A stretch of 64,000 bases of DNA, from sequence record PV745554.1. One strand, 5' to 3'. Shown piece by piece: positions 1 to 64,000 of the stretch. A program made the position numbers and the translations under genes. Numbering within the stretch: the first letter of the stretch is position 1; each line of letters opens with the position of its first letter. The notes under the pieces were generated by a model. That model ran no database searches. It was given only the letters and a program-made list of their open reading frames with translations, and was not told the origin of the DNA.

Positions 1-97
1 CTTCCGCATGGCTCGTGTTCAGCAGGAACTCAAAGCCCGGATAGCTGATCTTGTCGACGACGTCGCGGATCGACTGCGGGGTGCGCATGTTCGCCAT
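1..97 (-). CDS. hypothetical protein (partial, runs off window)
   Basis: ATG at 97 overlaps the stop of the upstream gene; reads MANMRTPQSIRDVVDKISYPGFEF. Confidence 0.55.
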   Translation of the reverse strand, partial: MANMRTPQSIRDVVDKISYPGFEFLLNTSHAE

Positions 98-561
98 CAG
101 GGCCTCGACTTGATCAGTCGGCGCGGCTTGCGCCGGGGCGACTTGAAGGACATCAGCGGATAGCCACTACCCGCGTACACGGGTTCCGGCGGCGGGTCGG
201 GCAGGTCTTTTGGGCGCTCCAGCGTGAAGCCGTCCAGGTCGAGGTCGTAGATCGACAGGCGCTCGCTGTAGCCGTAGCGGTTGTTGGCGAAGGTGATCCC
301 GACATCGCCCATCGACGAGACCATGATCACCCGACAGGCCTTGCCGCCCTTGCGGCCGTAGAGGGCCGGCATGAAGCCCGCCTCCTCGATCGCCAGGGTC
401 TCGGTGGCGTTGCCGGCGTTGAGCGCCAGGAAGCCCCGGACGATGGCCGGCAGCTTGTAGTCGCAGATCGCCCGGCCGTTGCTGACCTCGTAGGGCATGC
501 CGATCTTGCCTTCGATCACCGCGCCCAGGATTTCGGCGTCCGACATCGTCTCAGCGGTCAT
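97..561 (-). CDS. hypothetical protein
   Basis: ORF trimmed to MTAETMSDAEILG; coupled to neighbours. Confidence 0.7.
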   Translation of the reverse strand: MTAETMSDAEILGAVIEGKIGMPYEVSNGRAICDYKLPAIVRGFLALNAGNATETLAIEEAGFMPALYGRKGGKACRVIMVSSMGDVGITFANNRYGYSERLSIYDLDLDGFTLERPKDLPDPPPEPVYAGSGYPLMSFKSPRRKPRRLIKSRP

Positions 562-808
562 AGGTGATCCTGTAGGGCAGGCCGCCGACGCAAATCTTGC
601 CCCGGAGCCCGCTGGCGGTGGTGAAGGAAAAGCCCTGGCGGCCTTTGGTCCCGGCGCAGCCGAACCAGCGGCGATGGAAGCTGACGATCTGAGAGCCGGT
701 GTCGCGCTCGACAAGCCGCCGGGCGTGGTTGCCTTCCCAGCCGAGCGCCATCATCCCGATCGTCAGGAAGAAAACGCCCAGCGCGAACGTAGCCCAGACG
801 GACCTCAC
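551..808 (-). CDS. small membrane/secreted protein
   Basis: N-terminal hydrophobic helix; overlapping start/stop with neighbours. Confidence 0.65.
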   Translation of the reverse strand: MRSVWATFALGVFFLTIGMMALGWEGNHARRLVERDTGSQIVSFHRRWFGCAGTKGRQGFSFTTASGLRGKICVGGLPYRITYDR

Positions 809-1185
809 GCGGCGACGAACCCGGCGATCACGTCGGCGACGACGCGGCGCTTCTCGACCGGCATGCTGGCCAGGGCCAGGATCGTGCCGGCGCCGATCTG
901 GGCGACGGCGCTTTCCAGGTCGGCGCGACCGTCGGTCATGAAGGTCGGATCATCGACCGGCGGATAGAAGCTCTCGATCGGCTGCTTGAGGAAGCGGGCC
1001 GCGTCGTAGAGCTTGGAGGACGAGATGCGGTTGTCGCCGCGCTCGTACTTCTGGACCTGCTGGAACGTGATGCCCAGGGCGTTGGCCAGATCGCCTTGCG
1101 AATAGCCGGCGGCCTTGCGGGTGTTGCGCAGCTTCTGACCGACGTACTTGTCGACCGGGTGCGGGGTCTTGTCTTCGTCAGCCAT
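805..1185 (-). CDS. XRE-family HTH transcription regulator, Caulobacter type
   Basis: PHPVDKYVGQKLRNTRKAAGYSQGDLANALGITFQQVQKYERGDNRISSSKL is the alphaproteobacterial XRE signature. Confidence 0.93.
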   Translation of the reverse strand: MADEDKTPHPVDKYVGQKLRNTRKAAGYSQGDLANALGITFQQVQKYERGDNRISSSKLYDAARFLKQPIESFYPPVDDPTFMTDGRADLESAVAQIGAGTILALASMPVEKRRVVADVIAGFVAA

Positions 1186-2161
1186 TGGCGGCTTCCTCCT
1201 TCTTTTGCTGGCGGGCCTTGCGGCGGTGCGTGTAGGCCGCGCGCAGGGCCTGGGTGGTGTCGTCGTGCGCGCCCAGGTCAATCCCATCGGGCGCGACGAC
1301 GCTGTTCTTCAGGCCGAACCGGTAGCCCTCGGCCTCCAGTTCGTAGAGCGCCTGCTCTTCGTGCATCTGGGCGAGGTGGCGGTAGTATTCCGCCAGGGCC
1401 AGTTCGTAGTCGCCCAGGAAGAGCCGCGCATTGCGCTCGGTCCCGGCGACCTCGGCGCGGAAGGTGAGCAGGAACCGACCAGGACCGACATGCGTCAGCT
1501 TGTAGCCGGTCTCGGCCAGGACCTCCTCGACGGTCTTGACGACCTCGTAGATGTGGAAGGTCCACACCGACTCGATGTGGGTGTCGTGGTAGAGGTACTC
1601 GTGCTCGGGCTTCTGCTCGCCGATGTAGGGACCCCACTTGTGGTAGCGCCAGCCGCCGCGATCGGGCTGGTGCTCGCGGCGCACCTCGACCATCGAGATG
1701 AAGTAGTTGGTGTCGGGGTCGTCGATCAAATCCGGGATCAGCGCCAGCAGTTGCTCGGGGCCGTCACAGACGCCGTAGCTGTCGATAGGCTCGGCGATGC
1801 GCTTGTAGCCCTCGGCCACCGGCGGCAGGTCCTCGTTCTCCAGGTCGCCGACGACCTCGATCTTGTACTTGTCGTGCAGGAGCTTGATGCGCGCCTCGCG
1901 GCGCTCACCATCGGCCTTGATCCAGGCGCGGAACGCATCGGTGCGCTCCTCCTCGGTCTGGCCGGCCTTGTACTCAGGCCCCCAGCGGCCCCACTTGTCC
2001 TCGATCTTCTCGACGATCTCGTACTCGGGGTTCCAGGAGCCGAGGGCGAAGACGCCCTGGGCCAGCCGCTTGGGAAAGCCCGAGCGCTTGGTGCTCTCGG
2101 CGATCATGCGGGCGATGGGATCGACGGCCGAGGCCGGGCGCGGGGTGATGTCGTAGAGCAT
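1178..2161 (-). CDS. hypothetical phage protein
   Basis: 327-aa ORF, phage-like codon use, GGWRYHKWGPYIG motif. Confidence 0.8.
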   Translation of the reverse strand: MLYDITPRPASAVDPIARMIAESTKRSGFPKRLAQGVFALGSWNPEYEIVEKIEDKWGRWGPEYKAGQTEEERTDAFRAWIKADGERREARIKLLHDKYKIEVVGDLENEDLPPVAEGYKRIAEPIDSYGVCDGPEQLLALIPDLIDDPDTNYFISMVEVRREHQPDRGGWRYHKWGPYIGEQKPEHEYLYHDTHIESVWTFHIYEVVKTVEEVLAETGYKLTHVGPGRFLLTFRAEVAGTERNARLFLGDYELALAEYYRHLAQMHEEQALYELEAEGYRFGLKNSVVAPDGIDLGAHDDTTQALRAAYTHRRKARQQKKEEAANG

Positions 2162-2460
2162 CAGGCGGTGCCCTGGGCGATTTCGTAGACGATCTTGGAG
2201 ATGCCGCCCAGGTCCACGGTGAAGCGGTCCTCCGAGCCGTCGAAGATGTACTTCCCGACGCAGCCGATCGGCAGCATCTTGCCGTTGTCCAGGTAGATGG
2301 CGTGCGGGGTGGCCTCGACCACGCCCCGGATCGCGCCCTGCTCCTCGGTTGGCGCCATGTCGACGAAGGTATCCTTCGCGCCCTTGATGCGGACCACCGC
2401 CACGCGCAGACGCGCGCCGGGCTGGTTGAGCTTGGTGATCAGGTCTTGAACGGTCTGCAC
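2161..2460 (-). CDS. hypothetical protein
   Basis: GTG start after AGGAG, downstream of a promoter cassette. Confidence 0.75.
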   Translation of the reverse strand: MQTVQDLITKLNQPGARLRVAVVRIKGAKDTFVDMAPTEEQGAIRGVVEATPHAIYLDNGKMLPIGCVGKYIFDGSEDRFTVDLGGISKIVYEIAQGTA

Positions 2461-2465
2461 GGGAA

Positions 2466-2533
2466 CTCCTCTATGTCGTCGTCTCGACCCTTCTAGGTGG
2501 AGGTTCCCGTTCTGTCAACACACAACCGCCAAC
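2466..2533 (-). promoter_or_regulatory. sigma70 promoter cassette (leftward copy)
   Basis: Minus strand reads GTTGGCGGTTGTGTG-TTGACA-N17-TAGAAG...GACGACATAG-AGGAG-GTG. Confidence 0.8.
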
Positions 2534-2538
2534 GAGGC

Positions 2539-2571
2539 AAAAAGAAACCGCCGACCCGAAGGCCGGCGGTT
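2539..2571 (-). terminator. Rho-independent terminator
   Basis: Minus strand CCGCCGGCC-TTCG-GGTCGGCGG then TTTCTTTTT. Confidence 0.85.
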
Positions 2572-2591
2572 GGGAGGTGTGGGCTCGGGAA

Positions 2592-4451
2592 CTAGACGTC
2601 GAGGATGAAGAAGCGCTCGCTGGACGGGCCGTCGACCTCGACGATGAAGCCCGCCTCCAGCAGCGCCTCGATCGCCTTGCCGGTGTGGTAGAGCGACAGG
2701 TCGGACGCTTCGCTGATCCGGGCCAGCGAGAAGCCGACGTTCTGACCAACCTTGAGGTCTTGCAGCGACAGTTCGTTCAGGGTGGTGATCACCGCCCCGG
2801 CCGGGGCCAGTTCATACGCGCCTTCGAAGTCGCGATCCTCCGACAGACGCACGAGGCCTTCCTGCTCGATATTGTCGAGCAGCGAGGCCAGGAACTCGGG
2901 ATCGACGAAGCCGACGTGGCTGCGGATTTCGCTCAGGTAGGCCGGGCCGTCGACGTCGACGGCGTTGAGGACCGCCAGCAGGGCGATGCCCGGCATGACC
3001 GCCACGACTTGCTCGGCCTTCTCCTCCTCGGAGATGTCGATCGGCACGCCCCCGCCGTTCGACAGAGGCACGATGGCTTCGTCCGGATGCAGGAGGATGA
3101 AGTCCTTGATCGCCCGCAGCGCCGCCAGGAAATGGTCCTTGGGGATTTCGTCGAGCTTGAAGGTGATGCGATCGTCGATGCCCATGGGATAGAGCGCCCG
3201 CAGATTGGCGACGATGTCCTCGGGCCACGCGGCGAGCACCGTGTCCCAGAGAACCTTGGGCATCTGGAAGGCCCCGAAAGACAGGAACTGGTCGGGGGTG
3301 GCGGCTTCGACCGCAGCGATGGACTCGTCGATGCTGGCGGGCGTGTAGCCGCCCACGACGCCGTTTTGCGTCGCGTGGAGCACCTCGGCGGCTTCCTCGG
3401 CGCTCAGCCCCGTGATGACCTTTTCCACGCCCTCCTCGGGCTCCTGGAGCGGCTCCAGGGTCTTGAGGCGATCGCTCAGGCCCTGGATCGACTCGTAGGC
3501 GTCAGTCGTGTCGACGGCGAGCTTCAGGGTCAGGCGCTCGGGGCGGGCGCTGAACTCCTCGCCCGTGATGGTGTAGACGCCCTCGCGCTCCAGGATTTCC
3601 AGGTTCAGGAAGCGCCCCGTGTCGTTGAGGGCGCGGAAGCGCGCGTAGAGCATGTCCTGCTCAGTCAGATCGGTGAAGATGCCCTTGTCGAGCGCGAACA
3701 GCAGTTCGCTGCTGGAGAGGGTCTGCTCGCCCATGCCGGAGACCTCCTCGGGCTGGTCCTTCGTGAACCTCAGGCCCGGCCCGGTGGTCTCGGTTTCTTG
3801 AGGGATGATGGGGTCTTCGATCACGGGGGCTTTCTCCTTGAAAACGATGGAGGTCAGTTCGCTCAGCGAGACCGACCAGTTGGTGTCGACCTGGGCGGCG
3901 TAGCGGCCCGACATGGGGTTCCAGGCGACCTTGCCGATCTCGCCGCTGACCATCTTGTCCTCCCAGGCCGAGCGGAACATCACGTCGGCGCCGCCGAAGT
4001 AGTCCGTCAGGTGGCCCGCGAAGGTCTCGATGTCCTCGCGGGACGCCGGGCGCACCTCGCGCAGCGGGTAGGAATGGTGGACGCCGGGGCGCGCGTCTTC
4101 GATCTCGACGAAGATCGGCCCGTGGTCGGTGTGGAAGCGCTCGGTGTAGCCGATCATCTCGCCTTGCGGGGTCATGACCATCACCGGCAGGGCCGAGAAC
4201 TTGTGGTTCAGGCGGTCCACGTAGTCGCTGGGATAGGCGGTGGTGGTGTAGATGAGGTTGTCGCCCCGGCGCACGCCGCTGTAGTCGACGACGCAGAGCG
4301 GCGTGGCCACCGCACCGCTCGGGAAGCGCGGCCGATCAACGAACACTTGCCCGTCCGCCACCGGCGGGGAGACGCCGTGAACGTAGGGGACCACCTCGCT
4401 GTAGGTGGCGATCCAGGCGGGCTTGACCCGGTCAAGGAAGGTTTCGGTCAA
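2592..4451 (-). CDS. large hypothetical protein with two C-terminal winged-helix-like repeats
   Basis: 619 aa; LLDNIEQEGLVRL and AIEALLEAGFIVEV helix-wing motifs. Confidence 0.8.
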   Translation of the reverse strand: MTETFLDRVKPAWIATYSEVVPYVHGVSPPVADGQVFVDRPRFPSGAVATPLCVVDYSGVRRGDNLIYTTTAYPSDYVDRLNHKFSALPVMVMTPQGEMIGYTERFHTDHGPIFVEIEDARPGVHHSYPLREVRPASREDIETFAGHLTDYFGGADVMFRSAWEDKMVSGEIGKVAWNPMSGRYAAQVDTNWSVSLSELTSIVFKEKAPVIEDPIIPQETETTGPGLRFTKDQPEEVSGMGEQTLSSSELLFALDKGIFTDLTEQDMLYARFRALNDTGRFLNLEILEREGVYTITGEEFSARPERLTLKLAVDTTDAYESIQGLSDRLKTLEPLQEPEEGVEKVITGLSAEEAAEVLHATQNGVVGGYTPASIDESIAAVEAATPDQFLSFGAFQMPKVLWDTVLAAWPEDIVANLRALYPMGIDDRITFKLDEIPKDHFLAALRAIKDFILLHPDEAIVPLSNGGGVPIDISEEEKAEQVVAVMPGIALLAVLNAVDVDGPAYLSEIRSHVGFVDPEFLASLLDNIEQEGLVRLSEDRDFEGAYELAPAGAVITTLNELSLQDLKVGQNVGFSLARISEASDLSLYHTGKAIEALLEAGFIVEVDGPSSERFFILDV

Positions 4452-4460
4452 GGCGGTCCC

Positions 4461-4925
4461 CTATTCGTTTGGAATGACGGACGCCGGGGCGTCCAGGTCG
4501 AAATTCTCGCCCTCATCGGTGAGGGCGAAGGTGGCGTAGCCGTCAGGGCTCTTGACCATGGTCAGCAGCTTGATCAGGCCGTGCTTCTCCAGCGCCTGGG
4601 CGGCGGGATAGTCGGCGTGCTTGTAGAAGACGTTGAGTTGCCCGCCTCGGCCCAGGATGCGCACGCTGCGCAGCAGCATGGCCTCCTGTTCGCTCAGCCC
4701 CAGCGCGCCCTTGATCCGCACGCGGGCGAGATGGACGTCGATCACGTGCGTCTGGCCCTGGTGCTCGAACTCGATGATCGCCAGCGGGCCGAACGATCCG
4801 TTGGTCACCGCCAGGACGACGCCCTCGAACTCGGTCGTTTTCCGCGCCGTGATGGGCACATAGTAGTCGAAGAAGACCGTCTTGCCCTTCATCACGTGGT
4901 GGGCCTGGGGCGCGACCGTGCTCAT
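4461..4925 (-). CDS. hypothetical protein, C-terminal winged-helix-like
   Basis: 154 aa; AAQALEKHGLIK...FALTDEG. Confidence 0.75.
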   Translation of the reverse strand: MSTVAPQAHHVMKGKTVFFDYYVPITARKTTEFEGVVLAVTNGSFGPLAIIEFEHQGQTHVIDVHLARVRIKGALGLSEQEAMLLRSVRILGRGGQLNVFYKHADYPAAQALEKHGLIKLLTMVKSPDGYATFALTDEGENFDLDAPASVIPNE

Positions 4926-5173
4926 GCCGTGGGGTCCTTCTTGCGGGCGGTGTAGTGGAACTCGTCGTGCATGCGCCCGTCCAGGGTGACCTCGTAGCCG
5001 GGACCCAGTTCAGCCAGGATGCGCGCCTCGATCTCGGAGAAGTCGATGTTGGCCATTGCGCGCTCGGCCGCCACCGCCTGCTCCAGGAAGCTGCTCCTGA
5101 TCTTGGCGCCGGCCTCGGTGCGGATCGGGATGTTCTGGATGGGCGGCTCGGACTTGGACAGACGCTCGCTCAT
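4922..5173 (-). CDS. small hypothetical protein with PolA motif-A-like peptide
   Basis: Start MSERLSK coupled to the gcrA stop; contains IDFSEIEARILAEL. Confidence 0.65.
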   Translation of the reverse strand: MSERLSKSEPPIQNIPIRTEAGAKIRSSFLEQAVAAERAMANIDFSEIEARILAELGPGYEVTLDGRMHDEFHYTARKKDPTA

Positions 5174-5721
5174 CAGGCCCTCTTGATCTTGCCGACGTGC
5201 GAGGGGCGCGTGGCGGCCTTGTAGACGAACGGGCGATAGGCCACGCGGTGGTGCTCGATGCAGTAGACGCCCTGCTCGGTGCGGCACCCGCAATGGCCGA
5301 AGTTCTGGTCGGTCGGATCGCCGTAGGGCCAGCGGCACATGCCGCGCGTCAGCTTCAGCGTCGGGACCACGGTCTCGGGGCGCACCGGGATCGGAGCCTG
5401 ACCCTCGGGGACCAGTTCGATCTTCGGCTTCGACGGCTTCTCGGCCTTGGGCTTGGTGACCTTCTTGGGCTTGGCGACCTTGACCTTCTTGATCTGGATG
5501 CCGTAGCCGCGCGTCTTCTTGCGGCGCTCCTGGAGCGGCAGGACCTTCTCGCCCAGTTCGCCCTTCTGGCGCAGGCGATCGCCCATGCCGCAGACGGCGC
5601 TCTTGCTGCGCGGCTCGCTCAGCATTTCCCCGATCTGCTTGGTCCCGACAGGCTCTGCCCAGAGCTTCTTCAGCAGGGCGATGTCCTCGGCCAGCCAATC
5701 CGACTTACGCTTCTTCACCAC
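5173..5721 (-). CDS. gcrA: GcrA-like cell-cycle transcription regulator
   Basis: N-terminal W...LKKLWAE...QIGEML...SKSAVCG HTH; C-terminal LTRGMCRWPYGDP...FGHCG...YCIEH. Confidence 0.92.
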   Translation of the reverse strand: MVKKRKSDWLAEDIALLKKLWAEPVGTKQIGEMLSEPRSKSAVCGMGDRLRQKGELGEKVLPLQERRKKTRGYGIQIKKVKVAKPKKVTKPKAEKPSKPKIELVPEGQAPIPVRPETVVPTLKLTRGMCRWPYGDPTDQNFGHCGCRTEQGVYCIEHHRVAYRPFVYKAATRPSHVGKIKRA

Positions 5722-5729
5722 CTTGTACG

Positions 5730-5915
5730 CTACTCCTGTTCTGCTTTGGCGGGACGCCGGCTTCTGGACTGACGCGGGACGAACACCAGGGCGACGGTCG
5801 AGCCGCCGGTGTACTTGGTGCGGCGGCTATAGAGCCAACCGCCCTCGATTTCCAGGCGCTCGGTCACCTGACCATCGCCCTCGTCGATCTTTTCCCATTT
5901 CGTCTTCTTGGCCAT
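5730..5915 (-). CDS. hypothetical protein
   Basis: 61 aa, ATG after GAGGAG. Confidence 0.75.
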   Translation of the reverse strand: MAKKTKWEKIDEGDGQVTERLEIEGGWLYSRRTKYTGGSTVALVFVPRQSRSRRPAKAEQE

Positions 5916-5938
5916 GACGCTCCTCGAATTTCGCCGGC

Positions 5939-5967
5939 ACCCTAGAGGAGCGCCGATGTGTTGACAA
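5939..5967 (-). promoter_or_regulatory. leftward sigma70-type promoter of the divergent switch
   Basis: Minus strand TTGTCA-N17-TAGGGT upstream of the leftward operon. Confidence 0.55.
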
Positions 5968-5994
5968 GCGCCAAATGGCTCTGGCTGGCGAGTG

Positions 5995-6052
5995 TTGACA
6001 AGGCGGCGGTGGTCCCTTAGAAGGGCGGCGACGACAACGAAAGGAGGCGCTG
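5995..6052 (+). promoter_or_regulatory. sigma70 promoter cassette
   Basis: TTGACA-N17-TAGAAG, GACGACAACG leader, AGGAGG. Confidence 0.85.
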
Positions 6053-6352
6053 ATGCGCTACGTTCTGGAGTACATGGACTGCGACGACCAGATCGTCCAG
6101 GTCGACTTCGAAGCCCCCACCCGCGCCTCGGCGATCGCCAAGGCCAAGCGCCTCTTCGTGAAGGCGGTCGAGGCCAGCGGCCGGTCGATCTTCACCGGCT
6201 ACATGTTTGAGGACCACTCGATCACCATGAAGGTGAAGCTGGTCCCGTTCGGCACCCTGAGCCGCTACCTGGGCCTGGGCAAGGTCACCGCCGCCAACAT
6301 CTCGTTCGACGACCGCGACGCCAAGATCGCCCGCCAGGACATGGCCGCATGA
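6053..6352 (+). CDS. hypothetical protein
   Basis: ATG after AGGAGG. Confidence 0.8.
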   Translation: MRYVLEYMDCDDQIVQVDFEAPTRASAIAKAKRLFVKAVEASGRSIFTGYMFEDHSITMKVKLVPFGTLSRYLGLGKVTAANISFDDRDAKIARQDMAA

Positions 6353-6561
6353 TCCGGATCGAGGACGTTCAGCCCGGCTTCATCTATCGCGGGGGCAAGA
6401 GCGGCGCGCTGCGCCAAGTGGTCAGCTACGGCGCCAATGAGAGCTTCGTCTGCTGGGCCAACCCGCACGATCGCCTGCCCTATGGCGGCTTCCTGAACAC
6501 CACCTGCACCAGCCGGGCGTCGTTCGCTCGCTGGGCCGACAAGATCGAGGAAGAGGTTTGA
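6349..6561 (+). CDS. hypothetical protein
   Basis: ATGA overlap coupling. Confidence 0.75.
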   Translation: MIRIEDVQPGFIYRGGKSGALRQVVSYGANESFVCWANPHDRLPYGGFLNTTCTSRASFARWADKIEEEV

Positions 6562-6845
6562 TCACCACCTTCCTGCGCTGCACCCATCGCGACGAGGCCG
6601 GCCGCCGTTACCTGGAGTTCCGCGAGCCCGACCTCGTCCAGCGCCTCTATGTCCGCAAGCCGCAGACCGAATGGGAAGAAGGCTTCCCGATCATCCTGGA
6701 GGACTTCTACAACGGCTCCTCTGGCGGCAAGACCCTGTACCGCGCCGGCAAGACCCAGGGCCTGGGGATCAGCGCGTTCTTCCGCGCCTTCCCCGAGGTC
6801 TTCAGCCTGATCGTCCTGCCTCAGGAGGTGCTCGATGCCGCGTAA
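6558..6845 (+). CDS. hypothetical protein
   Basis: TTG start overlapping the upstream stop. Confidence 0.7.
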   Translation: MITTFLRCTHRDEAGRRYLEFREPDLVQRLYVRKPQTEWEEGFPIILEDFYNGSSGGKTLYRAGKTQGLGISAFFRAFPEVFSLIVLPQEVLDAA

Positions 6846-7098
6846 GAAACGCCCCGACCTGCCCGTCACCGTCGCCGACCTCAAGGCGTACCTGGACAAG
6901 TTCCCGGACGACATGAAGGTCGGCATCCGCAGCGGCGGTGGTCGCTTCACCGGCTTCACCGAGGTCGAGGTGTACAACCTCACCACCTATGGCTCGGCGA
7001 GCGATCGCCTGACCATGGAGACCTCGCGTGGGGCCACCATCTTTAAAGGCTACAAGGGTAAGATTTCCGCGCCCTTCGACGCCCTCATTTTCGACTAG
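6835..7098 (+). CDS. hypothetical protein
   Basis: ATG after GGAGG. Confidence 0.75.
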   Translation: MPRKKRPDLPVTVADLKAYLDKFPDDMKVGIRSGGGRFTGFTEVEVYNLTTYGSASDRLTMETSRGATIFKGYKGKISAPFDALIFD

Positions 7099-7106
7099 GA
7101 GGGACC

Positions 7107-7361
7107 ATGAGCAACCGCGTTTGGATCGAACTGGAAAAGCCCAAGACGGCCGAGGAGGGCAAGGCGCGCGCCGCGCTGCTCTGCAAGATGCTCGCCCGCC
7201 TGGGCGTCGAGTACGGCCGCTATCCCGCCGTCTTCTGGAGCGAGCGCGACGGCAACTACGCCTTCACCCTCGACGGCGCCGGCAGCTACGCCGTCTGCGA
7301 GGGGGCCGACCCCGGTCACTGGTACAACCTGGACTACATCGTCGAGGCGTTCGAGGCGTGA
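7107..7361 (+). CDS. hypothetical protein
   Basis: ATG after GGAGGG. Confidence 0.8.
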   Translation: MSNRVWIELEKPKTAEEGKARAALLCKMLARLGVEYGRYPAVFWSERDGNYAFTLDGAGSYAVCEGADPGHWYNLDYIVEAFEA

Positions 7362-7756
7362 CCCAGGACACCTTCCCGCCGATCCGCCCCCGCGACGCCA
7401 GGGACGAGGAAGTCCATGGCTTCGTCGTCCGCTACGGCTGGTTCTGGAACGTGACCCTGCTCAACGGCACGATCCTGGCCTTCGATCCCGACGACGTCGA
7501 CCCCTGCCGCTACGGCGTCACCGACAAGGACGCCTTCCGCAACCTCGCCGGCCCGGTCGAGACCATCGTCTCCTACGAGTGCGTCCAGGGCTGGCACGCC
7601 AAGGCCAAGCACCTGTCGGGCTGGACCGAGAAGCATGACGACCGGCTCGAAGCCCTGCGCACGGCCTACCGGCGCCTGGAGGAGCAGCGCGAACGCAACA
7701 GCCGGGCGCTCGAAGAGCACGGCGGCATCTTCCAGTTCCTGGAGAAGCAGGACTGA
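7358..7756 (+). CDS. hypothetical protein
   Basis: GTGA overlap; trimmed from a longer ORF. Confidence 0.7.
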   Translation: MTQDTFPPIRPRDARDEEVHGFVVRYGWFWNVTLLNGTILAFDPDDVDPCRYGVTDKDAFRNLAGPVETIVSYECVQGWHAKAKHLSGWTEKHDDRLEALRTAYRRLEEQRERNSRALEEHGGIFQFLEKQD

Positions 7757-7757
7757 C

Positions 7758-7946
7758 GTGACCAACGAGGAGATCACCTTCGCGGGCCTGATCAAGGCCA
7801 TGGAGGACGCCCGCCGTGAAGCCCGCGCGGTGGGCGATCTCCTCAAGGCCGCCGAGATCGACGGCTGGTTCAAGGAGCACGCCCGGATCATCCGGGTGAT
7901 CCGCGACAAGGCCGAGGCCGAAGAATTCGACAATCCGTTGGCGTGA
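7758..7946 (+). CDS. hypothetical protein
   Basis: GTG start, typical codon use. Confidence 0.65.
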   Translation: MTNEEITFAGLIKAMEDARREARAVGDLLKAAEIDGWFKEHARIIRVIRDKAEAEEFDNPLA

Positions 7947-8010
7947 GAGTGTTGACAGTCTCGCCGCGCCCGGCTACAAGCCTCCTCGACGACAACGCAA
8001 GGAGCCTGTC
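7937..8010 (+). promoter_or_regulatory. sigma70 promoter cassette with upstream 18-bp element
   Basis: GTTGGCGTGAGAGTG-TTGACA-N17-TACAAG, GACGACAACG, AAGGAG. Confidence 0.85.
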
Positions 8011-9174
8011 TTGACCGATTTCCCGATCATCCGCGCCGCCATCGAAGGCCGCCGCGCCGCTGGTTTCGACACCGTCCTGGCCAACGCCGACGCCTTCGCT
8101 GCCGAGGGCGTGCTGATCAAGGCCGAGTTCGAGGACATCAAGGGCGTCTTCAGCCGCTGCCTCTCCGACGCCTGGGAAGTCGTGCGCAAGCGCCACTTCT
8201 TCATCGACCACGCCCTGCGCTCCAAGGAAGTCGAGGACCTCTTCTGGAGCTTCTCGATCCCCTACCCGCACGTCATGCCGGGCTTCCTGAAGAAGACCCT
8301 GGCGGCCAAGAACATCCCGGCCAACGTCCGCGAAGACCTCGTGGCCCTGTTCAACGAGGGCATCGCCCTCAACGACAAGCTGGTGGCGCTCAAGCCTCTG
8401 ATCGGCAAGCGCGCGCCCAAGAAGACCAAGGTCGAGATCGAGCGCGAGGGCAAGGAACGCACCTGCCAAATCTGCGGTCGCGGCATCCTGGCCGAGGGCG
8501 GCATCATCGCCCACCACGGCTACACCCGCCCCTACGAGGGCTGGCAGACCGCCTCCTGCTCTGGCGCCCGCGAGGTTCCGTTCGAACTGAGCCGCGACGA
8601 ACTGGGCAAAGAGATCGCCGCCCTGAAGGCGTGGCGCGTGCGCAAGGTGAACGAGCGCGCGGCGATCGAAGCCGAGACCGTCAAGCTGATCCTGAAGTAT
8701 CAGGTCTCCGAGCAGGACCCGCGCAAGGCGCAGGGCTTCAAGCTGACCGTCGATCGCCAGATCGAAGTCACCCGCGACACCTTCGAGGCCCTGAAGGTCT
8801 CCACGCCCGAGGCCTTCTCGGGCAAGTACAACCCCCGCAAGGAGGGCAAGTACACCTACGAGGCCCTGACCTTCGACGGCCTGAAAGAGCAGGCCCTGGG
8901 CATGGTCGACATCGAGATCGGCCGCCTGGACAACGACATCCTGCGCCAGCAGGCCCGCTATGACGCCTGGAGCCAGAAGGCGATCTTCGCCAAGGGCCGC
9001 TATTGGTTCATCGGTGATGAGGTCCAGACCGCCGACGGCGCGGTGGGCAGCATCAAGGGCTTCTACCAGCACTATCCGCCGCAGCCGGGCGACGTCGCGG
9101 GCGGCGTGCGTCTCGGGGCCGAGACCAGCGGTTTCGTCTCCTGGAACGTCGAGAGCCTGGAGCCGGTGGCCTGA
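8011..9174 (+). CDS. hypothetical protein with putative Zn-binding motif
   Basis: 387 aa; CQICGR...AHHGYTRP...WQTASC. Confidence 0.8.
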   Translation: MTDFPIIRAAIEGRRAAGFDTVLANADAFAAEGVLIKAEFEDIKGVFSRCLSDAWEVVRKRHFFIDHALRSKEVEDLFWSFSIPYPHVMPGFLKKTLAAKNIPANVREDLVALFNEGIALNDKLVALKPLIGKRAPKKTKVEIEREGKERTCQICGRGILAEGGIIAHHGYTRPYEGWQTASCSGAREVPFELSRDELGKEIAALKAWRVRKVNERAAIEAETVKLILKYQVSEQDPRKAQGFKLTVDRQIEVTRDTFEALKVSTPEAFSGKYNPRKEGKYTYEALTFDGLKEQALGMVDIEIGRLDNDILRQQARYDAWSQKAIFAKGRYWFIGDEVQTADGAVGSIKGFYQHYPPQPGDVAGGVRLGAETSGFVSWNVESLEPVA

Positions 9175-9575
9175 TGCGCTTCGTCTCCCCAAACCAACCC
9201 TACTGCCGCTGCTGCGGCAAGCCGATCAAGAAGTTCACGCTCCGGCACTCGTTTGGCAAGAGCGAGTACAAGGACCATGGCTGGTCGATCTCGCGCACCG
9301 AGAAACCGATGTCCAAGGAGGAACTCCAGCGCGCGGTCAACGGCCGGATCATCTCGTTCACCTGGGACCACGAGACGACCTACGACGCCAACTACGAGCC
9401 GATCCGCACGAAGACCTTCATCGGCGAGGCCAACGTCTGGGACGGCGAGACCTACGAGGCGCAGTTCTTCTGCACCATGCGGTGCGCCGCCGCGTTCGGG
9501 GAAATGGCCGCCCGTGAATATCCGGGCCTCCACACCCAGACCTACGCTGACGCCATGAAAAAGAGGGAGGGCTAA
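9174..9575 (+). CDS. hypothetical Cys-motif protein
   Basis: CRCCG near N-terminus, FCTMRCA near C-terminus. Confidence 0.75.
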   Translation: MRFVSPNQPYCRCCGKPIKKFTLRHSFGKSEYKDHGWSISRTEKPMSKEELQRAVNGRIISFTWDHETTYDANYEPIRTKTFIGEANVWDGETYEAQFFCTMRCAAAFGEMAAREYPGLHTQTYADAMKKREG

Positions 9576-10297
9576 TGTCCGACGAGATCAGGAAGACCCA
9601 CGAAGCCTTCGGCGTGATCGGCTACAGCCACACCCAGGGCGACACCGATCTGGTCGGCGTCGACTACGCCCAGGGGCACTACGTGTCCCTGACGATCAAG
9701 ACGGCGATCGCCTACGAGGGCGAGACGCACGATCGCTTCCACGGCGACAAGTACATCTGCAAGGTGTCGATGAGCGAGGTCCAGTGGGCCTCCTTCATCG
9801 CCAACCCCAACCGGGGTGACGGCGTGCCCTGCACCTTGCAGTTCTACCGTGACCCGCTGACCGGCGAGCCCAAGCAGCCGAGATACCTGCGCGAGCGCCT
9901 GACCCGCATCGACCGCACCCGCGAGGCCGTCACCGCCCGCGCCAAGGGCCTGTCGACCAAGGTCAAGGAAGCCCAGGCCGAACTCCAGCGGCTGATGGAC
10001 GGCGGCCCGATCAAGAAGGGCGATCTGAAGGCGCTCAAGGACCTGCTCTACTTCGCCAACCAGGACATGGACATGAACCTGGGCTACTTCGTCGAGCGGG
10101 TCGAGGAGACCATCGACAAGGCGGTGGTCGACGCCAAGGCCCAGGTCGACGCCCACGTCGACTTCGTGGTCCGGGAACTGGGCGTGCGCGCCCTGGGCTC
10201 GCGGCTGCAAGCGGCGATCGACGCGGGCCATGAGCCGGGCGCGGTCGGTCAAGCCCTGCTCGACGCGATAGCCCCACCCCAGGAGCCGCCGACGTGA
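9575..10297 (+). CDS. hypothetical phage protein
   Basis: 240 aa, coupled start. Confidence 0.8.
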   Translation: MSDEIRKTHEAFGVIGYSHTQGDTDLVGVDYAQGHYVSLTIKTAIAYEGETHDRFHGDKYICKVSMSEVQWASFIANPNRGDGVPCTLQFYRDPLTGEPKQPRYLRERLTRIDRTREAVTARAKGLSTKVKEAQAELQRLMDGGPIKKGDLKALKDLLYFANQDMDMNLGYFVERVEETIDKAVVDAKAQVDAHVDFVVRELGVRALGSRLQAAIDAGHEPGAVGQALLDAIAPPQEPPT

Positions 10298-10536
10298 GGA
10301 CGCCCCGCTTCCTGAACCGCTGGCGCGACCGCGACCTCGCCGAGGAGAAGGCCTTCCAGACCAAGGGTCTGGCCTTCGCCCACGCCGCGCGCATCGCCAG
10401 CCGCCTGGGCGAGATCGTTCGTGTCGAGCATCAGGAACCCATCAGCCAAGCCTCCCCGAACTGGGCGGTGGTCGAGAAGTGGAGCTTCCACCCCGACGGC
10501 CGCATGACCCGTGACCTCAAGAAGGAAGTCCTATGA
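10294..10536 (+). CDS. hypothetical protein
   Basis: GTGA overlap. Confidence 0.7.
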   Translation: MRTPRFLNRWRDRDLAEEKAFQTKGLAFAHAARIASRLGEIVRVEHQEPISQASPNWAVVEKWSFHPDGRMTRDLKKEVL

Positions 10537-11027
10537 CCCGCAGCACCACCGAGATCATCGCCCGCATCAAGTCCCTGGAGAACGACACGTCGGACTTCTT
10601 CGGCTTCCAGACGGGCGATCTCGTCTGCTATCTCCCCTTCGCCGACGCCAAGCCCTGGCTGAACGAGAACGCGACGGCCGAGGCCTGGACGCCCAGCGTC
10701 AACACGCCCGAGGCGATCAAGTCGACCATCCACGACTACATGTCGTTCGCCTGGGACAAGGCCAACAACTGCCGGGGCCTGTCGGCCGGCCGCTCACTAG
10801 ACCACATGAAGGCTTGGCTCTGGCTCTACGGCGCCGACGAAGCCTGGATCGAGGCCCTGCGCCTGGACAACTACACCATGTACGGCAAGCCCCAGCTTCG
10901 CGCGATCTGCGAGCACTTCGGCTGGGACTGGACCCAGTGGGATGACGGCTGCTGGACCAACAACGAGGGCGCGGCCGGCTACAGCCCGGACGAGGTCGAG
11001 CGCGTCGGCGTCCTGGCTGACGCCTAG
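10533..11027 (+). CDS. hypothetical phage protein
   Basis: 164 aa, RBS AGGAAG, ATGA overlap. Confidence 0.8.
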   Translation: MTRSTTEIIARIKSLENDTSDFFGFQTGDLVCYLPFADAKPWLNENATAEAWTPSVNTPEAIKSTIHDYMSFAWDKANNCRGLSAGRSLDHMKAWLWLYGADEAWIEALRLDNYTMYGKPQLRAICEHFGWDWTQWDDGCWTNNEGAAGYSPDEVERVGVLADA

Positions 11028-11098
11028 TTGGCGTTAGAGTGTTGACAGTCATTGGGGCCTCCTCTATATCCACCCTCGACGACAACGAGGAGGCCCCG
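11027..11098 (+). promoter_or_regulatory. sigma70 promoter cassette with upstream 18-bp element
   Basis: GTTGGCGTTAGAGTG-TTGACA-N17-TATATC, CCTCG-ACGACAA-CGAGG hairpin with SD. Confidence 0.88.
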
Positions 11099-12847
11099 AT
11101 GACGACCGAGACCATGACCCTGAGCTTCCGTATCGAAGGCGCCGCCCTGGTGGAGCGCGCCCGCGACCGGGTCATCGAAGGCGCCTGGGAGCATGGCCTG
11201 CGCATCCTCGTCGAGGGTCTGCACGGCATGACCTACGAGATCGCCATCGACATCCTGATGGGCAAGTACACCCTGGGCGGCTGGTCCTCGGACCCCGAGG
11301 GCGTCTACCTCACCGAGCAAGACCCCGAGGACGAGACCTTCAAGCGCTACAAGGAGACGTTCGACTTCCAGTTCGCCGGCGTCTTCAAGGACGAGACGGG
11401 CCGCATCATGCGCCCCTACGCCATCGTCGACAGCTACGGCAAGAAGGACTTCGACTCCAAGTACCGCTACGACCACGCCCGCGCGCGCGGCTCGGACGAG
11501 TTCCTGTCGCGCCCGGTGCGCTACCACGACATCCTGGGCAAGGACCCGATCGACTGGGCCTATCGCGCCCTGCATTACGCCAACCTGCCGCAGCAAGACA
11601 TCGTCAAGCGGGTCAAGAACCCCGGCGAATACCACGGCACGATCCAGGAGATGGCCGCGCTATTCGAGGTCATCCACGACTACCCCAAGCTCCTGCTGCC
11701 CTACGTCACCAACAGCGCCCAGGAGGCCGTCGACAAAGCGGTCGCCTCCGGCCGCCGGATGGAGAAGCGCGGCTATGTCCACGAGTACGGCCCCAATGAT
11801 CCGTTCGCTGAGTTCCACGCCGTGACGACCACGGCGATCGACAACTTGCCGCCCCAGTGGGTGATCGAGAACCAAGCCTATGAGCCCCCGGCGCCGGTCA
11901 AGGCCCTGGAGGACTTCAAGCAGGGCGTCGCGAGCGCCCCTGATGAGGTCTCGGCGATGAACCGGATGATCGTCAAGGAGGTCAACGCCGGCACGAGCAT
12001 GTCGACCGCCATCGCCCTGGCCCGCGCCAAGATGGCGCTGATGGGTGGCATGGCCGAGGACCCTGAAGAGCGCATGTCGGCGATTAACGCCCACTTGGCG
12101 GCGGAGGCCGAGCGCGCCGAAGGCAAGTCCAACGAGACCTACCGCAAGGCGATCCAGGAGCAGGCCGCCGGCGACTACTTCGATCTCGTGTACACGGGTA
12201 AGGGTGGCGAGGAGGTGACCCTGAAGGTCCCGACCGCGCCGTTCGAGAAGTGGTGCCTGTGGCGCACCGCCGGCGCTCACCTCGCCAAGCCGTGGAAGCG
12301 CGTCACCTATTCGGGTCTGAAGTGCTTCGGCGACGACCCCTATCACACCGACTGGGTCATCGGCGCGGGCCTGGAGCCCGAGGATTGGCCGACCCGCAGC
12401 GACGACCCGCTGCACAAGGCCGCCTGGGACAAGCGCTTCGAGGTCGCCCAGAGCAAGATGGGCGGCAATCTGGTGGTCCTGCTGGGCACGGGCTTCGTGA
12501 CCGGCAAGATCAAGCACCTCAAGCCGGGCGAGACCCTGGAGCGGGGGCAGATCGGCGTGATCCGCAACGCTGGCCCCGACTACGTCCAGGCCGCCGTCAG
12601 CGCGATCGACAACAACGCCGCCCTGATCACCGAGAACGGCGGCAACGTCGCCCACCTCGTCACCGAGTTCCGGGACAAGCCGCTGCGTCTGGTGCGCATC
12701 GCCGACGCCCGCAAGATTTTCAAGGACGGCATGGAGGTCGACCTCGACCTGGATAAGGCATGGCGCCGTATCTACGAAGGCTCGCGCGGTCCCGCGCCGG
12801 GTGACCTCTACCTGCCGCCGGAATGGGAGATTCAAGATGACGCATGA
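11099..12847 (+). CDS. protein with C-terminal PEP-utilising-enzyme mobile (phosphohistidine swivel) domain
   Basis: GTGFVTGKIKHL...IGVIRNAGPDY...ALITENGGNVAHLVTEFRD...IFKDGMEVDLD matches the ITExGGxxSH signature. Confidence 0.75.
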   Translation: MTTETMTLSFRIEGAALVERARDRVIEGAWEHGLRILVEGLHGMTYEIAIDILMGKYTLGGWSSDPEGVYLTEQDPEDETFKRYKETFDFQFAGVFKDETGRIMRPYAIVDSYGKKDFDSKYRYDHARARGSDEFLSRPVRYHDILGKDPIDWAYRALHYANLPQQDIVKRVKNPGEYHGTIQEMAALFEVIHDYPKLLLPYVTNSAQEAVDKAVASGRRMEKRGYVHEYGPNDPFAEFHAVTTTAIDNLPPQWVIENQAYEPPAPVKALEDFKQGVASAPDEVSAMNRMIVKEVNAGTSMSTAIALARAKMALMGGMAEDPEERMSAINAHLAAEAERAEGKSNETYRKAIQEQAAGDYFDLVYTGKGGEEVTLKVPTAPFEKWCLWRTAGAHLAKPWKRVTYSGLKCFGDDPYHTDWVIGAGLEPEDWPTRSDDPLHKAAWDKRFEVAQSKMGGNLVVLLGTGFVTGKIKHLKPGETLERGQIGVIRNAGPDYVQAAVSAIDNNAALITENGGNVAHLVTEFRDKPLRLVRIADARKIFKDGMEVDLDLDKAWRRIYEGSRGPAPGDLYLPPEWEIQDDA

Positions 12848-13133
12848 ACTGATTATGGTCCAGGTGGGTGGGCAAGCCCATTCGCACTTCTCGATCGAGA
12901 CGCGCGAGGCCGAGGTGCCGGGCGGAAAGCTCTACATCACCACGGCGCATGCCGGCGAGAACTGCGAGGCCATATCGGTCGCCCAGACCTTCGTGCCGAC
13001 GCCGCCGCCGTCTAAGGTCGTGACCATCCCCGACGAGGTGCTGCGCGACCTGATGAGCCGCAAGGACGTCGCCAGCGGGCGCTCGCTGCTCAAGAAGTGG
13101 CTGTTCGCCCACGGCCTGGAGCTTGAGGCCTGA
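12837..13133 (+). CDS. hypothetical protein
   Basis: ATG after GGGAG. Confidence 0.7.
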   Translation: MTHELIMVQVGGQAHSHFSIETREAEVPGGKLYITTAHAGENCEAISVAQTFVPTPPPSKVVTIPDEVLRDLMSRKDVASGRSLLKKWLFAHGLELEA

Positions 13134-13312
13134 TGCCGCTCTTCAGCTTCAAGGCTACGGTCACCTACCACGACGACGTCGTGATCGACGCCGAGGACGA
13201 GGACCACGCCCGCGAACTGGTGGCTGAGTCTGGCTTCACCGGAAGCCACATCGTCAGCCACGACGCCGACCTTGACCCCGAGATCAAGCTCCACCTGGAC
13301 GAGGAGGACTGA
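13133..13312 (+). CDS. small acidic hypothetical protein (absent from ORF track)
   Basis: 59 aa MPLFSFKATVTYHDDVVIDAEDEDHAREL; TGATG coupling. Confidence 0.7.
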   Translation: MPLFSFKATVTYHDDVVIDAEDEDHARELVAESGFTGSHIVSHDADLDPEIKLHLDEED

Positions 13313-13313
13313 C

Positions 13314-13820
13314 ATGGCCGATTTCAGTGAGGCCCGGCGTGCGGTCGCGACCGAGGAACTGATCACGCGCCTGAAGGCCCTCAAGGACCTGGAGGACGCC
13401 CGCGACATCCCGGACGAGGAGACCAAGTCGGCGCTGGCGGCGGCGATCCTGCGCCTTGGTGAGTACGAGGATGAGGTCCAAAGCAACAAGGCCACGATCG
13501 CGCGCCTTATGGGAGCCATCCATGCCTGGAGGACGATGGTCACCCAGGACCAGGGCGCGCCCGACTTCAAGCGCGCCGCCGCCCATCTGCACGTCTTCTC
13601 CACCTTCTACGACCGCATGTGGGCGATCGTTCGCACCTTCGAGAAGGCCGTGGATGAGACGGGCCTGCTGAACAAGACTGGTCCTGATCCGATCCGCCGG
13701 CTGATCTGGAAGTACATCCGCCACGATCTGGCCGGCGAACTGGGCTCGTCCATGCTCTGGTCGCACCGCAACGCCGTCGCCGCCCTCAAGGGCCTGGAAG
13801 ATGCGGAGCCGAAGGTTTGA
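13314..13820 (+). CDS. hypothetical protein
   Basis: ATG after GAGGAGG. Confidence 0.75.
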   Translation: MADFSEARRAVATEELITRLKALKDLEDARDIPDEETKSALAAAILRLGEYEDEVQSNKATIARLMGAIHAWRTMVTQDQGAPDFKRAAAHLHVFSTFYDRMWAIVRTFEKAVDETGLLNKTGPDPIRRLIWKYIRHDLAGELGSSMLWSHRNAVAALKGLEDAEPKV

Positions 13821-14029
13821 GCCGCCGCTACACCGGCCCGCGCTTCTGGGTCTCCGAGGACGGCCACGTCCACCAAATCCAGGACGGCGTCACCAACGTC
13901 GTCGCCACCCTCTCCCCGGACGAGATGAAACGGCTGCGCAAGTGCGGTTGGAACATCGGCTCGTCCACCCGCCGCTACGCCTACAACCCCGCCTCAATTC
14001 TCCGCAACGCCCTGGGAGCCGCCCGATGA
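13817..14029 (+). CDS. hypothetical protein
   Basis: TTGA overlap. Confidence 0.65.
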   Translation: MSRRYTGPRFWVSEDGHVHQIQDGVTNVVATLSPDEMKRLRKCGWNIGSSTRRYAYNPASILRNALGAAR

Positions 14030-14598
14030 TCGACCCGAAAGCCACGCTCGCCCAGCAGACCGAGTCGTTCCTCGGCGACGGCCGGGCGCTCGCCGAGGTC
14101 TGCCAGCGGGAGGGCACCTATAATCTCGCCGACCAGACCCTGGCCTACATCGCTGACGCCGAGGCAATCATCGAGGCCCAGCGCGCGCGGATCGTCCAGT
14201 TTCAGGAAGAGAAGCTGCGCAACTGGGGGACCAACAACGCCTACCTGCGCGTGATCCAGGAGTTCATCGCCGGCCGCGCAAACCCGCATCTCAAAGCGCT
14301 GCAAGACCTCGGCGGCATGACGATCGTCCAGGGACGGCAACTCCAGCAGACCATCGACAAGTTCAACGCTACGCTGCGTGCCGAGGGCATCTCCGGGAAA
14401 GAGTTGACCGGCAAAGGCAAGCGGCTGATGGACCTTGTCGAGTTCTTCGTCTTCCATGAACTTCATCGCGTGGCGTGGTACATCGAGAAGTTCGTCGGCC
14501 GCGACATCCATTTAGCCGTCGCCGGCCTGACGCCGGCCGACATCAAGGACCTTCCCAACCCCGACCCGCCAGCGCAGGCCCAGGAGATGCCCTCGTGA
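14026..14598 (+). CDS. hypothetical protein
   Basis: ATGA overlap after GGAG. Confidence 0.75.
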   Translation: MIDPKATLAQQTESFLGDGRALAEVCQREGTYNLADQTLAYIADAEAIIEAQRARIVQFQEEKLRNWGTNNAYLRVIQEFIAGRANPHLKALQDLGGMTIVQGRQLQQTIDKFNATLRAEGISGKELTGKGKRLMDLVEFFVFHELHRVAWYIEKFVGRDIHLAVAGLTPADIKDLPNPDPPAQAQEMPS

Positions 14599-14822
14599 TC
14601 GACTACGTCTACCGCAAAGACCCGCGCGGCAGCGACTACGGCGCCCAGCGGATGGACCTGAGTGAAGCCCTGGCGGTGGTCGCGGCCGAGAAGCAGGACT
14701 TCCTCATTCGCTTGGTCGAGGTCCTGCACGAGAACAACCTCCTGCGCGACGCCGACGTGCTGGAGTTGCTCGGCAAGGGCTGGGGCCTGGAGGCCTACGA
14801 CGTCCTGTACGTAGACGATTGA
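14595..14822 (+). CDS. hypothetical protein
   Basis: GTGA overlap after AGGAG. Confidence 0.7.
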   Translation: MIDYVYRKDPRGSDYGAQRMDLSEALAVVAAEKQDFLIRLVEVLHENNLLRDADVLELLGKGWGLEAYDVLYVDD

Positions 14823-14876
14823 CAACACTCTCGCGCCAGCATAGAAGCCTTCTCGACGACAACGAAGGAGGCTTCC
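14819..14876 (+). promoter_or_regulatory. sigma70 promoter cassette with inverted 18-bp element in the spacer
   Basis: TTGACA-ACACTCTCGCGCCAGCA-TAGAAG, GACGACAACG, AAGGAGG. Confidence 0.88.
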
Positions 14877-15248
14877 GTGAAGCTCGCGACCCAAGACCGG
14901 ACCGATCCCCGCCTGAACGCCGACTACCGCCTGATCAAGGCGGTCTTCTACTACGGCGGCCCGGCCGAGTACCCGATCCACCTGGACGAACGCTGGAGTG
15001 CGGTGACGCCGGCCCAGGTCGAGGACCAGATTTCGGTCCTCTGCCGCGACCTCGCCAAATGCGCGGGCAACACCCTGGCGCCGGCGACCTTCTACGAGCG
15101 CGCCAAGCTGAGCTTCGCCGAGGTGCCGCCGGTGTCCGACGAGTTCTGGGGCCTGATCTCCGAGACCACCAAGCAGAACATCCTCGCCCTGAAGGATCGC
15201 TTCACCGTCCACGGCAGCGGCTTCATGCTCTCGTGGGCCAAGGTCTGA
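14877..15248 (+). CDS. hypothetical protein
   Basis: GTG after the cassette SD. Confidence 0.8.
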   Translation: MKLATQDRTDPRLNADYRLIKAVFYYGGPAEYPIHLDERWSAVTPAQVEDQISVLCRDLAKCAGNTLAPATFYERAKLSFAEVPPVSDEFWGLISETTKQNILALKDRFTVHGSGFMLSWAKV

Positions 15249-15586
15249 TGTGCCATCTGGCTCACACCCAGGGATGCCGCGAGTGCCCGTTCAAGCGCAC
15301 CGCCGCGCCCGGCTGGCTCGGCGCCGACACCCCCGAGGGCTTCCTGCGCGCGACCATGTCGGGTAGCGTCCAGATGCCCTGCCACATGACCGTCGACTAC
15401 GACGCCGACGACTGGCGCGAGCAGGCGGCCGACGCGCCGTTCTGCGCCGGCGCGCTGATCTTCCTCAAGAACATCTGCAACCTGCCGCATGATCCGAAGA
15501 TCGTCGCGGCCCGCGCGCAGGTCGAACCCAACCGCGAGGACTACTTCGCCCGTCCGGACGAGTTCCTGGCCCATCACGGAGGCTGA
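15248..15586 (+). CDS. Cys/His-rich hypothetical protein
   Basis: CRECPF...MPCH...FCAGA motif; TGATG coupling. Confidence 0.75.
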   Translation: MCHLAHTQGCRECPFKRTAAPGWLGADTPEGFLRATMSGSVQMPCHMTVDYDADDWREQAADAPFCAGALIFLKNICNLPHDPKIVAARAQVEPNREDYFARPDEFLAHHGG

Positions 15587-15587
15587 C

Positions 15588-15866
15588 ATGACCAAGCCCG
15601 CCCAGTACCGCGTCCGCGCCTTCACGCGCCGCCTGCCGCCCCAGCGTGGCTATCTCGACCACGACATCGTCCACATGCAGGTCCTGGAACTCAAGCGGTG
15701 GTTCGGCTGGCAGACCATCGACGAGGAGGTCGTGCCCGACCACGTCAAGATCAGCAGCGGCGCCCTGGGCGACACCGGCGGCTGGGTCTCGAAGTTCACC
15801 AAGCTGGGGACCTTCGGCCGCGACGGCGTCTTCACCCTGCACCCGCACGTGGAGGCCAAGCTCTGA
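15588..15866 (+). CDS. hypothetical protein
   Basis: ATG after GGAGG. Confidence 0.75.
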   Translation: MTKPAQYRVRAFTRRLPPQRGYLDHDIVHMQVLELKRWFGWQTIDEEVVPDHVKISSGALGDTGGWVSKFTKLGTFGRDGVFTLHPHVEAKL

Positions 15867-16288
15867 TGCGCCTGTTCCTGATCATCTTGGCGACGATCCT
15901 GTGGCTGGGCGACACCGCCCGCGCCCAGTCCTTCCGCCTGTCCCAGCCGCTCAACTACGGCAGCGATCTCCACTACACCGAGACGCGCGACGCCTCGGCC
16001 TCACGTGATCCGCTCAAGCGGGTGATCGCCGACCTGTCGCGCTCGCCGACGGTGACGATCGAGCGGGCCTGGACCTATGCCGAACTCGCCGGCGCCCAGA
16101 CCACCTGCGGCGAGATCATCCTCAACGGCCGCCACCAGAAGTTCGTCCTCCAGCAGGGGCCGAAGACCGCCGTGATCGGCCCCGCCATGCCCACCGAGTT
16201 CTGGAGCCTGGATGTCCAGGACTACCAGTTCCGCAACGCCGGGTGCCTGCGCGACCGCGCCGCCCAGATCATCCCGCCGCGCTTCTGA
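15866..16288 (+). CDS. putative secreted protein
   Basis: Sec-type signal MRLFLIILATILWLGDTARA-QSF. Confidence 0.7.
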   Translation: MRLFLIILATILWLGDTARAQSFRLSQPLNYGSDLHYTETRDASASRDPLKRVIADLSRSPTVTIERAWTYAELAGAQTTCGEIILNGRHQKFVLQQGPKTAVIGPAMPTEFWSLDVQDYQFRNAGCLRDRAAQIIPPRF

Positions 16289-16305
16289 TCCTTGGCCGTC
16301 TTGTG

Positions 16306-16362
16306 TTGACAAAGGCAGGTTCGCCGGCCTAGAACGTCATCGACGACAACAAAGGAGGCCCC
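16306..16362 (+). promoter_or_regulatory. sigma70 promoter cassette
   Basis: TTGACA-N18-TAGAAC, GACGACAAC, AAGGAGG. Confidence 0.85.
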
Positions 16363-16719
16363 ATGCCGCTGTATGATTTCCCGACCGGCCCGACCACGAT
16401 GGAAGACATCGAAGCGTTCGTCGCCGGCGCCCAGGCGGTGGTCAACGCCCAGATGGCGAAGACCTTCCCGAACGTGAGCCCGCCGGTCCTGACGATCGAG
16501 CCGGTGCGCGCCAACAGCCAGTTCGCCAAGATCGTGGCAAGCGACCGCGCCCAGCGCTCGGTCTGGGCGTTCGTTCGCCTGGAGAACGGCCTGATCTACA
16601 AGCCTTCCTCCTGGAAGGTCCCGGCCAAGCACGCGCGCGGCACCATCCACTCCGCTGGCCACGGCGCCGAGTACGTCGACTGGACCGGCCCGCGCTACAT
16701 CAAGGACATGCGCCCGTGA
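16363..16719 (+). CDS. hypothetical phage protein
   Basis: SVWAFV...GLIYKPSSWKVPAKHARGTI motif. Confidence 0.8.
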   Translation: MPLYDFPTGPTTMEDIEAFVAGAQAVVNAQMAKTFPNVSPPVLTIEPVRANSQFAKIVASDRAQRSVWAFVRLENGLIYKPSSWKVPAKHARGTIHSAGHGAEYVDWTGPRYIKDMRP

Positions 16720-16985
16720 GCATCTTCACCGTGATCTTGTCGCAGTACGATGAGCAGCGCGTCTACATCGTCGAAGCCGGCAACAACATCAACGCCCTGG
16801 CGCACGCCAAGCGCGTGGCGGAGTCGCACGACGAGAAGGGCTCGACCTGGAACCTCAACGTGATGTTTGTCGGCGCGTCCGACATCGCCATGAAGAGCCA
16901 GGGGCTGAAGGTCATCGACCTGCGGGTCGACGAGACCGTCGCACCCATACGCCTGCCCACGGCCGAACGCGTCGGGGGCTGCTGA
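16716..16985 (+). CDS. hypothetical protein
   Basis: GTGA overlap. Confidence 0.7.
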   Translation: MSIFTVILSQYDEQRVYIVEAGNNINALAHAKRVAESHDEKGSTWNLNVMFVGASDIAMKSQGLKVIDLRVDETVAPIRLPTAERVGGC

Positions 16986-17527
16986 TGCCGGACCTGATCG
17001 ACGCCCGCGCCATCAACGTCGACCCCTTCGCGATCGTCACCGATCGCCTGGAGGGCTCGATCACCCTGGTGCGGCTGGCCGAGGCCGGCCGCTACCGCCA
17101 CGGCGGCGCGCTCCTCTACTTCCGGGGTCGCCAGATCGACACGGGTCTGAAGGGCGTCTCCTACGTCTACGATGACGAGACCAACGCCAGCCACCTCGAA
17201 TACTGGGGCGGCTACGAGGATCGCATCCTCGCCCGCTTCGCCTCCAAGGACGACGCCATGAAGGCCCTGCACGATGGGCTGGCGGCGCGCGCCGAGGTCG
17301 ACATCCTGGTCAAGCAGGCCCAGGCCATGCTCCAGGCCCTGACCGACCTGCGCGACCGGCGGTTCAAGGAGACCGTCCAGGCCCAGGAACGCGACGGCGT
17401 CCAGCGCGATGGTTGCGAGGTCTGCAACGGCTCGCGCGGTGGTGTGCCCGGCAACGAGAACGTCGTCGACGGCAAGGTGGTCTGCGACTACTGCCACGTC
17501 GACATCATGGACGCGAGGAAGGGCTGA
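16985..17527 (+). CDS. hypothetical protein with C-terminal Zn ribbon
   Basis: CEVC...CDYC. Confidence 0.75.
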   Translation: MPDLIDARAINVDPFAIVTDRLEGSITLVRLAEAGRYRHGGALLYFRGRQIDTGLKGVSYVYDDETNASHLEYWGGYEDRILARFASKDDAMKALHDGLAARAEVDILVKQAQAMLQALTDLRDRRFKETVQAQERDGVQRDGCEVCNGSRGGVPGNENVVDGKVVCDYCHVDIMDARKG

Positions 17528-17748
17528 TGGGCTCCTACACCTACTGCCCCAACCGCACGTGCGGCGCCGGCCTCGGGCCGCCCTCGATCCGTGAGGTCGT
17601 GGAGAACGAGCGCAAGTGCCCGCACTGCGGCGGCGACGTGCCGGTCTACGACTCCCTGGCCGACGTGCTGGAGCGCATGGAGGGCAAGATCGAGGAACTC
17701 CAGGAGGAGGTCCGCGTGCTGCGCGAAGGAGACGACCTTGGGTCTTAG
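17527..17748 (+). CDS. small Zn-ribbon/coiled-coil protein
   Basis: CPNRTC...CPHC then heptad-like tail. Confidence 0.75.
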   Translation: MGSYTYCPNRTCGAGLGPPSIREVVENERKCPHCGGDVPVYDSLADVLERMEGKIEELQEEVRVLREGDDLGS

Positions 17749-18094
17749 AAAAATCCCGCCCGCCCATTCGTGGTTCTCGGCGATGGCCTTCCGGACGGCG
17801 TTCAAGAAGCCGGGCCACGAAGAGCGTCTCAAGCGCCTTCAGGCGGTCCAGGCCGCCCGGCTCTCGGGCTCGGAACTGCGCGACCCGCTGATGAAGAAGC
17901 TGGTGCGCGAGGGCCTCGTGCGCCTGCACCGGCCGGCCAACGCCGAGTTCTACAGGCAGTCCAAGGGCGGCTTCATGAAGCGCACCCAGGCCTTCCTTAC
18001 GCCCGCTGGCGAAGCCTATCTGGCGGACCCGGCGCATCATCCCGTTCCGAAGTCGGAGCGCACCGAGAAAGCCAAAGGGGTTCGCGGCAAATGA
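17738..18094 (+). CDS. hypothetical protein, winged-helix-like
   Basis: TTG after GGAG; LMKKLVREGLVRL...FLTPAG. Confidence 0.6.
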   Translation: MGLRKIPPAHSWFSAMAFRTAFKKPGHEERLKRLQAVQAARLSGSELRDPLMKKLVREGLVRLHRPANAEFYRQSKGGFMKRTQAFLTPAGEAYLADPAHHPVPKSERTEKAKGVRGK

Positions 18095-18540
18095 TCAACT
18101 GGAAGGACCCCTTCGGCTTCGAAGCCCGCCGCCTCGCGCGTGAAGCGCTCTGGGCAGAGCAGGCCAAGGAGACGCGGGCGCGCAACCTCAAGCGCGCCCA
18201 GGAGACCGGCACGCACTGCATCAAACAAGTCGCCGCCGATCGGTTCTTCGTGCTGTTGCGCGACACGAACGGGCGGTATCGGACGATCCAGCGGGACGGC
18301 AAGGTCGCGTCGCAATACCCCTGCAACGCCCACGTCATCCGCACCCTGGAGCAGGCCAAGGACTTCGGGCGCATCGCCGAGCGCAACTTCCGCGAGGAGG
18401 TGGCCGAGGAGGTCGAGCGCCTGACCAGCCACGAGAACTTCTACCACCCGACCGAGTACGAGCCCGTGCCGGCCAAGGAGGCGCGCGCCGAGGACATCGT
18501 CTTCGTCGAGGCGGTCTCCACGTGCTGGAGCCGCCGCTGA
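18091..18540 (+). CDS. hypothetical protein
   Basis: ATGA overlap. Confidence 0.7.
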   Translation: MINWKDPFGFEARRLAREALWAEQAKETRARNLKRAQETGTHCIKQVAADRFFVLLRDTNGRYRTIQRDGKVASQYPCNAHVIRTLEQAKDFGRIAERNFREEVAEEVERLTSHENFYHPTEYEPVPAKEARAEDIVFVEAVSTCWSRR

Positions 18541-18737
18541 TGGAGACCCGCGCAGACGCCGTCCAGGCCGTCGCCAAGGCCCTCTACGAGCGTCAGTGGG
18601 CGCGCGGCGGACAAGTCGTCCCGCCGCCCTGGGAGACCTTGCCGCCTCGGTTCAAAACGCCGTTCCTGGAGACGGCCGAGCTTTGCGTCGACATCATCAT
18701 CGAACACGTCAGGAACACCAGCCATGAACCGTCGTAA
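18522..18737 (+). CDS. hypothetical protein
   Basis: Fills the gap in the operon; start could be 18540. Confidence 0.6.
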   Translation: MLEPPLMETRADAVQAVAKALYERQWARGGQVVPPPWETLPPRFKTPFLETAELCVDIIIEHVRNTSHEPS

Positions 18738-19365
18738 TCTCCTGCTGGGCGCCGGCGCGGCCGTCATCGCCGCCGGGGTCGCCCAGGCCCAACCGGTCCA
18801 CGTGTCGGAGGTCAAGCCGACGGCCTATTCGTGGTACTCCAGCTACGAGACGGGCATCCGCCAGCGCGACACCCACGACACCCGCTACACGATCCGCTGG
18901 GAGCAGGGCGCGATGCAGCACCCGCATGCCGCGCTCGTCAGGAAGTGGGTCCGCGAGACCATCGACAGCGGCTACCTCTACTGCTTCGGCGACATCCACT
19001 GGATGGATCGCAAGGTCCGCCTGGAAGACGTCCACATCGTCATCCGGCCGGGCAAGAAGGTCTGGAACCACGTCACCGGCTACACCGACGAGGAGGGCCT
19101 CCAGATCGAGGTCAACGAGGCTGGTGCGGTCTTCGCGCCGTTCGGCCTCGCCTCGACCCATGGCCTGACCTACGTCCGCGAGTCGATGCGCGACACCTAC
19201 TATGTCCGCAAGCCGTACCTGCGCTACGACGAGGAGCGCGAGCTTCGCTTCGCCCTGGGCGACGACCCGCAAGGCTACCGCGCGCCGAACTCCAAGGTCG
19301 GCTTTGACGACCGGATGTGGACCGAGGTCCTGAAGGACCTGGAAGCCAAGAAGGCCCAGGCCTGA
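18724..19365 (+). CDS. putative Tat-exported protein
   Basis: MNRRNLLLGAGAAVIAAGVAQA twin-arginine signal with AxA site. Confidence 0.75.
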   Translation: MNRRNLLLGAGAAVIAAGVAQAQPVHVSEVKPTAYSWYSSYETGIRQRDTHDTRYTIRWEQGAMQHPHAALVRKWVRETIDSGYLYCFGDIHWMDRKVRLEDVHIVIRPGKKVWNHVTGYTDEEGLQIEVNEAGAVFAPFGLASTHGLTYVRESMRDTYYVRKPYLRYDEERELRFALGDDPQGYRAPNSKVGFDDRMWTEVLKDLEAKKAQA

Positions 19366-19862
19366 TGATCCGCTCCCGCAACGAGCCGCCCGAGGTCACC
19401 GCCGGCAAGATGCAGGAGCGGTGGGCCGCCCAGAGAGCGAGCATCCATGGGATGCTCTGCCTACCACACACCCTGAACGCCAACTGGCAGCAGGTCAGCG
19501 CGATGATCTGGGCGCACTGCGACGGGCGGGTGGTCGGCGAGTGGCAGGACCGCCCGGTGCCGGGTTGGACAGCCGAGCATATCCAGGCGCCGTTCGACAT
19601 CTGCATGGTTCAGGACCCGAACGCCAAGACCCTCCAGGACGCCGATCTGGCGCTGCGGATGATCACCACCCTCCTGCCCGACGCGGCCCTTGAGATCAAG
19701 AAGTGCAAGGGGCGGGACGGCGAGTGGGAGACGCTGATTGACACCCGTTGCGCCCAGGTCGCCAAGCATCGGGGGATGATCTGGGGCTTTGGTCCTGGCA
19801 TCGCCCTGGCGACGTGGCGCGCCTACTTCAGCTACCTTCAGAAGGAGCCCACCTATGACTGA
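19365..19862 (+). CDS. hypothetical protein
   Basis: TGATG coupling. Confidence 0.7.
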   Translation: MIRSRNEPPEVTAGKMQERWAAQRASIHGMLCLPHTLNANWQQVSAMIWAHCDGRVVGEWQDRPVPGWTAEHIQAPFDICMVQDPNAKTLQDADLALRMITTLLPDAALEIKKCKGRDGEWETLIDTRCAQVAKHRGMIWGFGPGIALATWRAYFSYLQKEPTYD

Positions 19863-20076
19863 CATCTTCGACGAGGTCGAGCGCCGGCTGAACCGCAAGC
19901 GTCCGACCTTCTGGCTTCACCGGATCGCGATCGTGATCATCGTCGTCATCGGCCTGCTGGTCGTCGCCGGCGCCGCCATCCAGGTCTTCAATCCGACCCT
20001 GGCGATCCAGTGGCAAGCTCGTCAGGACGCGGCCTACGACCGCGCCTACGAGGAAGCCCGGCGGCGGGGCGAGTAA
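19855..20076 (+). CDS. small membrane protein
   Basis: One TM helix IAIVIIVVIGLLVVAGAAI. Confidence 0.75.
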   Translation: MTDIFDEVERRLNRKRPTFWLHRIAIVIIVVIGLLVVAGAAIQVFNPTLAIQWQARQDAAYDRAYEEARRRGE

Positions 20077-20558
20077 TGGCCGGCCCGCAGTACAACTGGG
20101 AGCCGGCTTCGACCGCCGACGGCGTCAAGCTGACCGAGCACGTGATCCGGGGCGAGATCGTCCCGATCTGCGTCGGCGCGTCGCTGCACGCGATCGAGAT
20201 GCACGCCATCATGGGCGAGCGGCTCTACCGGGCCTTTGGGACCATGTCCGGCGACGCCGACTGGACCCAGGCCGAGATCGGGACGCCCCAGACCCATCCG
20301 CTCGACGGGCAGGACCTCAACGCGCTGGATTACCACACCAGGGTCCGCGAGGAGTACCGCCGCGACATCGCCACGGCCGGCGGCCGGCACCTGATGATCT
20401 GCCGCAAGACCGACGATCTCCAGGAACTGCTCGCCCTGATCCCGATGGACCTGCGACGGCGTCACGAGATGGCCAACCTGATCACCCTGGTGGCGCGGAT
20501 GCTGCTCATCGAGAACACGCCGCGCACGCTCTCCGACTCCAAACTGAAGCGCTTCTGA
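20076..20558 (+). CDS. hypothetical protein
   Basis: TAATG coupling. Confidence 0.7.
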   Translation: MAGPQYNWEPASTADGVKLTEHVIRGEIVPICVGASLHAIEMHAIMGERLYRAFGTMSGDADWTQAEIGTPQTHPLDGQDLNALDYHTRVREEYRRDIATAGGRHLMICRKTDDLQELLALIPMDLRRRHEMANLITLVARMLLIENTPRTLSDSKLKRF

Positions 20559-20559
20559 C

Positions 20560-21099
20560 ATGATCTCCAACCGCCTCGACTTCACCAGCAACGATCTCTG
20601 GCCGCCCAAGGTCGACTACGAGATGAAGAAGCTGCGCTACGACACCGCGCTCGACGCGCTGGAGATCGTCCATCCCAAGAACCGCCTGGGCAACCGGGTC
20701 GACGTCTCCCACATCTGCTCCTACCTGATGAACGGCCGCGTCAAGGGCGTGCTCGACCACATCGCCAGCACCGGCGTCGAGGACCCGCGCGAGCAGACCT
20801 TCAAAATCCTGCGCATCCTGGAGAGCCAGGAGTTCGTCACCAATGACGGTGGCGATTGGTCGCTGACCGCCACGGGCGCGATCTGGCATCTGGTCGCTGA
20901 CAACCACCCTTCCGGCTGGGCCGAACTGGGCGCCCTGCTCCAGGACATCCGCCTGCAATGGTGGTCGCGCGCCGCGATCACCAAGGCCATCCAGGAAACC
21001 CGCTATTTTTCGCTGCGTCCGGGGCATGATGTGCTGAGCGTCGCCTTTGATCTCACGGCGCTTCAACAGCCGCTCGACGGGTGGAACGGATGGCGCTGA
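20560..21099 (+). CDS. hypothetical protein, winged-helix-like centre
   Basis: ILRILESQEFVTNDGGDWSLTATG. Confidence 0.7.
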   Translation: MISNRLDFTSNDLWPPKVDYEMKKLRYDTALDALEIVHPKNRLGNRVDVSHICSYLMNGRVKGVLDHIASTGVEDPREQTFKILRILESQEFVTNDGGDWSLTATGAIWHLVADNHPSGWAELGALLQDIRLQWWSRAAITKAIQETRYFSLRPGHDVLSVAFDLTALQQPLDGWNGWR

Positions 21100-21629
21100 G
21101 CGAGGAGGCCTGGGACAGCCTGATCCTCGACCTGCGCAACGCTGTCGAGGCCGAGGATCGCGAGGCCTGGGACGAGGCGATCCAGGCCCTGGAGAACGCC
21201 TTCGACGAGCATGTCGACGGCCCGCTGGAGACCCACCCCAACACCCTGGCCTGGAAGAAGAGCGCCGACGAACGCAAGCGCTTCCTGGCGGGCTGGTCGT
21301 ACTGGGGTAGCGGCGCCCGCGATGTGCCGGCCGAGTACAAGGGCGACATGGTCTTCAACCGGGGCCGCAGTGCCGCCGCCACCGCCCAGGACATGAGCGG
21401 CCTGCACCGGACCCTGGCGTCCTGCAAGCATCCGCAGTCCTACCGGATCGAAGGCGGCGACAATCTGCACCTGCCGCGCTACCCGGCGGTCTACGGCTCC
21501 TACGAGGTCCACATCTGCCGCCTCTGTCGCGGGTGGAAGACGATCGGCCACGGCGAGCGCCAATGGCACGAGGGGCCGTATTTCGACGCCTACGAGAAGG
21601 CGATGCGTGAGGAAGAGGAGCGCTGCTGA
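21090..21629 (+). CDS. hypothetical protein
   Basis: ORF coupled to the phosphatase gene. Confidence 0.7.
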   Translation: MALSEEAWDSLILDLRNAVEAEDREAWDEAIQALENAFDEHVDGPLETHPNTLAWKKSADERKRFLAGWSYWGSGARDVPAEYKGDMVFNRGRSAAATAQDMSGLHRTLASCKHPQSYRIEGGDNLHLPRYPAVYGSYEVHICRLCRGWKTIGHGERQWHEGPYFDAYEKAMREEEERC

Positions 21630-22321
21630 TGCTCTACGTGTTCGGGGACATCCACGGCCGCATGGACCTGCTGGAGAAGGCGCGCCACGCCATCCGTGTA
21701 CGCGGCGACGCCACGCGCATGATCTTCCTGGGCGACTATGTCGATCGCGGCCCGCAGAGCCGCGAGGTGGTCGAGGCCGTGATGGAGCTTCACCGCCAGG
21801 GCGAGATCGCCCTCAAGGGCAACCACGAGCAGATGATGGTCGATAGCTGGCGAATCGCCAACTACGGCGCGCTCTCCAAGATGTGGGTCAGCAACGGCGG
21901 CAAGCAGACCCTGAAGTCCTACGGCGCCGGCGACAACGCCTGGAACGCCCAGTGGGACATGATCCCCCAGGAGCATATCGACTGGATGGATGGCCTACCA
22001 ACCATGCACGTCACGCCCGGCCGGGTCTTCGTGCATGCCGGGCTGATGCCGGGCGTCCCGCTTGAGCAGCAGGACGAGGAGTGGACCCTGTGGATCAGGG
22101 ACCGCTTCCTGCTGGGCAAGCCGGGCGACTTCACCCACCACGTGATCCACGGCCACACCCACACCGTGCCGGTCTTCAAGGAGGAGCCGTCCGAGCCGGA
22201 GCTTCTGCCCCACCGGACCAACCTCGACACCGGCGCGTTCTTCACCGGCGTCCTGGGCGTGGGCGTCTTCGATCCGGACGAGACGGCCGGCCCGGTCGAG
22301 GTGCTCAAGATCACGGTGTGA
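21629..22321 (+). CDS. calcineurin-like metallophosphoesterase (Ser/Thr protein phosphatase, lambda NinI/PrpA-like)
   Basis: GDIHG, GDYVDRG, GNHE, FVHAG, HGHT, NLDTG motifs. Confidence 0.95.
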   Translation: MLYVFGDIHGRMDLLEKARHAIRVRGDATRMIFLGDYVDRGPQSREVVEAVMELHRQGEIALKGNHEQMMVDSWRIANYGALSKMWVSNGGKQTLKSYGAGDNAWNAQWDMIPQEHIDWMDGLPTMHVTPGRVFVHAGLMPGVPLEQQDEEWTLWIRDRFLLGKPGDFTHHVIHGHTHTVPVFKEEPSEPELLPHRTNLDTGAFFTGVLGVGVFDPDETAGPVEVLKITV

Positions 22322-22323
22322 CG

Positions 22324-22938
22324 ATGTCGTTTCTGGACCGCATGCGCGAGTACATCACGGCCGACCTGAAGATCGTGGAGCACCTCACCCGCCGGTTCAG
22401 CCGGAAGCCGGAGGAGCCCGTGACCGGGATCGCGCCCCAGCCGATGACGCCGAACTGGGGCAACGTTCTTCCGCAATTGCCTCTGGCCGGCGTCGGCGGT
22501 GGTGGCGGGACATCGCACTTCTACTACCCCGGCGTCGGCGGTGGTGGCGGCTATGTGAGTGGCGGCGGTGGCGGCGGGGCCAGCGGCTCGTCGGGGCAGG
22601 TCCTCGCCTACGACAGCGGGAACGCGGCCTGGGTGCCCGCCCCGCCCCCGACGAAGGTGAAGGCCAACAAGCCGGCAGGGAGCTTCAAGGACCTCAACGC
22701 GACCGAGGAAGCGGTGGTCCACAATGTCGCGCAGTACGAGGGGACCGAACTCGTGCGCGAGAAGGACGGGACGTTCTCCTATTGCCGCAAAAGCGTGGCC
22801 TTGGGCAAGGACCGCGTTCGATCCCGCACGGTCAACGTGTTGATCAAGAAGAAGTTTCTGGACGTGATCGAGTTCGGGGAGCGCGGCGAGGCCCTAGTCT
22901 GCGGGCTCGGCTCCAACATCATGGTCCACGGCCGCTAG
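22324..22938 (+). CDS. hypothetical protein with Gly-rich linker
   Basis: Poly-Gly tract, C-terminal RSRTVNVLIKKKFLDV. Confidence 0.7.
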   Translation: MSFLDRMREYITADLKIVEHLTRRFSRKPEEPVTGIAPQPMTPNWGNVLPQLPLAGVGGGGGTSHFYYPGVGGGGGYVSGGGGGGASGSSGQVLAYDSGNAAWVPAPPPTKVKANKPAGSFKDLNATEEAVVHNVAQYEGTELVREKDGTFSYCRKSVALGKDRVRSRTVNVLIKKKFLDVIEFGERGEALVCGLGSNIMVHGR

Positions 22939-22945
22939 AAAGTGT

Positions 22946-23002
22946 TTGACAACACTCTCACGCCAACATAGAACCCTCCTCGACGACAACGAGGAGGGCC
23001 GC
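22946..23002 (+). promoter_or_regulatory. sigma70 promoter cassette with inverted 18-bp element in the spacer
   Basis: TTGACA-ACACTCTCACGCCAACA-TAGAAC; perfect CCCTCCTCG-ACGACAA-CGAGGAGGG hairpin. Confidence 0.9.
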
Positions 23003-23422
23003 ATGGCTTACGTAATTCCCGACCTGAGCACCTTCACCTTCACAGACCCGTCGGTGGAAAGCTTCGCCAGGGCCATGATCTCGATGATCGAGGCCAACCA
23101 AGCGATCATCGACGAGTTCGCCAAGAGCCTGATCGAGAACCCCGTGCGCGCGCTGGAGCGCAGCCTGTCCGTCAAGCTGGCCGCCGTCCGCCAGAGCGAA
23201 GCCAACGATGCCCTGGGCCACGTCCTGGACACGATGCTGCACGGCGACGACAAGACCTGGGCCTACATCAAGCTCGAAATTCAGCAGTCGCTGACCTATC
23301 ACGTGGTCTATGCCGCTTCCCATCCGTCGCGGTCGACCTGCGTCGAGACCAACGACATGGCGCGCTTCGAACTGCAAGCCAAGGCCGAGATGCTCGACCG
23401 CCTGACGAAGGGCCGCTTCTAA
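23003..23422 (+). CDS. hypothetical protein
   Basis: ATG after the cassette SD. Confidence 0.8.
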   Translation: MAYVIPDLSTFTFTDPSVESFARAMISMIEANQAIIDEFAKSLIENPVRALERSLSVKLAAVRQSEANDALGHVLDTMLHGDDKTWAYIKLEIQQSLTYHVVYAASHPSRSTCVETNDMARFELQAKAEMLDRLTKGRF

Positions 23423-23664
23423 TGCGCGGCGTCGAGGTCAACGAAAGCTATCAGACCGAGCAGCGCTCGTTCGATGGCCAACTCGCCGGCAAGTACGGCG
23501 CTGCCTCGGGCGGCCCGGACCTGACCCGTGAACAGTGGCAGGCGATGCAGCGGGCCGACCGCAAGCGCTTCGCCGGCTTCATCATGGGCGCCTTCGTGTT
23601 CATCTTCTGCCTGACCTGGGTGATCAACGATCTGACCCACTTCGGCGCGGCCCTGCCCTTCTAA
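23422..23664 (+). CDS. small membrane protein
   Basis: TM helix FAGFIMGAFVFIFCLTWVI. Confidence 0.7.
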   Translation: MRGVEVNESYQTEQRSFDGQLAGKYGAASGGPDLTREQWQAMQRADRKRFAGFIMGAFVFIFCLTWVINDLTHFGAALPF

Positions 23665-23675
23665 GCGAGGACCCC

Positions 23676-23981
23676 ATGACCCAGGCGCTGACCTTCGAAA
23701 CCACGTCGTCCCGGCTCGCCGTCGAGGTCAGCAGGGACGACTTCCTGGCCCTGACCGTCGCCGAGGAAATCCTGGCCAAGGGCAACTACTTGTCGCCCCA
23801 TCTCAGCGCCCGGCTGGAGAACATCAACGGCGTCTGGGAGGTCGAGTACAACGGCCACTTCGGGGCCTACATCCACCTGACCCTGGACACCGAGGACGAC
23901 ACGCCCGAGGTGCGCCAGCAGATCGCCGACATCATCACCGACCAACTGGCCAAGGCCAGGGTCTGGAAGCGGGAGCGCTAG
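23676..23981 (+). CDS. hypothetical protein
   Basis: ATG after GAGG. Confidence 0.75.
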   Translation: MTQALTFETTSSRLAVEVSRDDFLALTVAEEILAKGNYLSPHLSARLENINGVWEVEYNGHFGAYIHLTLDTEDDTPEVRQQIADIITDQLAKARVWKRER

Positions 23982-23982
23982 G

Positions 23983-24366
23983 ATGCAGAGCCACGATCAG
24001 CGCCTCGCCGAGGCCCTCGCCATCACCACCCAGCGCCCGGCCTGGATCGAGAAGAAGGGTGATCGCTACCACGTCATCACCAAGGGCGTGCTGTTCCCCA
24101 ACACGCGCAATGCCATCCACAAGACCTGGAGCCGCCGCGCCGGCGCCCTGGCCTGCATCCAGCAGGACGGCTACACCCTCCTCGACGGCGACTGCCCGCT
24201 GCCGGAGGTGACCCAGGCCCAGCGCGACGCTTATCAGTTCCAGGGCGCCGAGCGGCGCGAGGCCGTCGAGATGCTGAGCCGCGAACTGGGCATCCACCAG
24301 GACGAAATCCGCCGCGCGCTGCGCAACCTCGAAGGCAAGGGCCTGATTCAGTTCGGAGACCGCTGA
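23983..24366 (+). CDS. hypothetical protein with C-terminal HTH
   Basis: LSRELGIHQDEIRRALRNLEGKGLI. Confidence 0.75.
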   Translation: MQSHDQRLAEALAITTQRPAWIEKKGDRYHVITKGVLFPNTRNAIHKTWSRRAGALACIQQDGYTLLDGDCPLPEVTQAQRDAYQFQGAERREAVEMLSRELGIHQDEIRRALRNLEGKGLIQFGDR

Positions 24367-24677
24367 TGAAGATTCTGACCTTCGCCCAGTTCGTCGCCCT
24401 GCCCGACGGCGTCCTCTACCAGGAGGTCGACGAGTACGGCAATTTCATCGGAAGCCTGTCGATCCGCCAGGGCGTCTATTACGACCCCGCTGACGGCCGC
24501 CCGATGGACTTCGTCTACGAGGAAGTCCTCGCCGCGATCGCGGACGCCGAGATGGGCGCGCCGCTGACCGTGGAGCAGCCGGGCACGCGGCGCTGGGGCC
24601 TGTTCGACTACGAGACGCGGTTCATCGTCTATGAGGACGACGACCGCAAGGCCCTGGCCGCCAAACTCCTCGGCTGA
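24366..24677 (+). CDS. hypothetical protein
   Basis: TGATG coupling. Confidence 0.75.
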   Translation: MKILTFAQFVALPDGVLYQEVDEYGNFIGSLSIRQGVYYDPADGRPMDFVYEEVLAAIADAEMGAPLTVEQPGTRRWGLFDYETRFIVYEDDDRKALAAKLLG

Positions 24678-24682
24678 GCAGC

Positions 24683-24753
24683 TTGGCGTTTGTGTGTTGA
24701 CAGCATCAGTCCGGTTCTGTAGACCTCTGCTCGACGACAACGAGGAGGCCCCC
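24683..24753 (+). promoter_or_regulatory. sigma70 promoter cassette
   Basis: TTGGCGTTTGTGTG-TTGACA-N17-TAGACC, GACGACAACG, AGGAGG. Confidence 0.85.
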
Positions 24754-24960
24754 ATGCCGCATCTGAGCAAACAGTCCTACAGCTTCGACTACACCAGCGA
24801 CGCCCTGGCGGCGGCCGGCGAGTTCGAGGCCCTGACGACCGAGTTCTACCGCTACGAGACGCGCTACCTCTACGACGCGGCGCGCGCGATCGTCGGCGTC
24901 GAGGTCCGCGTCATGGACGAGGACGGCTTCTTCGTCGGCTACGTGGCGGGCGAGGCCTAA
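24754..24960 (+). CDS. hypothetical protein
   Basis: ATG after the cassette SD. Confidence 0.75.
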   Translation: MPHLSKQSYSFDYTSDALAAAGEFEALTTEFYRYETRYLYDAARAIVGVEVRVMDEDGFFVGYVAGEA

Positions 24961-24963
24961 GCC

Positions 24964-25359
24964 ATGATCACCCACAACATCGATCCGCGCATCGGCGTCC
25001 TCAACTCGGGCGTCTACTATGCCTACGTCAACGGCTATCACCAGCCCGAGACGCGCGGCACGCTCGAAGAGGTCGAGATCGCCCTGGGCGTTCGCAAGCC
25101 CAAGCCCGCGCCGGCTCCCCTGGTGGAAGTCCAGGGCCGGGGCGGTCGCGTCTCGGTGCAGTTCGGCACCATCAACGGCAAGCCCCTGACCCTGACGATC
25201 AGCGAGGCCGACAGCGTCTGCGCCGACGTCGAGTGCGGGCGCCACGGCTGCTCGCTGTCACTGCTGGACGACTTCGGCACCATCGGCGAGGACGGCCCCA
25301 AGGTGTCCCAGAAGACCATCGACAAGATGATCGACTGGGCGCTGACGAAGGGCTGGTGA
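24964..25359 (+). CDS. hypothetical protein
   Basis: 131-aa ORF, typical codon use. Confidence 0.75.
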   Translation: MITHNIDPRIGVLNSGVYYAYVNGYHQPETRGTLEEVEIALGVRKPKPAPAPLVEVQGRGGRVSVQFGTINGKPLTLTISEADSVCADVECGRHGCSLSLLDDFGTIGEDGPKVSQKTIDKMIDWALTKGW

Positions 25360-25568
25360 TGAGCAGCACGCGCATCGCCGCCGAGGTCCTGGAGGCCATG
25401 AAGAGCACCAACGACCCGGCCCTCCAGGAGCGCCGCGTCGGCGCGGTCCTGGCCGAATATGCTGGCGATCCCGACACCTTCGATCTCGAAGGCCTGAGCC
25501 CGACGTCTCGGCGGATCGTCCACGAAACCACGCTGCACTGGCGGGCGTACCTGCGCCTCCGTGCATGA
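25359..25568 (+). CDS. hypothetical protein
   Basis: TGATG coupling. Confidence 0.65.
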   Translation: MSSTRIAAEVLEAMKSTNDPALQERRVGAVLAEYAGDPDTFDLEGLSPTSRRIVHETTLHWRAYLRLRA

Positions 25569-25594
25569 AATTTTAATCTGGAGAGGGCCTTAAG

Positions 25595-27631
25595 TTGCTG
25601 AATTTCCAACCGTTTAAGACGGCCGTCGCGGCGCAGTTCGCCAAGATGTCCAAGGGCCAACTCTACCGCGTCGAGGTCGACAAGGACCTCCTGTGGCAGA
25701 CCTACCTCGCCGCCTTCCCGCCGGGCACGGACCCGATGTTCCGCGCGCGCACCGAGCACAACTGCTCGTGCTGCCGCGCCTTCGTGCGCCAGGGCGGCGA
25801 CGTCGTGGCCATCGTCGACAACAAGATCGTCACCCTGTGGGACATCACCGTTCCGGGCGAGCCGGCCTACCAGCAGGTCGCCAACAGCCTCGCGGGCCTG
25901 ATCCGCTCGCGGCCGATCGCCGACGTCTTCCTGCACGACCAGAAGTCGATCGGCACCGACCGCAGCGTCGAGTCGCTGCTGGGCGGCGATGACGTGGTCT
26001 GGAACCACTTCTACTGCGACGTGCCCCAGCAGTTCGTCAAGAAGCGCACCGACATCCCCACGGCGCTGCACGGCCCGCGCATGGCGGCCGAGACGCTGCT
26101 GCGCGCGGTGACCGACATCAGCCGTGAGGCGGTCGAGACCGTGCTGGAACTGGTCGCCCAGAAGTCGGTCTACCGGATCGAGGAGCACAAGGCGACCGTC
26201 GAGGCCTTCCGGGCGATGCAGAACAGCTTCGCCGGCAAGACGGGCCTGGACGCGACGCTGCACGCCTGGACCACGGCCACCAAGGGCGAGGTCTGGGGCT
26301 CGGTGATCGGCATCAAGAACACCGTGATCGGCTCGCTGCTGCTCGACCTGTCGGGCGACATGGAGATCGAGGACGCGGTCAAGAAGTACGAGACCAAGGT
26401 CGCGCCGCAGAACTACAAGCGCACCTCGACGATCGCCACCAAGCGCCAGATCGAGGCCGCCAAGAAGACGCTGGAGGACCTGGGTCTGACCTCGGCCCTG
26501 GAGCGCCGCTACGCCGTCCTGACGGACGTGTCGATCAACGACGTCCTGTTCGCCGATCGCTCGGCCAAGGCGGCGCTGAGCGCGGACGTGTTCTCGGAGA
26601 TGGCGGCCGAGGTGGGCGAGAAGACCAAGTCGTTCGACAAGGTCGAGGAGGTCCCGATCGATCGCTTCCTGAGCGACATCCTGCCCAAGGTCACGTCGAT
26701 CGAGGCCCTGGTCGAGAACCGTCTGGCGGGCAACTTCGTCAGCCTGATCGCGCCCAAGAACCCGACGGCCGGCAACCTCTTCAAGTGGGGCAACAACTTC
26801 TCCTGGTCCTATGCCGGCGAGGTCGCGGACTCCATCAAGCAGCGCGTCAAGGCCGCTGGCGGTAACGTCTCGGGCGACCTCTGCTGCCGCCTGGGCTGGT
26901 TCAACCACGACGACCTCGACTTCCACATGTACGAGCCGGGCGGTGGTCACATCTTCTTCCGCGAGAAGGTCTCCGAGCGCACGCGTGGTCAACTCGACGT
27001 CGACATGAACGCCGGGCGCGGCACCACGCGCTCGCCGGTCGAGAACATCTTCTACGGCGACCGCAAGCGGATGAAGGAGGGCGTCTACGAACTGAAGGTC
27101 CACCAGTTCGATAACCGCGACGCCTCGCGCGATCCGGGCTTCGAGGTCGAGATCGACTACCTGGGCGCGGTGACCAAGTTCGCCTACGCCAAGGCCCTGC
27201 GCTACCAGGAATACGTCACGGTCGCCAAGTTCGAGTACAGCCACGCCGGCGGGATCAAAATCCTGTCGTCGCTGCCGTCGTCCTCGGCGAGCAAGGACGT
27301 CTGGGGCGTGAAGACCGAGACCTTCCGCAAGGTCAACGTCGTCATGCTGTCGCCCAACTTCTGGGACGGCGAGCCGGGCGTCGGCAACAAGCACTTCTTC
27401 TTCATGCTGGAGGGCGGCATCAACGAGGACGGCGCGCGCGGCTTCTACAACGAGTTCCTCAAGGACTCGCTGAGCCCGCACCGCCGCGTCTTCGAGATGC
27501 TGGGCTCCAAGCTGAAGCCCGCGCCGGCCGCCGAGCAACTCTCGGGCCTGGGCTTCTCGTCGTCCAAGCCCGACACCCTGACCGTCAAGGTCTCGGGCGC
27601 CTTCACCCGCGTTCTGAAAATCAAGTTCTAG
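25595..27631 (+). CDS. large uncharacterised phage protein with N-terminal HNCSCC motif and C-terminal YfaP/DUF2135-like domain
   Basis: 678 aa; LGWFNHDDLDFHMYEPGG...GQLDVDMNAG...PVENI...EGVY. Confidence 0.8.
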   Translation: MLNFQPFKTAVAAQFAKMSKGQLYRVEVDKDLLWQTYLAAFPPGTDPMFRARTEHNCSCCRAFVRQGGDVVAIVDNKIVTLWDITVPGEPAYQQVANSLAGLIRSRPIADVFLHDQKSIGTDRSVESLLGGDDVVWNHFYCDVPQQFVKKRTDIPTALHGPRMAAETLLRAVTDISREAVETVLELVAQKSVYRIEEHKATVEAFRAMQNSFAGKTGLDATLHAWTTATKGEVWGSVIGIKNTVIGSLLLDLSGDMEIEDAVKKYETKVAPQNYKRTSTIATKRQIEAAKKTLEDLGLTSALERRYAVLTDVSINDVLFADRSAKAALSADVFSEMAAEVGEKTKSFDKVEEVPIDRFLSDILPKVTSIEALVENRLAGNFVSLIAPKNPTAGNLFKWGNNFSWSYAGEVADSIKQRVKAAGGNVSGDLCCRLGWFNHDDLDFHMYEPGGGHIFFREKVSERTRGQLDVDMNAGRGTTRSPVENIFYGDRKRMKEGVYELKVHQFDNRDASRDPGFEVEIDYLGAVTKFAYAKALRYQEYVTVAKFEYSHAGGIKILSSLPSSSASKDVWGVKTETFRKVNVVMLSPNFWDGEPGVGNKHFFFMLEGGINEDGARGFYNEFLKDSLSPHRRVFEMLGSKLKPAPAAEQLSGLGFSSSKPDTLTVKVSGAFTRVLKIKF

Positions 27632-27643
27632 GAAAGGAAGACC

Positions 27644-28060
27644 ATGGAAAACATCTTCGAAGTCGCCTCGCGCGAAAAGTACCGCTACGAGTCCGCCAAG
27701 GGCCTCATCTCGACCGAGGACCTGTGGGACCTGCCGCTGACCAGCGACACGGGCAAGGCCAACCTGAACGACATCGCCGTGGCCCTGTTCAAGCAGGTCA
27801 AGGACCTGGACGACATCTCGTTCGTCAAGCCCAAGACGCTCGACAAGACCGTCGCCCCGCGCCTGGAGATCGTCAAGGCGGTGATCGCCTACCGCCAGGA
27901 CGAGAACCGCAAGAAGCTGGAAGCCAACACCAAGCGCGAGACCGCCCGCATCCTGCAAGAAGCCATCAGCGCCAAGCGCTCCGAGAAGATCGCCGGCACC
28001 CCGCTGGAAGAACTCGAAGCGCAACTAGCCGCGCTGAAGGCCGAGGGCGTCGAGGCCTAA
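27644..28060 (+). CDS. helical hypothetical protein, partner of the upstream gene
   Basis: ATG after AGGAAG; KGLISTEDLWDLPL motif and coiled-coil tail. Confidence 0.8.
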   Translation: MENIFEVASREKYRYESAKGLISTEDLWDLPLTSDTGKANLNDIAVALFKQVKDLDDISFVKPKTLDKTVAPRLEIVKAVIAYRQDENRKKLEANTKRETARILQEAISAKRSEKIAGTPLEELEAQLAALKAEGVEA

Positions 28061-28067
28061 TCGGCTG

Positions 28068-28128
28068 TTGACAACACTCTAACGCCAACATAGAAGGGCC
28101 TCCGACGACAACGCCGGAGGCCTTTTTC
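28068..28128 (+). promoter_or_regulatory. sigma70 promoter cassette with inverted 18-bp element and terminator-like hairpin
   Basis: TTGACA-ACACTCTAACGCCAACA-TAGAAG; GGCCTCCG-ACGACAACGC-CGGAGGCC-TTTTT. Confidence 0.88.
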
Positions 28129-28359
28129 ATGCTCTATCTGACCCCGATCAAGAAACCGGTGACGGACGCCGAGTTCGGGATGTCCGTCAAGGACGTTGAA
28201 CTGAATGGCCGCCGCTATCGCGTGAGCCGCTCAGGTGAGGTGCGTGGCTACGTGCGCAATTCGCGTGTCCTGACGATGCACCACGAAGACCTGCGTCTGC
28301 TGGACTTCCGTGGACCAACCGCTATCCGCGCCCGCGCCGCCTCGGGGTGGTTCGAATGA
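28129..28359 (+). CDS. hypothetical protein (paralogue of 32582-32800)
   Basis: GRRYRVSRSG...RARAASGWF. Confidence 0.75.
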   Translation: MLYLTPIKKPVTDAEFGMSVKDVELNGRRYRVSRSGEVRGYVRNSRVLTMHHEDLRLLDFRGPTAIRARAASGWFE

Positions 28360-28823
28360 GCGACACACCCAAGACCTTCACCGCCGACGAGGTCGCCGCC
28401 GCCATGGCGGCCCAGAACCGCGCCAACCGCCGCCTGGAAGCTCGGGCGGTCGAGAAGGAGCGCGAGGCCGGCGAGCGCCGCCAGCAAATCGCCCTGGACG
28501 ACCTGCGCCGCCAGATGATGGCCGGCGCCCGCGCCAACGTCGAGCGTGGCGTGTACACGCTGTCGACTCTGGAGTGCGACGAGTACCGCCACACCAACGT
28601 GGTGCTGGCCGAGGTCCGCACCCGCGTCTTCGCCGCCCGGCTGTCGTTCTCGGACGAGGACGCGGCCTGGACGATCGAGGCAATCATCCGCCGCTACCCC
28701 GGCGGCTCGGCCCGTGTCTTGGAGAAGGAAGTCCTGACGCAGCAGGCGGCCTGGGACTTCTACAACGAGATCATCGAGCGCTTCTACAACACCACCGGCT
28801 TCATCTGCCGCGTCGATTACTAG
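28356..28823 (+). CDS. hypothetical protein
   Basis: ATGA overlap. Confidence 0.75.
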   Translation: MSDTPKTFTADEVAAAMAAQNRANRRLEARAVEKEREAGERRQQIALDDLRRQMMAGARANVERGVYTLSTLECDEYRHTNVVLAEVRTRVFAARLSFSDEDAAWTIEAIIRRYPGGSARVLEKEVLTQQAAWDFYNEIIERFYNTTGFICRVDY

Positions 28824-28837
28824 GGAGGGACCCCGAC

Positions 28838-29299
28838 ATGATGGCTCACCTGATCCTCAACACCGCCCAGCAGCGCACCATGAACGAGGTGTCCGACGCG
28901 CTGGCCTACCTGATCCGCAACGACGGCGATCCCAACAGCGCCGGCGAGGGCTACTACAACATGCTGCACCTGGACCGGATCGCCGACGACGTCACGGGCC
29001 TGTTCGCCCCCGTCGGCGAGCGTCCCCTGGCCAGGACGCTGTTCGACGTCCAGGCGACCTTCCGGGGCTACTGGAAGGGCCAGTACCCAAAGGTGGACAC
29101 CCTGAAGAAATGGGCCGCCGAGGTCAAGCCGCACTTCAAGAGCCTGGATCGGGTGCGATACATCAACCGCCCGCCGGTCGAGCCCAAGACCGTCCGCGAG
29201 GAGGTCATGGCCAAGCTCTCCAAGAGCTATACCCAGGCCGAGATCGCCGTCTTCCTGGGGAACCTGGAGCAGCACGGCTTCGCGGTGGTCAAGGCCTGA
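28838..29299 (+). CDS. hypothetical protein
   Basis: ATG after GGGAGGG. Confidence 0.75.
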   Translation: MMAHLILNTAQQRTMNEVSDALAYLIRNDGDPNSAGEGYYNMLHLDRIADDVTGLFAPVGERPLARTLFDVQATFRGYWKGQYPKVDTLKKWAAEVKPHFKSLDRVRYINRPPVEPKTVREEVMAKLSKSYTQAEIAVFLGNLEQHGFAVVKA

Positions 29300-29472
29300 T
29301 GCACTTCGTCTTCAACCGTAGGCTGGACGAGTGCGCCGATCGCCTGACCTGGGCGCTTGGAGCCCTGTCCGATGCCCACCGCCGATATGCCGATCGGCGG
29401 GCCGTTGCGGGCCTGGAAGAAGACGCCCGGCTTGCCTGGAAAACCCTGGAGCGCTTCACGCTCTGGTGCTGA
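29299..29472 (+). CDS. small hypothetical protein
   Basis: TGATG coupling. Confidence 0.55.
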   Translation: MHFVFNRRLDECADRLTWALGALSDAHRRYADRRAVAGLEEDARLAWKTLERFTLWC

Positions 29473-29477
29473 ACTTT

Positions 29478-29549
29478 GTTGGCGCGAGAGTGTTGACAGC
29501 ATCGTCCTGACGCCATAGAACCCTCTCGACGACAACGAAGGAGGCCCCG
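29478..29549 (+). promoter_or_regulatory. sigma70 promoter cassette with upstream 18-bp element
   Basis: GTTGGCGCGAGAGTG-TTGACA-N17-TAGAAC, GACGACAACG, AAGGAGG. Confidence 0.88.
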
Positions 29550-29936
29550 ATGGGCGCGCAACTGGAAATCAAGGAAGTCTTCGCCGCCTCGCAGGACGCC
29601 GTCTATTCCTGGCGTGGCGAAGAAGGCGACGAGTACCGCGTGATGAGCCTCGTTCACGTCCAGACGATGGACGGCCGCTGGTTCCTGATGCCGGCCATGC
29701 GGCCCTACTCGGACGTCGAGCGCTTCGACTTCGAGATGGCCTGCGAGGGCGAGCCCCTCTTTGGCATGGCGACCGTCTACTGGGACGCCGAGGCCTTCGC
29801 CGCCAAGGTCCGCGCGCGCGGCGTGATCCGCCCGGAATTCTGGGTCGAGTACGAGCCCGACACCCGCACGACCGCGCAGCGCTTCGAGGACATGTGGATC
29901 GAAGAGCAGTACGACCGCATGGGGTACGCCGCATGA
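29550..29936 (+). CDS. hypothetical protein
   Basis: ATG after the cassette SD. Confidence 0.8.
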   Translation: MGAQLEIKEVFAASQDAVYSWRGEEGDEYRVMSLVHVQTMDGRWFLMPAMRPYSDVERFDFEMACEGEPLFGMATVYWDAEAFAAKVRARGVIRPEFWVEYEPDTRTTAQRFEDMWIEEQYDRMGYAA

Positions 29937-30175
29937 GCGCCCGCCAGAAACAGACCGTGATCGACAAGCTGGAGAAGACCTACAAGTCGATCCAGGCCCA
30001 GCAGGCGCGCGGCGTCAACTGGGGCACCAAGGCGTGCCTCGAACTGGTCGATCGCTACAACGACCTGAAGGCGGAAGCCACCCGCGTCGGAGGCCATAGC
30101 AACCCCGAGTGGAAGGCCTACTGCGAGCGTCACGGCTCCAGCGTCGCCCACGACGGCTACGATCTGTGGGCGTGA
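29933..30175 (+). CDS. hypothetical protein
   Basis: ATGA overlap. Confidence 0.75.
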   Translation: MSARQKQTVIDKLEKTYKSIQAQQARGVNWGTKACLELVDRYNDLKAEATRVGGHSNPEWKAYCERHGSSVAHDGYDLWA

Positions 30176-30177
30176 TC

Positions 30178-30420
30178 ATGTCCCGCACCGTCAAGGTCGA
30201 GCGAGGCAGGACGACCTACTACGTCACCATCGACGAGGCCGGCGAGGTCATCGCCATCTCGGGCTTGGCGGTGGTCGGCAAGGTCCCGCGCCACAAGGGC
30301 GGCAAGCGCCGCGTGCCCTGGAGCGGCGCGCATTGGCACGCCGGCTACAAGACCCCGATCCCACAACAACTGAAGCCGATCGCCGACGAGGCGGTCCAAC
30401 AGAAGGAACCCCAGGCTTGA
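30178..30420 (+). CDS. hypothetical protein
   Basis: ATG start, fills the operon. Confidence 0.65.
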   Translation: MSRTVKVERGRTTYYVTIDEAGEVIAISGLAVVGKVPRHKGGKRRVPWSGAHWHAGYKTPIPQQLKPIADEAVQQKEPQA

Positions 30421-30590
30421 GCCCGCAGCAGCCGATCGCGCCCAAGGTGGGCAAGGCCGAGGTCCTGGAGGAGATCGCCAATCTCGAAGAGATGATGACG
30501 ATCCAGACCATTCGTTTTGGCATGGGACCGCTCAACGCCGACAAGGTGTTGGAGCGCTGCGCCCTCATCCGGAGGTACATCGAACAATGA
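30417..30590 (+). CDS. small hypothetical protein
   Basis: TTGA overlap after AAGGAA. Confidence 0.55.
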   Translation: MSPQQPIAPKVGKAEVLEEIANLEEMMTIQTIRFGMGPLNADKVLERCALIRRYIEQ

Positions 30591-31042
30591 GCGACTCGCT
30601 CCTCCTCATCAATCCCGACGGTGCCAACTTCCAGGCCCAGGCCGTGCTCGCGGTGGTCCGCGACATGCTGGGCGAGGACTTCGAGCCCTCCTGGAGCACC
30701 GACCTGGGCGATTATCTCGCCGAGCCGCGTCTGGCCCGCTTCGACAACAGCCGCGTCGCCGGCTACGTGATCTGGATGCGCGACAGCCGGGCGTGCGCCT
30801 GGATGGGTCCCGAAGGCTGGCGCCAGATCAACATCAATTTCTATCAGCACGGCGTCAGCGACCAGATCATCGTCAACGGCTGGCGCACGGTCTATCGCGA
30901 TGATCTGCCGCCGACCCGCCACGATATGCCCGACGTCGAGGACATGCACCGCCGGCAAATCTTCGAACAACGCGAGATCGTGCCGGCCGCCGAGTACATC
31001 GTCCACCTGCTGACGGAGTTCTGGGAGGAAGGCAACACGTGA
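30587..31042 (+). CDS. hypothetical protein
   Basis: ATGA overlap after GGAGG. Confidence 0.75.
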   Translation: MSDSLLLINPDGANFQAQAVLAVVRDMLGEDFEPSWSTDLGDYLAEPRLARFDNSRVAGYVIWMRDSRACAWMGPEGWRQININFYQHGVSDQIIVNGWRTVYRDDLPPTRHDMPDVEDMHRRQIFEQREIVPAAEYIVHLLTEFWEEGNT

Positions 31043-31347
31043 CGCGGCCCGTCGACCACCACGGCTTCCCGTGCCCCGACCGCTTCTGGCCGCTGGAGGA
31101 CATTGACGTCGTCCTGGCGCTGACAGGCGACGAGATCATCGCCCGGCGTAAGGCCAGGGGCGATTACGTCGCCGGGCGCGCGGCGACGAACGCCAGGAGC
31201 GAGATCATGCGCGGCTACCAGTGGCGCCCGGCCGAGGAGCGGGCACGGATCGACGTGGTGTTCGCCGAGCGGGATGAGGTCATCGAACTGAGGGCCGAGA
31301 ACGCCCGGTTGCGGAAGGAACTGGAGGCGCTACGTGGACGACTATGA
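31039..31347 (+). CDS. hypothetical protein
   Basis: GTGA overlap. Confidence 0.7.
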   Translation: MTRPVDHHGFPCPDRFWPLEDIDVVLALTGDEIIARRKARGDYVAGRAATNARSEIMRGYQWRPAEERARIDVVFAERDEVIELRAENARLRKELEALRGRL

Positions 31348-31666
31348 CGCCTGCCTGACCAACTGGGTCGTCTGCCTCACGCCCATTCCGGTGATCGTCC
31401 GGGGCGGCGCCGCGCCCGAGCCGGGCGTGGTGCTCGTCGGCGAGATCATGCAGGACCGCAAGAAGCGCTGGCCGGACGGTCGTCTCGTTCACACCTCGGT
31501 GCTCCTGAGCGCGCGGGCGCTGATCAAGCCGGGCGAGGTCGTGCGCACCCTGCGCAGCCGTTATCTGCTGGGCCGGCCCGCCGAGGAGATTACCCTGCGC
31601 CATAGCCTGGGGGCGATGTTCGCCCAGGTTATCATCCAACCGCTCGAATGTCCGAAACTTGCGTGA
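31334..31666 (+). CDS. hypothetical phage protein
   Basis: GEIMQDRKKRWPDGRLVHTS...VRTLRSRYLL motif. Confidence 0.7.
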   Translation: MDDYDACLTNWVVCLTPIPVIVRGGAAPEPGVVLVGEIMQDRKKRWPDGRLVHTSVLLSARALIKPGEVVRTLRSRYLLGRPAEEITLRHSLGAMFAQVIIQPLECPKLA

Positions 31667-31684
31667 TTGTCCGAATCTCGGAGA

Positions 31685-32074
31685 ATGTCCGAAATGAAGC
31701 TCGATCACCTCACTCCCGCGCAACGTCTGGAACACCGTCGTGCGCAGAAGCGTGCAAGCTACCGACGGAACCGAGGGCATCACATTCGTCGCGTCTCGAA
31801 GACTGTGAAGTCCAAGCTGCTCGCAGCCAACGAAGAGGCTTGCGGCTACGCACGGCCGGAAGTCTGCGAGGCCTGCGGTGAAAGGGATTCCAAAGACGCC
31901 GCTCTCGCGCTGGATCACAATCATCTCACGGGCGTGATCCGGGGATGGCTTTGCCGACGGTGTAATTTACTACTTGGAAGTGCAAATGACGATGCTCGCC
32001 TGCTGCGCCTCCTAGCCGCTTATCTCGACGAGCCCGGCTATATGCCCAGTCGGAATGGCCCGCACGGAAACTGA
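31685..32074 (+). CDS. endonuclease VII-like (His-Me finger) free-standing nuclease
   Basis: CEAC...LALDHNHLTGVIRGWLCRRCNLLLGSANDD; atypical, lower-GC codons; start may be 31694. Confidence 0.85.
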   Translation: MSEMKLDHLTPAQRLEHRRAQKRASYRRNRGHHIRRVSKTVKSKLLAANEEACGYARPEVCEACGERDSKDAALALDHNHLTGVIRGWLCRRCNLLLGSANDDARLLRLLAAYLDEPGYMPSRNGPHGN

Positions 32075-32078
32075 ATTT

Positions 32079-32150
32079 GTTGGCTTTAGAGTGTTGACAG
32101 TTCTCTAGTCTGGCCACTATATGCTCCTCGACGATAACGAGGAGGCCACG
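32079..32150 (+). promoter_or_regulatory. sigma70 promoter cassette with upstream 18-bp element
   Basis: GTTGGCTTTAGAGTG-TTGACA-N18-TATATG; CTCCTCG-ACGATAA-CGAGGAG hairpin. Confidence 0.88.
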
Positions 32151-32582
32151 ATGAGCTACACCGAAGCCCACATGGAAGCGCTGGTCGCCTTCCACCAAAA
32201 CGAGATGGACGTCGGCGAGGGCACCTGGGGTCGCTACGTCAAGACGCTGGAGAAGCGCCTGGGCATCGACGACCTCGACGGGGACAACTCCGAAGAGGCC
32301 CGGTCCTACTACTGCGACATGGGCTACTCGCTCGACGACACCTTCGAGATGTTCGAGAAGGGCGTATCGGTCGATGACGCCGAGAAGGCGATCCTGCGCT
32401 CGTGCGCAGACGCGGCGGTCCGCGCCGTCAACGCCGGCGTCTCGGGTCTCGTCGAGGCCCAGGAGCGCGCCAAGGCGGCTGGCAAGACCGACTATGTCGA
32501 GCAGCTTGAGAAGCAGATCAACGCCTTGCTCGATGACCAGAGCGCCGCCGCCACGGCGGCCGAGAAAGCGTTCGGCTGCTGA
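32151..32582 (+). CDS. hypothetical protein
   Basis: ATG after the cassette SD. Confidence 0.8.
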   Translation: MSYTEAHMEALVAFHQNEMDVGEGTWGRYVKTLEKRLGIDDLDGDNSEEARSYYCDMGYSLDDTFEMFEKGVSVDDAEKAILRSCADAAVRAVNAGVSGLVEAQERAKAAGKTDYVEQLEKQINALLDDQSAAATAAEKAFGC

Positions 32583-32800
32583 TGAGCTACTTCCGCTCCC
32601 GCATCCCTGGCCCGCCCGAGCAGGCCGAAGAGCGCTTCAAGTTCATCGACATCGATGGCCGGCGCTACAAGGTCTACCGCTCGGGTCACGTGTCGGTCCT
32701 GATCCAGGGCACGAGCAAGCGCGCCGGCTACACCCGCACGCTGACCCACAACAGCATCATCGCCGCCCGCGTGCGCGCCGCCTCGGGGTGGTTCGCATGA
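32582..32800 (+). CDS. hypothetical protein (paralogue of 28129-28359)
   Basis: GRRYKVYRSG...RVRAASGWF. Confidence 0.75.
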   Translation: MSYFRSRIPGPPEQAEERFKFIDIDGRRYKVYRSGHVSVLIQGTSKRAGYTRTLTHNSIIAARVRAASGWFA

Positions 32801-33186
32801 GCAAGCCGTCGATCGCGGTGGTCGCGGAAAGCCCCGCCTCTAACCCGCCAGAGTTCGAGATCATCGATCTGGCGCGCGCCGACGACAGCCACGTCAAGTT
32901 CAACGGCGATGGGACCATGTACGGTTTCAGCCTGGAGACCGACCGAAGCGTTCGCTTCAAGATTGTCCTGGGCGTGTTCCCGACCTTCGAGGATGCCTTC
33001 GCCGCTCGCGCCCTGTCGCGTGCCGCCTACAAGACGGCCGGCGATGAGGTCGAAAAGACCCGTGGTGACCTCGCACGTGTAACTCGTGCCTATGAAGCTG
33101 CCATCCGCGCCAACGAGGAAGCCAAGACCAAACAGCGGCGCGCCACCCGCGAGCCGTTCCTCGGCACGCCCACCGAATATCGCTAG
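32797..33186 (+). CDS. hypothetical protein
   Basis: ATGA overlap. Confidence 0.7.
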   Translation: MSKPSIAVVAESPASNPPEFEIIDLARADDSHVKFNGDGTMYGFSLETDRSVRFKIVLGVFPTFEDAFAARALSRAAYKTAGDEVEKTRGDLARVTRAYEAAIRANEEAKTKQRRATREPFLGTPTEYR

Positions 33187-33194
33187 GAGGTCCC

Positions 33195-33398
33195 ATGACC
33201 AAGTACGTCATCCCCATTCAGGTCGACTTCCTGGTCCCGCCGGCCAGGGGCGATGTGGTGCAAACCCTGCTGTCGCGGATCGAGGCGATCCTCGACGAAG
33301 AGCTAGGCATCGTCCTGACCGACGCGCCCGACCGGGTCATCGCCCTGAGCCCGATCAAGGGTCTGCACCTGCGGACCATGACCACGGAGGAGACCTGA
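33195..33398 (+). CDS. hypothetical protein
   Basis: ATG after AGGAGG. Confidence 0.75.
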   Translation: MTKYVIPIQVDFLVPPARGDVVQTLLSRIEAILDEELGIVLTDAPDRVIALSPIKGLHLRTMTTEET

Positions 33399-33399
33399 C

Positions 33400-33879
33400 A
33401 TGGCCCAGGAATACCAGACCTACACCGTCAAGGGCTCCTGGCCCTTCCCGACCGACATGCTGCGCTACGACGACGCCAAGCCGGCGACCGTCTTCGCCAG
33501 CGAGACGATCAACCGCCTGTCGGGCGACTACGCCCCGTCGCGCGAGAGCATCCGCGACGAGGTCGAGATCAGGCTGATCCGGGTCAAGCGCGGCCAGCCG
33601 GCGATCGACCGCTGGGAGTCGTTCGGCTGGAAGGTCGTCAACGGCGACGAGGACACCCAGTACGCGATCGCGGTGCGCAACCCGCCGCCGCTGGAACCCA
33701 CGCCCTACGAGAAGCTGCGCGCAGCGGTCAAGGACGTGATCGCCGAACTCGACTACACGGCCAAGTACGTCTACGCGCGCGAGGACGACCTGGAGAAGCC
33801 TCTCCCGCCGCGCCTGATGTGCGCGCTGAACGAACTCACCAACACCTACAACGAAACCCCGGAGGCCCGACATGGCTGA
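33400..33879 (+). CDS. hypothetical phage protein
   Basis: YTVKGSWPFPTDMLRYD motif. Confidence 0.8.
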   Translation: MAQEYQTYTVKGSWPFPTDMLRYDDAKPATVFASETINRLSGDYAPSRESIRDEVEIRLIRVKRGQPAIDRWESFGWKVVNGDEDTQYAIAVRNPPPLEPTPYEKLRAAVKDVIAELDYTAKYVYAREDDLEKPLPPRLMCALNELTNTYNETPEARHG

Positions 33880-34240
33880 GACCACCCCCGACGGGCGCTA
33901 CGCCATCGCCGGCTTCACCGGCTGGTCGCCCCAGCACTTCAAGGTCGTCGACCTGGACACCAAGTCCGTCAACGTCAGCGGCTGGGAAGACGAGGAGCAG
34001 GACTTCGCCCTGACCCTGGACGGCGAGCGCTTCTACTACGACACCATCAAGGCGCGCTTTGCGGCCGCCGAGGACGCGGTGGGCAACCTCACCGCCGCCC
34101 AGGAAGCCTACGCCCTCCACAACGTGGAGGTCGAGGCCCTGAGCGCCGAACTGGAAACCCTCAAGCGCAAGCTCGAACTGGCCGTCTCGGCGCGGGGCCG
34201 GGCCTACCGCAAGGCCATGAAGGGCGTCGACCTCGGATGA
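33872..34240 (+). CDS. hypothetical coiled-coil protein
   Basis: ATG after GGAGG. Confidence 0.75.
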   Translation: MAETTPDGRYAIAGFTGWSPQHFKVVDLDTKSVNVSGWEDEEQDFALTLDGERFYYDTIKARFAAAEDAVGNLTAAQEAYALHNVEVEALSAELETLKRKLELAVSARGRAYRKAMKGVDLG

Positions 34241-34512
34241 TCGTCTTCCTGCTCTGCGCCATCCCCTACGTCCTGGTTGGCGGCTGCATCTACGCGGCCC
34301 TGATCGACCGCTACGTCACGCGCGAGACCACCGGAAGCTCGGACGATGAAGTGGGCGCCCGGCTGATCTACGCGATCTTCTGGATGATCGCCATCCCCCT
34401 CCACCTCCTCGCAATCCTGTTTGACATCCTGCGGCATCGCGCCTTCCGTCAGCGCCATAAGCTCCGGACCGGCCACGACATCGGCCCCTGGACCTATACC
34501 GGCTGGCTCTGA
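34237..34512 (+). CDS. two-TM membrane protein
   Basis: Two hydrophobic helices. Confidence 0.75.
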   Translation: MIVFLLCAIPYVLVGGCIYAALIDRYVTRETTGSSDDEVGARLIYAIFWMIAIPLHLLAILFDILRHRAFRQRHKLRTGHDIGPWTYTGWL

Positions 34513-34529
34513 GCCTTGGCTGCGATGTG

Positions 34530-34585
34530 TTGACAAGGCTGCGCGGCCTCCTGTAGAAGACCCTCGACGACAACAGGAGGCCCTC
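34530..34585 (+). promoter_or_regulatory. sigma70 promoter cassette
   Basis: TTGACA-N18-TAGAAG, GACGACAAC, AGGAGG. Confidence 0.85.
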
Positions 34586-35068
34586 ATGCCCGACAACTCG
34601 AACTTCGACGCCGCCGTCCTCGTGGGCGTGGAGATCATCAAGACCAAGCCGGAAGGGCTCACCGCCCTGGAGGCCGTCCAGCGGTTCCAGCACCAGTCGC
34701 CGGACTTCGTCGACCTCGTCACCCGCTTCAACAAGCTGACGGCCGCCTTGCCGGCGGTGGTCAACGGCCATCACCTCCAGTCGACCTGCGCCGAGTGGGT
34801 CCTGGACGAGTCTGAGCAGCGCATCAAGCTGCCGTTCGAGACCATCGCCCAGCGCGTGGAGTTCTACGCCAAGCAGATGACGATCCCGGCCTACGGCTAC
34901 CTGATGGATCGCTACAAGGACCGCCTCGACAGCAAGATCGCCACCGTGCGCGGCTGTCTGGAGGACCAGAACTACCTCGGCGCCAGCTACAACCTCCTCG
35001 ACCTGGAGGAGACCTTCCAGGAGATGGTCGACCGTCACGACGATCTGGTTTCGGACGGCTATCCCTGA
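34586..35068 (+). CDS. hypothetical protein
   Basis: ATG after the cassette SD. Confidence 0.8.
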   Translation: MPDNSNFDAAVLVGVEIIKTKPEGLTALEAVQRFQHQSPDFVDLVTRFNKLTAALPAVVNGHHLQSTCAEWVLDESEQRIKLPFETIAQRVEFYAKQMTIPAYGYLMDRYKDRLDSKIATVRGCLEDQNYLGASYNLLDLEETFQEMVDRHDDLVSDGYP

Positions 35069-35140
35069 TGAGCGCTTGCGCCGTCCCTGGCCCCAGCCTA
35101 GCTTCCGGCCGCCGCGATGTTGCGGCTGAGAGGATTCGGT

Positions 35141-35401
35141 ATGGACAGGCTCAAAGTCAAACTCTTCGCCAGGGGCGTGCGGACCTCGGCCGAAGCGCTG
35201 CTCGACGCGATCGAGGCGCTTCCCGAGGGGCCGGAGAAGGATGCGGTGGTCGCGGCCGAGAAGCAGCTTCACGCGCGCCTGAACTGGGGCGCCTCCAAGG
35301 CCGGCGAGTTCTTCGGGGACGAGTCGATCTCCAGGCTCGCGACCCAGCGCACCGGCGGCGAAGACAAGCCGGACGCGCCGGAAGTTCCGCCCGGCGGCTG
35401 A
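35141..35401 (+). CDS. hypothetical protein
   Basis: ATG after GAGAGG. Confidence 0.6.
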   Translation: MDRLKVKLFARGVRTSAEALLDAIEALPEGPEKDAVVAAEKQLHARLNWGASKAGEFFGDESISRLATQRTGGEDKPDAPEVPPGG

Positions 35402-35411
35402 CGGGTGTCCT

Positions 35412-35936
35412 ATGGGCCTGACGGGGTGCTGCTTTGCGCTCCTGACGGCCGGCTCGGTCGCCTTCGCGGTTGACCGTGGGGGCAGGGCGCTCAAGACGAG
35501 CGGCCTGCTCCTCTTCGCCACCTGGGCGTTTTCGGTGACCGTTGGGTCGACCCTCGTGGCGGGCTACAAGCCCTACATCTACGCCTGGGTCGATGGCATG
35601 TTCGCCGGCGCCATCGGCGTCATGTTGACGGCTCGCTTCCAGCGCTGGCGCGCCGGGCTCTTCGCCCTGGCGATCCTCCAGATGGTGCTCCATCTGGCGA
35701 TGATTGGCATCTGGGACTTCTCGCTGGCGGCGCGCCGCCTTCACGTCTTCTCGCTCAACCTCACCTACGGCCTGGAACTCTTCGTCCTCACCATCGGGGC
35801 GGCGGCCTATCGTCCAGGCGAGCGCGACGACGTGCCGGAGATCATCGAGGTCCAGCACCACATCGTCGGCAAGGATGACGGGACCCTACTCGACTGGCTT
35901 GAGTGTGTTGACAAAGCCAGACGACCCGTCCTATAA
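35412..35936 (+). CDS. multi-pass membrane protein
   Basis: About five hydrophobic segments. Confidence 0.75.
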   Translation: MGLTGCCFALLTAGSVAFAVDRGGRALKTSGLLLFATWAFSVTVGSTLVAGYKPYIYAWVDGMFAGAIGVMLTARFQRWRAGLFALAILQMVLHLAMIGIWDFSLAARRLHVFSLNLTYGLELFVLTIGAAAYRPGERDDVPEIIEVQHHIVGKDDGTLLDWLECVDKARRPVL

Positions 35937-35964
35937 GCACCTCGACGACAACGAGGAGGCCAGC
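35908..35964 (+). promoter_or_regulatory. sigma70 promoter cassette
   Basis: TTGACA-N18-TATAAG; CCTCG-ACGACAA-CGAGG; overlaps the end of the upstream CDS. Confidence 0.88.
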
Positions 35965-36396
35965 ATGCCCACGCCCAAGACCGCAACGATCTCCCGCGCG
36001 CTCGCCTACTTGGCGATCACCGGCGGCACGAACTGCCTCACGATCAACACCCGGATCGCCCTGCATCCCTATCACGATCTGGTCCCGGTCAAGTGCAAGA
36101 TCGGCGACACCGAACTGACTCGCCACGTCTACAAGCTCACCGACGAGGGCCGCGCCCTGGCCGAGAAGAGCAAGCTCTGGAAGGGTCACCAGAAGCTCGT
36201 CGAGATGGGCTTCACCTTCAAGCCGTCCAAGCGCCGCCAGTCCTCGCGCTTCCTGTCCTACGATCACGCCGAGCACGATTGCCGCAAGGATCGTCGCGGC
36301 GCCTTCATCTCCGGCGACAGCCCCTACGCCCAGCCGGCGCCGGGGGAGACGCCCGAGGGCAAGAAGGACTGGGACTACATCAAGGTGGAGGTCTAA
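35965..36396 (+). CDS. hypothetical protein
   Basis: ATG after the cassette SD. Confidence 0.8.
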   Translation: MPTPKTATISRALAYLAITGGTNCLTINTRIALHPYHDLVPVKCKIGDTELTRHVYKLTDEGRALAEKSKLWKGHQKLVEMGFTFKPSKRRQSSRFLSYDHAEHDCRKDRRGAFISGDSPYAQPAPGETPEGKKDWDYIKVEV

Positions 36397-36399
36397 GCC

Positions 36400-36786
36400 A
36401 TGACCCCGCGCACCCCGATCGACATCCTGACCGACGCCGCCGCGCTGATCGAGCGCAACGGCTGGGCTCAAGGCAAAGCAGTCCAGGCCAGCCCCGCCGG
36501 CGCCGCCTGTCCGACCTGCGCCAATCTGGCCCTGGGCGACGCCGCGCGCTTCCGCAGCGAAGTCCTTGGCGTCAACTACCACGCCTACTTGGAAGCCCAG
36601 GTGGCGCTCCTCAAGCACCTGAAGATCAACATCGGCCCGGCCCTGCTGAACCAGACCACCAAGGGTACGCTGATCGTCGACTGGAACGACGCGCCCGAGC
36701 GCACCGCCGCCGAGGTCGTCGCCGCCCTGCGCGGCGCGGCCTACGCGCTGGTGGGCGAAGGGCTGGCGGCGGAGGCCCAGGCCTGA
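36400..36786 (+). CDS. DUF6197-like protein
   Basis: AAALIERNGWAQG...C...WNDAPERTAAEV. Confidence 0.75.
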   Translation: MTPRTPIDILTDAAALIERNGWAQGKAVQASPAGAACPTCANLALGDAARFRSEVLGVNYHAYLEAQVALLKHLKINIGPALLNQTTKGTLIVDWNDAPERTAAEVVAALRGAAYALVGEGLAAEAQA

Positions 36787-37124
36787 TGCCGCGTCCCGCC
36801 AACCGCCGCCATGCCCTCTACATGCTGGTCGTCAGCCACGGCCCGTTTGTGGTCATGAAGGGGCCGGAGGCTTTCACGCCCTGGCCGGTCCTGCGCAAGG
36901 CGATCCTCAAGACCATGCGCGAGCAGCACGGGCTCAAGGCCGCCGAGGTCAGCGCCATCGAAGGCCTTGCTGATCCGCGCGGCGGCGATCAAGACCGCGA
37001 CGCAACGGCGAAGTTCGACGCCGCCTTCGCCGGCTCCGGCAATTTCCCGGCCTTCCACCTCTACGCCTGGAAGGACGGCGACTTCGTGCTGGCCCGCGCG
37101 CCTGTAGCGGAGAAAGTCGCATGA
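36786..37124 (+). CDS. hypothetical protein
   Basis: TGATG coupling. Confidence 0.7.
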   Translation: MPRPANRRHALYMLVVSHGPFVVMKGPEAFTPWPVLRKAILKTMREQHGLKAAEVSAIEGLADPRGGDQDRDATAKFDAAFAGSGNFPAFHLYAWKDGDFVLARAPVAEKVA

Positions 37125-37516
37125 CCGTCGCCCATGACCTCGCCCGCGCCCACCGGCTGATCGAAGTCCATGGCTGGGCGCAGGCCCGCCCGGCGGCCGA
37201 GCGCAACGCAACCGCCGCGCCGGACGGCACGATGGCCTACTGCACCACCACCGCCATCCACGAGTCCTGCAAGTTCGAAGGGCGCTCGGACGATCCGCGC
37301 TTCGTGATCGGCTACGGCAACCGCGTGCGCGACTGCTTCGCGGCCGTGCTCGACATCGTCAAGCCGCAGCGCGACCACCTCTTCGACCGCAGTAATCCGA
37401 TGCTGATCTGGGCCTGGAACGATGCGCCCGAGCGCACCGCCGAAGAGGTCATGGAAACGCTGCACAAGGCCTCCGTGATGATGGCCGACAAGCTGGGCCT
37501 GGGAGACGACGACTGA
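37121..37516 (+). CDS. DUF6197-like protein (paralogue of 36400-36786)
   Basis: LIEVHGWAQ...C...WNDAPERTAEEV. Confidence 0.75.
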   Translation: MTVAHDLARAHRLIEVHGWAQARPAAERNATAAPDGTMAYCTTTAIHESCKFEGRSDDPRFVIGYGNRVRDCFAAVLDIVKPQRDHLFDRSNPMLIWAWNDAPERTAEEVMETLHKASVMMADKLGLGDDD

Positions 37517-38166
37517 TGACCATCACCGAAATGAACAACGAGGCCGTCATCCACAACCCCAAGCACGGGGTGATCCGGTCGGGCACGGTGGTCGTCATCG
37601 ACTATTCCGAGGAGCCTGACCTCGACGGGCTGATCGGCCGCGTCACCATCGCCCAGGGCCGCGAGACGGTCGAGGTCGCCGCCGGCCCTCGCGTCATCTC
37701 GGTCTTCCCGTGCAAGGTGCGTCCGCTGAAGATGGGCGAGCGCGTCGGCGATCCGGAGGCCAACGCCCACCTCAACCAGATCGCCGAGATGGTCGGCGAA
37801 GGCGACGACGTCGGCGCGGCCTGGGAGAGCGTTCAGGCGATCCTCACCGAACGCGATACCCTCAAGGCCGGCATCGAGACGGCCCTGGTCCAGATCAGCG
37901 GTGGTCTCTGCTACTTCACGGCCGACGCCAAGCACGCCCAGTTGAAGGACGCCGAGAAGACCCTGGAGCGGGCGCTGAACGGCGGTCAGGCCCCGATCGA
38001 AAAGCGCCTCTACGTCGAAGAACCGGGCGATGACTGGAGCCTGGAGCTTCACGTCTTCCACGCCGCCAACAACCCCAACCTGCCGGCCGCCACGCGGGAG
38101 CTTCTCAAGACCCTGTGGAAGGCCTACTGCGCCCTGGAACAACGCTGCGAAGGAGCCGCCACGTGA
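37516..38166 (+). CDS. hypothetical protein
   Basis: 216 aa, TGATG coupling. Confidence 0.75.
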   Translation: MTITEMNNEAVIHNPKHGVIRSGTVVVIDYSEEPDLDGLIGRVTIAQGRETVEVAAGPRVISVFPCKVRPLKMGERVGDPEANAHLNQIAEMVGEGDDVGAAWESVQAILTERDTLKAGIETALVQISGGLCYFTADAKHAQLKDAEKTLERALNGGQAPIEKRLYVEEPGDDWSLELHVFHAANNPNLPAATRELLKTLWKAYCALEQRCEGAAT

Positions 38167-38711
38167 ACATCCTGCAAGACCTCCTCGCTCAGCCCGAGCA
38201 CATGACCGACGCCTATGCGTCCTGCATCTCGATGCGCATCGGCGACACCCTGGCCAGCCCCAAGCGTCAGGACCTCTTCGACCTCGCCACGACGCTGACG
38301 AGCATCTCCCACGCCATGCTGGCCCAGGCCCCGCAGGCGACCCGCGACGCCATCATCCACGACAAGGCCGACATGGGTGACCCGATCATGGCCGCCTTCC
38401 GCCTGGGGCAACTCTCGATGGCCGGCGAGATCATGGGCTACGAGGCGACGCGCCGCGCGGACGACGACATCATCGACGTGGTGAAGGCCAACCTCGGCGT
38501 GCTCTGCGACATCCGCGAGGGCCGCAACACGCCGTCGGAACTGGCGATGCAGTTCGGCATGACCGGCAAGGAACTGAAGGTGCTGGTCCGGGTGCTGGAG
38601 CACAAGGGCCTCGTCGTCACCGTCACCAGCAGCACGCCGGGCGTCTACGAGGCGCGCCTGACGCCGCTCGCCCATTCGATCCTCGACATGCTGAAAGAGA
38701 AGGCCGCATGA
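38163..38711 (+). CDS. protein with C-terminal MarR-like winged helix
   Basis: TPSELAMQFGMTGKELKVLVRVLEHKGLV...ARLTPLA. Confidence 0.8.
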   Translation: MNILQDLLAQPEHMTDAYASCISMRIGDTLASPKRQDLFDLATTLTSISHAMLAQAPQATRDAIIHDKADMGDPIMAAFRLGQLSMAGEIMGYEATRRADDDIIDVVKANLGVLCDIREGRNTPSELAMQFGMTGKELKVLVRVLEHKGLVVTVTSSTPGVYEARLTPLAHSILDMLKEKAA

Positions 38712-39313
38712 AGCCGCTCGTCACCCTTCGCGCCTGCCCGCCGGGCGTCTTCCGCTTCAACGGCTCGCTCTTCTGCAAGACCGAGTACGGCACGATCATC
38801 GGCCGCAAGGATGCCGTGGACAAGCCGCACGTCTACGAGATGACCGACCGCTCGGACGTCTACTGCCTGGGCTCTGGCGAGTATTTCTGGGGCGGCGTCG
38901 AGACCGCCGAGGATCGCGAGAATCTGATGGTCGAGCCGATCGCGATCGAAGCGCTCGACGCCATCGCCGAGACCGACAAGATGGTCCAGGCGATCATGGA
39001 GGCGGTGGGCTTTGCCTCGCTCTACGACAACGGCGCGGGCATGTACGCCCGCAACGTCCTGCGCGCCATCCAGTCGGGCAAGTACGCGGCGTTCGAGGCC
39101 CTGCTGCCGCCGCATGTTCCCAGGGATGGAACGGTGGTCCGCGAGGACCCGCTGAAGATCACCCAGGAGACGCGCGACATCGTCGGCGACGCCTTCGGCA
39201 CCGTGGCGCTGATCCAGGTCGAGGACCCCGAGGCCACGCCCATCACCTTCACCCTGGCCGAGGTCGACGCCCTGCTGACCGCCCAGCGCCGCAAGCTGGA
39301 GGCCGACCTGTGA
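38708..39313 (+). CDS. hypothetical protein
   Basis: ATGA overlap. Confidence 0.75.
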   Translation: MKPLVTLRACPPGVFRFNGSLFCKTEYGTIIGRKDAVDKPHVYEMTDRSDVYCLGSGEYFWGGVETAEDRENLMVEPIAIEALDAIAETDKMVQAIMEAVGFASLYDNGAGMYARNVLRAIQSGKYAAFEALLPPHVPRDGTVVREDPLKITQETRDIVGDAFGTVALIQVEDPEATPITFTLAEVDALLTAQRRKLEADL

Positions 39314-39900
39314 GGCTGGATCGCACCCTTTCCGAGGTCGAGTTCCGCGTCCTGACCTATCTGGGCCTGCGCAAAGGCAAGGCCACCACCGTCGGCCAAG
39401 TCGCCGCCAACGTGCCGGGCGCCGGCGGCAAAGCCGGTGAGGTGCTCGAAAGCCTGCGCGATCTGCGCGTGGTGTCCAAGATCGACGCCGAGCACTTCTG
39501 GAGCTTCGTGATCCACGAGCGCGGCGAGGCCTATCTGAAGGGCAAGACCTCCAACGGCGCCAAGAAGCGGAAGAAGGCCCTGCCTCCGCCGCCCGCGCTG
39601 CATGAGCGGCTCCAGACGATCCTCGACGAGAGCATCGCCGGCATCGAGCATCCCTCGCAGGTGGCGATCAACGTCTGCGTGCCCCGCGCCGACCTCCAGG
39701 AGGCCGTCAGGGGCTTGAAGGCCCACGAGGTGTCCACCGGCCTGCCCGAGGACTTCCTGGCCGGCTGGGACGATCTGAGGCGGGCGATCACCGCGATCGA
39801 GACGGCGACCCTTCACTCGATTGGCGAGGCCACCCGCTGGCTCGAAGAGGAACGCCAGAAGTTCGACACCCTGGTCCGCGACACGGCAAGGAACGCATGA
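39310..39900 (+). CDS. protein with N-terminal winged helix
   Basis: LSEVEFRVLTYL...TVGQVAANV...VLESLRDLRVV...IHERGEAYL. Confidence 0.75.
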   Translation: MRLDRTLSEVEFRVLTYLGLRKGKATTVGQVAANVPGAGGKAGEVLESLRDLRVVSKIDAEHFWSFVIHERGEAYLKGKTSNGAKKRKKALPPPPALHERLQTILDESIAGIEHPSQVAINVCVPRADLQEAVRGLKAHEVSTGLPEDFLAGWDDLRRAITAIETATLHSIGEATRWLEEERQKFDTLVRDTARNA

Positions 39901-40223
39901 CTCCCAAGACCTTCATCGACAAGCTGCGCGTGGGCGCCCAGAAGGCGCTCGCCCGCTCCAAGGCCTGGACGCCCGAGGAGAACATCATCCTCCAGACCCT
40001 GGTCTGGGCGCCGGCCAACATCCAGAAGCGCTCGGACCTCTACGTGGCCGGCGTCATGCGGGGCATGCTGGCCCTGATCTCGACCATGAGCGGCAAGGTC
40101 TCCGAGGAGATCAAGACGCTGCTCTGGATGGCCGGCGAGGCGACCGAGATCGACGCGCCCGTCCCGGACGATCAGGTCCAGGCGGCCTTGACCGCGCTCG
40201 ACGCCCTGCACGCAAGGGGCTGA
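39897..40223 (+). CDS. hypothetical protein
   Basis: ATGA overlap. Confidence 0.75.
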   Translation: MTPKTFIDKLRVGAQKALARSKAWTPEENIILQTLVWAPANIQKRSDLYVAGVMRGMLALISTMSGKVSEEIKTLLWMAGEATEIDAPVPDDQVQAALTALDALHARG

Positions 40224-40224
40224 C

Positions 40225-40638
40225 ATGCTGTCGCGTTCGGCGCGCCACGCGCAGATGACCGGCAAGACCGACACGCCCGACCTGATTGCGCGAGGCTACT
40301 GGCACAAGGGCCAGTGGGTGCGCAACACCATGGCCAGCCGGCTCAAGGCCTATATCGACCGCGTGCCCGACGTGCGGTTCTTCGAGGACGAGAAGGGCTA
40401 CTATCCGGGTATCATGCTCGACCTGGGCGGCGATCGCTGGAGCATCACGCCGATCACCGGGCGGTTCAAGCGGGACGGCGAGGAAATCCCCGCCCCGCCG
40501 TTCTCCGACGTCTCGGCCCGGCAGTTCAGCCTCGCCCTGATGCGCAAGCTGGAGAAGGAGGGCGCGCTGGTCGCCGCCGTGCTCGACGTGCGCTATGACG
40601 GCAAGACGACTGTAGCGCGCTTTGATCCCGTGACCTGA
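40225..40638 (+). CDS. hypothetical protein
   Basis: LMRKLEKEGALV helix-wing motif. Confidence 0.7.
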   Translation: MLSRSARHAQMTGKTDTPDLIARGYWHKGQWVRNTMASRLKAYIDRVPDVRFFEDEKGYYPGIMLDLGGDRWSITPITGRFKRDGEEIPAPPFSDVSARQFSLALMRKLEKEGALVAAVLDVRYDGKTTVARFDPVT

Positions 40639-40922
40639 TGCCCAAGCTCTGGAACAAGCCCGTCCCGCTGAAGGCCCAGCCGATCCCCTACCAGATCGAG
40701 CGCTATCTGCTCAACCACCGCGACGTGCGGCTGGTGCGCGGACGCGACGGCTGGTTCCGACTCCAGGGCCGCACGGGGGTCAACCACTTCCGCAGCGTGC
40801 CAGGGTCGGGGCGCTACTCGGCGCGCACCGCCATGCTCTGCGTCGACAGCCTGTGTACGGTCGAGTCGTTCGACGAGTGCAATCGGCCCGACGTGATCGG
40901 CCTGCATCGGGACGTCATCTGA
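40638..40922 (+). CDS. hypothetical protein
   Basis: TGATG coupling at both ends. Confidence 0.65.
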   Translation: MPKLWNKPVPLKAQPIPYQIERYLLNHRDVRLVRGRDGWFRLQGRTGVNHFRSVPGSGRYSARTAMLCVDSLCTVESFDECNRPDVIGLHRDVI

Positions 40923-41287
40923 TGTGGTGCGATCCCAAGGTCCGCGCCCGGCGCCTGATGCTGCCGCGCAACGACGGCAAGGTGCGCTTCAACGGCACCG
41001 ACTTCCCGTCGCTGATCTGCGCGGCGACGGCCTCGGTCCTGCTCGACAAGATGTGGAAGAGCTTTGACCAGCACCCGATCCTGCTGCGGCGGTCCGACGG
41101 CGATTTCGACCTCGACTGCGATCCCATCGGCCTGGAGGAGGACCGGCTGACGTTCGAGGCCGACATCGTGATCTCCCGGCGCATCGCCATGAACTTGGTC
41201 GAACTGGGCTACCTACTCGTCGTGACGAGCACCGAGCGCGGCGCGCCCCAGCGCCTGGAAGTGGCCGACGTGCCGAGGCGGACCTGA
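40922..41287 (+). CDS. hypothetical protein
   Basis: IAMNLVELGYLL motif. Confidence 0.7.
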   Translation: MWCDPKVRARRLMLPRNDGKVRFNGTDFPSLICAATASVLLDKMWKSFDQHPILLRRSDGDFDLDCDPIGLEEDRLTFEADIVISRRIAMNLVELGYLLVVTSTERGAPQRLEVADVPRRT

Positions 41288-41568
41288 TGGCGAGGTCCCG
41301 TGTACGCGTCAGGATCACCCAGCTTCGCTACCTGGAGGTGCGTGCGAAACTCCAGCGCGGGCCGTGGAAGCATCTGATCCGCGCCTATCGCGGCTGGCGC
41401 TGCTACAATCCCGCCACCGGCACGACCGATATGGCCGAGCGCTACAGCGACGACACGGTGCGGCGCATGGTCGCAAGCGGGACGCTGGACGTCCACGAGT
41501 TCGACGAGGACGGCGTGGTCCAGGTCTATCGCCTGGGCAAGGCCTTCGACGGCTGGAGGTCGTCATGA
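41287..41568 (+). CDS. hypothetical protein
   Basis: TVRRMVASGTLDV motif. Confidence 0.7.
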   Translation: MARSRVRVRITQLRYLEVRAKLQRGPWKHLIRAYRGWRCYNPATGTTDMAERYSDDTVRRMVASGTLDVHEFDEDGVVQVYRLGKAFDGWRSS

Positions 41569-41918
41569 AGTACAAGTGGATGGCCAACCCCTACTACGCC
41601 CAGATAGGGTTCTCGCCCCATCAGGCGCGCTACTGGGACGTCGAGAAAGCCATGGTCCTCAACCTGTGGGACGACATCGGCCGCGTCGGCGGGCTCGAAG
41701 ACCCCAGCCACTGGAAGCTTGTCTGGAGGCCCTTGCAAGTGGGCCGCGAAGGGCGATATGTCCTGGTCACCGCCCAGGCTGGAATCGCCTACCCCATGGC
41801 GTACCCAAAGGGCTATCGCGGCGCGATCGTGGAGATCGCCGCCGATGAGGACTGCCGGCTGCGGCCGACGGTGCGGGACGAGACCGGGCGGATTCTGGAG
41901 TATCGGGGCGTCCAGTGA
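41565..41918 (+). CDS. hypothetical protein
   Basis: ATGA overlap after GGAGG. Confidence 0.7.
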   Translation: MKYKWMANPYYAQIGFSPHQARYWDVEKAMVLNLWDDIGRVGGLEDPSHWKLVWRPLQVGREGRYVLVTAQAGIAYPMAYPKGYRGAIVEIAADEDCRLRPTVRDETGRILEYRGVQ

Positions 41919-42538
41919 AGAGCGATTGGCGCGAGACCTTGGCGGCGGCGTTCGACCGGCCCCTCCCCGTGGAGGAGCCGGTGGCGGACCCCTATGCCTT
42001 CGATCCCAACGCGCCGCCGCTGATCCTCGACCTCACCCCGGACGAGAAGCTGTCGCTGACCGAGTACCGCTGGGCGGCGCTGGACGCGTCGGGCGCGGTC
42101 ATGGGCGAATTCTGGGCGATCTCCCAGGCGGCCGAGGCGCTCGCCACCTTCCTCTACCCAGGCTTGGCCAGCTACGCGCGCGGCGGGCACACCGGCCGGC
42201 TCAAGGCCAACCGCCTGCGCCGGCTGAGCGAGGCCCAGAACTGGCGCTGCTGCTACTGCCATGGGCAGATGCGCATGCCCCACGACTGCGACGGCCCCAA
42301 CGAGCCGGACATGGCGACGCTGGAGCACGTCACCCGCGTCACCGATGGCGGTGGTAGCACCTGGGACAACCTGATCGCCGCCTGCCAGACCTGCAACTCC
42401 CATCGCGGGAGCGTCATGCCCCTGAAGTGGTGGAAGCTGCGCCAGAAGCTCCTCCCCGATTGGCCGGCCTGCTCGCCGATCACCGACGCGGCCCGCTACG
42501 CCCTGCGCGGCTATGGGCTCTTGCGGCGCGGGTGGTGA
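41915..42538 (+). CDS. HNH endonuclease
   Basis: CCYCH...ATLEHV...GGGSTWDNLIAACQTCNSHRG. Confidence 0.9.
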   Translation: MKSDWRETLAAAFDRPLPVEEPVADPYAFDPNAPPLILDLTPDEKLSLTEYRWAALDASGAVMGEFWAISQAAEALATFLYPGLASYARGGHTGRLKANRLRRLSEAQNWRCCYCHGQMRMPHDCDGPNEPDMATLEHVTRVTDGGGSTWDNLIAACQTCNSHRGSVMPLKWWKLRQKLLPDWPACSPITDAARYALRGYGLLRRGW

Positions 42539-42584
42539 CAACCGTTTTTGGTTGTAAAGTGAGTTCACAACCTTTTTCGGTTGT
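42538..42584. promoter_or_regulatory. two palindromic operator-like sites
   Basis: ACAACC-N6-GGTTGT at 42538 and 42567, just upstream of a promoter. Confidence 0.6.
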
Positions 42585-42596
42585 AGCGCGACTGTG

Positions 42597-42657
42597 TTGA
42601 CGAGGTAACGAAAGCGGACTAAATGTAGGGCCTCGACGACAACGAAGGAGACCCCGC
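42597..42657 (+). promoter_or_regulatory. sigma70 promoter cassette
   Basis: TTGACG-N17-TAAATG, GACGACAACG, AAGGAG. Confidence 0.8.
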
Positions 42658-42846
42658 ATGCCTAAGACCTGCGTCAAGATGGGCGATCTTGGCCTCGGCT
42701 GGTACGCCAGCAGCTACAGCGACGACTCGATGACCGTGCGCAATCCCGAGAAGGGCCTGCGCATCGACCTGGAGTCCGAGAGCGTCGAGCGCCTGCGCCA
42801 GTTCTTCGCCCAGGCCAAGGCCGAAGCCGCCGGGCGCGCCGCATGA
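42658..42846 (+). CDS. hypothetical protein
   Basis: ATG after the cassette SD. Confidence 0.75.
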   Translation: MPKTCVKMGDLGLGWYASSYSDDSMTVRNPEKGLRIDLESESVERLRQFFAQAKAEAAGRAA

Positions 42847-43052
42847 CGGCGATCGGCGCGGTCTTCACCTACTTCATGTTCTTCTGCTTCCTGCTGGTCC
42901 TGGCCTGCCTGATCGAGCGCGACGGCGACTACACGCCGCCCGACAAGGCCGAGAAGCTGTCGCTGCCGGTGATCGTCCTGCTGGCGATCGTCGCGGGCGC
43001 CGCCACCATGGGGCTGGCCTGGGCGATCCGCTATCATCGGGGCTTTTGGTGA
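42843..43052 (+). CDS. small two-TM membrane protein
   Basis: Two hydrophobic helices. Confidence 0.75.
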   Translation: MTAIGAVFTYFMFFCFLLVLACLIERDGDYTPPDKAEKLSLPVIVLLAIVAGAATMGLAWAIRYHRGFW

Positions 43053-43513
43053 CCTCGCACGTCTCGCTCAAGAAGGTGACCACCGGCTTTGGCCTGACGC
43101 CCTCGGCGATCCCCGGTGTGACGATCGTCCTGCCGACGATTTCGCAGGTCATCCACCCGCGCATCCAGGCCCGCATCGACAAGCTGACCCTCCAGTACAA
43201 GCAGGCCAAGGACCGCGCCCGCCGGCGCCAGAGCTTCAAGCTCCAGGCCCTGCTTGACGAGACGCTGCCGGGCAAGGTGGTCTTCCACCGCACCGCCGGG
43301 GGTTTCTACAAGGCCGACTTCACCGGCACGGTGGAAGAATTTCAGGCCATGAGCCGGCTGCTGCTGCATCCGCTCTTCCTCCACGCCTGGGGCATCCGCT
43401 CGCTCAAGCCACTGATCGCCGACGGCGCCCTGGTGGTCGAGGCGATGGACGAATACTGCCGGCCGCTGACCGTGCGCTTCGTCGACAACATCTGGACCTA
43501 TGATGACGCGTAA
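43046..43513 (+). CDS. hypothetical protein
   Basis: Overlapping start/stop; start uncertain. Confidence 0.7.
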   Translation: MVTSHVSLKKVTTGFGLTPSAIPGVTIVLPTISQVIHPRIQARIDKLTLQYKQAKDRARRRQSFKLQALLDETLPGKVVFHRTAGGFYKADFTGTVEEFQAMSRLLLHPLFLHAWGIRSLKPLIADGALVVEAMDEYCRPLTVRFVDNIWTYDDA

Positions 43514-43883
43514 GCGCAAGTTGACGGTGATCAAGAAGGGCCGGCGCCTCACCGAAGTGGAGAGCGGGGTCACGGTCACCGAGGCCGAGGCCACGGTGAT
43601 CGGCCTGCTCGCGCGCGGCACGCGCCTGAAGTTCGTCGACCTGGGCGACGACGGCTATTATCGGGTCCACTCGCTCTGCACGGCCGATCTCCAGAAGATG
43701 ATGCAGGGCGAGCGATCCGGTGCCCGTGTCTACTTCTACACCACGCGCTTTGCCCGGCCCACGATCGACAGCCTCGTCGCCACCGGCTGGCTGGCGCCGG
43801 TGCTCTCCGACGAGAACGGCCGGCCGCAGATGCTGGTCGCGCCGGGGCTGGCCGGCGCGTTTCTCCAGGAGATGTTCGCTTGA
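43500..43883 (+). CDS. hypothetical protein, winged-helix-like
   Basis: ARPTIDSLVATGWLAP. Confidence 0.7.
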   Translation: MMTRKRKLTVIKKGRRLTEVESGVTVTEAEATVIGLLARGTRLKFVDLGDDGYYRVHSLCTADLQKMMQGERSGARVYFYTTRFARPTIDSLVATGWLAPVLSDENGRPQMLVAPGLAGAFLQEMFA

Positions 43884-44194
43884 AGCGACTCCAGCCTCAC
43901 GTCCGTCTCGTCCTGCTGGTCCAGAAGATGGGCTACGCCACCACCGAGCCGCTGCTGCGTCGCGAGGCGCGCGGCTGGATCGTCACCTCGGCCGCCCGCG
44001 TGGTCGGGCGCTTCCGGGCCTATGACGCCGAGCCGGGCCTGACGTTTAACCCGCTGGAAGCCACGGGCTTTGCGTTCTCCACGATCGAGCAGGCGATCCG
44101 GTACGAGCGGCTGAAGATCGAGCCCAGCGCCTGGAACCAGCACAAGCGGCCGATCGAGTACCGCATCACCGACTACTTTGGGTCCGGCCGATGA
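43880..44194 (+). CDS. tandem paralogue 1 of 4
   Basis: C-terminal PSAWNQHKRPIEYRI. Confidence 0.7.
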   Translation: MKRLQPHVRLVLLVQKMGYATTEPLLRREARGWIVTSAARVVGRFRAYDAEPGLTFNPLEATGFAFSTIEQAIRYERLKIEPSAWNQHKRPIEYRITDYFGSGR

Positions 44195-44523
44195 GCAGCG
44201 CCATCCACAAGCTTCGCTCCCTGTTCGACCTGATCCAGAAGAGCTACCCGACGGCCGAGATCAGGCTGGAGCATCAGGGCGGCGACGCCTACCGCGTGAA
44301 GATCGTCGAGTATGACGGCGCCGCGCGCGTCGGCTTCTACAGCGACCGCCTCGGCCAAGCCTTCACCCGCGAACTCGTCACGCCCGGCTTGCAGCGCCAG
44401 GGCGCGCGCTATCGCATCGGCACGGTGCGCGAGGCGCTCAAGCGCTGGCCCACCGCCGTGCTCACGCCGACGGCCTGGAACGAGTCGCTCAAGCCCATCG
44501 ACTACCGGCTGCTGCTCGCATGA
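44191..44523 (+). CDS. tandem paralogue 2 of 4
   Basis: C-terminal PTAWNESLKPIDYRL. Confidence 0.75.
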   Translation: MSSAIHKLRSLFDLIQKSYPTAEIRLEHQGGDAYRVKIVEYDGAARVGFYSDRLGQAFTRELVTPGLQRQGARYRIGTVREALKRWPTAVLTPTAWNESLKPIDYRLLLA

Positions 44524-44852
44524 GATCGGCCGGCGCCCAGTTCCTCGACGTGATCAACGCGATCGGGCTCTACCCGTCTGAGACGGCCAAGCTGCTCCAC
44601 GTCGAGGGCGACCGCTTCGTCCTGGAGGTCCCGCGCCGCGAGCGCTGGACGATCGGGGGCGACTACGGCTATGTCGCCCTGAACCCGCAGGGGCGTGTCG
44701 TGTACGCGGCACACCCTGCGCTGGCCAAGCCCTGGCGCCGGCGCACGTTCGAAGAGGCGGTGCGCACCTCGCCCGGCTGGCTGGCCCTGGAGGTCACCGC
44801 GCGCGATCAGAACCTCACCCCGGTCGGCTACACGTTGAGGGCGGTGCGATGA
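44520..44852 (+). CDS. tandem paralogue 3 of 4
   Basis: C-terminal VTARDQNLTPVGYTL. Confidence 0.7.
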   Translation: MRSAGAQFLDVINAIGLYPSETAKLLHVEGDRFVLEVPRRERWTIGGDYGYVALNPQGRVVYAAHPALAKPWRRRTFEEAVRTSPGWLALEVTARDQNLTPVGYTLRAVR

Positions 44853-45262
44853 AGCGCAAGATCAAGGTCCCCAGGTACACCCAATTCGAGCGCGCCTATC
44901 GGGCGCTCCTGATCCTGTCCCAGGACTATGCCGACCAGCCCTGTGACGGGTTCCCCGGCCGCGTCACGCTGGAGCGCCGCGAGTTCGGGCGCTGGGTGTT
45001 CCTTTGGGACAACCTGCCGATGTGGGTCAACAACGACGCGGGCATGGTGCTGGTCGCGCGCGCCGAATTCGGCAAGCCGATCGCCCACTTCACCACCAAG
45101 ACCGTGCGGACCATGATCCTGGCCTCGCGCGGTACGGTGCGCGCCTACGACGGCGACGCCTATTCCACGCGCCAGCCGCTGGGGCTGCTGCTGCCCGAGG
45201 CCTGGGACCAACAGGCGCGCGTGATCTGCTATCGGGTCTTGCCCCTCTCGGTGACTCTCTAG
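44849..45262 (+). CDS. tandem paralogue 4 of 4
   Basis: C-terminal PEAWDQQARVICYRV. Confidence 0.7.
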   Translation: MKRKIKVPRYTQFERAYRALLILSQDYADQPCDGFPGRVTLERREFGRWVFLWDNLPMWVNNDAGMVLVARAEFGKPIAHFTTKTVRTMILASRGTVRAYDGDAYSTRQPLGLLLPEAWDQQARVICYRVLPLSVTL

Positions 45263-45274
45263 TAAGGCTTCATT

Positions 45275-45628
45275 ATGAGCCTGAAAACCCTCCGCCCCGA
45301 TCCTGAAGAGCGCGCCGCGCTCACCGAATTCTTCCGCACCACGCGCCTGTCGTGGATCATCCTGCCTGCCTCGGCCAAGCACTTCGTGGTGCGCCGCCTG
45401 GGCAAGGACGACGACATCAAGCGGTTCCTGAAGTTCATCGGCCACAAGGTGGTCGAGACTGGCGAGGGCCGGCCGACGTGGTTCCACATCGAAGACCTGG
45501 GCGACGCGCTGATGACGAACGCCGCGCGCGGCGACCTGACCGACCGCATCGGCGCCAACGGCTGGGGCTACGCAATCTTCGCGCCCGTGCCGCACGATGA
45601 CGCGATTGACGACCGTCGTGACGCTTGA
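45275..45628 (+). CDS. hypothetical protein
   Basis: 117-aa ORF. Confidence 0.7.
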   Translation: MSLKTLRPDPEERAALTEFFRTTRLSWIILPASAKHFVVRRLGKDDDIKRFLKFIGHKVVETGEGRPTWFHIEDLGDALMTNAARGDLTDRIGANGWGYAIFAPVPHDDAIDDRRDA

Positions 45629-45808
45629 CATCCGCAGGGCGGTCTATTAACCCTCTTCCCCGACATTAACAGTATGCGAGAAATTGAGGTCTAGGGCGCC
45701 GCTTACCCGGCTCCCCGCCTGCGCAGCCCCCAGACCCTGGAAGGGTGTCGCCCGGAGGCGCCGTAGGCGAACGCCGAAAATTTTCGATACAAGAGGGGAA
45801 ATATACCA

Positions 45809-46927
45809 ATGCCCAAGGGTCCCGTGCTCGACAAGTTCGTCAAGGGCAAGCGCTACAGCCAGCGGGAGTTCCTGCGCCTCGTCCTGGACACCGTCACGGC
45901 CATCACCGCCCTGCCGACCTACGAGCGGGGATGCCGCGCCCGCGACGTCGCCGAGCGCTTTGGTGATCCGGCCTGGGGCGAGCGCGATAATCTCCAGATC
46001 ATCGCCGTCACCCTCAACAACCTGAAGAACCGCAACTACGTCCGCTCCCCCGAGCGCGGCCTGTTCCTGGTCAACGAGGGCAAGGCCAGCCTGGGCCTGG
46101 ACGTGCAGGAGCAGATCGAGATCGCCGTCGCCGACGTGCTCACCGCGCAGGGCGGCTACGGCCGGCGCAAGGTGATCGACGTCGCCATGGGGGCCGAGCG
46201 GTGGTCCAAGGAGCAGGTGACGATCAACCGCGTCATCAACCAGAACGACCGCATCCGCCGCGACTACAAGGGCATGGCCTACGCGCTCTACAACCTCGCG
46301 CCCGAGGAACTCGCCCTGCTGCCCCAGCAGGGTCGGTGGCTGCATCTCCAGTCGGCCGCCGGCCTGCGGATGATCACCGGCAAGCCCACCCACGACATCT
46401 ACAATCTGATCGAGAAGGCCGCCCGCCAGCAGTACCGCAACATCGGGGCGATCTTCCGGCTGGTGCTCGACCACATCGACGAGGAGTTCGTCGACGGCCT
46501 GGAGAACGACGACGACCTGCACGACGCCATGAAGGCCTACACGCGCGCCTTCTCCGACATCGACTCGGCCGCGAAGCGGCTTATCGAGGAGCGCTACGGC
46601 CCGGCCGGCGACAAGTTCACCGCCCTCCAGCAGAAGGGCTGGTCGCTCGACGAGATCGACACCGCCCGGCGCGACGCCCTGCTCGACTACGATCGCGACG
46701 CCCCGCTGCGGCTGATCGACCTCTTCTGTGAGGGGGACGCCCATGCGCACGAGCGCGCGCCGATCGCCTTCTATGAGGCCTTCGCCAAATGGGCCGGGCT
46801 GGACGCGCCGGCGCTCAGCCGGGGCATCATCATGGCCGACCTGTCGCGGATCAAGCGGATGAGCAAGCTGGACGCCCTCGAAGACGGGCCGCTGCCTGGG
46901 TATGAGGACGCCGCGCCGGCCGAGTAG
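45809..46927 (+). CDS. winged-helix DNA-binding protein (candidate origin-binding protein)
   Basis: ATG after AGAGGGG; RARDVAERFG...TLNNLKNRNYVRSPERGLFLV. Confidence 0.75.
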   Translation: MPKGPVLDKFVKGKRYSQREFLRLVLDTVTAITALPTYERGCRARDVAERFGDPAWGERDNLQIIAVTLNNLKNRNYVRSPERGLFLVNEGKASLGLDVQEQIEIAVADVLTAQGGYGRRKVIDVAMGAERWSKEQVTINRVINQNDRIRRDYKGMAYALYNLAPEELALLPQQGRWLHLQSAAGLRMITGKPTHDIYNLIEKAARQQYRNIGAIFRLVLDHIDEEFVDGLENDDDLHDAMKAYTRAFSDIDSAAKRLIEERYGPAGDKFTALQQKGWSLDEIDTARRDALLDYDRDAPLRLIDLFCEGDAHAHERAPIAFYEAFAKWAGLDAPALSRGIIMADLSRIKRMSKLDALEDGPLPGYEDAAPAE

Positions 46928-46954
46928 GGCTGGCCGGCCCCTACTCACTATAGG

Positions 46955-47190
46955 TCAAATGTGTACCCATATGTGTAAGCATGTTAATATACCTGTATGG
47001 GCATGCCACCCCTCCTATACTTCTCCCTAATCATTTGTGTATAACTATATAATACACTCTTATTATAACACACCATCTACTCACATTAATAACCAACTTT
47101 TAGATATATAGATACTTCTCCTTAGATGGGGGGTATAGAGAGGAGAAAATGAGCAGGATTGAGGGCTAGAAGTTTAATAGTCCTACTTTC
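46955..47190. other. AT-rich non-coding tract, candidate DNA-unwinding element
   Basis: Strongly AT-rich against a GC-rich background; no ORF. Confidence 0.6.
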
Positions 47191-47241
47191 TGCCGCCGGC
47201 AGGATCGAAACCAGCCGCGTCGGTCCTACCCGGCACTACCT

Positions 47242-47351
47242 GCCGGCCATACCCGACCGAAATCATCGCCCTACCTGACCGATCCCCGTCGCCAGCCATA
47301 CCCGACCGATCCCCGTCGCCGGCCATACCCGACCGATCCCCGTCGCCGGCC
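47242..47351. repeat. 27-bp tandem repeat (three copies plus one partial)
   Basis: GACCGATCCCCGTCGCC starts at 47277, 47304, 47331; partial copy at 47255. Confidence 0.9.
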
Positions 47352-47445
47352 GAAACCACCGCCCAACCCGGTAGCCGATAGCTGGTGACGCGCGTTCAGG
47401 TCCCGGAGGGAGAGCGCAGCGTTTCCAGGCCGCGTCGGCGGGGAG

Positions 47446-47474
47446 TTGACAGTCGTGGTTAACGACGCTAGATG
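47446..47474 (+). promoter_or_regulatory. sigma70-type promoter
   Basis: TTGACA-GTCGTGGTTAACGACGC-TAGATG; the spacer is itself palindromic. Confidence 0.65.
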
Positions 47475-47554
47475 TCGTGAATCTTGACATGCGGTGGTCT
47501 GCATGAGAGACATGGTTAACGAGATGGACCCACTTGGTCCCTCGGGAGCCGCTC

Positions 47555-48265
47555 ATGATCACCGCCCCCACCCTGCGTTCGACCAACCCCCAAGACCCGC
47601 GCCCGACCCATGTCGACCGCGATGTCCAGGTGCTGGCCATCAGCACGGCCCTGCCGGCGATCCTCGACTGGGCGCGCCTGCACCAGCCGGGCTTTGACGA
47701 GACCCACGCCGAGCACGCCCTGATCATCGCCCTGGAACTGGGCGGCGCGGACGCCTTCCGCATGGGGGTGGTGCTGGGTACCAAGTTCAACTGGCCGGTC
47801 GACTACACCCTGGTGCGGGCGATGAGCGCGGTGGTCGAGGCCCTGCCCACCGCCTACCGGGCGGTGACCGGCCGCTGGGTCGCCCGCACCGGCATCCGCT
47901 TCCCCGCCAAGGAAGGCGACACCATCGAGTTCCTCTCGGCCGCCGGCAAGCGCCTCGTCGGCAAGGTGGTGGGCGTGAGCGCCCTGACCGCCAGCGCCTA
48001 CGTCCAGCCCTCGAACGGGACCGAGTTCACCGATCCGCCGATCGAGATCGCCGCCGAGGCGGTGGTCGCCAACGTCACCCAAAACCGCTTCACCCCGGAG
48101 ACCCCGATCCTGGGCGCGCGCTACGACGATGCGCCGGCCCTGGGTGCGGCGGCCGAAGCCGCCAGGGTCAAGACGGCCGCCGGCGCGGCTTCGCCGCAGA
48201 CCCCGGCGCCCTTCCCTCATCTCACTGACTTCCGCCCGGACCCCGACGGGCCGGCCATCGCCTAG
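47555..48265 (+). CDS. hypothetical protein
   Basis: ATG after GGGAG. Confidence 0.8.
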   Translation: MITAPTLRSTNPQDPRPTHVDRDVQVLAISTALPAILDWARLHQPGFDETHAEHALIIALELGGADAFRMGVVLGTKFNWPVDYTLVRAMSAVVEALPTAYRAVTGRWVARTGIRFPAKEGDTIEFLSAAGKRLVGKVVGVSALTASAYVQPSNGTEFTDPPIEIAAEAVVANVTQNRFTPETPILGARYDDAPALGAAAEAARVKTAAGAASPQTPAPFPHLTDFRPDPDGPAIA

Positions 48266-48274
48266 AGCAGGACC

Positions 48275-48451
48275 ATGAGCCTTTCCTACATCGACGATCC
48301 CGAGGAGTGCATCAAGGACGCGCTCGACCTCGATTTGCACGAGGTGGCGGTGGTTTGCCGCGACGCGTCGGGCGAACTCTACGTCCTGACCAATGTCAAG
48401 GGCCGGCGCCTGGAGCGCCTGATGGCCGACGGCGTGGACGTGACCGAATGA
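48275..48451 (+). CDS. small hypothetical protein (absent from ORF track)
   Basis: 58 aa MSLSYIDDPEECIKDALDL; ATG after AGGA. Confidence 0.65.
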   Translation: MSLSYIDDPEECIKDALDLDLHEVAVVCRDASGELYVLTNVKGRRLERLMADGVDVTE

Positions 48452-48729
48452 TCGCCGCCCACCAGCGCCCCTGCATGACGCCCGGCTGTCACTACCACAT
48501 CCATGACAGCCCCGGCCGCATCCAGATCACCATCGACCTGCCGGCCGGCGTGTCGCTGAAGACCAACCAGCACGAGGTGCTGCACCTGATGGCCGAGATG
48601 GGCGTCGCCGCTGCCCTGGCCAATGACGGACAGGTCGAGCGCATCGATCTGGCGAGCATGAAGCTCTACCAGGGCGCGTTCGAGAAGATGGCCGCCGAGC
48701 CCGATGACGACGCTGGCGGTGGTGCATGA
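48448..48729 (+). CDS. hypothetical protein
   Basis: ATGA overlap. Confidence 0.7.
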   Translation: MIAAHQRPCMTPGCHYHIHDSPGRIQITIDLPAGVSLKTNQHEVLHLMAEMGVAAALANDGQVERIDLASMKLYQGAFEKMAAEPDDDAGGGA

Positions 48730-49241
48730 AGATCATCGGCGTCGACCCCGGCATCTCCGGCGGCGTGGTGCTGCTCGACACCGAGGCCTGCTCGCTGACG
48801 GTCGCCGACATGCCCACCGAGCCTTCGACCAAGGGGCGCAAGCTCGCCTCCTCGGCCCTGCTCACCGTCTTCCTGCATGACGTCCAGCCTGATCACATCT
48901 TCCTCGAAGAGGTCGGGGTTCGTCCTGGCGAGGGCGCGGTCGGGGCCTTCTCGTTTGGTCGGGGCCTGGGGCGCCTGGAGGGCGTGGCGGCCGGCACCCG
49001 CACGGCGCTGACCACCGTCACCCCGCAGGAGTGGAAGCGCGTCACCAAGACGCCGGCCGACAAGAAGCGCGCCATCGCCCGCGCCTACCAACTCTTCCCC
49101 CGCTGCGTGAAGCTCTTCCAGGGGCCGCGCGGCGGTGAAAAGGACGGGCGCGCCGAAGCCGCCCTGATCGCCTTCTACGGGGCGATGAAGCTCGGCGTCG
49201 TCCCCAAAGCCCCCATCGAACCGGCGGAGTTCCCGGCTTGA
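48726..49241 (+). CDS. ruvC: RuvC-like Holliday junction resolvase
   Basis: IIGVDPG, IFLEEV, AFSFG, TPQEWK, DGRAEAALIA. Confidence 0.92.
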   Translation: MKIIGVDPGISGGVVLLDTEACSLTVADMPTEPSTKGRKLASSALLTVFLHDVQPDHIFLEEVGVRPGEGAVGAFSFGRGLGRLEGVAAGTRTALTTVTPQEWKRVTKTPADKKRAIARAYQLFPRCVKLFQGPRGGEKDGRAEAALIAFYGAMKLGVVPKAPIEPAEFPA

Positions 49242-49894
49242 CCCAGCCCCAGTACCTGACGCGCGCGCAGCTTCCCCGCCAGCGCCTCCCGCTTCGCCGG
49301 TTGTCGTCCGCCGATCGCTCCGGCCCGATCCCGACCTATGACGGCGACTACTCGTTCACCGCCGATCACCTGATCGACGATCCGCGCGAGCCCAACATCG
49401 TGCCGCTCGGCCTGCTGGACGCGCGCGGCGAGGAGTTGCTGAAGGTCCACATGCCCATCAAGGTCAAGATGGGTTTCGCCCTGCCGCCGTCCGATCGCGA
49501 CACCGCCGATGAGGTGGTCGCCTACGTGCCCGAGAGCCAGCTTATCGTCTCCGACATCGGCCTGGGCCAGGGCTACGTGACGCCCAAGGAAGCCGATGAG
49601 GCCGAAGACCTGGAAGCCGAAGATGACGAGGACGAGGAAGACGGCGAGACCACCGTGTCGATCCGCATCCCCGCCACCGAGGGCGTCATCGCCGCGCACG
49701 GCCTGATGCAGGCGGCGGCCGAGGCCGTCGCCGATCAGGTCACTGCCATGCACGTGGCCCTGACCCCCGAGGGCCTCATCGTCCTGCGCGGGCTAGCCTC
49801 GGCCCAGACCGACGCCTTGATCGCCTTCCTCCAGGCCGCTCACGCCGCGCGCCAGGAGGTGGAGAAGGAGCCGGCCGGTGGCGGACAAGCCTGA
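49238..49894 (+). CDS. hypothetical protein with acidic tract
   Basis: TTGA overlap after GGAG. Confidence 0.7.
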   Translation: MTQPQYLTRAQLPRQRLPLRRLSSADRSGPIPTYDGDYSFTADHLIDDPREPNIVPLGLLDARGEELLKVHMPIKVKMGFALPPSDRDTADEVVAYVPESQLIVSDIGLGQGYVTPKEADEAEDLEAEDDEDEEDGETTVSIRIPATEGVIAAHGLMQAAAEAVADQVTAMHVALTPEGLIVLRGLASAQTDALIAFLQAAHAARQEVEKEPAGGGQA

Positions 49895-50171
49895 CCTCAC
49901 CAGCCGCGTGGGCGCGGCGCGTCATCACCGCGCCCACGACGCCGCGCTCGACGCCTCGGTCAACGCCTTCCATGAGGCGGTGCGGATGTACACCGGCCTG
50001 ACCGCCCAGGTGGACCTCAAGAAGGTCCGCCCCGCCATCGTCGAGGACTACAGGCTGGGCGCGATCGCCGCGTTCGAAGCCCTGCTCGACAACATGAAGA
50101 ACGCCAGCGACGCCCTGGCCATCCTCAATGCAGTGCGCGCGGCCGAACCGCCCAAGCGCCCGGAACTCTAA
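49878..50171 (+). CDS. hypothetical protein
   Basis: GTG after AAGGAG. Confidence 0.7.
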   Translation: MADKPDLTSRVGAARHHRAHDAALDASVNAFHEAVRMYTGLTAQVDLKKVRPAIVEDYRLGAIAAFEALLDNMKNASDALAILNAVRAAEPPKRPEL

Positions 50172-50175
50172 ATCC

Positions 50176-50982
50176 ATGCCTCGCCTCGCCAACGACCGCC
50201 AAGAAACCTACGCCATCATGCGCGCCAAGGGCATGAAGCCTCCCCAGGCGGCGGCGGCGGCCGGCTATGTCGCGGGCTCGGCCGTCTACAGCGAACTGGA
50301 GAAGGACCCCGACATCAAGGCCCGCGCCCAGGAACTACTCGACGAGAACAACCTCAAGCGCGACCAGATGCGCACCGCCGCAACCGAGGCGGCCAAGGTC
50401 GTCGGGCAGATGAGCGGCGTGTCCAAGTCCTGGGTGCTCCAGAAGCTGGCCGAGAACGCCCAGATGGCGGCCCAGGATGGCGACTACAAGGAGAGCAACG
50501 CCGCCCTCAAGCTGATCGGCGATGAGTTCGGCATGTTCACCGGCGCGTCCGGCGAGGGTTCCGACCAGGGCGATGGCAAGCGCTCCTACGACCTCGACAC
50601 CATGAGCGCCCTGCTCGACAAGGCCGCCGAGACCCTGCCCGCGCCGGCGCCCAAGGTCGACCCCAACGTCGCCTTCGATCTGATCGCCGGCCAAGGCGAG
50701 GCCGCCAAGCGCGCCCGCCAGAGCCGTGCCTTCTCCGACGGCGAGGAAGCCGACATGGCCTTCACCGAGGCGGCCGACATCGACGCCGTGCCCGACGGCC
50801 CCTGGTCGGGTCCCGCGCCCGAGGACTTCTTCTCCGAGGATGAGCCCGAGGCGATGGTCGGCGAATCGTTCGAGAAGATCGACCCCCAGACCTCTCCCGA
50901 AGAGATCATGGCCCGCATCGCGCAGGCCGACCAATCCCCGACTTCCAGCGACGATCGGCCCAAGCGCCGGTCCTCGCGCTGA
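50176..50982 (+). CDS. terS: terminase small subunit (probable)
   Basis: N-terminal HTH with AAAAAGY motif; directly upstream of terL. Confidence 0.7.
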   Translation: MPRLANDRQETYAIMRAKGMKPPQAAAAAGYVAGSAVYSELEKDPDIKARAQELLDENNLKRDQMRTAATEAAKVVGQMSGVSKSWVLQKLAENAQMAAQDGDYKESNAALKLIGDEFGMFTGASGEGSDQGDGKRSYDLDTMSALLDKAAETLPAPAPKVDPNVAFDLIAGQGEAAKRARQSRAFSDGEEADMAFTEAADIDAVPDGPWSGPAPEDFFSEDEPEAMVGESFEKIDPQTSPEEIMARIAQADQSPTSSDDRPKRRSSR

Positions 50983-50995
50983 CCACTGAACGTCT

Positions 50996-52780
50996 ATGAC
51001 CTTCTACCCCATGGAGGACCGGGCCAAGGCCCGCTCCGTTGTCACCAACCTGCTGGACCTCCAGCGCGAAGCCGTCAAGGTCAGCCGCCAAGGTCTAATC
51101 CTACCGCCTGAGCGCAAGCAGTTGATCACCCAGTTGACCGAGACCGAGGATCACACCCGCTGGGTTGACCTGCTGGGTCAGTTCGCCGATCGCGTCCAGA
51201 CCGATCACCTGAGCCGTCTGAAGCCGATCGCCAAGGACGACTTCAACGCCTTCTGCGAGTACGTCAATCCCGACGAGCCGCCGGCCTCCAAGTGGCACGT
51301 CTTCCTGACCGGCACGCTCCAGGAGATCGAGAACAACCCCGAGCTTGAGCGCTTCGTGCTCAACTGCCCGCCGGGCCACGCCAAGCCGCTGGACGTCGAC
51401 ACCGAAGTGCTGATGGCTGATGGCGCCTGGAAGCGTCTGGGCGACATCCAGGTGGGCGACTACGTGGTGGGCGAGAGCGGCGCGCGCTGCAAGGTCACCG
51501 CCGTCCATGAGCAGGGCGACCTCGACACCCTGAAGATCACCACCGCCCACGGCCGGCAGATCATCGCCGCGCCCGACCACTCGTTCCGGGTCGGTGACGG
51601 CTGGAAGCCGGCCGGCAAGCTGCGTCCGGGTGACGCCCTGTCCGTCGTCGGCGCCGCCAACCTCAACTACGACGCCAGCGGCAAGTCGATCGACCACTTC
51701 GAGCTTGCCGCCTACCTCCAGGCCAAGGGCGGGCGCTCCTACTTCCACCGCGTCCACAAGAGCGGGCCGAAGACCTACCGCAACGTCTATCTGTGGACGT
51801 CCGACCACCGCGAGGCCAGCCAGATCAGCACGTGCCTCAAGCGCATGGGCGTGGCCTTCAAGGGGCGGCTGGCCAAGACCGAGAAGGTCTGGAAGATGCG
51901 CCTCTCGACCGAGTGGGGCGACGCCCTGGCCGAGGAGTACGGCCTGGACGCCAAGATCGACGCGCGTCGTGTTCCGGCCTTTGTCACGAAAGGCGACGAG
52001 GAGCAGATCGGCCGCTACCTGTCGACCCTGACCTCGCTGGCCGGCGAAGCTCCCGAGCGCTACACCATCCCGCGTCTGGTGCTCTACTTCAAGAACCCCG
52101 ACTTCGCCACCGACGTCCAGCGCCTGTTCGCCGCCGTCGGCGTCAACGCGCGCATCGAGCCGCGCAAGACCGGTCGCACCCGGCTGCACATCTCCGGCGC
52201 CGATCTCGAAGCCTACTTCGCCGCCGGCCTGACCTACACCGGCCCCAACGCCGACAAGCTGCCGGCCAAGCGCGCGGCGTTCCCGACCGCGCCCTCGACG
52301 CTGGCCGATCACGTCACCTGGATCGAGCCGCATGGGGTGCGCCCCTGCCGCTGCCTGACGGTCGAGAACGAGCACACCTTCATCGCCCAGGGCGTGGTGG
52401 TCCACAACTCGACCTACGCCTCGCGCCTGTTCGTGGCGTGGCGCCTGGGCCGCGATCCGCGCCAGAAGATCATCGGCGGCGGCCACTCCCAACGCTTCGT
52501 CGAAAACGAGTTCAGCGGCAAGATTCGCAACCTCGTGCGGACGCCCCAGTTCAAGGACGTCTTCCCCGGCGTGGTCATCGACCATGCCACCTCGGCTAAG
52601 GACATGTGGGCGATCGCCGGGCACGGCGGGCAGTATGCCGCCAAGGGCGCCGGTCAGGCCATCCACGGTCTGCGCGCCAACTTCGTCTGCGTCGATGACC
52701 CCTATCCGTCGATCCAGAAGGCCGAGAGCGGGGCCTACCGCGAGGAGCGCTCTGGGCGAAGTTTTGTGGGACTACTATGA
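50996..52780 (+). CDS. terL: terminase large subunit, ATPase part with intein (truncated by frameshift)
   Basis: Walker A PPGHAK|ST split by the intein; Walker B FVCVDDP; frame closes 12 codons after AYR. Confidence 0.9.
   Translation: MTFYPMEDRAKARSVVTNLLDLQREAVKVSRQGLILPPERKQLITQLTETEDHTRWVDLLGQFADRVQTDHLSRLKPIAKDDFNAFCEYVNPDEPPASKWHVFLTGTLQEIENNPELERFVLNCPPGHAKPLDVDTEVLMADGAWKRLGDIQVGDYVVGESGARCKVTAVHEQGDLDTLKITTAHGRQIIAAPDHSFRVGDGWKPAGKLRPGDALSVVGAANLNYDASGKSIDHFELAAYLQAKGGRSYFHRVHKSGPKTYRNVYLWTSDHREASQISTCLKRMGVAFKGRLAKTEKVWKMRLSTEWGDALAEEYGLDAKIDARRVPAFVTKGDEEQIGRYLSTLTSLAGEAPERYTIPRLVLYFKNPDFATDVQRLFAAVGVNARIEPRKTGRTRLHISGADLEAYFAAGLTYTGPNADKLPAKRAAFPTAPSTLADHVTWIEPHGVRPCRCLTVENEHTFIAQGVVVHNSTYASRLFVAWRLGRDPRQKIIGGGHSQRFVENEFSGKIRNLVRTPQFKDVFPGVVIDHATSAKDMWAIAGHGGQYAAKGAGQAIHGLRANFVCVDDPYPSIQKAESGAYREERSGRSFVGLL
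51386..52408 (+). mobile_element. intein (341 aa), class-3-like, with degenerate LAGLIDADG endonuclease
   Basis: Starts with Pro (PLDVDTEV), ends VVHN before Ser+1; block F CRCLTV; LAAYLQAKG and YLSTLTSLAG motifs. Confidence 0.9.
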
Positions 52781-53525
52781 CTTGCATTACTTCAAACGGA
52801 AGCGCTCCGAGTGGAAGTACCAAAGATTTACTTTGGTTTATCAACAACTTGCGGACGCCGCCTCGGACACGTCGATCGCGTCCAAGTTCCAGACCTACCA
52901 GCACCTGCCGCACCTGGACCCGAAGGTCCTCAAGGCGCGCATGGACGCGGGGCATGTTGACGATCGCGGCCGGCCGATCCCGGACCGCAAGGAGCACTTC
53001 CGCCGCATCGTGACCTCGGTCGACGCGGCCCAGAAAAAGGGCGCGCGCAACGACTACACGGTCGTCCAGGTGTGGGGCGAGACCCACGATCGCAAGCACT
53101 ACCTGATCTACCAGGAGCGCAAGAAGGTCGAGATCAACGACCTGATCGAGATGGTCGAGCGCATCTCCAAGCGCTTCGACGTCGACTCCATCCTGGTCGA
53201 GGACAAGGGCAACGGCACCGCCTACATCCAGGCGCGGGGCCAGACCGACAACCAGCGGCGGCTCGCGCCGGCCCCGATCGAGGCGATCCAGGTCCCCAGC
53301 ACCTACTCCAAGGAGTTCCGCTTCAACGAGGTCATCCCGATGATCGAGGCCCAGGAGGTCTACCTGCCCGACAAGGCGCCGTGGCTCGACCTCTTCATCC
53401 GCGAAGTCGGGCAGTTCCCCGAAGGCGCCCACGATGACCAAGTCGACGCCATGACGCAGTACCTCCGCTGGGCCAAGTCCAAGCGCACGCGGTTCGGCGC
53501 GCGCAAGGTCGGCTCGATGGGCTGA
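52749..53525 (+). CDS. terL: terminase large subunit, C-terminal RNase H-like nuclease part (in +1 frame)
   Basis: LGEVLW...YQQ...TSVDAAQK...NDYTV...ILVEDKGNG...HDDQVDAMTQ; no clear start of its own. Confidence 0.88.
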   Translation, partial: ALGEVLWDYYDLHYFKRKRSEWKYQRFTLVYQQLADAASDTSIASKFQTYQHLPHLDPKVLKARMDAGHVDDRGRPIPDRKEHFRRIVTSVDAAQKKGARNDYTVVQVWGETHDRKHYLIYQERKKVEINDLIEMVERISKRFDVDSILVEDKGNGTAYIQARGQTDNQRRLAPAPIEAIQVPSTYSKEFRFNEVIPMIEAQEVYLPDKAPWLDLFIREVGQFPEGAHDDQVDAMTQYLRWAKSKRTRFGARKVGSMG

Positions 53526-53551
53526 TTAACCATCTTCGTTCACCCTGTCCG

Positions 53552-53588
53552 GGCCTGTTAACCTTAACACAACGAGGGTTAACAGGCC
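53552..53588. repeat. inverted repeat with TTAA motifs downstream of terL
   Basis: GGCCTGTTAACC...GGTTAACAGGCC. Confidence 0.75.
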
Positions 53589-53716
53589 AGGGACCCATCG
53601 AAATTAACCCTTGGGGACCCAGGGAAATCATCAGCCGGGGACCCTGCCAAATTCAACGCTGGGGACCCACCAAAATCATCCCTCGGGGACCCTAGCAAAT
53701 CGTGGCTCGGGGACCC
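53589..53716 (+). repeat. six GGGGACCC motifs with exact 24-bp period
   Basis: Copies at 53589 (AGGGACCC), 53613, 53637, 53661, 53685, 53709, each followed by AAAT. Confidence 0.92.
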
Positions 53717-53737
53717 TGGCAAATCAAGGAGCCGGCG

Positions 53738-53971
53738 ATGGCCGAACTCATGAGCCTGCTGTTCAACCTCGCCCCGTTCCTGCTGCTGGCGATCGTCGTC
53801 TACCACGTCCTGGAGGCCTTCTGGGCGGTCTGCCTGTGGGTCTACGGCCTGCGTACCCTGTGGAAGCTCCACCGCGACGACCTGTGGGAGGCGCTGAGCC
53901 TGGAGCGCGCCCTGAGCCCGTTCACCCATCACCGGGACATGAACGGCAACCTGCCGCGCCCGCCGACCTGA
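53738..53971 (+). CDS. small membrane protein
   Basis: ATG after AAGGAG; hydrophobic N-terminal half. Confidence 0.7.
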   Translation: MAELMSLLFNLAPFLLLAIVVYHVLEAFWAVCLWVYGLRTLWKLHRDDLWEALSLERALSPFTHHRDMNGNLPRPPT

Positions 53972-54043
53972 TGCCCCAAGTCACGGACTGTAGGTTTCAT
54001 GACAAGGTGGATTATTCCACAACGAAATCAAAGGCTTATCGCC

Positions 54044-54292
54044 ATGTCATTCCGCGCGTTCCTCCACGACCTCGCCGTCCGTTTCGTAGTTTTGGGGTGG
54101 ATTTTTGCCCAAAAACCCCAGAAATGGGCTCCAAAAGGGCATAATTTTCAGCCCATCCCGCCGGCCCAGGTCGAGCGGCAGGACCTCCGGGGGCGCGTGC
54201 TCCTCCTGAGGAGCTTCGGCGTCCTCGCCGCCGCATGCACAACCATGGGCCTGTGTCAATACCTGCTCTGGCGCCGCGCGGCCATGTCATAG
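54044..54292 (+). CDS. possible small membrane protein
   Basis: Two hydrophobic stretches; atypical codons. Confidence 0.4.
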   Translation: MSFRAFLHDLAVRFVVLGWIFAQKPQKWAPKGHNFQPIPPAQVERQDLRGRVLLLRSFGVLAAACTTMGLCQYLLWRRAAMS

Positions 54293-54339
54293 ACTAGGGC
54301 TTTCGTGACGACCTCACGTTTACGTTACCGGATAACCCC

Positions 54340-54495
54340 TTGCCGCACCTGCTCTTCTGGCTCTCGGCCGCCTGCATCGCCCTGGCCTGGGTGATCTGGG
54401 CCGCCGCCCGGCTGATCCGCCGCGATCGCCAGCGCCGCGCCGCTGGAGCGCGCCTGGGCCGGCGCACCGCAGCCGCCCATATGCGCCATATCTGA
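54340..54495 (+). CDS. possible small membrane protein (absent from ORF track)
   Basis: TTG start; PHLLFWLSAACIALAWVIWAAA then Arg-rich tail. Confidence 0.5.
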   Translation: MPHLLFWLSAACIALAWVIWAAARLIRRDRQRRAAGARLGRRTAAAHMRHI

Positions 54496-54541
54496 GCCCT
54501 TATCGCCCTTTAGGGCTCAGATACGCGACATTACGGCCCTC

Positions 54542-54700
54542 TTGACGCCCCCGCGTTCTGAGGAACACGGGGGCGTTTTGACGTCGGCGCATTTCAGACT
54601 TGACGCGCGAGCATTTCAACGCCGGAGCGTTTTGACGCGGGCGCATTTTCGATTCAACGCGCGAGCGTTTTGACGTCCGAACGTTTTTCAACTTGACGTC
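54542..54700 (+). repeat. degenerate array of TTGACG/TCAACG-containing units
   Basis: TTGACG at 54542, 54578, 54600, 54632, 54670, 54693; units end GC(A/G)TTT. Confidence 0.75.
54545..54580 (+). terminator. terminator-like hairpin
   Basis: ACGCCCCCG..GTTC-TGAG-GAAC..CGGGGGCGT then TTT. Confidence 0.55.
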
Positions 54701-54725
54701 GTTTCATTTACCACGAGCGCCTTAG

Positions 54726-54952
54726 GGTTAACCGCCGAGCCTGGGAATGGTTAAGGCCCGTTAACCATGTTTGTTAACCCTCAGGCCGTTAACCTATCAC
54801 CCGTTAAGGTTAACGCACCCCGGCCATTAACCCTGAGCGTGTTAAGGTTAACACCCCGTTAAGGTTAACAATTAAGGTTAACGCCCCCGGTAACCCTGCC
54901 GCCGTTAAGGTTAACAAACATGGTTAACGGGCCAGACCGGCGTTAACCTTAA
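54726..54952. repeat. dense TTAA cluster
   Basis: 19 TTAA in about 225 bp; TTAAGGTTAA five times plus one reverse copy; one perfect TTAA-N7-TTAA at 54848. Confidence 0.85.
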
Positions 54953-55011
54953 CGGCCAGAGCCCAGGCCCTACCGGGTATGACCTGCCGGCCATACCCGG
55001 TAGGGCGCGCC

Positions 55012-55269
55012 TCACGCGTCCGCGTCGGGCGACGCCGCCGCGCCGTATTCGTGGTCATTCCAGAGTATGCCCAGAATTTCGTCAGGCCCGAACGAAGGAA
55101 GCAAGGTTTGCAGGGCGTCGTATGTCTCGCGAAAGGCGCTCGCGTCGTCGTCCTGCATCCAAACCGACTCCTTGCCGGCCTTGTCGCGGAACGTGTACGC
55201 CGCGCCGTTCCCGTAGCTGTCGAGGGCGAAGCGTTCGCCCTCAGAAATGCGAATCGGTCCTGAATACAT
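55012..55269 (-). CDS. hypothetical protein
   Basis: ATG after GGAG on minus strand (MYSGPIRISEG). Confidence 0.7.
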   Translation of the reverse strand: MYSGPIRISEGERFALDSYGNGAAYTFRDKAGKESVWMQDDDASAFRETYDALQTLLPSFGPDEILGILWNDHEYGAAASPDADA

Positions 55270-55326
55270 GGGGCGATCTCCAAGGGCGCGGGGTGCGCCG
55301 ACCCGTGCAATCTGGACCCCCAATTC

Positions 55327-55392
55327 TTAACAAAACGTAAACGCCAGAGCCTTTTCCGTGTTTACGTTTTGTTAAGACTTTGCCGCTAGTGT
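55327..55392. promoter_or_regulatory. divergent pair of CtrA-box promoters
   Basis: TTAA-CAAAACG-TAAA (55327) and TTTA-CGTTTTG-TTAA (55361), then GCTAGTGT. Confidence 0.8.
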
Positions 55393-55432
55393 TCCTTGTG
55401 CCGGCGCATCCCGCGCCCTTGGAGCCTGGATC

Positions 55433-55726
55433 ATGTCCAACCGTTACGACGTTGAATATACAGACACTTTCGCAGGCGAGGCGAATTATTCTGGGGTCCG
55501 CCGCGCGGCCGTGACCATGCCAGAGCTAACCCATTATGGGTACGATGGCGGAACAAACTACGCCAAGGCGAACAAGGTTTTTAACCGCGAACTCATGAAG
55601 CGCGCCAAGGCCGCCATGGGTCTAACGGGCGTTCGCGGCGTTTCGGCCGCGCACGGTGACGGGCTGGAATTTCGGCCCTATAGGTCCGCGACGGTGCTTT
55701 TCGTGACCTATCGCGACGCCGACTAG
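55433..55726 (+). CDS. hypothetical phage protein
   Basis: EYTDTFAGEANYS...RAKAAMGLTG motif. Confidence 0.8.
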   Translation: MSNRYDVEYTDTFAGEANYSGVRRAAVTMPELTHYGYDGGTNYAKANKVFNRELMKRAKAAMGLTGVRGVSAAHGDGLEFRPYRSATVLFVTYRDAD

Positions 55727-55887
55727 GCAAGCCGCCCGGCGCCCTCCAGAGGACGCTGGGCGAACGCTTGCCCAGCGCGTTAACCATGTTTTTGAAAAGC
55801 GCCCAGCCCCGCCGTAGCGCCCCTACGGTTCGAAGAGCCCGGCCCTGCCGGTCCTGCCGGCTACAGGTCCAATCTAGCGGCCAATCC

Positions 55888-55963
55888 TTAACAAAACGTA
55901 AACGCCAGAATCTTTTTCGGGGGCTTTCGCGTTTACGTTTTGTTAAGAAATAGGGTCTAGTGT
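55888..55963. promoter_or_regulatory. second divergent pair of CtrA-box promoters
   Basis: Near copy of 55327-55392; boxes at 55888 and 55932. Confidence 0.8.
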
Positions 55964-56011
55964 CCCTCTTGTCGGGGCCACCCCCGGCGCTCTTTGACAT
56001 TGTGAGGCAAC

Positions 56012-56200
56012 ATGATTCCCTCTGAAGTTCTGAATCCGCGCGAGCACTGGACTCCCGTCGCCTCGCGCGAGGAAGCCGAAAAGATCGCCGCGCGCTGCAC
56101 CGAAGGCGACCCCGTCGGCCGCTACTACGTCGAGGAAAAGGGCGCCGGCTACGCTGTCGCCTATGACGACGAGGCGGGCGAATTCGTCGCCTACCTGTAA
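56012..56200 (+). CDS. small hypothetical protein
   Basis: ATG after GAGG. Confidence 0.75.
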   Translation: MIPSEVLNPREHWTPVASREEAEKIAARCTEGDPVGRYYVEEKGAGYAVAYDDEAGEFVAYL

Positions 56201-56228
56201 ACCTTTTGTTAAGACCTGACCTCTAAAC
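56198..56228 (+). promoter_or_regulatory. CtrA-box promoter
   Basis: TAAA-CCTTTTG-TTAA-N10-CTAAAC. Confidence 0.8.
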
Positions 56229-56262
56229 CGGGGTCAGGTTCAACCCCTGGAGGCCCTGCCCC

Positions 56263-56649
56263 ATGCCCAACCCCGGACTCTTTCGCGCCATGGCCAAAGC
56301 CGCCAAGCCGGTGATTAAGGCCTATCACGCCGACTTCGAAATTCACGACGCCAAGGTGATTCACGGCCTAAAGGACGGCGATGTCATCTTGTGGGCGCCG
56401 GACGCGCACGGAACGACTCTTATCGTCCTGGCGCGGGCTGGACGGCCCAACCATCGCGCCGCCGAACACTTCGAAGCCGCCAAGGCCCGCAACGCCCCCG
56501 CGTGGTTTGTCGCGTCGCTGTACCATGACGGCGAGTCGGGTCACTGGAGCCTTTCGCCGGCGCCGGACGCGCCCGAAATCGTCGCCCGCTTCGCCGAACA
56601 AGCCGCCCGCGACACCGCCCCGGACCCGGTGCGCGAGCTACACCTTTAA
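56263..56649 (+). CDS. hypothetical protein
   Basis: ATG after GGAGG. Confidence 0.8.
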   Translation: MPNPGLFRAMAKAAKPVIKAYHADFEIHDAKVIHGLKDGDVILWAPDAHGTTLIVLARAGRPNHRAAEHFEAAKARNAPAWFVASLYHDGESGHWSLSPAPDAPEIVARFAEQAARDTAPDPVRELHL

Positions 56650-56676
56650 CCTTTTGTTAAGACTTGACCTCTAAAC
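56646..56676 (+). promoter_or_regulatory. CtrA-box promoter
   Basis: Perfect TTAA-CCTTTTG-TTAA-N10-CTAAAC. Confidence 0.88.
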
Positions 56677-56711
56677 AGGGGTCAAGTCCAACCCCCTGGA
56701 GGCCCTGCCCC

Positions 56712-57251
56712 ATGTCCGTTATCGAAACCGCCAACCTCTCGCGCGGCCGTGTTCTCACCGTCGAAATCGACGACTGCGCCCAAGAGCCCTACGCCGACGA
56801 CAAGGGCGTGCGAATCGTCGTCCTGCATCGCCATTGGACGAACCCCGCCGCCGGCCTGCTGGACTCGGTCGAGGACGTTCAAGCCTTCGAGGCGCAGAAC
56901 GCCGCGCCCGACTCTGAATGGGCGATCTTTGAGCTATGGGTGATGGACCATAGCGGCCGGACCTTCAAGGCCGGCGCGCTGGGCGCCGGAAACCCGTTCG
57001 GCGCCGGACCCTACGCCCAATGGGATAGCGGCCGGGTCGGAGTCATCGCCCTGGCGCGCGCCGAGTGGCCCGCCGCCGACCTCAAGACCGCCCAAGGCGT
57101 CGCCGACACCTACGGCGCATGGGCCGAAGGCGAGGTTTACCAATTCGTCATTTCGAACCGCCGGGGCGACGTGCTCGACTCGTGCGGCGGGTTCTACAGC
57201 GTCGCCGAAGCCCTGGCCGCCGGCCGCGACGCCGCCAAGGTGAAAGCGTGA
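56712..57251 (+). CDS. hypothetical phage/plasmid protein
   Basis: WDSGRVG...W..GEVY...DSCGGFY motif. Confidence 0.8.
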   Translation: MSVIETANLSRGRVLTVEIDDCAQEPYADDKGVRIVVLHRHWTNPAAGLLDSVEDVQAFEAQNAAPDSEWAIFELWVMDHSGRTFKAGALGAGNPFGAGPYAQWDSGRVGVIALARAEWPAADLKTAQGVADTYGAWAEGEVYQFVISNRRGDVLDSCGGFYSVAEALAAGRDAAKVKA

Positions 57252-57442
57252 GAGTCGCCCGCGAAAGCTTCGCCGTGTTCTGGACCCGCCCCGGCTGGCG
57301 CGTCCAGTTTCACGCCGACATGAAACGGGCGCTGTACCCGACCGCCAAGGCCGCCGCCGACGCCTTCGCCGCCATGTTCCCGGCTGATCAGGTCAAGAGC
57401 GTGCGCGACGGCTCCGGCCGCTTCCTGGCCTTCAAGCGCTAG
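57248..57442 (+). CDS. small hypothetical protein
   Basis: GTGA overlap. Confidence 0.65.
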   Translation: MRVARESFAVFWTRPGWRVQFHADMKRALYPTAKAAADAFAAMFPADQVKSVRDGSGRFLAFKR

Positions 57443-57447
57443 ACCAG

Positions 57448-57482
57448 ACGCCCCGGAAAACTTTTCCGGGGCGTTTACTTTT
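57448..57482 (+). terminator. Rho-independent terminator
   Basis: ACGCCCCGGAAAA-C-TTTTCCGGGGCGT then TTACTTTTT. Confidence 0.75.
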
Positions 57483-57505
57483 TGTTAAGGAATGGCGTCT
57501 AGTGT
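57474..57505 (+). promoter_or_regulatory. CtrA-box promoter
   Basis: TTTA-CTTTTTG-TTAA-N10-CTAGTGT. Confidence 0.8.
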
Positions 57506-57550
57506 CCCTCTTGCCGCCGGGCAATCCCGCCCGGCCTTGGAGTTCTTCCC

Positions 57551-58069
57551 ATGCCGGAATTTGTCCTAGATACGTCGGGCCAAGTCGCCCCGCCCGCCGC
57601 CGCCAAGCTTTGGCCGCACCCCCTGGCCTGGAATCAGTTGAGCGATTTTGCTCAAGGCTACATCGAGGCCCTGTTTTTCACCGAGTCGTCGCCGGCCTAT
57701 GACCGCGCCGAATGGTTCGGCGCCGAGTGTCAAGAGGCCCTGGAGGAAGGCACGGCGGACGGGAACATTCCGGGCGATGTCGGATTCGCCGACCTCGCGC
57801 CCGCCACCCTGGCGCGCATCGTCGCCGATTGCGCCGACTTCCAACGCCAGCACGCCGACGCCCTGGCCAAGGCCTATGACCACGGCGGCGCGTCGGGCGA
57901 CTATGACGACGCCGCCGCCGGCCGTGATTATTGGTATACCCGCAACGGCCATGGCGTCGGGTTCTGGGATCGCGGACTCGGCGCGATCGGTGAGGCCCTG
58001 AGCAAGGCCGCCCGCTACAGCGAGCAAAACGCCTCTTTCGAGGATGACGAAAAGGTCTATCTCTCTTAA
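57551..58069 (+). CDS. hypothetical phage protein
   Basis: GRDYWYTRNGHGVGFWDR motif. Confidence 0.85.
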   Translation: MPEFVLDTSGQVAPPAAAKLWPHPLAWNQLSDFAQGYIEALFFTESSPAYDRAEWFGAECQEALEEGTADGNIPGDVGFADLAPATLARIVADCADFQRQHADALAKAYDHGGASGDYDDAAAGRDYWYTRNGHGVGFWDRGLGAIGEALSKAARYSEQNASFEDDEKVYLS

Positions 58070-58097
58070 CCTTTTGTTAAGACTTGGCCTCTAGGGT
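58066..58097 (+). promoter_or_regulatory. CtrA-box promoter
   Basis: Perfect TTAA-CCTTTTG-TTAA-N10-CTAGGGT. Confidence 0.88.
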
Positions 58098-58161
58098 CAG
58101 GTTGTCCCGGCGCCGGGGCTGGAACCCCCGGCGCGTCCATTCCGTGAAAGGAATCCATACC

Positions 58162-58908
58162 GTGTCTTTTGGTCAATTCTCCGCCGACGCCCGCGCCCCG
58201 CTGTCGAAATCCGCCATGCTGGACGCCCTCCCCGCCGCGCGCCGTGACGCTCTGGTCAAGTCCAGCAAGCCGGCGCGAAACACGCTCGATTACACAACCG
58301 CCGACGGCGTGCGCCGCGTGCGCTTGCATGACACCGACGTTTTGACGTTCCACGTTAACGGCGCCGTCGAGATCAACACGGGCGGCTGGAATACCCTAAC
58401 CACGCGCGACCGAATCAACACGTTCGCCCCGCCTCACGTGCGCGTCTACAGCGACAAGGGCCGCGCCGTGGTTCGCGCCTTGCCGGCCGGTGACGGCGCC
58501 GTCACGTGGTCCAGCCCCGCCGCGTCCAAGCCGTTCGCCAAGCGCGCCACCGTTCACCCGGACGGCCGAATCGAAGTGGACGCGACCGTCAAAGAACTGG
58601 AGGCGATTCCTAGCCTCATCCGCCGCTATCTGGAGGCCTTCAAGGCCGGTTTCCCGTTCAACTCGTCGGGTGACCCGTGGATGACGCCCGGCGCCCTTGT
58701 CGCCCCGGAAACCGCCCTTGACTGGCTGGGCGCCGACAGCGGCAAGCCGTACCTGTTCGACTCGATCCTGTTTCACGCCCATGTCGCGGCCGGCCTGACC
58801 GAAGAGGGCGCGGCGTTCTACATGCGCGAGGCCGCCCGGCGCGGCGTCGACAAATTCAATCTCGGCCGCATCCGGCGTTACCTCAAGCGTTGCCTTCGCG
58901 AAGCCTAG
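58162..58908 (+). CDS. hypothetical phage protein
   Basis: GTG after AAGGA; LHDTDV...INTGGWNTLTTRDRIN motif. Confidence 0.8.
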   Translation: MSFGQFSADARAPLSKSAMLDALPAARRDALVKSSKPARNTLDYTTADGVRRVRLHDTDVLTFHVNGAVEINTGGWNTLTTRDRINTFAPPHVRVYSDKGRAVVRALPAGDGAVTWSSPAASKPFAKRATVHPDGRIEVDATVKELEAIPSLIRRYLEAFKAGFPFNSSGDPWMTPGALVAPETALDWLGADSGKPYLFDSILFHAHVAAGLTEEGAAFYMREAARRGVDKFNLGRIRRYLKRCLREA

Positions 58909-58917
58909 ACCCTGCCC

Positions 58918-58950
58918 GGCCGCGCCGCCCTGGCGCGGCCTTTCTTTTCC
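58918..58950 (+). terminator. Rho-independent terminator
   Basis: GGCCGCGCC-GCCCT-GGCGCGGCC-TTTCTTTT. Confidence 0.8.
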
Positions 58951-58959
58951 GTGTACGCG

Positions 58960-58992
58960 TTAACTTCTTGTTAAGACTTTACGCGCTAATGT
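58960..58992 (+). promoter_or_regulatory. CtrA-box promoter
   Basis: Perfect TTAA-CTTCTTG-TTAA-N11-CTAATGT. Confidence 0.88.
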
Positions 58993-59044
58993 CCCCTTGC
59001 CGCCGGGCAATCCCGCCCCGCCGCCTCTCAAAGGATCGCCACCC

Positions 59045-59665
59045 ATGGCCCGCCTGATCAAAGCCAAGTCCACCGCCGAACAAGCCGAAGCCCTGGCCAG
59101 CCTGCAAAAAATGCTCAAGCCGGGCGACACGGTTTATCCCGTGCTGCGCCACGTCTCGACCTCCGGCATGATGCGAGTCATTGACCTGATTATCCCGGTC
59201 ACGGTCGAGACGTCGCAAACCCTGCCGGCCGGCGCGCGCGGCTTCAAGATCGGCGTTCAAGCCTATGCGACCCCGCCGGAGCGCAACGCCCCCCGCGCCT
59301 TCTCAACCGGCGCCGTGACGGCTTTCGACGCCGACACCGTGACCATTGCCTATCAGGCCACCGCCGACGGCCGGGGCGAGGCGGAATCGGTGACGTGGCC
59401 CCGTGGTCAGGTCAAGTTCTACGCCAAGAGCAAGCGCCCTGGCGTCCGCTCGATCGGCTGGCTTGCCGCGAAGGCTATGGGCGACACTTTCGACGCCGAC
59501 CGCCAAGGAATCAAGGTCGGCGGGTGCGGTATGGATATGGGCTTTCACCTCGTTTACAGCCTGGGCCGCACGCTCTGGCCAAAGGGAACGAAAAAGCCGC
59601 ACGGCTCGCGCAACGGCGAGCCCGACCGCGACGGCGGTTATGCGCTGAAACATTCCTGGCTTTAA
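59045..59665 (+). CDS. hypothetical phage protein with internal insertion
   Basis: LRHVSTSGMMRVI...GCGMDMGFHLVYSL motifs. Confidence 0.85.
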   Translation: MARLIKAKSTAEQAEALASLQKMLKPGDTVYPVLRHVSTSGMMRVIDLIIPVTVETSQTLPAGARGFKIGVQAYATPPERNAPRAFSTGAVTAFDADTVTIAYQATADGRGEAESVTWPRGQVKFYAKSKRPGVRSIGWLAAKAMGDTFDADRQGIKVGGCGMDMGFHLVYSLGRTLWPKGTKKPHGSRNGEPDRDGGYALKHSWL

Positions 59666-59694
59666 CTTTTTGTTAAGAGTTTAGCCGCTAATGT
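59662..59694 (+). promoter_or_regulatory. CtrA-box promoter
   Basis: Perfect TTAA-CTTTTTG-TTAA-N11-CTAATGT. Confidence 0.88.
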
Positions 59695-59743
59695 CTCCTT
59701 GCGGCCGGGCAATCCCGCCCGGCCGCACCCGGAACCAAAGCCC

Positions 59744-60016
59744 ATGACCCGCGCTCAAGTCCTCGCCGAAATCGCCGCCCTCGAAGGCGTCCAAGCCCGT
59801 TTCGTCACCGAAACCAAGGAATTCCGCGTCACCCTGACTTTTGGCCCGCTTCCCATGGGGCGCGGCTCGCAAGCCTGGATGAACGCCCGCCGGGAAGCCG
59901 TCGCCTACTACACCGAAGACAAGGCCGACGCCCTGGCCACCGCCCGCGACATGTCGGCCCGTTGGGTCGCCATGACCCCGGCGCAACGTGATCACCTGTA
60001 CCGCAACGCCGCGTAA
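59744..60016 (+). CDS. hypothetical protein
   Basis: ATG downstream of the promoter and leader hairpin. Confidence 0.75.
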   Translation: MTRAQVLAEIAALEGVQARFVTETKEFRVTLTFGPLPMGRGSQAWMNARREAVAYYTEDKADALATARDMSARWVAMTPAQRDHLYRNAA

Positions 60017-60044
60017 CCCTTCGTTAAGACCCGGCCGCTAGAGT
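60013..60044 (+). promoter_or_regulatory. CtrA-box promoter
   Basis: GTAA-CCCTTCG-TTAA-N10-CTAGAGT. Confidence 0.75.
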
Positions 60045-60080
60045 GGCCGGGTCATCAACCCCCCGCAAGGATCGCCCGAC

Positions 60081-60359
60081 ATGCGCAAGCCCCTGACCCA
60101 AGAGCAAAAGGCCCGCCGCCGCGCGCAACGCCGCGCCGCCCGCCTGACCTGGAGCGACGAACGCCGCGCGGCCGAATACGCCCGCCAATCGCGCTTTTTC
60201 CTGATGATCGCCGAACGCGCCCAAGTCGCGGGCGACCGCACCGAAGCCGCCCGCCTCGCCACCGTCGCGCAACGCAAGGTGACCAACTGGCGCATGGCGG
60301 AGGCGTGCGCCCGCATCAACGCCCTTTCCGTCCACGCCTGGGCCGCTGTCGCGGCCTAA
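60081..60359 (+). CDS. basic helical hypothetical protein
   Basis: ATG after AAGGA. Confidence 0.75.
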   Translation: MRKPLTQEQKARRRAQRRAARLTWSDERRAAEYARQSRFFLMIAERAQVAGDRTEAARLATVAQRKVTNWRMAEACARINALSVHAWAAVAA

Positions 60360-60376
60360 CTGGAGAACCCCGCCCC

Positions 60377-60700
60377 ATGCCCCCGATGACTCACCCTCAC
60401 GCCCTGGCCTTGATCGCGCTCGCCGAAAAGGTCCTGCCCCTGACCAAGCTGCACCCGCTGGACCAAAGGGCCGCCGCTGTCGATCTTATCGGCGACCTCT
60501 ACAGCCTCGCCGACTCCATCGACGCCACCGCCGGCCACTTGGTCGCCGCTGTCAACGGCGCCTTGCGCGACGGCTGCGAGGGTTACGCGCCCAAGAGCCG
60601 CGCCGCCGCCGCTGTCGCCACCGTCCGCGCCGACGAACTGCGCTCCGCCCTGGAGGCGTACACCGAAGCCGCCGCCCTGGCCCTGCCGAAGGTTGCCTAA
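60377..60700 (+). CDS. hypothetical protein
   Basis: ATG after GGAG. Confidence 0.7.
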   Translation: MPPMTHPHALALIALAEKVLPLTKLHPLDQRAAAVDLIGDLYSLADSIDATAGHLVAAVNGALRDGCEGYAPKSRAAAAVATVRADELRSALEAYTEAAALALPKVA

Positions 60701-60701
60701 C

Positions 60702-60845
60702 GTGACCGCCCTGCAATGCGCCGGCTTCGCCGCTCAACGTCGCGGCGTCAAATGGTGGAATAACCCGCATCCGGCCGGCTCTCCCGCCGCCTATCAATGG
60801 GATCAAGGCCACACTTTCGCCCGCCGCTCGATCACCGCCGCCTAG
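60702..60845 (+). CDS. Rmf/CrpP-fold-like miniprotein (absent from ORF track)
   Basis: 47 aa: GFAAQRRGVKWWNNPHPAGSPAAYQWDQGH fits G..A...G.....NP.......W..G. Confidence 0.65.
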   Translation: MTALQCAGFAAQRRGVKWWNNPHPAGSPAAYQWDQGHTFARRSITAA

Positions 60846-60858
60846 GAAAGGCCCCGAC

Positions 60859-61440
60859 ATGTCGCAACGCTACCGCCTCGCGCCCGCCGCCCGCGTCTCC
60901 AAGGCGCTTTCGGACCTGCTTTATGCGGCGTCGGAAGTCGTCGCCACGGCGGCGCAATATGAGACGACGCCCGCCGGTCAAACCAAGCTCGCCAAGATGC
61001 GCGGCGACCTGATCACCGAAAGCGCCGGCGCCCTCGTGCGCAAGCCGCCTAGCGCCGTCCTCGCAACCCTCGTTTGGGTTGTCGAAATGGCGCAAGCCCG
61101 CGCCACGGATGCGGATTTCAATTCCGCCCAAGAGGGGCTGGACGAACACGACGCTCTAGCGTTCGTCGCCGATTGGCTGGAAGCCGAAGGCGTGGACGTG
61201 ACCGTCATTCGCAACGCCGCGCCCTCGGCCGAAGCCTTGGCCGAACTCGTCGCCCGCCGCGACGCCGAACAAGAGGCGCTGGACGCCCTGGAAGCCGTCC
61301 AGAGCCCCGAAGACCCCGCCGACGTGATCACCGACGCCTTGCGGGGCTATCTGGGCGCCACGCTGGCGGAAAACCACGCCGACGACGTGCTAGACGCCCT
61401 CACGCGCGCCGGCTTCCAAATCACCCGCAAGGAGGCCTAA
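60859..61440 (+). CDS. hypothetical protein
   Basis: ATG after AGGAAAGG. Confidence 0.8.
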   Translation: MSQRYRLAPAARVSKALSDLLYAASEVVATAAQYETTPAGQTKLAKMRGDLITESAGALVRKPPSAVLATLVWVVEMAQARATDADFNSAQEGLDEHDALAFVADWLEAEGVDVTVIRNAAPSAEALAELVARRDAEQEALDALEAVQSPEDPADVITDALRGYLGATLAENHADDVLDALTRAGFQITRKEA

Positions 61441-61445
61441 AGCCC

Positions 61446-62273
61446 ATGACCAAAGCCCGCCACGCCTTCGAGGCCGTCCGCGTCGAATCGGCCGGGGAGT
61501 CGATCCTTGATCGCTTCACCGTGACCAAGAAACGCACCGCCGAACAAGCCTATGACGCGGCCGAAGCCCTTTGCGAGGCCGCCCGCGCCCTCGCGCCGGG
61601 TCAAGCCCATTTCGTCCGCGAAGTAAACGCGCCGGGCGAAGAGACGCCCGCCCAAGCCCTGGACCTCGCCAGCGTCTCGACGGCCGACCTCATCGCCGAA
61701 CTCTACCGCCGCCCGGTCGCCGTCTGTGTGTTCGAAGGCGTGGACGTGCTCGCCGAAGCGGGCGGCGCCTTCGATGACGCCGACGACGCCGCCCAATGGC
61801 TGGCCAGCAAGTCCAGCTATATCGGCGACGCGATGAGCGGCGCCGGCTGGGACTCGGTGCGCTATCACCTGACCGCCGACGGCCGCGCCACCGACGAGGG
61901 CGACGACGAGGAAGAGCCCGCCGACGCCCTCCCCGTCGCCGTGACCCTGGAGCAAGGCGACGCCGTCCGCGTGGTCGGGCGCTTCGCCACCGTGGGCGAA
62001 GCCGTCGATTTCCTGGCCTCTCCGATCCGCGATCAAGACGCCCTCGCCGCCGGCCGCTACGGGATCGACGCGCCGCACGGCGTGGCCAGCGACGCGGACG
62101 CCGTGACCCTGGCGAACAAGCTGGGCTTTCAAGTATTCCGCTCCATGGGGTCGGTCTACTACGCCCCGCCCGGCGTGGCGGTTTCCGGCAACGCCGACGG
62201 CCGGGGCTGGAAAGGCGGTTTCGACGACATCGCCGCCGCCGCCCTCGCCGCCCTGGCCACCGTCGACCCCTAG
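61446..62273 (+). CDS. acidic hypothetical protein
   Basis: ATG after AGGAGG. Confidence 0.75.
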   Translation: MTKARHAFEAVRVESAGESILDRFTVTKKRTAEQAYDAAEALCEAARALAPGQAHFVREVNAPGEETPAQALDLASVSTADLIAELYRRPVAVCVFEGVDVLAEAGGAFDDADDAAQWLASKSSYIGDAMSGAGWDSVRYHLTADGRATDEGDDEEEPADALPVAVTLEQGDAVRVVGRFATVGEAVDFLASPIRDQDALAAGRYGIDAPHGVASDADAVTLANKLGFQVFRSMGSVYYAPPGVAVSGNADGRGWKGGFDDIAAAALAALATVDP

Positions 62274-62462
62274 CCGCCTAAGTCATCATTCCTACCGTCT
62301 ATGACATGTCACGGGCTGAATACTTGGCCCGTGACGACTTCCCCTAGTAAAGCTCACGCCTGTTTTCGTGACATAGCGCAAGGAACTGAAATCGTTGGAA
62401 AAACTCCTAGAGGGTCACAAAGTTCTGGTTTGGCTGCTGCTGCTGGCGTGCCTCTGGCGCTT

Positions 62463-62495
62463 TTAACCCTTTGTTAAGACTTTACCCGCTAGGGT
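62463..62495 (+). promoter_or_regulatory. CtrA-box promoter
   Basis: Perfect TTAA-CCCTTTG-TTAA-N11-CTAGGGT. Confidence 0.88.
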
Positions 62496-62550
62496 GACTT
62501 TGCGGCCGGGCAATCCCGCCCCGCCGCCTTCCTTCTCTGGAGCCGCTACC

Positions 62551-62991
62551 ATGCAAACCGCTTCCGTGATTCTCCCCGCCCAAACCCTGGCCGGCGCCGA
62601 CCTTGGCCCCGTGCTGATGGTCTTCGCCCTGGAACTGTCGCAGCACTTCGGCGACGTCGCCCAAGCCCCGACCGTCGAGCGCTGGACCGATGAGGCGACG
62701 GGCGCCGAATTCGTCGCCGACTGTGTGGCGTTCACGGTGTCGGCGGACTGGACCGCCAAGGGCGGACGCATGGCGCGCCGCCTGGAGAACATGGCCGCCC
62801 GCTACGCCGCCCCGTGCGAGGCCCCGGCCCTGACCGTCCAGCACGCCGACGGCTCAACCGTCTACGTCGCCGCCCTGGAGGCCCTGGCGCGCCCTGCCCC
62901 GGTGCAAGGCCCCTCGCGCATCGCAGACCCGGCTTTCCTGCCCCGCCAGCGTGAGGACAAGGCCGCCCGCTTCGAGCGCCTGACCGCCTAG
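62551..62991 (+). CDS. hypothetical protein
   Basis: ATG after GGAG. Confidence 0.8.
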   Translation: MQTASVILPAQTLAGADLGPVLMVFALELSQHFGDVAQAPTVERWTDEATGAEFVADCVAFTVSADWTAKGGRMARRLENMAARYAAPCEAPALTVQHADGSTVYVAALEALARPAPVQGPSRIADPAFLPRQREDKAARFERLTA

Positions 62992-63015
62992 GCCCTGGCC
63001 TAGCCTCTCCCCTTG

Positions 63016-63048
63016 GCGCACCGCCTCGCAAGCGGTGCGCTTTTCTTT
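63016..63048 (+). terminator. Rho-independent terminator
   Basis: GCGCACCGC-CTCGCAA-GCGGTGCGC-TTTTCTTT. Confidence 0.85.
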
Positions 63049-63053
63049 GCGTA

Positions 63054-63086
63054 TTAACTTGTTGTTAAGAGTTTAGCTGATAGTGT
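63054..63086 (+). promoter_or_regulatory. CtrA-box promoter
   Basis: Perfect TTAA-CTTGTTG-TTAA-N11-ATAGTGT. Confidence 0.85.
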
Positions 63087-63136
63087 CTCCTTGTTGGCGG
63101 CGCATCCCGCGCCGCTCCTCTCTTGGATCGCTCGAC

Positions 63137-63529
63137 ATGGCCCGCCCTTCTGACCTGCTCAACGTCAACGCCGCCCGCGTCCTGGCTTGCCTCGAAGCCC
63201 TGGCCGGCGTCGTCAAGACCGCCCCGGAAGCCGACCGCGCCGCCTTTTCCTTCCTGCTGGACGCGGCCGAATTCGTCGCCTCCTGGCGCCGCAACCATAC
63301 GGAAACCGACCGTCGCCGCGCCTACGGTGCGGCGTGCGCGGCGCAAGCCCTGGCCCTGACCAATGCCTATCAGCCCGCGACCATGCAAGGCGGGGCGGTG
63401 CGCCGCGCCCTGGGCGCCTATGCCGCCGCCCTTAAGCTGCTGCTGGACGGCGAGCCGGTGCAAGCCGTGCGCGCGGCCGAAGGCGCCGCCCAAAGCGTGC
63501 GCGGGCGCTTCGCTAACACCCGCATCTAG
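63137..63529 (+). CDS. Ala-rich hypothetical protein
   Basis: ATG downstream of the leader hairpin. Confidence 0.75.
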   Translation: MARPSDLLNVNAARVLACLEALAGVVKTAPEADRAAFSFLLDAAEFVASWRRNHTETDRRRAYGAACAAQALALTNAYQPATMQGGAVRRALGAYAAALKLLLDGEPVQAVRAAEGAAQSVRGRFANTRI

Positions 63530-63561
63530 TAACCTTTTGTTAAGACCCCCTGGCCTATAGT
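63529..63561 (+). promoter_or_regulatory. CtrA-box promoter
   Basis: GTAA-CCTTTTG-TTAA-N11-CTATAGT. Confidence 0.8.
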
Positions 63562-63587
63562 CAGGGGGTCGCAAGGAGACACCCGAC

Positions 63588-63779
63588 ATGACCCGCCCCG
63601 GCCCCGCCTCGCTCCTCTCGCCCGCCGCCACCTTCTCGGCGCATAACCTGACCCTTCCGGGCGCTCGCCCTATGCCCCTGCCCAAGGCGCAAGGCCTGAC
63701 CTATGGCCAGTGCATCGCCCTGGGCGCGAGCCTGGGCTTGCTGGGCTTCCTCGCCTTGCGCGTGTTCGGTCTGGTCTGA
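63588..63779 (+). CDS. small protein with C-terminal TM helix
   Basis: ATG after AAGGAG; IALGASLGLLGFLALRVFGLV. Confidence 0.7.
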   Translation: MTRPGPASLLSPAATFSAHNLTLPGARPMPLPKAQGLTYGQCIALGASLGLLGFLALRVFGLV

Positions 63780-64000
63780 CCAGACCCCCGGCGCCCCCGG
63801 TCGCCTCGCGGTAGGGCTGTCCCATATTGAGACGGCCCTACCGGGGTAGTGTTTCTTTTTGGGACGAGGGACCCAAAGGCCCCCTACGTTAACCATTTTT
63901 GGCGGCGCCCCCCGGCGCCTCAGGATAGCATTGAACTTTTCGGTTGACATAATCAGACCCTCAGGCGAAGAAGGGCGCGTTCAGGCCGAGCGGCGCCCCC

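What the first reader, a model, noticed from the sequence alone, without database searches (positions are those of the whole stretch)
55327..63561. Most transcription units of the terminal-repeat region start at a CtrA-box promoter, often built into the upstream stop codon
Seen: 14 boxes at 55327, 55361, 55888, 55932, 56198, 56646, 57474, 58066, 58960, 59662, 60013, 62463, 63054 and 63529. Six are perfect TTAA-N7-TTAA and the rest differ by one base. The 12 rightward boxes are followed 10-11 nt later by (C/A)TA(G/A/T)-type -10 boxes. At 56198, 56646, 58066, 59662 and 60013 the first half site is the TAA stop of the preceding gene. I saw no TTGACA cassette in this block, and no such boxes at the 6-43 kb cassettes. 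Known: CtrA~P is abundant in swarmer cells, which phiCbK-like phages infect via pili and flagellum, and CtrA sites have been reported in such phages. Inference: a strict two-tier programme in which the first-expressed block is a host cell-cycle-gated regulon of about 15 unknown proteins, followed by a sigma70/GcrA tier. The gene-by-gene modular layout is the notable part.
Basis: partly seen in the sequence, partly recalled or inferred. Interest (0 to 1): 0.85.

Follow-up and report, generated by a model that had tools for sequence, protein, structure and literature searches.

The report
CtrA-box promoter cassettes, phage terminal repeat
Nearly every gene in the terminal repeat of this Caulobacter phage (BL64, a phiCbK relative) has its own promoter carrying a binding site for the host cell-cycle regulator CtrA; this was already published for its close relatives, so only the fine anatomy described here is new.

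Summary
The window is the right end of Caulobacter phage BL64 (Poindextervirus rogue). All 14 reported TTAA-N7-TTAA boxes exist. A 15th lies at 54848. All sit in the direct terminal repeat (DTR) and none in the 202 kb of unique genome.

Twelve rightward boxes each lie 10-11 nt upstream of a (C/A)TA -10 element and head 12 transcription units (genes 342-358). Five use the upstream TAA stop as their first half-site. The 2.5-36 kb part of the window uses a different GTG-TTGACA-N17-TAGAA cassette.

The core interpretation is already published (Mascolo et al. 2022). That paper reported CtrA sites concentrated in phiCbK-like DTRs. It showed CtrA~P binding and CtrA-dependent activation for phiCbK gp005 and gp018. 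BL64 gene 356 (box 62463) is the gp018 ortholog.

New details found here:
- The boxes are parts of 50-70-nt composite cassettes.
- A covarying plus-strand RNA hairpin encloses the -10 wherever the box overlaps a stop codon.
- The cassettes flank gene indels between relatives, like T4 PeSLs.
- Published ctrA401 data imply swarmer (G1)-class behaviour.

The temporal order of the two promoter classes, and any GcrA role, remain untested.

The parts
52747..64000 (+). Right copy of the direct terminal repeat (DTR) of phage BL64; it contains all the boxes
   Evidence: GenBank repeat_region 213381-224634 of PV745554.1; genome-wide box count
55327..55341 (-). Leftward box (reads TTTACGTTTTGTTAA) heading gene 341c (55012-55269, minus strand); weak -10 (CCAGAT), then a 5'UTR hairpin and GGAG
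55361..55375 (+). Box heading gene 342 (55433-55726); class A cassette with a 5'UTR hairpin about 55403-55417
55888..55902 (-). Leftward box with a good -10 (gCTAGAt) but no downstream ORF; it faces the 3' end of gene 342; role unexplained
55932..55946 (+). Box heading gene 343 (56012-56200); class A, 5'UTR hairpin 55971-55988
56198..56240 (+). Class B cassette heading gene 344: box 56198-56212 contains the TAA stop of gene 343; an 11-bp hairpin (56213-56240) has the -10 CTA in its loop
56646..56688 (+). Class B cassette heading genes 345-346: box 56646-56660 contains the TAA stop of gene 344; 12-bp hairpin 56661-56688 around the -10
57446..57488 (+). Intrinsic terminator of gene 346 (57446-57476) whose last stem bases and T-run run into box 57474-57488; heads gene 347; 5'UTR hairpin 57516-57535
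58066..58103 (+). Class B cassette heading gene 348: the box contains the TAA stop of gene 347; 10-bp hairpin 58081-58103 with four G.U pairs on the + strand. The annotated TTG start at 58102 lies inside the promoter, so the real start is probably GTG at 58162
   Evidence: (PHROG match starts at residue 22)
58918..58974 (+). Intrinsic terminator of gene 348 (58918-58940) followed by box 58960-58974, which heads gene 349; class A
59662..59676 (+). Box containing the TAA stop of gene 349; heads gene 350 (ortholog of phiCbK gp012); class A with 5'UTR hairpin 59700-59727 (z = -5.1)
60013..60053 (+). Class B cassette heading the five-gene unit 351-355: box GTAACCCTTCGTTAA contains the TAA stop of gene 350; 11-bp hairpin 60028-60053
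62463..62477 (+). Box heading gene 356 (62551-62991), the ortholog of phiCbK gp018, whose promoter was tested experimentally; class A, 5'UTR hairpin 62502-62527
63015..63068 (+). Intrinsic terminator of gene 356 (63015-63041) followed by box 63054-63068, which heads gene 357 (ortholog of gp019)
63529..63570 (+). Class B cassette heading gene 358 (ortholog of gp020): the box abuts the TAG stop of gene 357; 11-bp hairpin 63544-63570 with compensatory changes in relatives
54720..54960 (.). Array of 19 TTAA half-sites, mostly GTTAAGGTTAAC, including the perfect box at 54848; it lies between convergent genes 340 and 341c, so it is not a promoter position
   Evidence: present in relatives

Best explanation
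Each box is the activator site of a host-RNA-polymerase promoter that has no usable -35 hexamer of its own. With the TA of the -10 placed at -12/-11, the box spans about -38 to -24. Its invariant promoter-proximal half-site is GTTAA. The distal half-site is more variable and sits over the -35 position. Phosphorylated host CtrA bound there recruits polymerase, so each DTR gene or short operon is an independent CtrA-gated unit (13 units for genes 341c-358, all of unknown function).

The boxes are the cores of 50-70-nt composite cassettes of two kinds. Class A has, in order, an upstream terminator in 3 of its 7 rightward copies, then the box, the -10, a GC-rich stem-loop at the 5' end of the mRNA, the Shine-Dalgarno sequence and ATG. 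Class B is used where there is no intergenic space. In class B the box overlaps the upstream stop codon, and a 10-12-bp hairpin starts right after the box with the -10 in its loop. Only RNA read through from the upstream gene can contain both arms of that hairpin. It is therefore most likely the 3'-end hairpin (weak terminator or stabiliser) of the upstream gene, folded into the next promoter.

Shown: the sequence anatomy, its statistics, covariation and orthology. Shown in phiCbK by others: CtrA~P binding and CtrA dependence. Inferred: the position of the transcription start, the role of the hairpin, and immediate expression in the infected swarmer cell (G1-class behaviour). Because the cassettes are repeated, they also act as recombination points that add or remove gene modules.
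For: Enrichment and exclusivity of boxes in the DTR. Fixed 10-11-nt distance to the (C/A)TA -10, and an invariant A4, C5, T9 and G11-T12-T13-A14-A15-G16 (GTTAAG) in 14/14 copies. All 6 mismatches of the rightward boxes are in the distal half-site, as reported for host fliQ and fliL. No sigma-70-consensus promoter on the + strand of the DTR. Gene 356 is the ortholog of phiCbK gp018 (71% identity), with the box at the same place. The gp018 and gp005 promoters bind CtrA~P, lose binding when the box is mutated, and are 5- to more than 29-fold down in a ctrA-ts strain, in uninfected cells. Host CtrA-activated promoters typically have one near-consensus box at -35. The same box/-10/hairpin layout recurs in 9 phages, including distant Colossus. 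Class B hairpin: 23/23 occur where the box overlaps an upstream stop, and 0/48 elsewhere. Wobble pairs number 31 G.T against 4 A.C, so the structure is strand-specific. 97.5% of cells are paired, 5 of 10 pairs carry compensatory changes, and 0/500 shuffles reach this; the second alignment is 100% paired. G1-class inference. Cassette families and indel boundaries.
Against: No transcription start site or 3' end has been mapped in any of these phages, so the -35/-10 assignment is geometric only. Class B hairpins lack a U-tract, so they are not canonical intrinsic terminators. No BL64 promoter has been tested, and only two phiCbK promoters have (both class A). Six of the seven spacer positions are conserved, which the CtrA consensus does not require. 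An extra factor or constraint may therefore act on the same DNA. The ctrA401 argument for G1-class timing rests on plasmid reporters in uninfected, unsynchronised cells. The published model places expression later. Counts across the 9 phages are not independent, because many cassettes are orthologs.
Confidence: 0.8

Rival explanations
1. Lytic deferment (Mascolo et al. 2022). The same CtrA-activated promoters stay silent in the freshly infected swarmer cell. They fire only when CtrA is resynthesised in the predivisional cell, so the DTR block is a delayed switch and not the first tier.
For: It is the published hypothesis for phiCbK. Most host CtrA-activated promoters with a single -35 box peak in the early to mid predivisional stage. 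SciP represses late-S-class CtrA promoters in swarmer cells.
Against: The gp005 and gp018 promoters are already nearly inactive in ctrA401 at the permissive temperature. Late-S-class promoters are elevated in that allele at 30 C, and only G1-class promoters fail. By 15 min after infection phage RNA is already 14% of transcripts and about 41% of phiCbK genes are at their peak. Per-gene data for the DTR were not available to me.
Confidence: 0.25
2. The extended motif (T/G)T(A/T)AC-N-TTTT-GTTAAGA is read mainly by another protein, either a phage-encoded factor or a host co-regulator such as SciP or MucR. On this reading the resemblance to a CtrA box is only part of the signal.
For: Six of seven spacer positions and the two bases after the box are nearly invariant in 14 copies. 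They stay pyrimidine-rich even in Colossus. The CtrA consensus does not require this.
Against: Purified CtrA~P shifts the phiCbK probes, and mutating the box abolishes the shift. The promoters work in uninfected cells and need functional CtrA. No phage factor is therefore needed. Spacer conservation can also come from shared descent and gene conversion among cassettes.
Confidence: 0.1
3. The boxes and the two half-site arrays act chiefly as a CtrA sink. About 30 strong sites per genome, multiplied by replication, would titrate CtrA~P away from the host origin and regulon. Promoter activity would be secondary.
For: Thirty boxes plus 19 clustered TTAA half-sites at a non-promoter position in each DTR copy. 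The phage also encodes a GcrA homolog that could push S-phase.
Against: Every rightward box has a -10, a leader and a gene at fixed distances. A pure decoy would not need these. Reporter data show real CtrA-dependent transcription. I could not estimate site number against CtrA copy number with these tools.
Confidence: 0.08
4. The repeats are recombination scars. A promoter-hairpin module spread by duplication and gene shuffling, and the number of boxes reflects that history and not selection for CtrA control of each gene.
For: The cassettes form 48-68-nt repeat families. Genes 342 and 344 are flanked by near-identical cassettes and are missing in Rogue and/or Swift. 22 of 28 homology breakpoints left of 60100 fall in cassettes covering 24% of that DNA.
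Against: The half-sites and the -10 are the best-conserved parts while the hairpin sequences drift with compensation. The layout persists in Colossus, whose relatives' DTRs share almost no DNA identity with the phiCbK group. Both points indicate selection on function. This explanation complements the main one and does not replace it.
Confidence: 0.05

Closest known systems
CtrA-binding-site clusters in the DTRs of phiCbK-like phages (the 'LPEG' phages of Mascolo et al. 2022, PMC9437464)
   Same: Same phage lineage; Rogue, 92% identical to BL64 here, was analysed in that paper. Same TTAA-N7-TTAA sites concentrated in the DTR, intergenic and upstream of genes of unknown function. CtrA~P binding and CtrA-dependent activation were shown for phiCbK gp005 and gp018. 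BL64 box 62463 is the positional ortholog of the gp018 site.
   Different: A text search of the paper finds no occurrence of 'stop codon', 'terminator', 'hairpin' or 'operon'. So the stop-codon overlap, the fixed -10, the two cassette classes, the hairpin around the -10 and the cassette-flanked indels appear to be undescribed. The paper proposes delayed expression, whereas the ctrA401 comparison made here points to swarmer-phase expression.
Host CtrA-activated promoters of Caulobacter crescentus (single near-consensus box over -35; G1 class such as pilA and sciP, late-S class such as fliQ and fliL)
   Same: One box at the -35 position. The distal half-site is imperfect and the proximal TTAA perfect, as in fliQ (CTAA-N7-TTAA) and fliL (AAAA-N7-TTAA). 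Activity depends on CtrA.
   Different: The phage boxes share a conserved spacer and flanks. They are packed one per gene, and they overlap stop codons and RNA hairpins. Which host class they belong to is inferred, not measured.
PeSLs (promoter-early stem-loops) of T4-like phages: composite terminator/promoter cassettes that mediate modular shuffling (PMC2839356, PMC4122927)
   Same: Short repeated cassettes that combine a promoter with a stem-loop, placed between small genes of unknown function. They are found at the boundaries of insertions and deletions between close relatives.
   Different: No sequence relationship. PeSLs, as I recall them, use a plain host sigma-70 early promoter, whereas these cassettes depend on a cell-cycle activator. 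In class B the stem-loop encloses the -10 instead of preceding the promoter. Early timing is not established here.
Pre-early genes in the long terminal repeat of coliphage T5 (first-step-transfer DNA)
   Same: A long non-permuted DTR of about 10 kb, noted as T5-like for phiCbK. It is filled with small genes of unknown function, each with its own promoter.
   Different: Two-step DNA transfer and pre-early timing are not shown for phiCbK-like phages. T5 pre-early promoters are strong sigma-70 promoters, not activator-dependent (my own knowledge, not tested here).

Membership tests
CtrA-activated promoter (box over -35) | TTAA-N7-TTAA dyad with at most one mismatch | tested here: met
   15 sites against 0.93 expected; 7 perfect against 0.03 expected
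CtrA-activated promoter (box over -35) | Box overlaps the -35 position of a promoter that has a recognisable -10 at the proper distance | tested here: met
   (C/A)TA lies 10-11 nt after all 12 rightward boxes. The -35 window reads ACCTTT-like, so it is not a sigma-70 hexamer. The assignment is geometric only, because no TSS has been mapped
CtrA-activated promoter (box over -35) | CtrA~P binds the site | not testable with these tools
   Shown by EMSA for the phiCbK gp018 site, orthologous to BL64 box 62463, and for gp005
CtrA-activated promoter (box over -35) | Transcription requires functional CtrA | not testable with these tools
   lacZ fusions of phiCbK gp005 and gp018 are more than 29-fold and 5-fold down in ctrA401. 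No BL64 promoter has been tested
G1 (swarmer)-class CtrA promoter | Poor activity in ctrA401 (T170I) at the permissive temperature, where late-S promoters are elevated | tested here: inconclusive
   Met for phiCbK gp005 and gp018 when searches are read together. This is an indirect cross-paper inference with no synchrony data
LPEG phage signature (Mascolo 2022) | CtrA sites strongly concentrated in the DTR or gap region, and intergenic | tested here: met
   15 per DTR copy and 0 in 202 kb of unique DNA; 13 of 15 lie upstream of a gene
PeSL-type composite promoter/stem-loop cassette | Repeated short cassette that joins a promoter and a stem-loop between genes | tested here: met
   Repeat families of 48-68 nt; hairpins
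PeSL-type composite promoter/stem-loop cassette | Cassettes lie at indel boundaries between close relatives | tested here: met
   The gene 342 and gene 344 modules are flanked by duplicated cassettes and are absent from Rogue and/or Swift; 22 of 28 breakpoints fall in cassettes
PeSL-type composite promoter/stem-loop cassette | Sequence relationship to the T4-group PeSL, and an early sigma-70 promoter | tested here: not met
   The motif is different and the promoter is activator-dependent. This is an analogue, not a member
Rho-independent terminator (for the class B hairpin) | GC-rich stem-loop followed by a U-tract | tested here: not met
   The five class B stems are followed by TTCAACC, CCAACC, GTCCCG, ATCAAC and GCAAGG, and the scan does not call them. 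Three class A upstream hairpins (57446, 58918, 63015) do meet the definition

The most novel reading that the evidence does not exclude
The DTR is a swarmer-phase (G1-class) immediate-early regulon built from mobile, PeSL-like CtrA-promoter/RNA-hairpin cassettes. Each cassette insulates one gene and lets gene modules be swapped between phages. The roughly 30 strong boxes plus the half-site arrays per genome additionally soak up CtrA~P. Together with the phage GcrA homolog, this helps drive the infected swarmer cell into S phase.
Probability: 0.1. Interest if true: 0.65.

Novelty: already known. Interest (0 to 1): 0.3.

Why it matters
The main point is that a phage ties a block of its genes to the host's cell-cycle master regulator. 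This is biologically attractive, but it was published in 2022 for this phage group with binding and reporter data. BL64 simply carries the same system.

What this analysis adds is a precise parts list that makes the open question testable, namely whether the block is the first thing expressed in the swarmer cell or a delayed switch:
- the predicted -10 elements and transcription start positions;
- 13 defined transcription units;
- a covarying hairpin that should mark the RNA 3' ends;
- the observation that the published ctrA401 result already classifies these promoters with the swarmer-phase group.

The cassette-flanked gene indels also offer a second example, outside the T4 group, of regulatory cassettes acting as shuffling points for small accessory genes.

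Tried and rejected
1. Per-gene infection RNA-seq for phiCbK (McLaughlin et al. 2023, Table S3): the stored file is cut before the phage sheets, so DTR gene timing could not be read.

2. Function of the DTR proteins: no Pfam hit reached its cut-off. All PHROG families hit have unknown function. Four proteins gave no significant PDB sequence match. I ran no further search on them.

3. IMG/VR scan with TTAACCTTTTGTTAA: mostly single chance hits in unrelated contigs, plus Rogue itself. It was uninformative.

4. Sphingobium phage Lacusarx: the record is not opened at its DTR, so I did not pursue it.

5. Rfam scan of the DTR: only two sub-threshold microRNA chance hits.

6. A small RNA from the leftward promoter at 55888: no ORF, and a fold z-score of only -1.5. 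Left unexplained.

7. The 58-codon ORF ending in box 62463: it has the same length in phiCbK but is interrupted in Swift, so it is probably not a gene.

8. Class B hairpin as a protein operator: rejected, because the arms covary without sequence conservation and the wobble pairs are strand-specific.

9. Class B hairpin as a canonical intrinsic terminator: rejected, because there is no U-tract.

10. GcrA/CcrM control of the TTGACA cassettes: no GANTC site in any of 11 cassettes.

Full report
**Identity of the region.** The window matches Caulobacter phage BL64 (PV745554.1, Poindextervirus rogue, host C. vibrioides CB15) at 100% identity. Window coordinate equals record coordinate minus 160,634. 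Window 52747-64000 is the right copy of the direct terminal repeat, or DTR. Close relatives are RBC8/11/63 (96%), Rogue (92%) and Swift (89%). phiCbK itself is about 79% identical over a third of the region.

**Check of the observation.**
- Exact TTAA-N7-TTAA occurs 7 times in the window, against 0.03 expected.
- With up to one mismatch there are 15 sites, against 0.93 expected, all between 54848 and 63543.
Six of them are perfect and eight differ by one base.
- I rebuilt the whole 224,634-bp genome from the public record. Each DTR copy has 15 boxes and the 202 kb of unique DNA has none.
- TTAA density is 4.4 per kb in the DTR and 0.25 per kb elsewhere.
- Twelve boxes face right. Each is followed after 10 or 11 nt by CTA (ATA once).
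- Measured from the first base of the box, the start codon lies 59-88 nt downstream.
- The annotated genes give 12 rightward units: 342 | 343 | 344 | 345-346 | 347 | 348 | 349 | 350 | 351-355 | 356 | 357 | 358.
- The leftward box at 55327 heads gene 341c. The leftward box at 55888 has a good -10 but no gene.
- The TAA stop of the upstream gene lies inside the first half-site at 56198, 56646, 58066, 59662 and 60013. At 63529 the TAG stop touches the box.
- The consensus scan finds no sigma-70-type promoter on the + strand of the DTR.

**The second promoter class.** Between 2.5 and 36 kb the window carries about 15 copies of a different cassette: ttggcg..GTG-TTGACA, 17 nt, TA(G/C/T)AA, then the leader CTCGACGACAACGAGGAGG and ATG. 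Across the whole genome a stricter pattern for this cassette gives 16 copies, none in the DTR. The two promoter classes are therefore real and do not mix. None of the 11 window copies carrying the GTG-TTGACA core has a GANTC site within -60..+90. The sequence gives no support for a GcrA/CcrM-dependent tier.

**What is already known.** Mascolo et al. 2022 (PMC9437464) made the following points.
- phiCbK-like phages, including Rogue and Swift, concentrate predicted CtrA sites in their DTRs, in intergenic positions upstream of genes of unknown function.
- Purified, phosphorylated CtrA shifts probes from upstream of phiCbK gp005 and gp018, and mutating the box abolishes the shift.
- lacZ fusions of both promoters are active in wild type. 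[quoted passage not shown]

In phiCbK I find the same boxes upstream of gp004, gp005, gp008, gp009, gp012, gp018, gp019 and gp020. BL64 gene 356 is 71% identical to gp018, and box 62463 sits at the same place. Genes 350, 357 and 358 are orthologs of gp012, gp019 and gp020. The core of the finding is thus a re-discovery in a new isolate.

**Anatomy beyond the 15-mer.**
- In the 14 promoter-type copies the motif is (T/G)T(A/T)AC-N-TTTT-GTTAAGA.
- A4, C5, T9 and G11-G16 (GTTAAG) are invariant.
- All mismatches lie in the promoter-distal half-site. The same is reported for host fliQ and fliL.
- With the TA of the -10 at -12/-11, the box covers about -38 to -24. The -35 window reads ACCTTT, which is not a sigma-70 hexamer. 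This fits an activator-dependent promoter.
- The boxes belong to repeat families of 48-68 nt.

Class A cassettes are at 55361, 55932, 57474, 58960, 59662, 62463 and 63054.
- Each has a GC-rich stem-loop a few bases after the predicted start, often GCCGGGC-AAUCCC-GCCCGGC, followed by GGAG or GGAU and ATG.
- Fold z-scores range from -0.6 to -5.1.
- Three of them are preceded by canonical terminators, at 57446-57476, 58918-58940 and 63015-63041.
- The terminator at 57446-57476 runs into its box.

Class B cassettes are at 56198, 56646, 58066, 60013 and 63529. Each has a perfect 10-12-bp hairpin that starts at the first base after the box, with the CTA of the -10 in its loop.

**The class B hairpin.**
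- Across nine phages (BL64, phiCbK, Rogue, Swift, Karma, BL10, Ccr2, BL57, Colossus) I collected 94 rightward cassettes.
- All 23 class B copies sit where the box overlaps the stop codon of an upstream ORF. None of the 48 cassettes without such an overlap has the hairpin.
- Wobble pairs are 31 G.T against 4 A.C, so the structure is specific to the + strand.
- In an alignment of two paralogous promoter groups, 97.5% of cells pair and 5 of 10 pairs carry compensatory changes. No shuffle of 500 reaches the observed values, and slid registers pair at 55% or less.
- A second group pairs at 100%.
- The arms differ in sequence between cassettes, which excludes a protein operator.
- The left arm lies between the box and the -10. 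Only RNA read through from the upstream gene can therefore contain both arms.
- I infer that this is the 3'-end hairpin of the upstream gene, folded into the next promoter. It has no U-tract, so it is a weak or atypical terminator or a stabiliser. This step is inference.

**Cassettes as shuffling points.**
- Against Rogue, the BL64 homology breaks at 55415 and resumes at 55867, and the two pieces overlap in Rogue over the divergent promoter pair. Gene 342 is therefore an insertion flanked by duplicated cassettes.
- Against Swift the same holds for gene 344, which lies between the 92%-identical cassettes at 56198 and 56646.
- Left of 60100, 22 of 28 homology breakpoints in six comparisons fall inside cassettes that cover 24% of the DNA.
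- This parallels the PeSL composite terminator/promoter cassettes of T4-like phages. It is an analogy, because no sequence is shared.

**Timing.** Mascolo et al. propose the reverse, with expression deferred until CtrA returns. Delaby et al. 2019 show that ctrA401 (T170I) at 30 C raises late-S promoters (fliQ, fliX, fliL, cpaB). The same allele fails at G1-class promoters (pilA, sciP, hfsJ). The phiCbK DTR promoters fail in the same strain at 30 C, so they behave like the G1, swarmer-phase class. The infection RNA-seq of McLaughlin et al. starts at 15 min, and its phage table was not available.

**Gene content.** No DTR protein matches a Pfam family above its cut-off. All fall in PHROGs of unknown function, and four gave no significant PDB match. 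The PHROG match of gene 348 starts at residue 22. The annotated TTG start lies inside the promoter, so the real start is probably GTG at 58162.

**Verdict.** The interpretation as CtrA-dependent promoters is well supported, through orthology to tested promoters, but it is already published. The first-tier timing is plausible and unproven, and the GcrA part is unsupported. The new details are the stop-codon overlap, the covarying hairpin around the -10, the cassette-flanked indels and the G1-class argument. They are useful refinements and not a new kind of system.

Noticed in passing
window 54720-54960: Nineteen TTAA half-sites in 240 bp, mostly as GTTAAGGTTAAC (6-nt spacing). The array lies between convergent genes 340 and 341c, so it is not a promoter. 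Similar arrays occur at the same place in phiCbK, Swift, Karma, Ccr2 (17-nt tandem GGTTAACGCCCCGTTAA), BL57 and Colossus. It is a candidate origin-like element or CtrA sink.
   Followed up: partly
window 54574-54709: Five iteron-like repeats, TTGACG-N5-GCATTT, in a 54-nt tandem arrangement. They sit just upstream of the half-site array and downstream of two terminator-like hairpins (54489-54523 and 54545-54576).
   Followed up: partly
window 53526-53727: Between the end of the terminase ORF and gene 338 there are four TTAA half-sites (TTAACCAT, TTAACCTTAAC, GGTTAAC). These are followed by about six tandem 24-nt units of the form GGGGACCC-N4-AAAT(C/T)A. They could be a packaging or replication signal.
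   Followed up: no
window 56000-60000: GANTC (CcrM) sites are concentrated here: 25 in 4 kb, mostly inside genes 343-349, against 0 to 7 per 4 kb elsewhere in the window. Genome-wide the density is 3.2/kb in the DTR and 1.2/kb in unique DNA. The expectation from base composition is about 3.1/kb.
   Followed up: partly
window 50996-53525: The large terminase reading frame is split into two overlapping ORFs in different frames (50996-52780 and 52584-53525). The GenBank record has no CDS there, and locus tags 336 and 337 are missing. The DTR boundary at 52747 lies in the overlap. This could be a frameshift, an assembly problem at the repeat junction, or recoding.
   Followed up: no
record PV745554.1, left against right DTR: The two DTR copies are annotated as identical, but they are 11,252 and 11,254 bp long. 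The 2-bp difference lies between the boxes at window 60013 and 62463.
   Followed up: no
window 55735-55902, minus strand: The leftward box at 55888 has a good -10 (gCTAGAt) and points at the 3' end of gene 342, with no ORF downstream. A similar leftward box follows the gene 342 ortholog in Ccr2. The possible short RNA is not unusually stable (z = -1.5) and has no Rfam match.
   Followed up: partly
window 62274-62477: A conserved spacer of about 200 nt lies upstream of box 62463. It holds a 58-codon ORF that ends in the second half-site. The ORF has the same length in phiCbK but is interrupted in Swift, so it is probably non-coding.
   Followed up: partly
class A leaders, e.g. window 57516-57535, 59700-59727, 62502-62527: The loop of the 5'UTR hairpin, (A/C)AUCCC, is complementary to the GGAU or GGAG ribosome-binding sequence a few bases downstream. 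This might couple folding of the leader to translation.
   Followed up: no
window 2518-35910: A second, highly conserved promoter cassette occurs in about 15 copies: ttggcg..GTG-TTGACA-N17-TA(G/C/T)AA, followed by the leader CTCGACGACAACGAGGAGG. None of the copies is in the DTR, and none of the 11 copies checked carries a GANTC site.
   Followed up: partly
window 58102: The annotated TTG start of gene 348 lies only 21 nt after the box, inside the predicted promoter. The PHROG alignment and the Rogue ortholog point to GTG at 58162 as the real start.
   Followed up: yes
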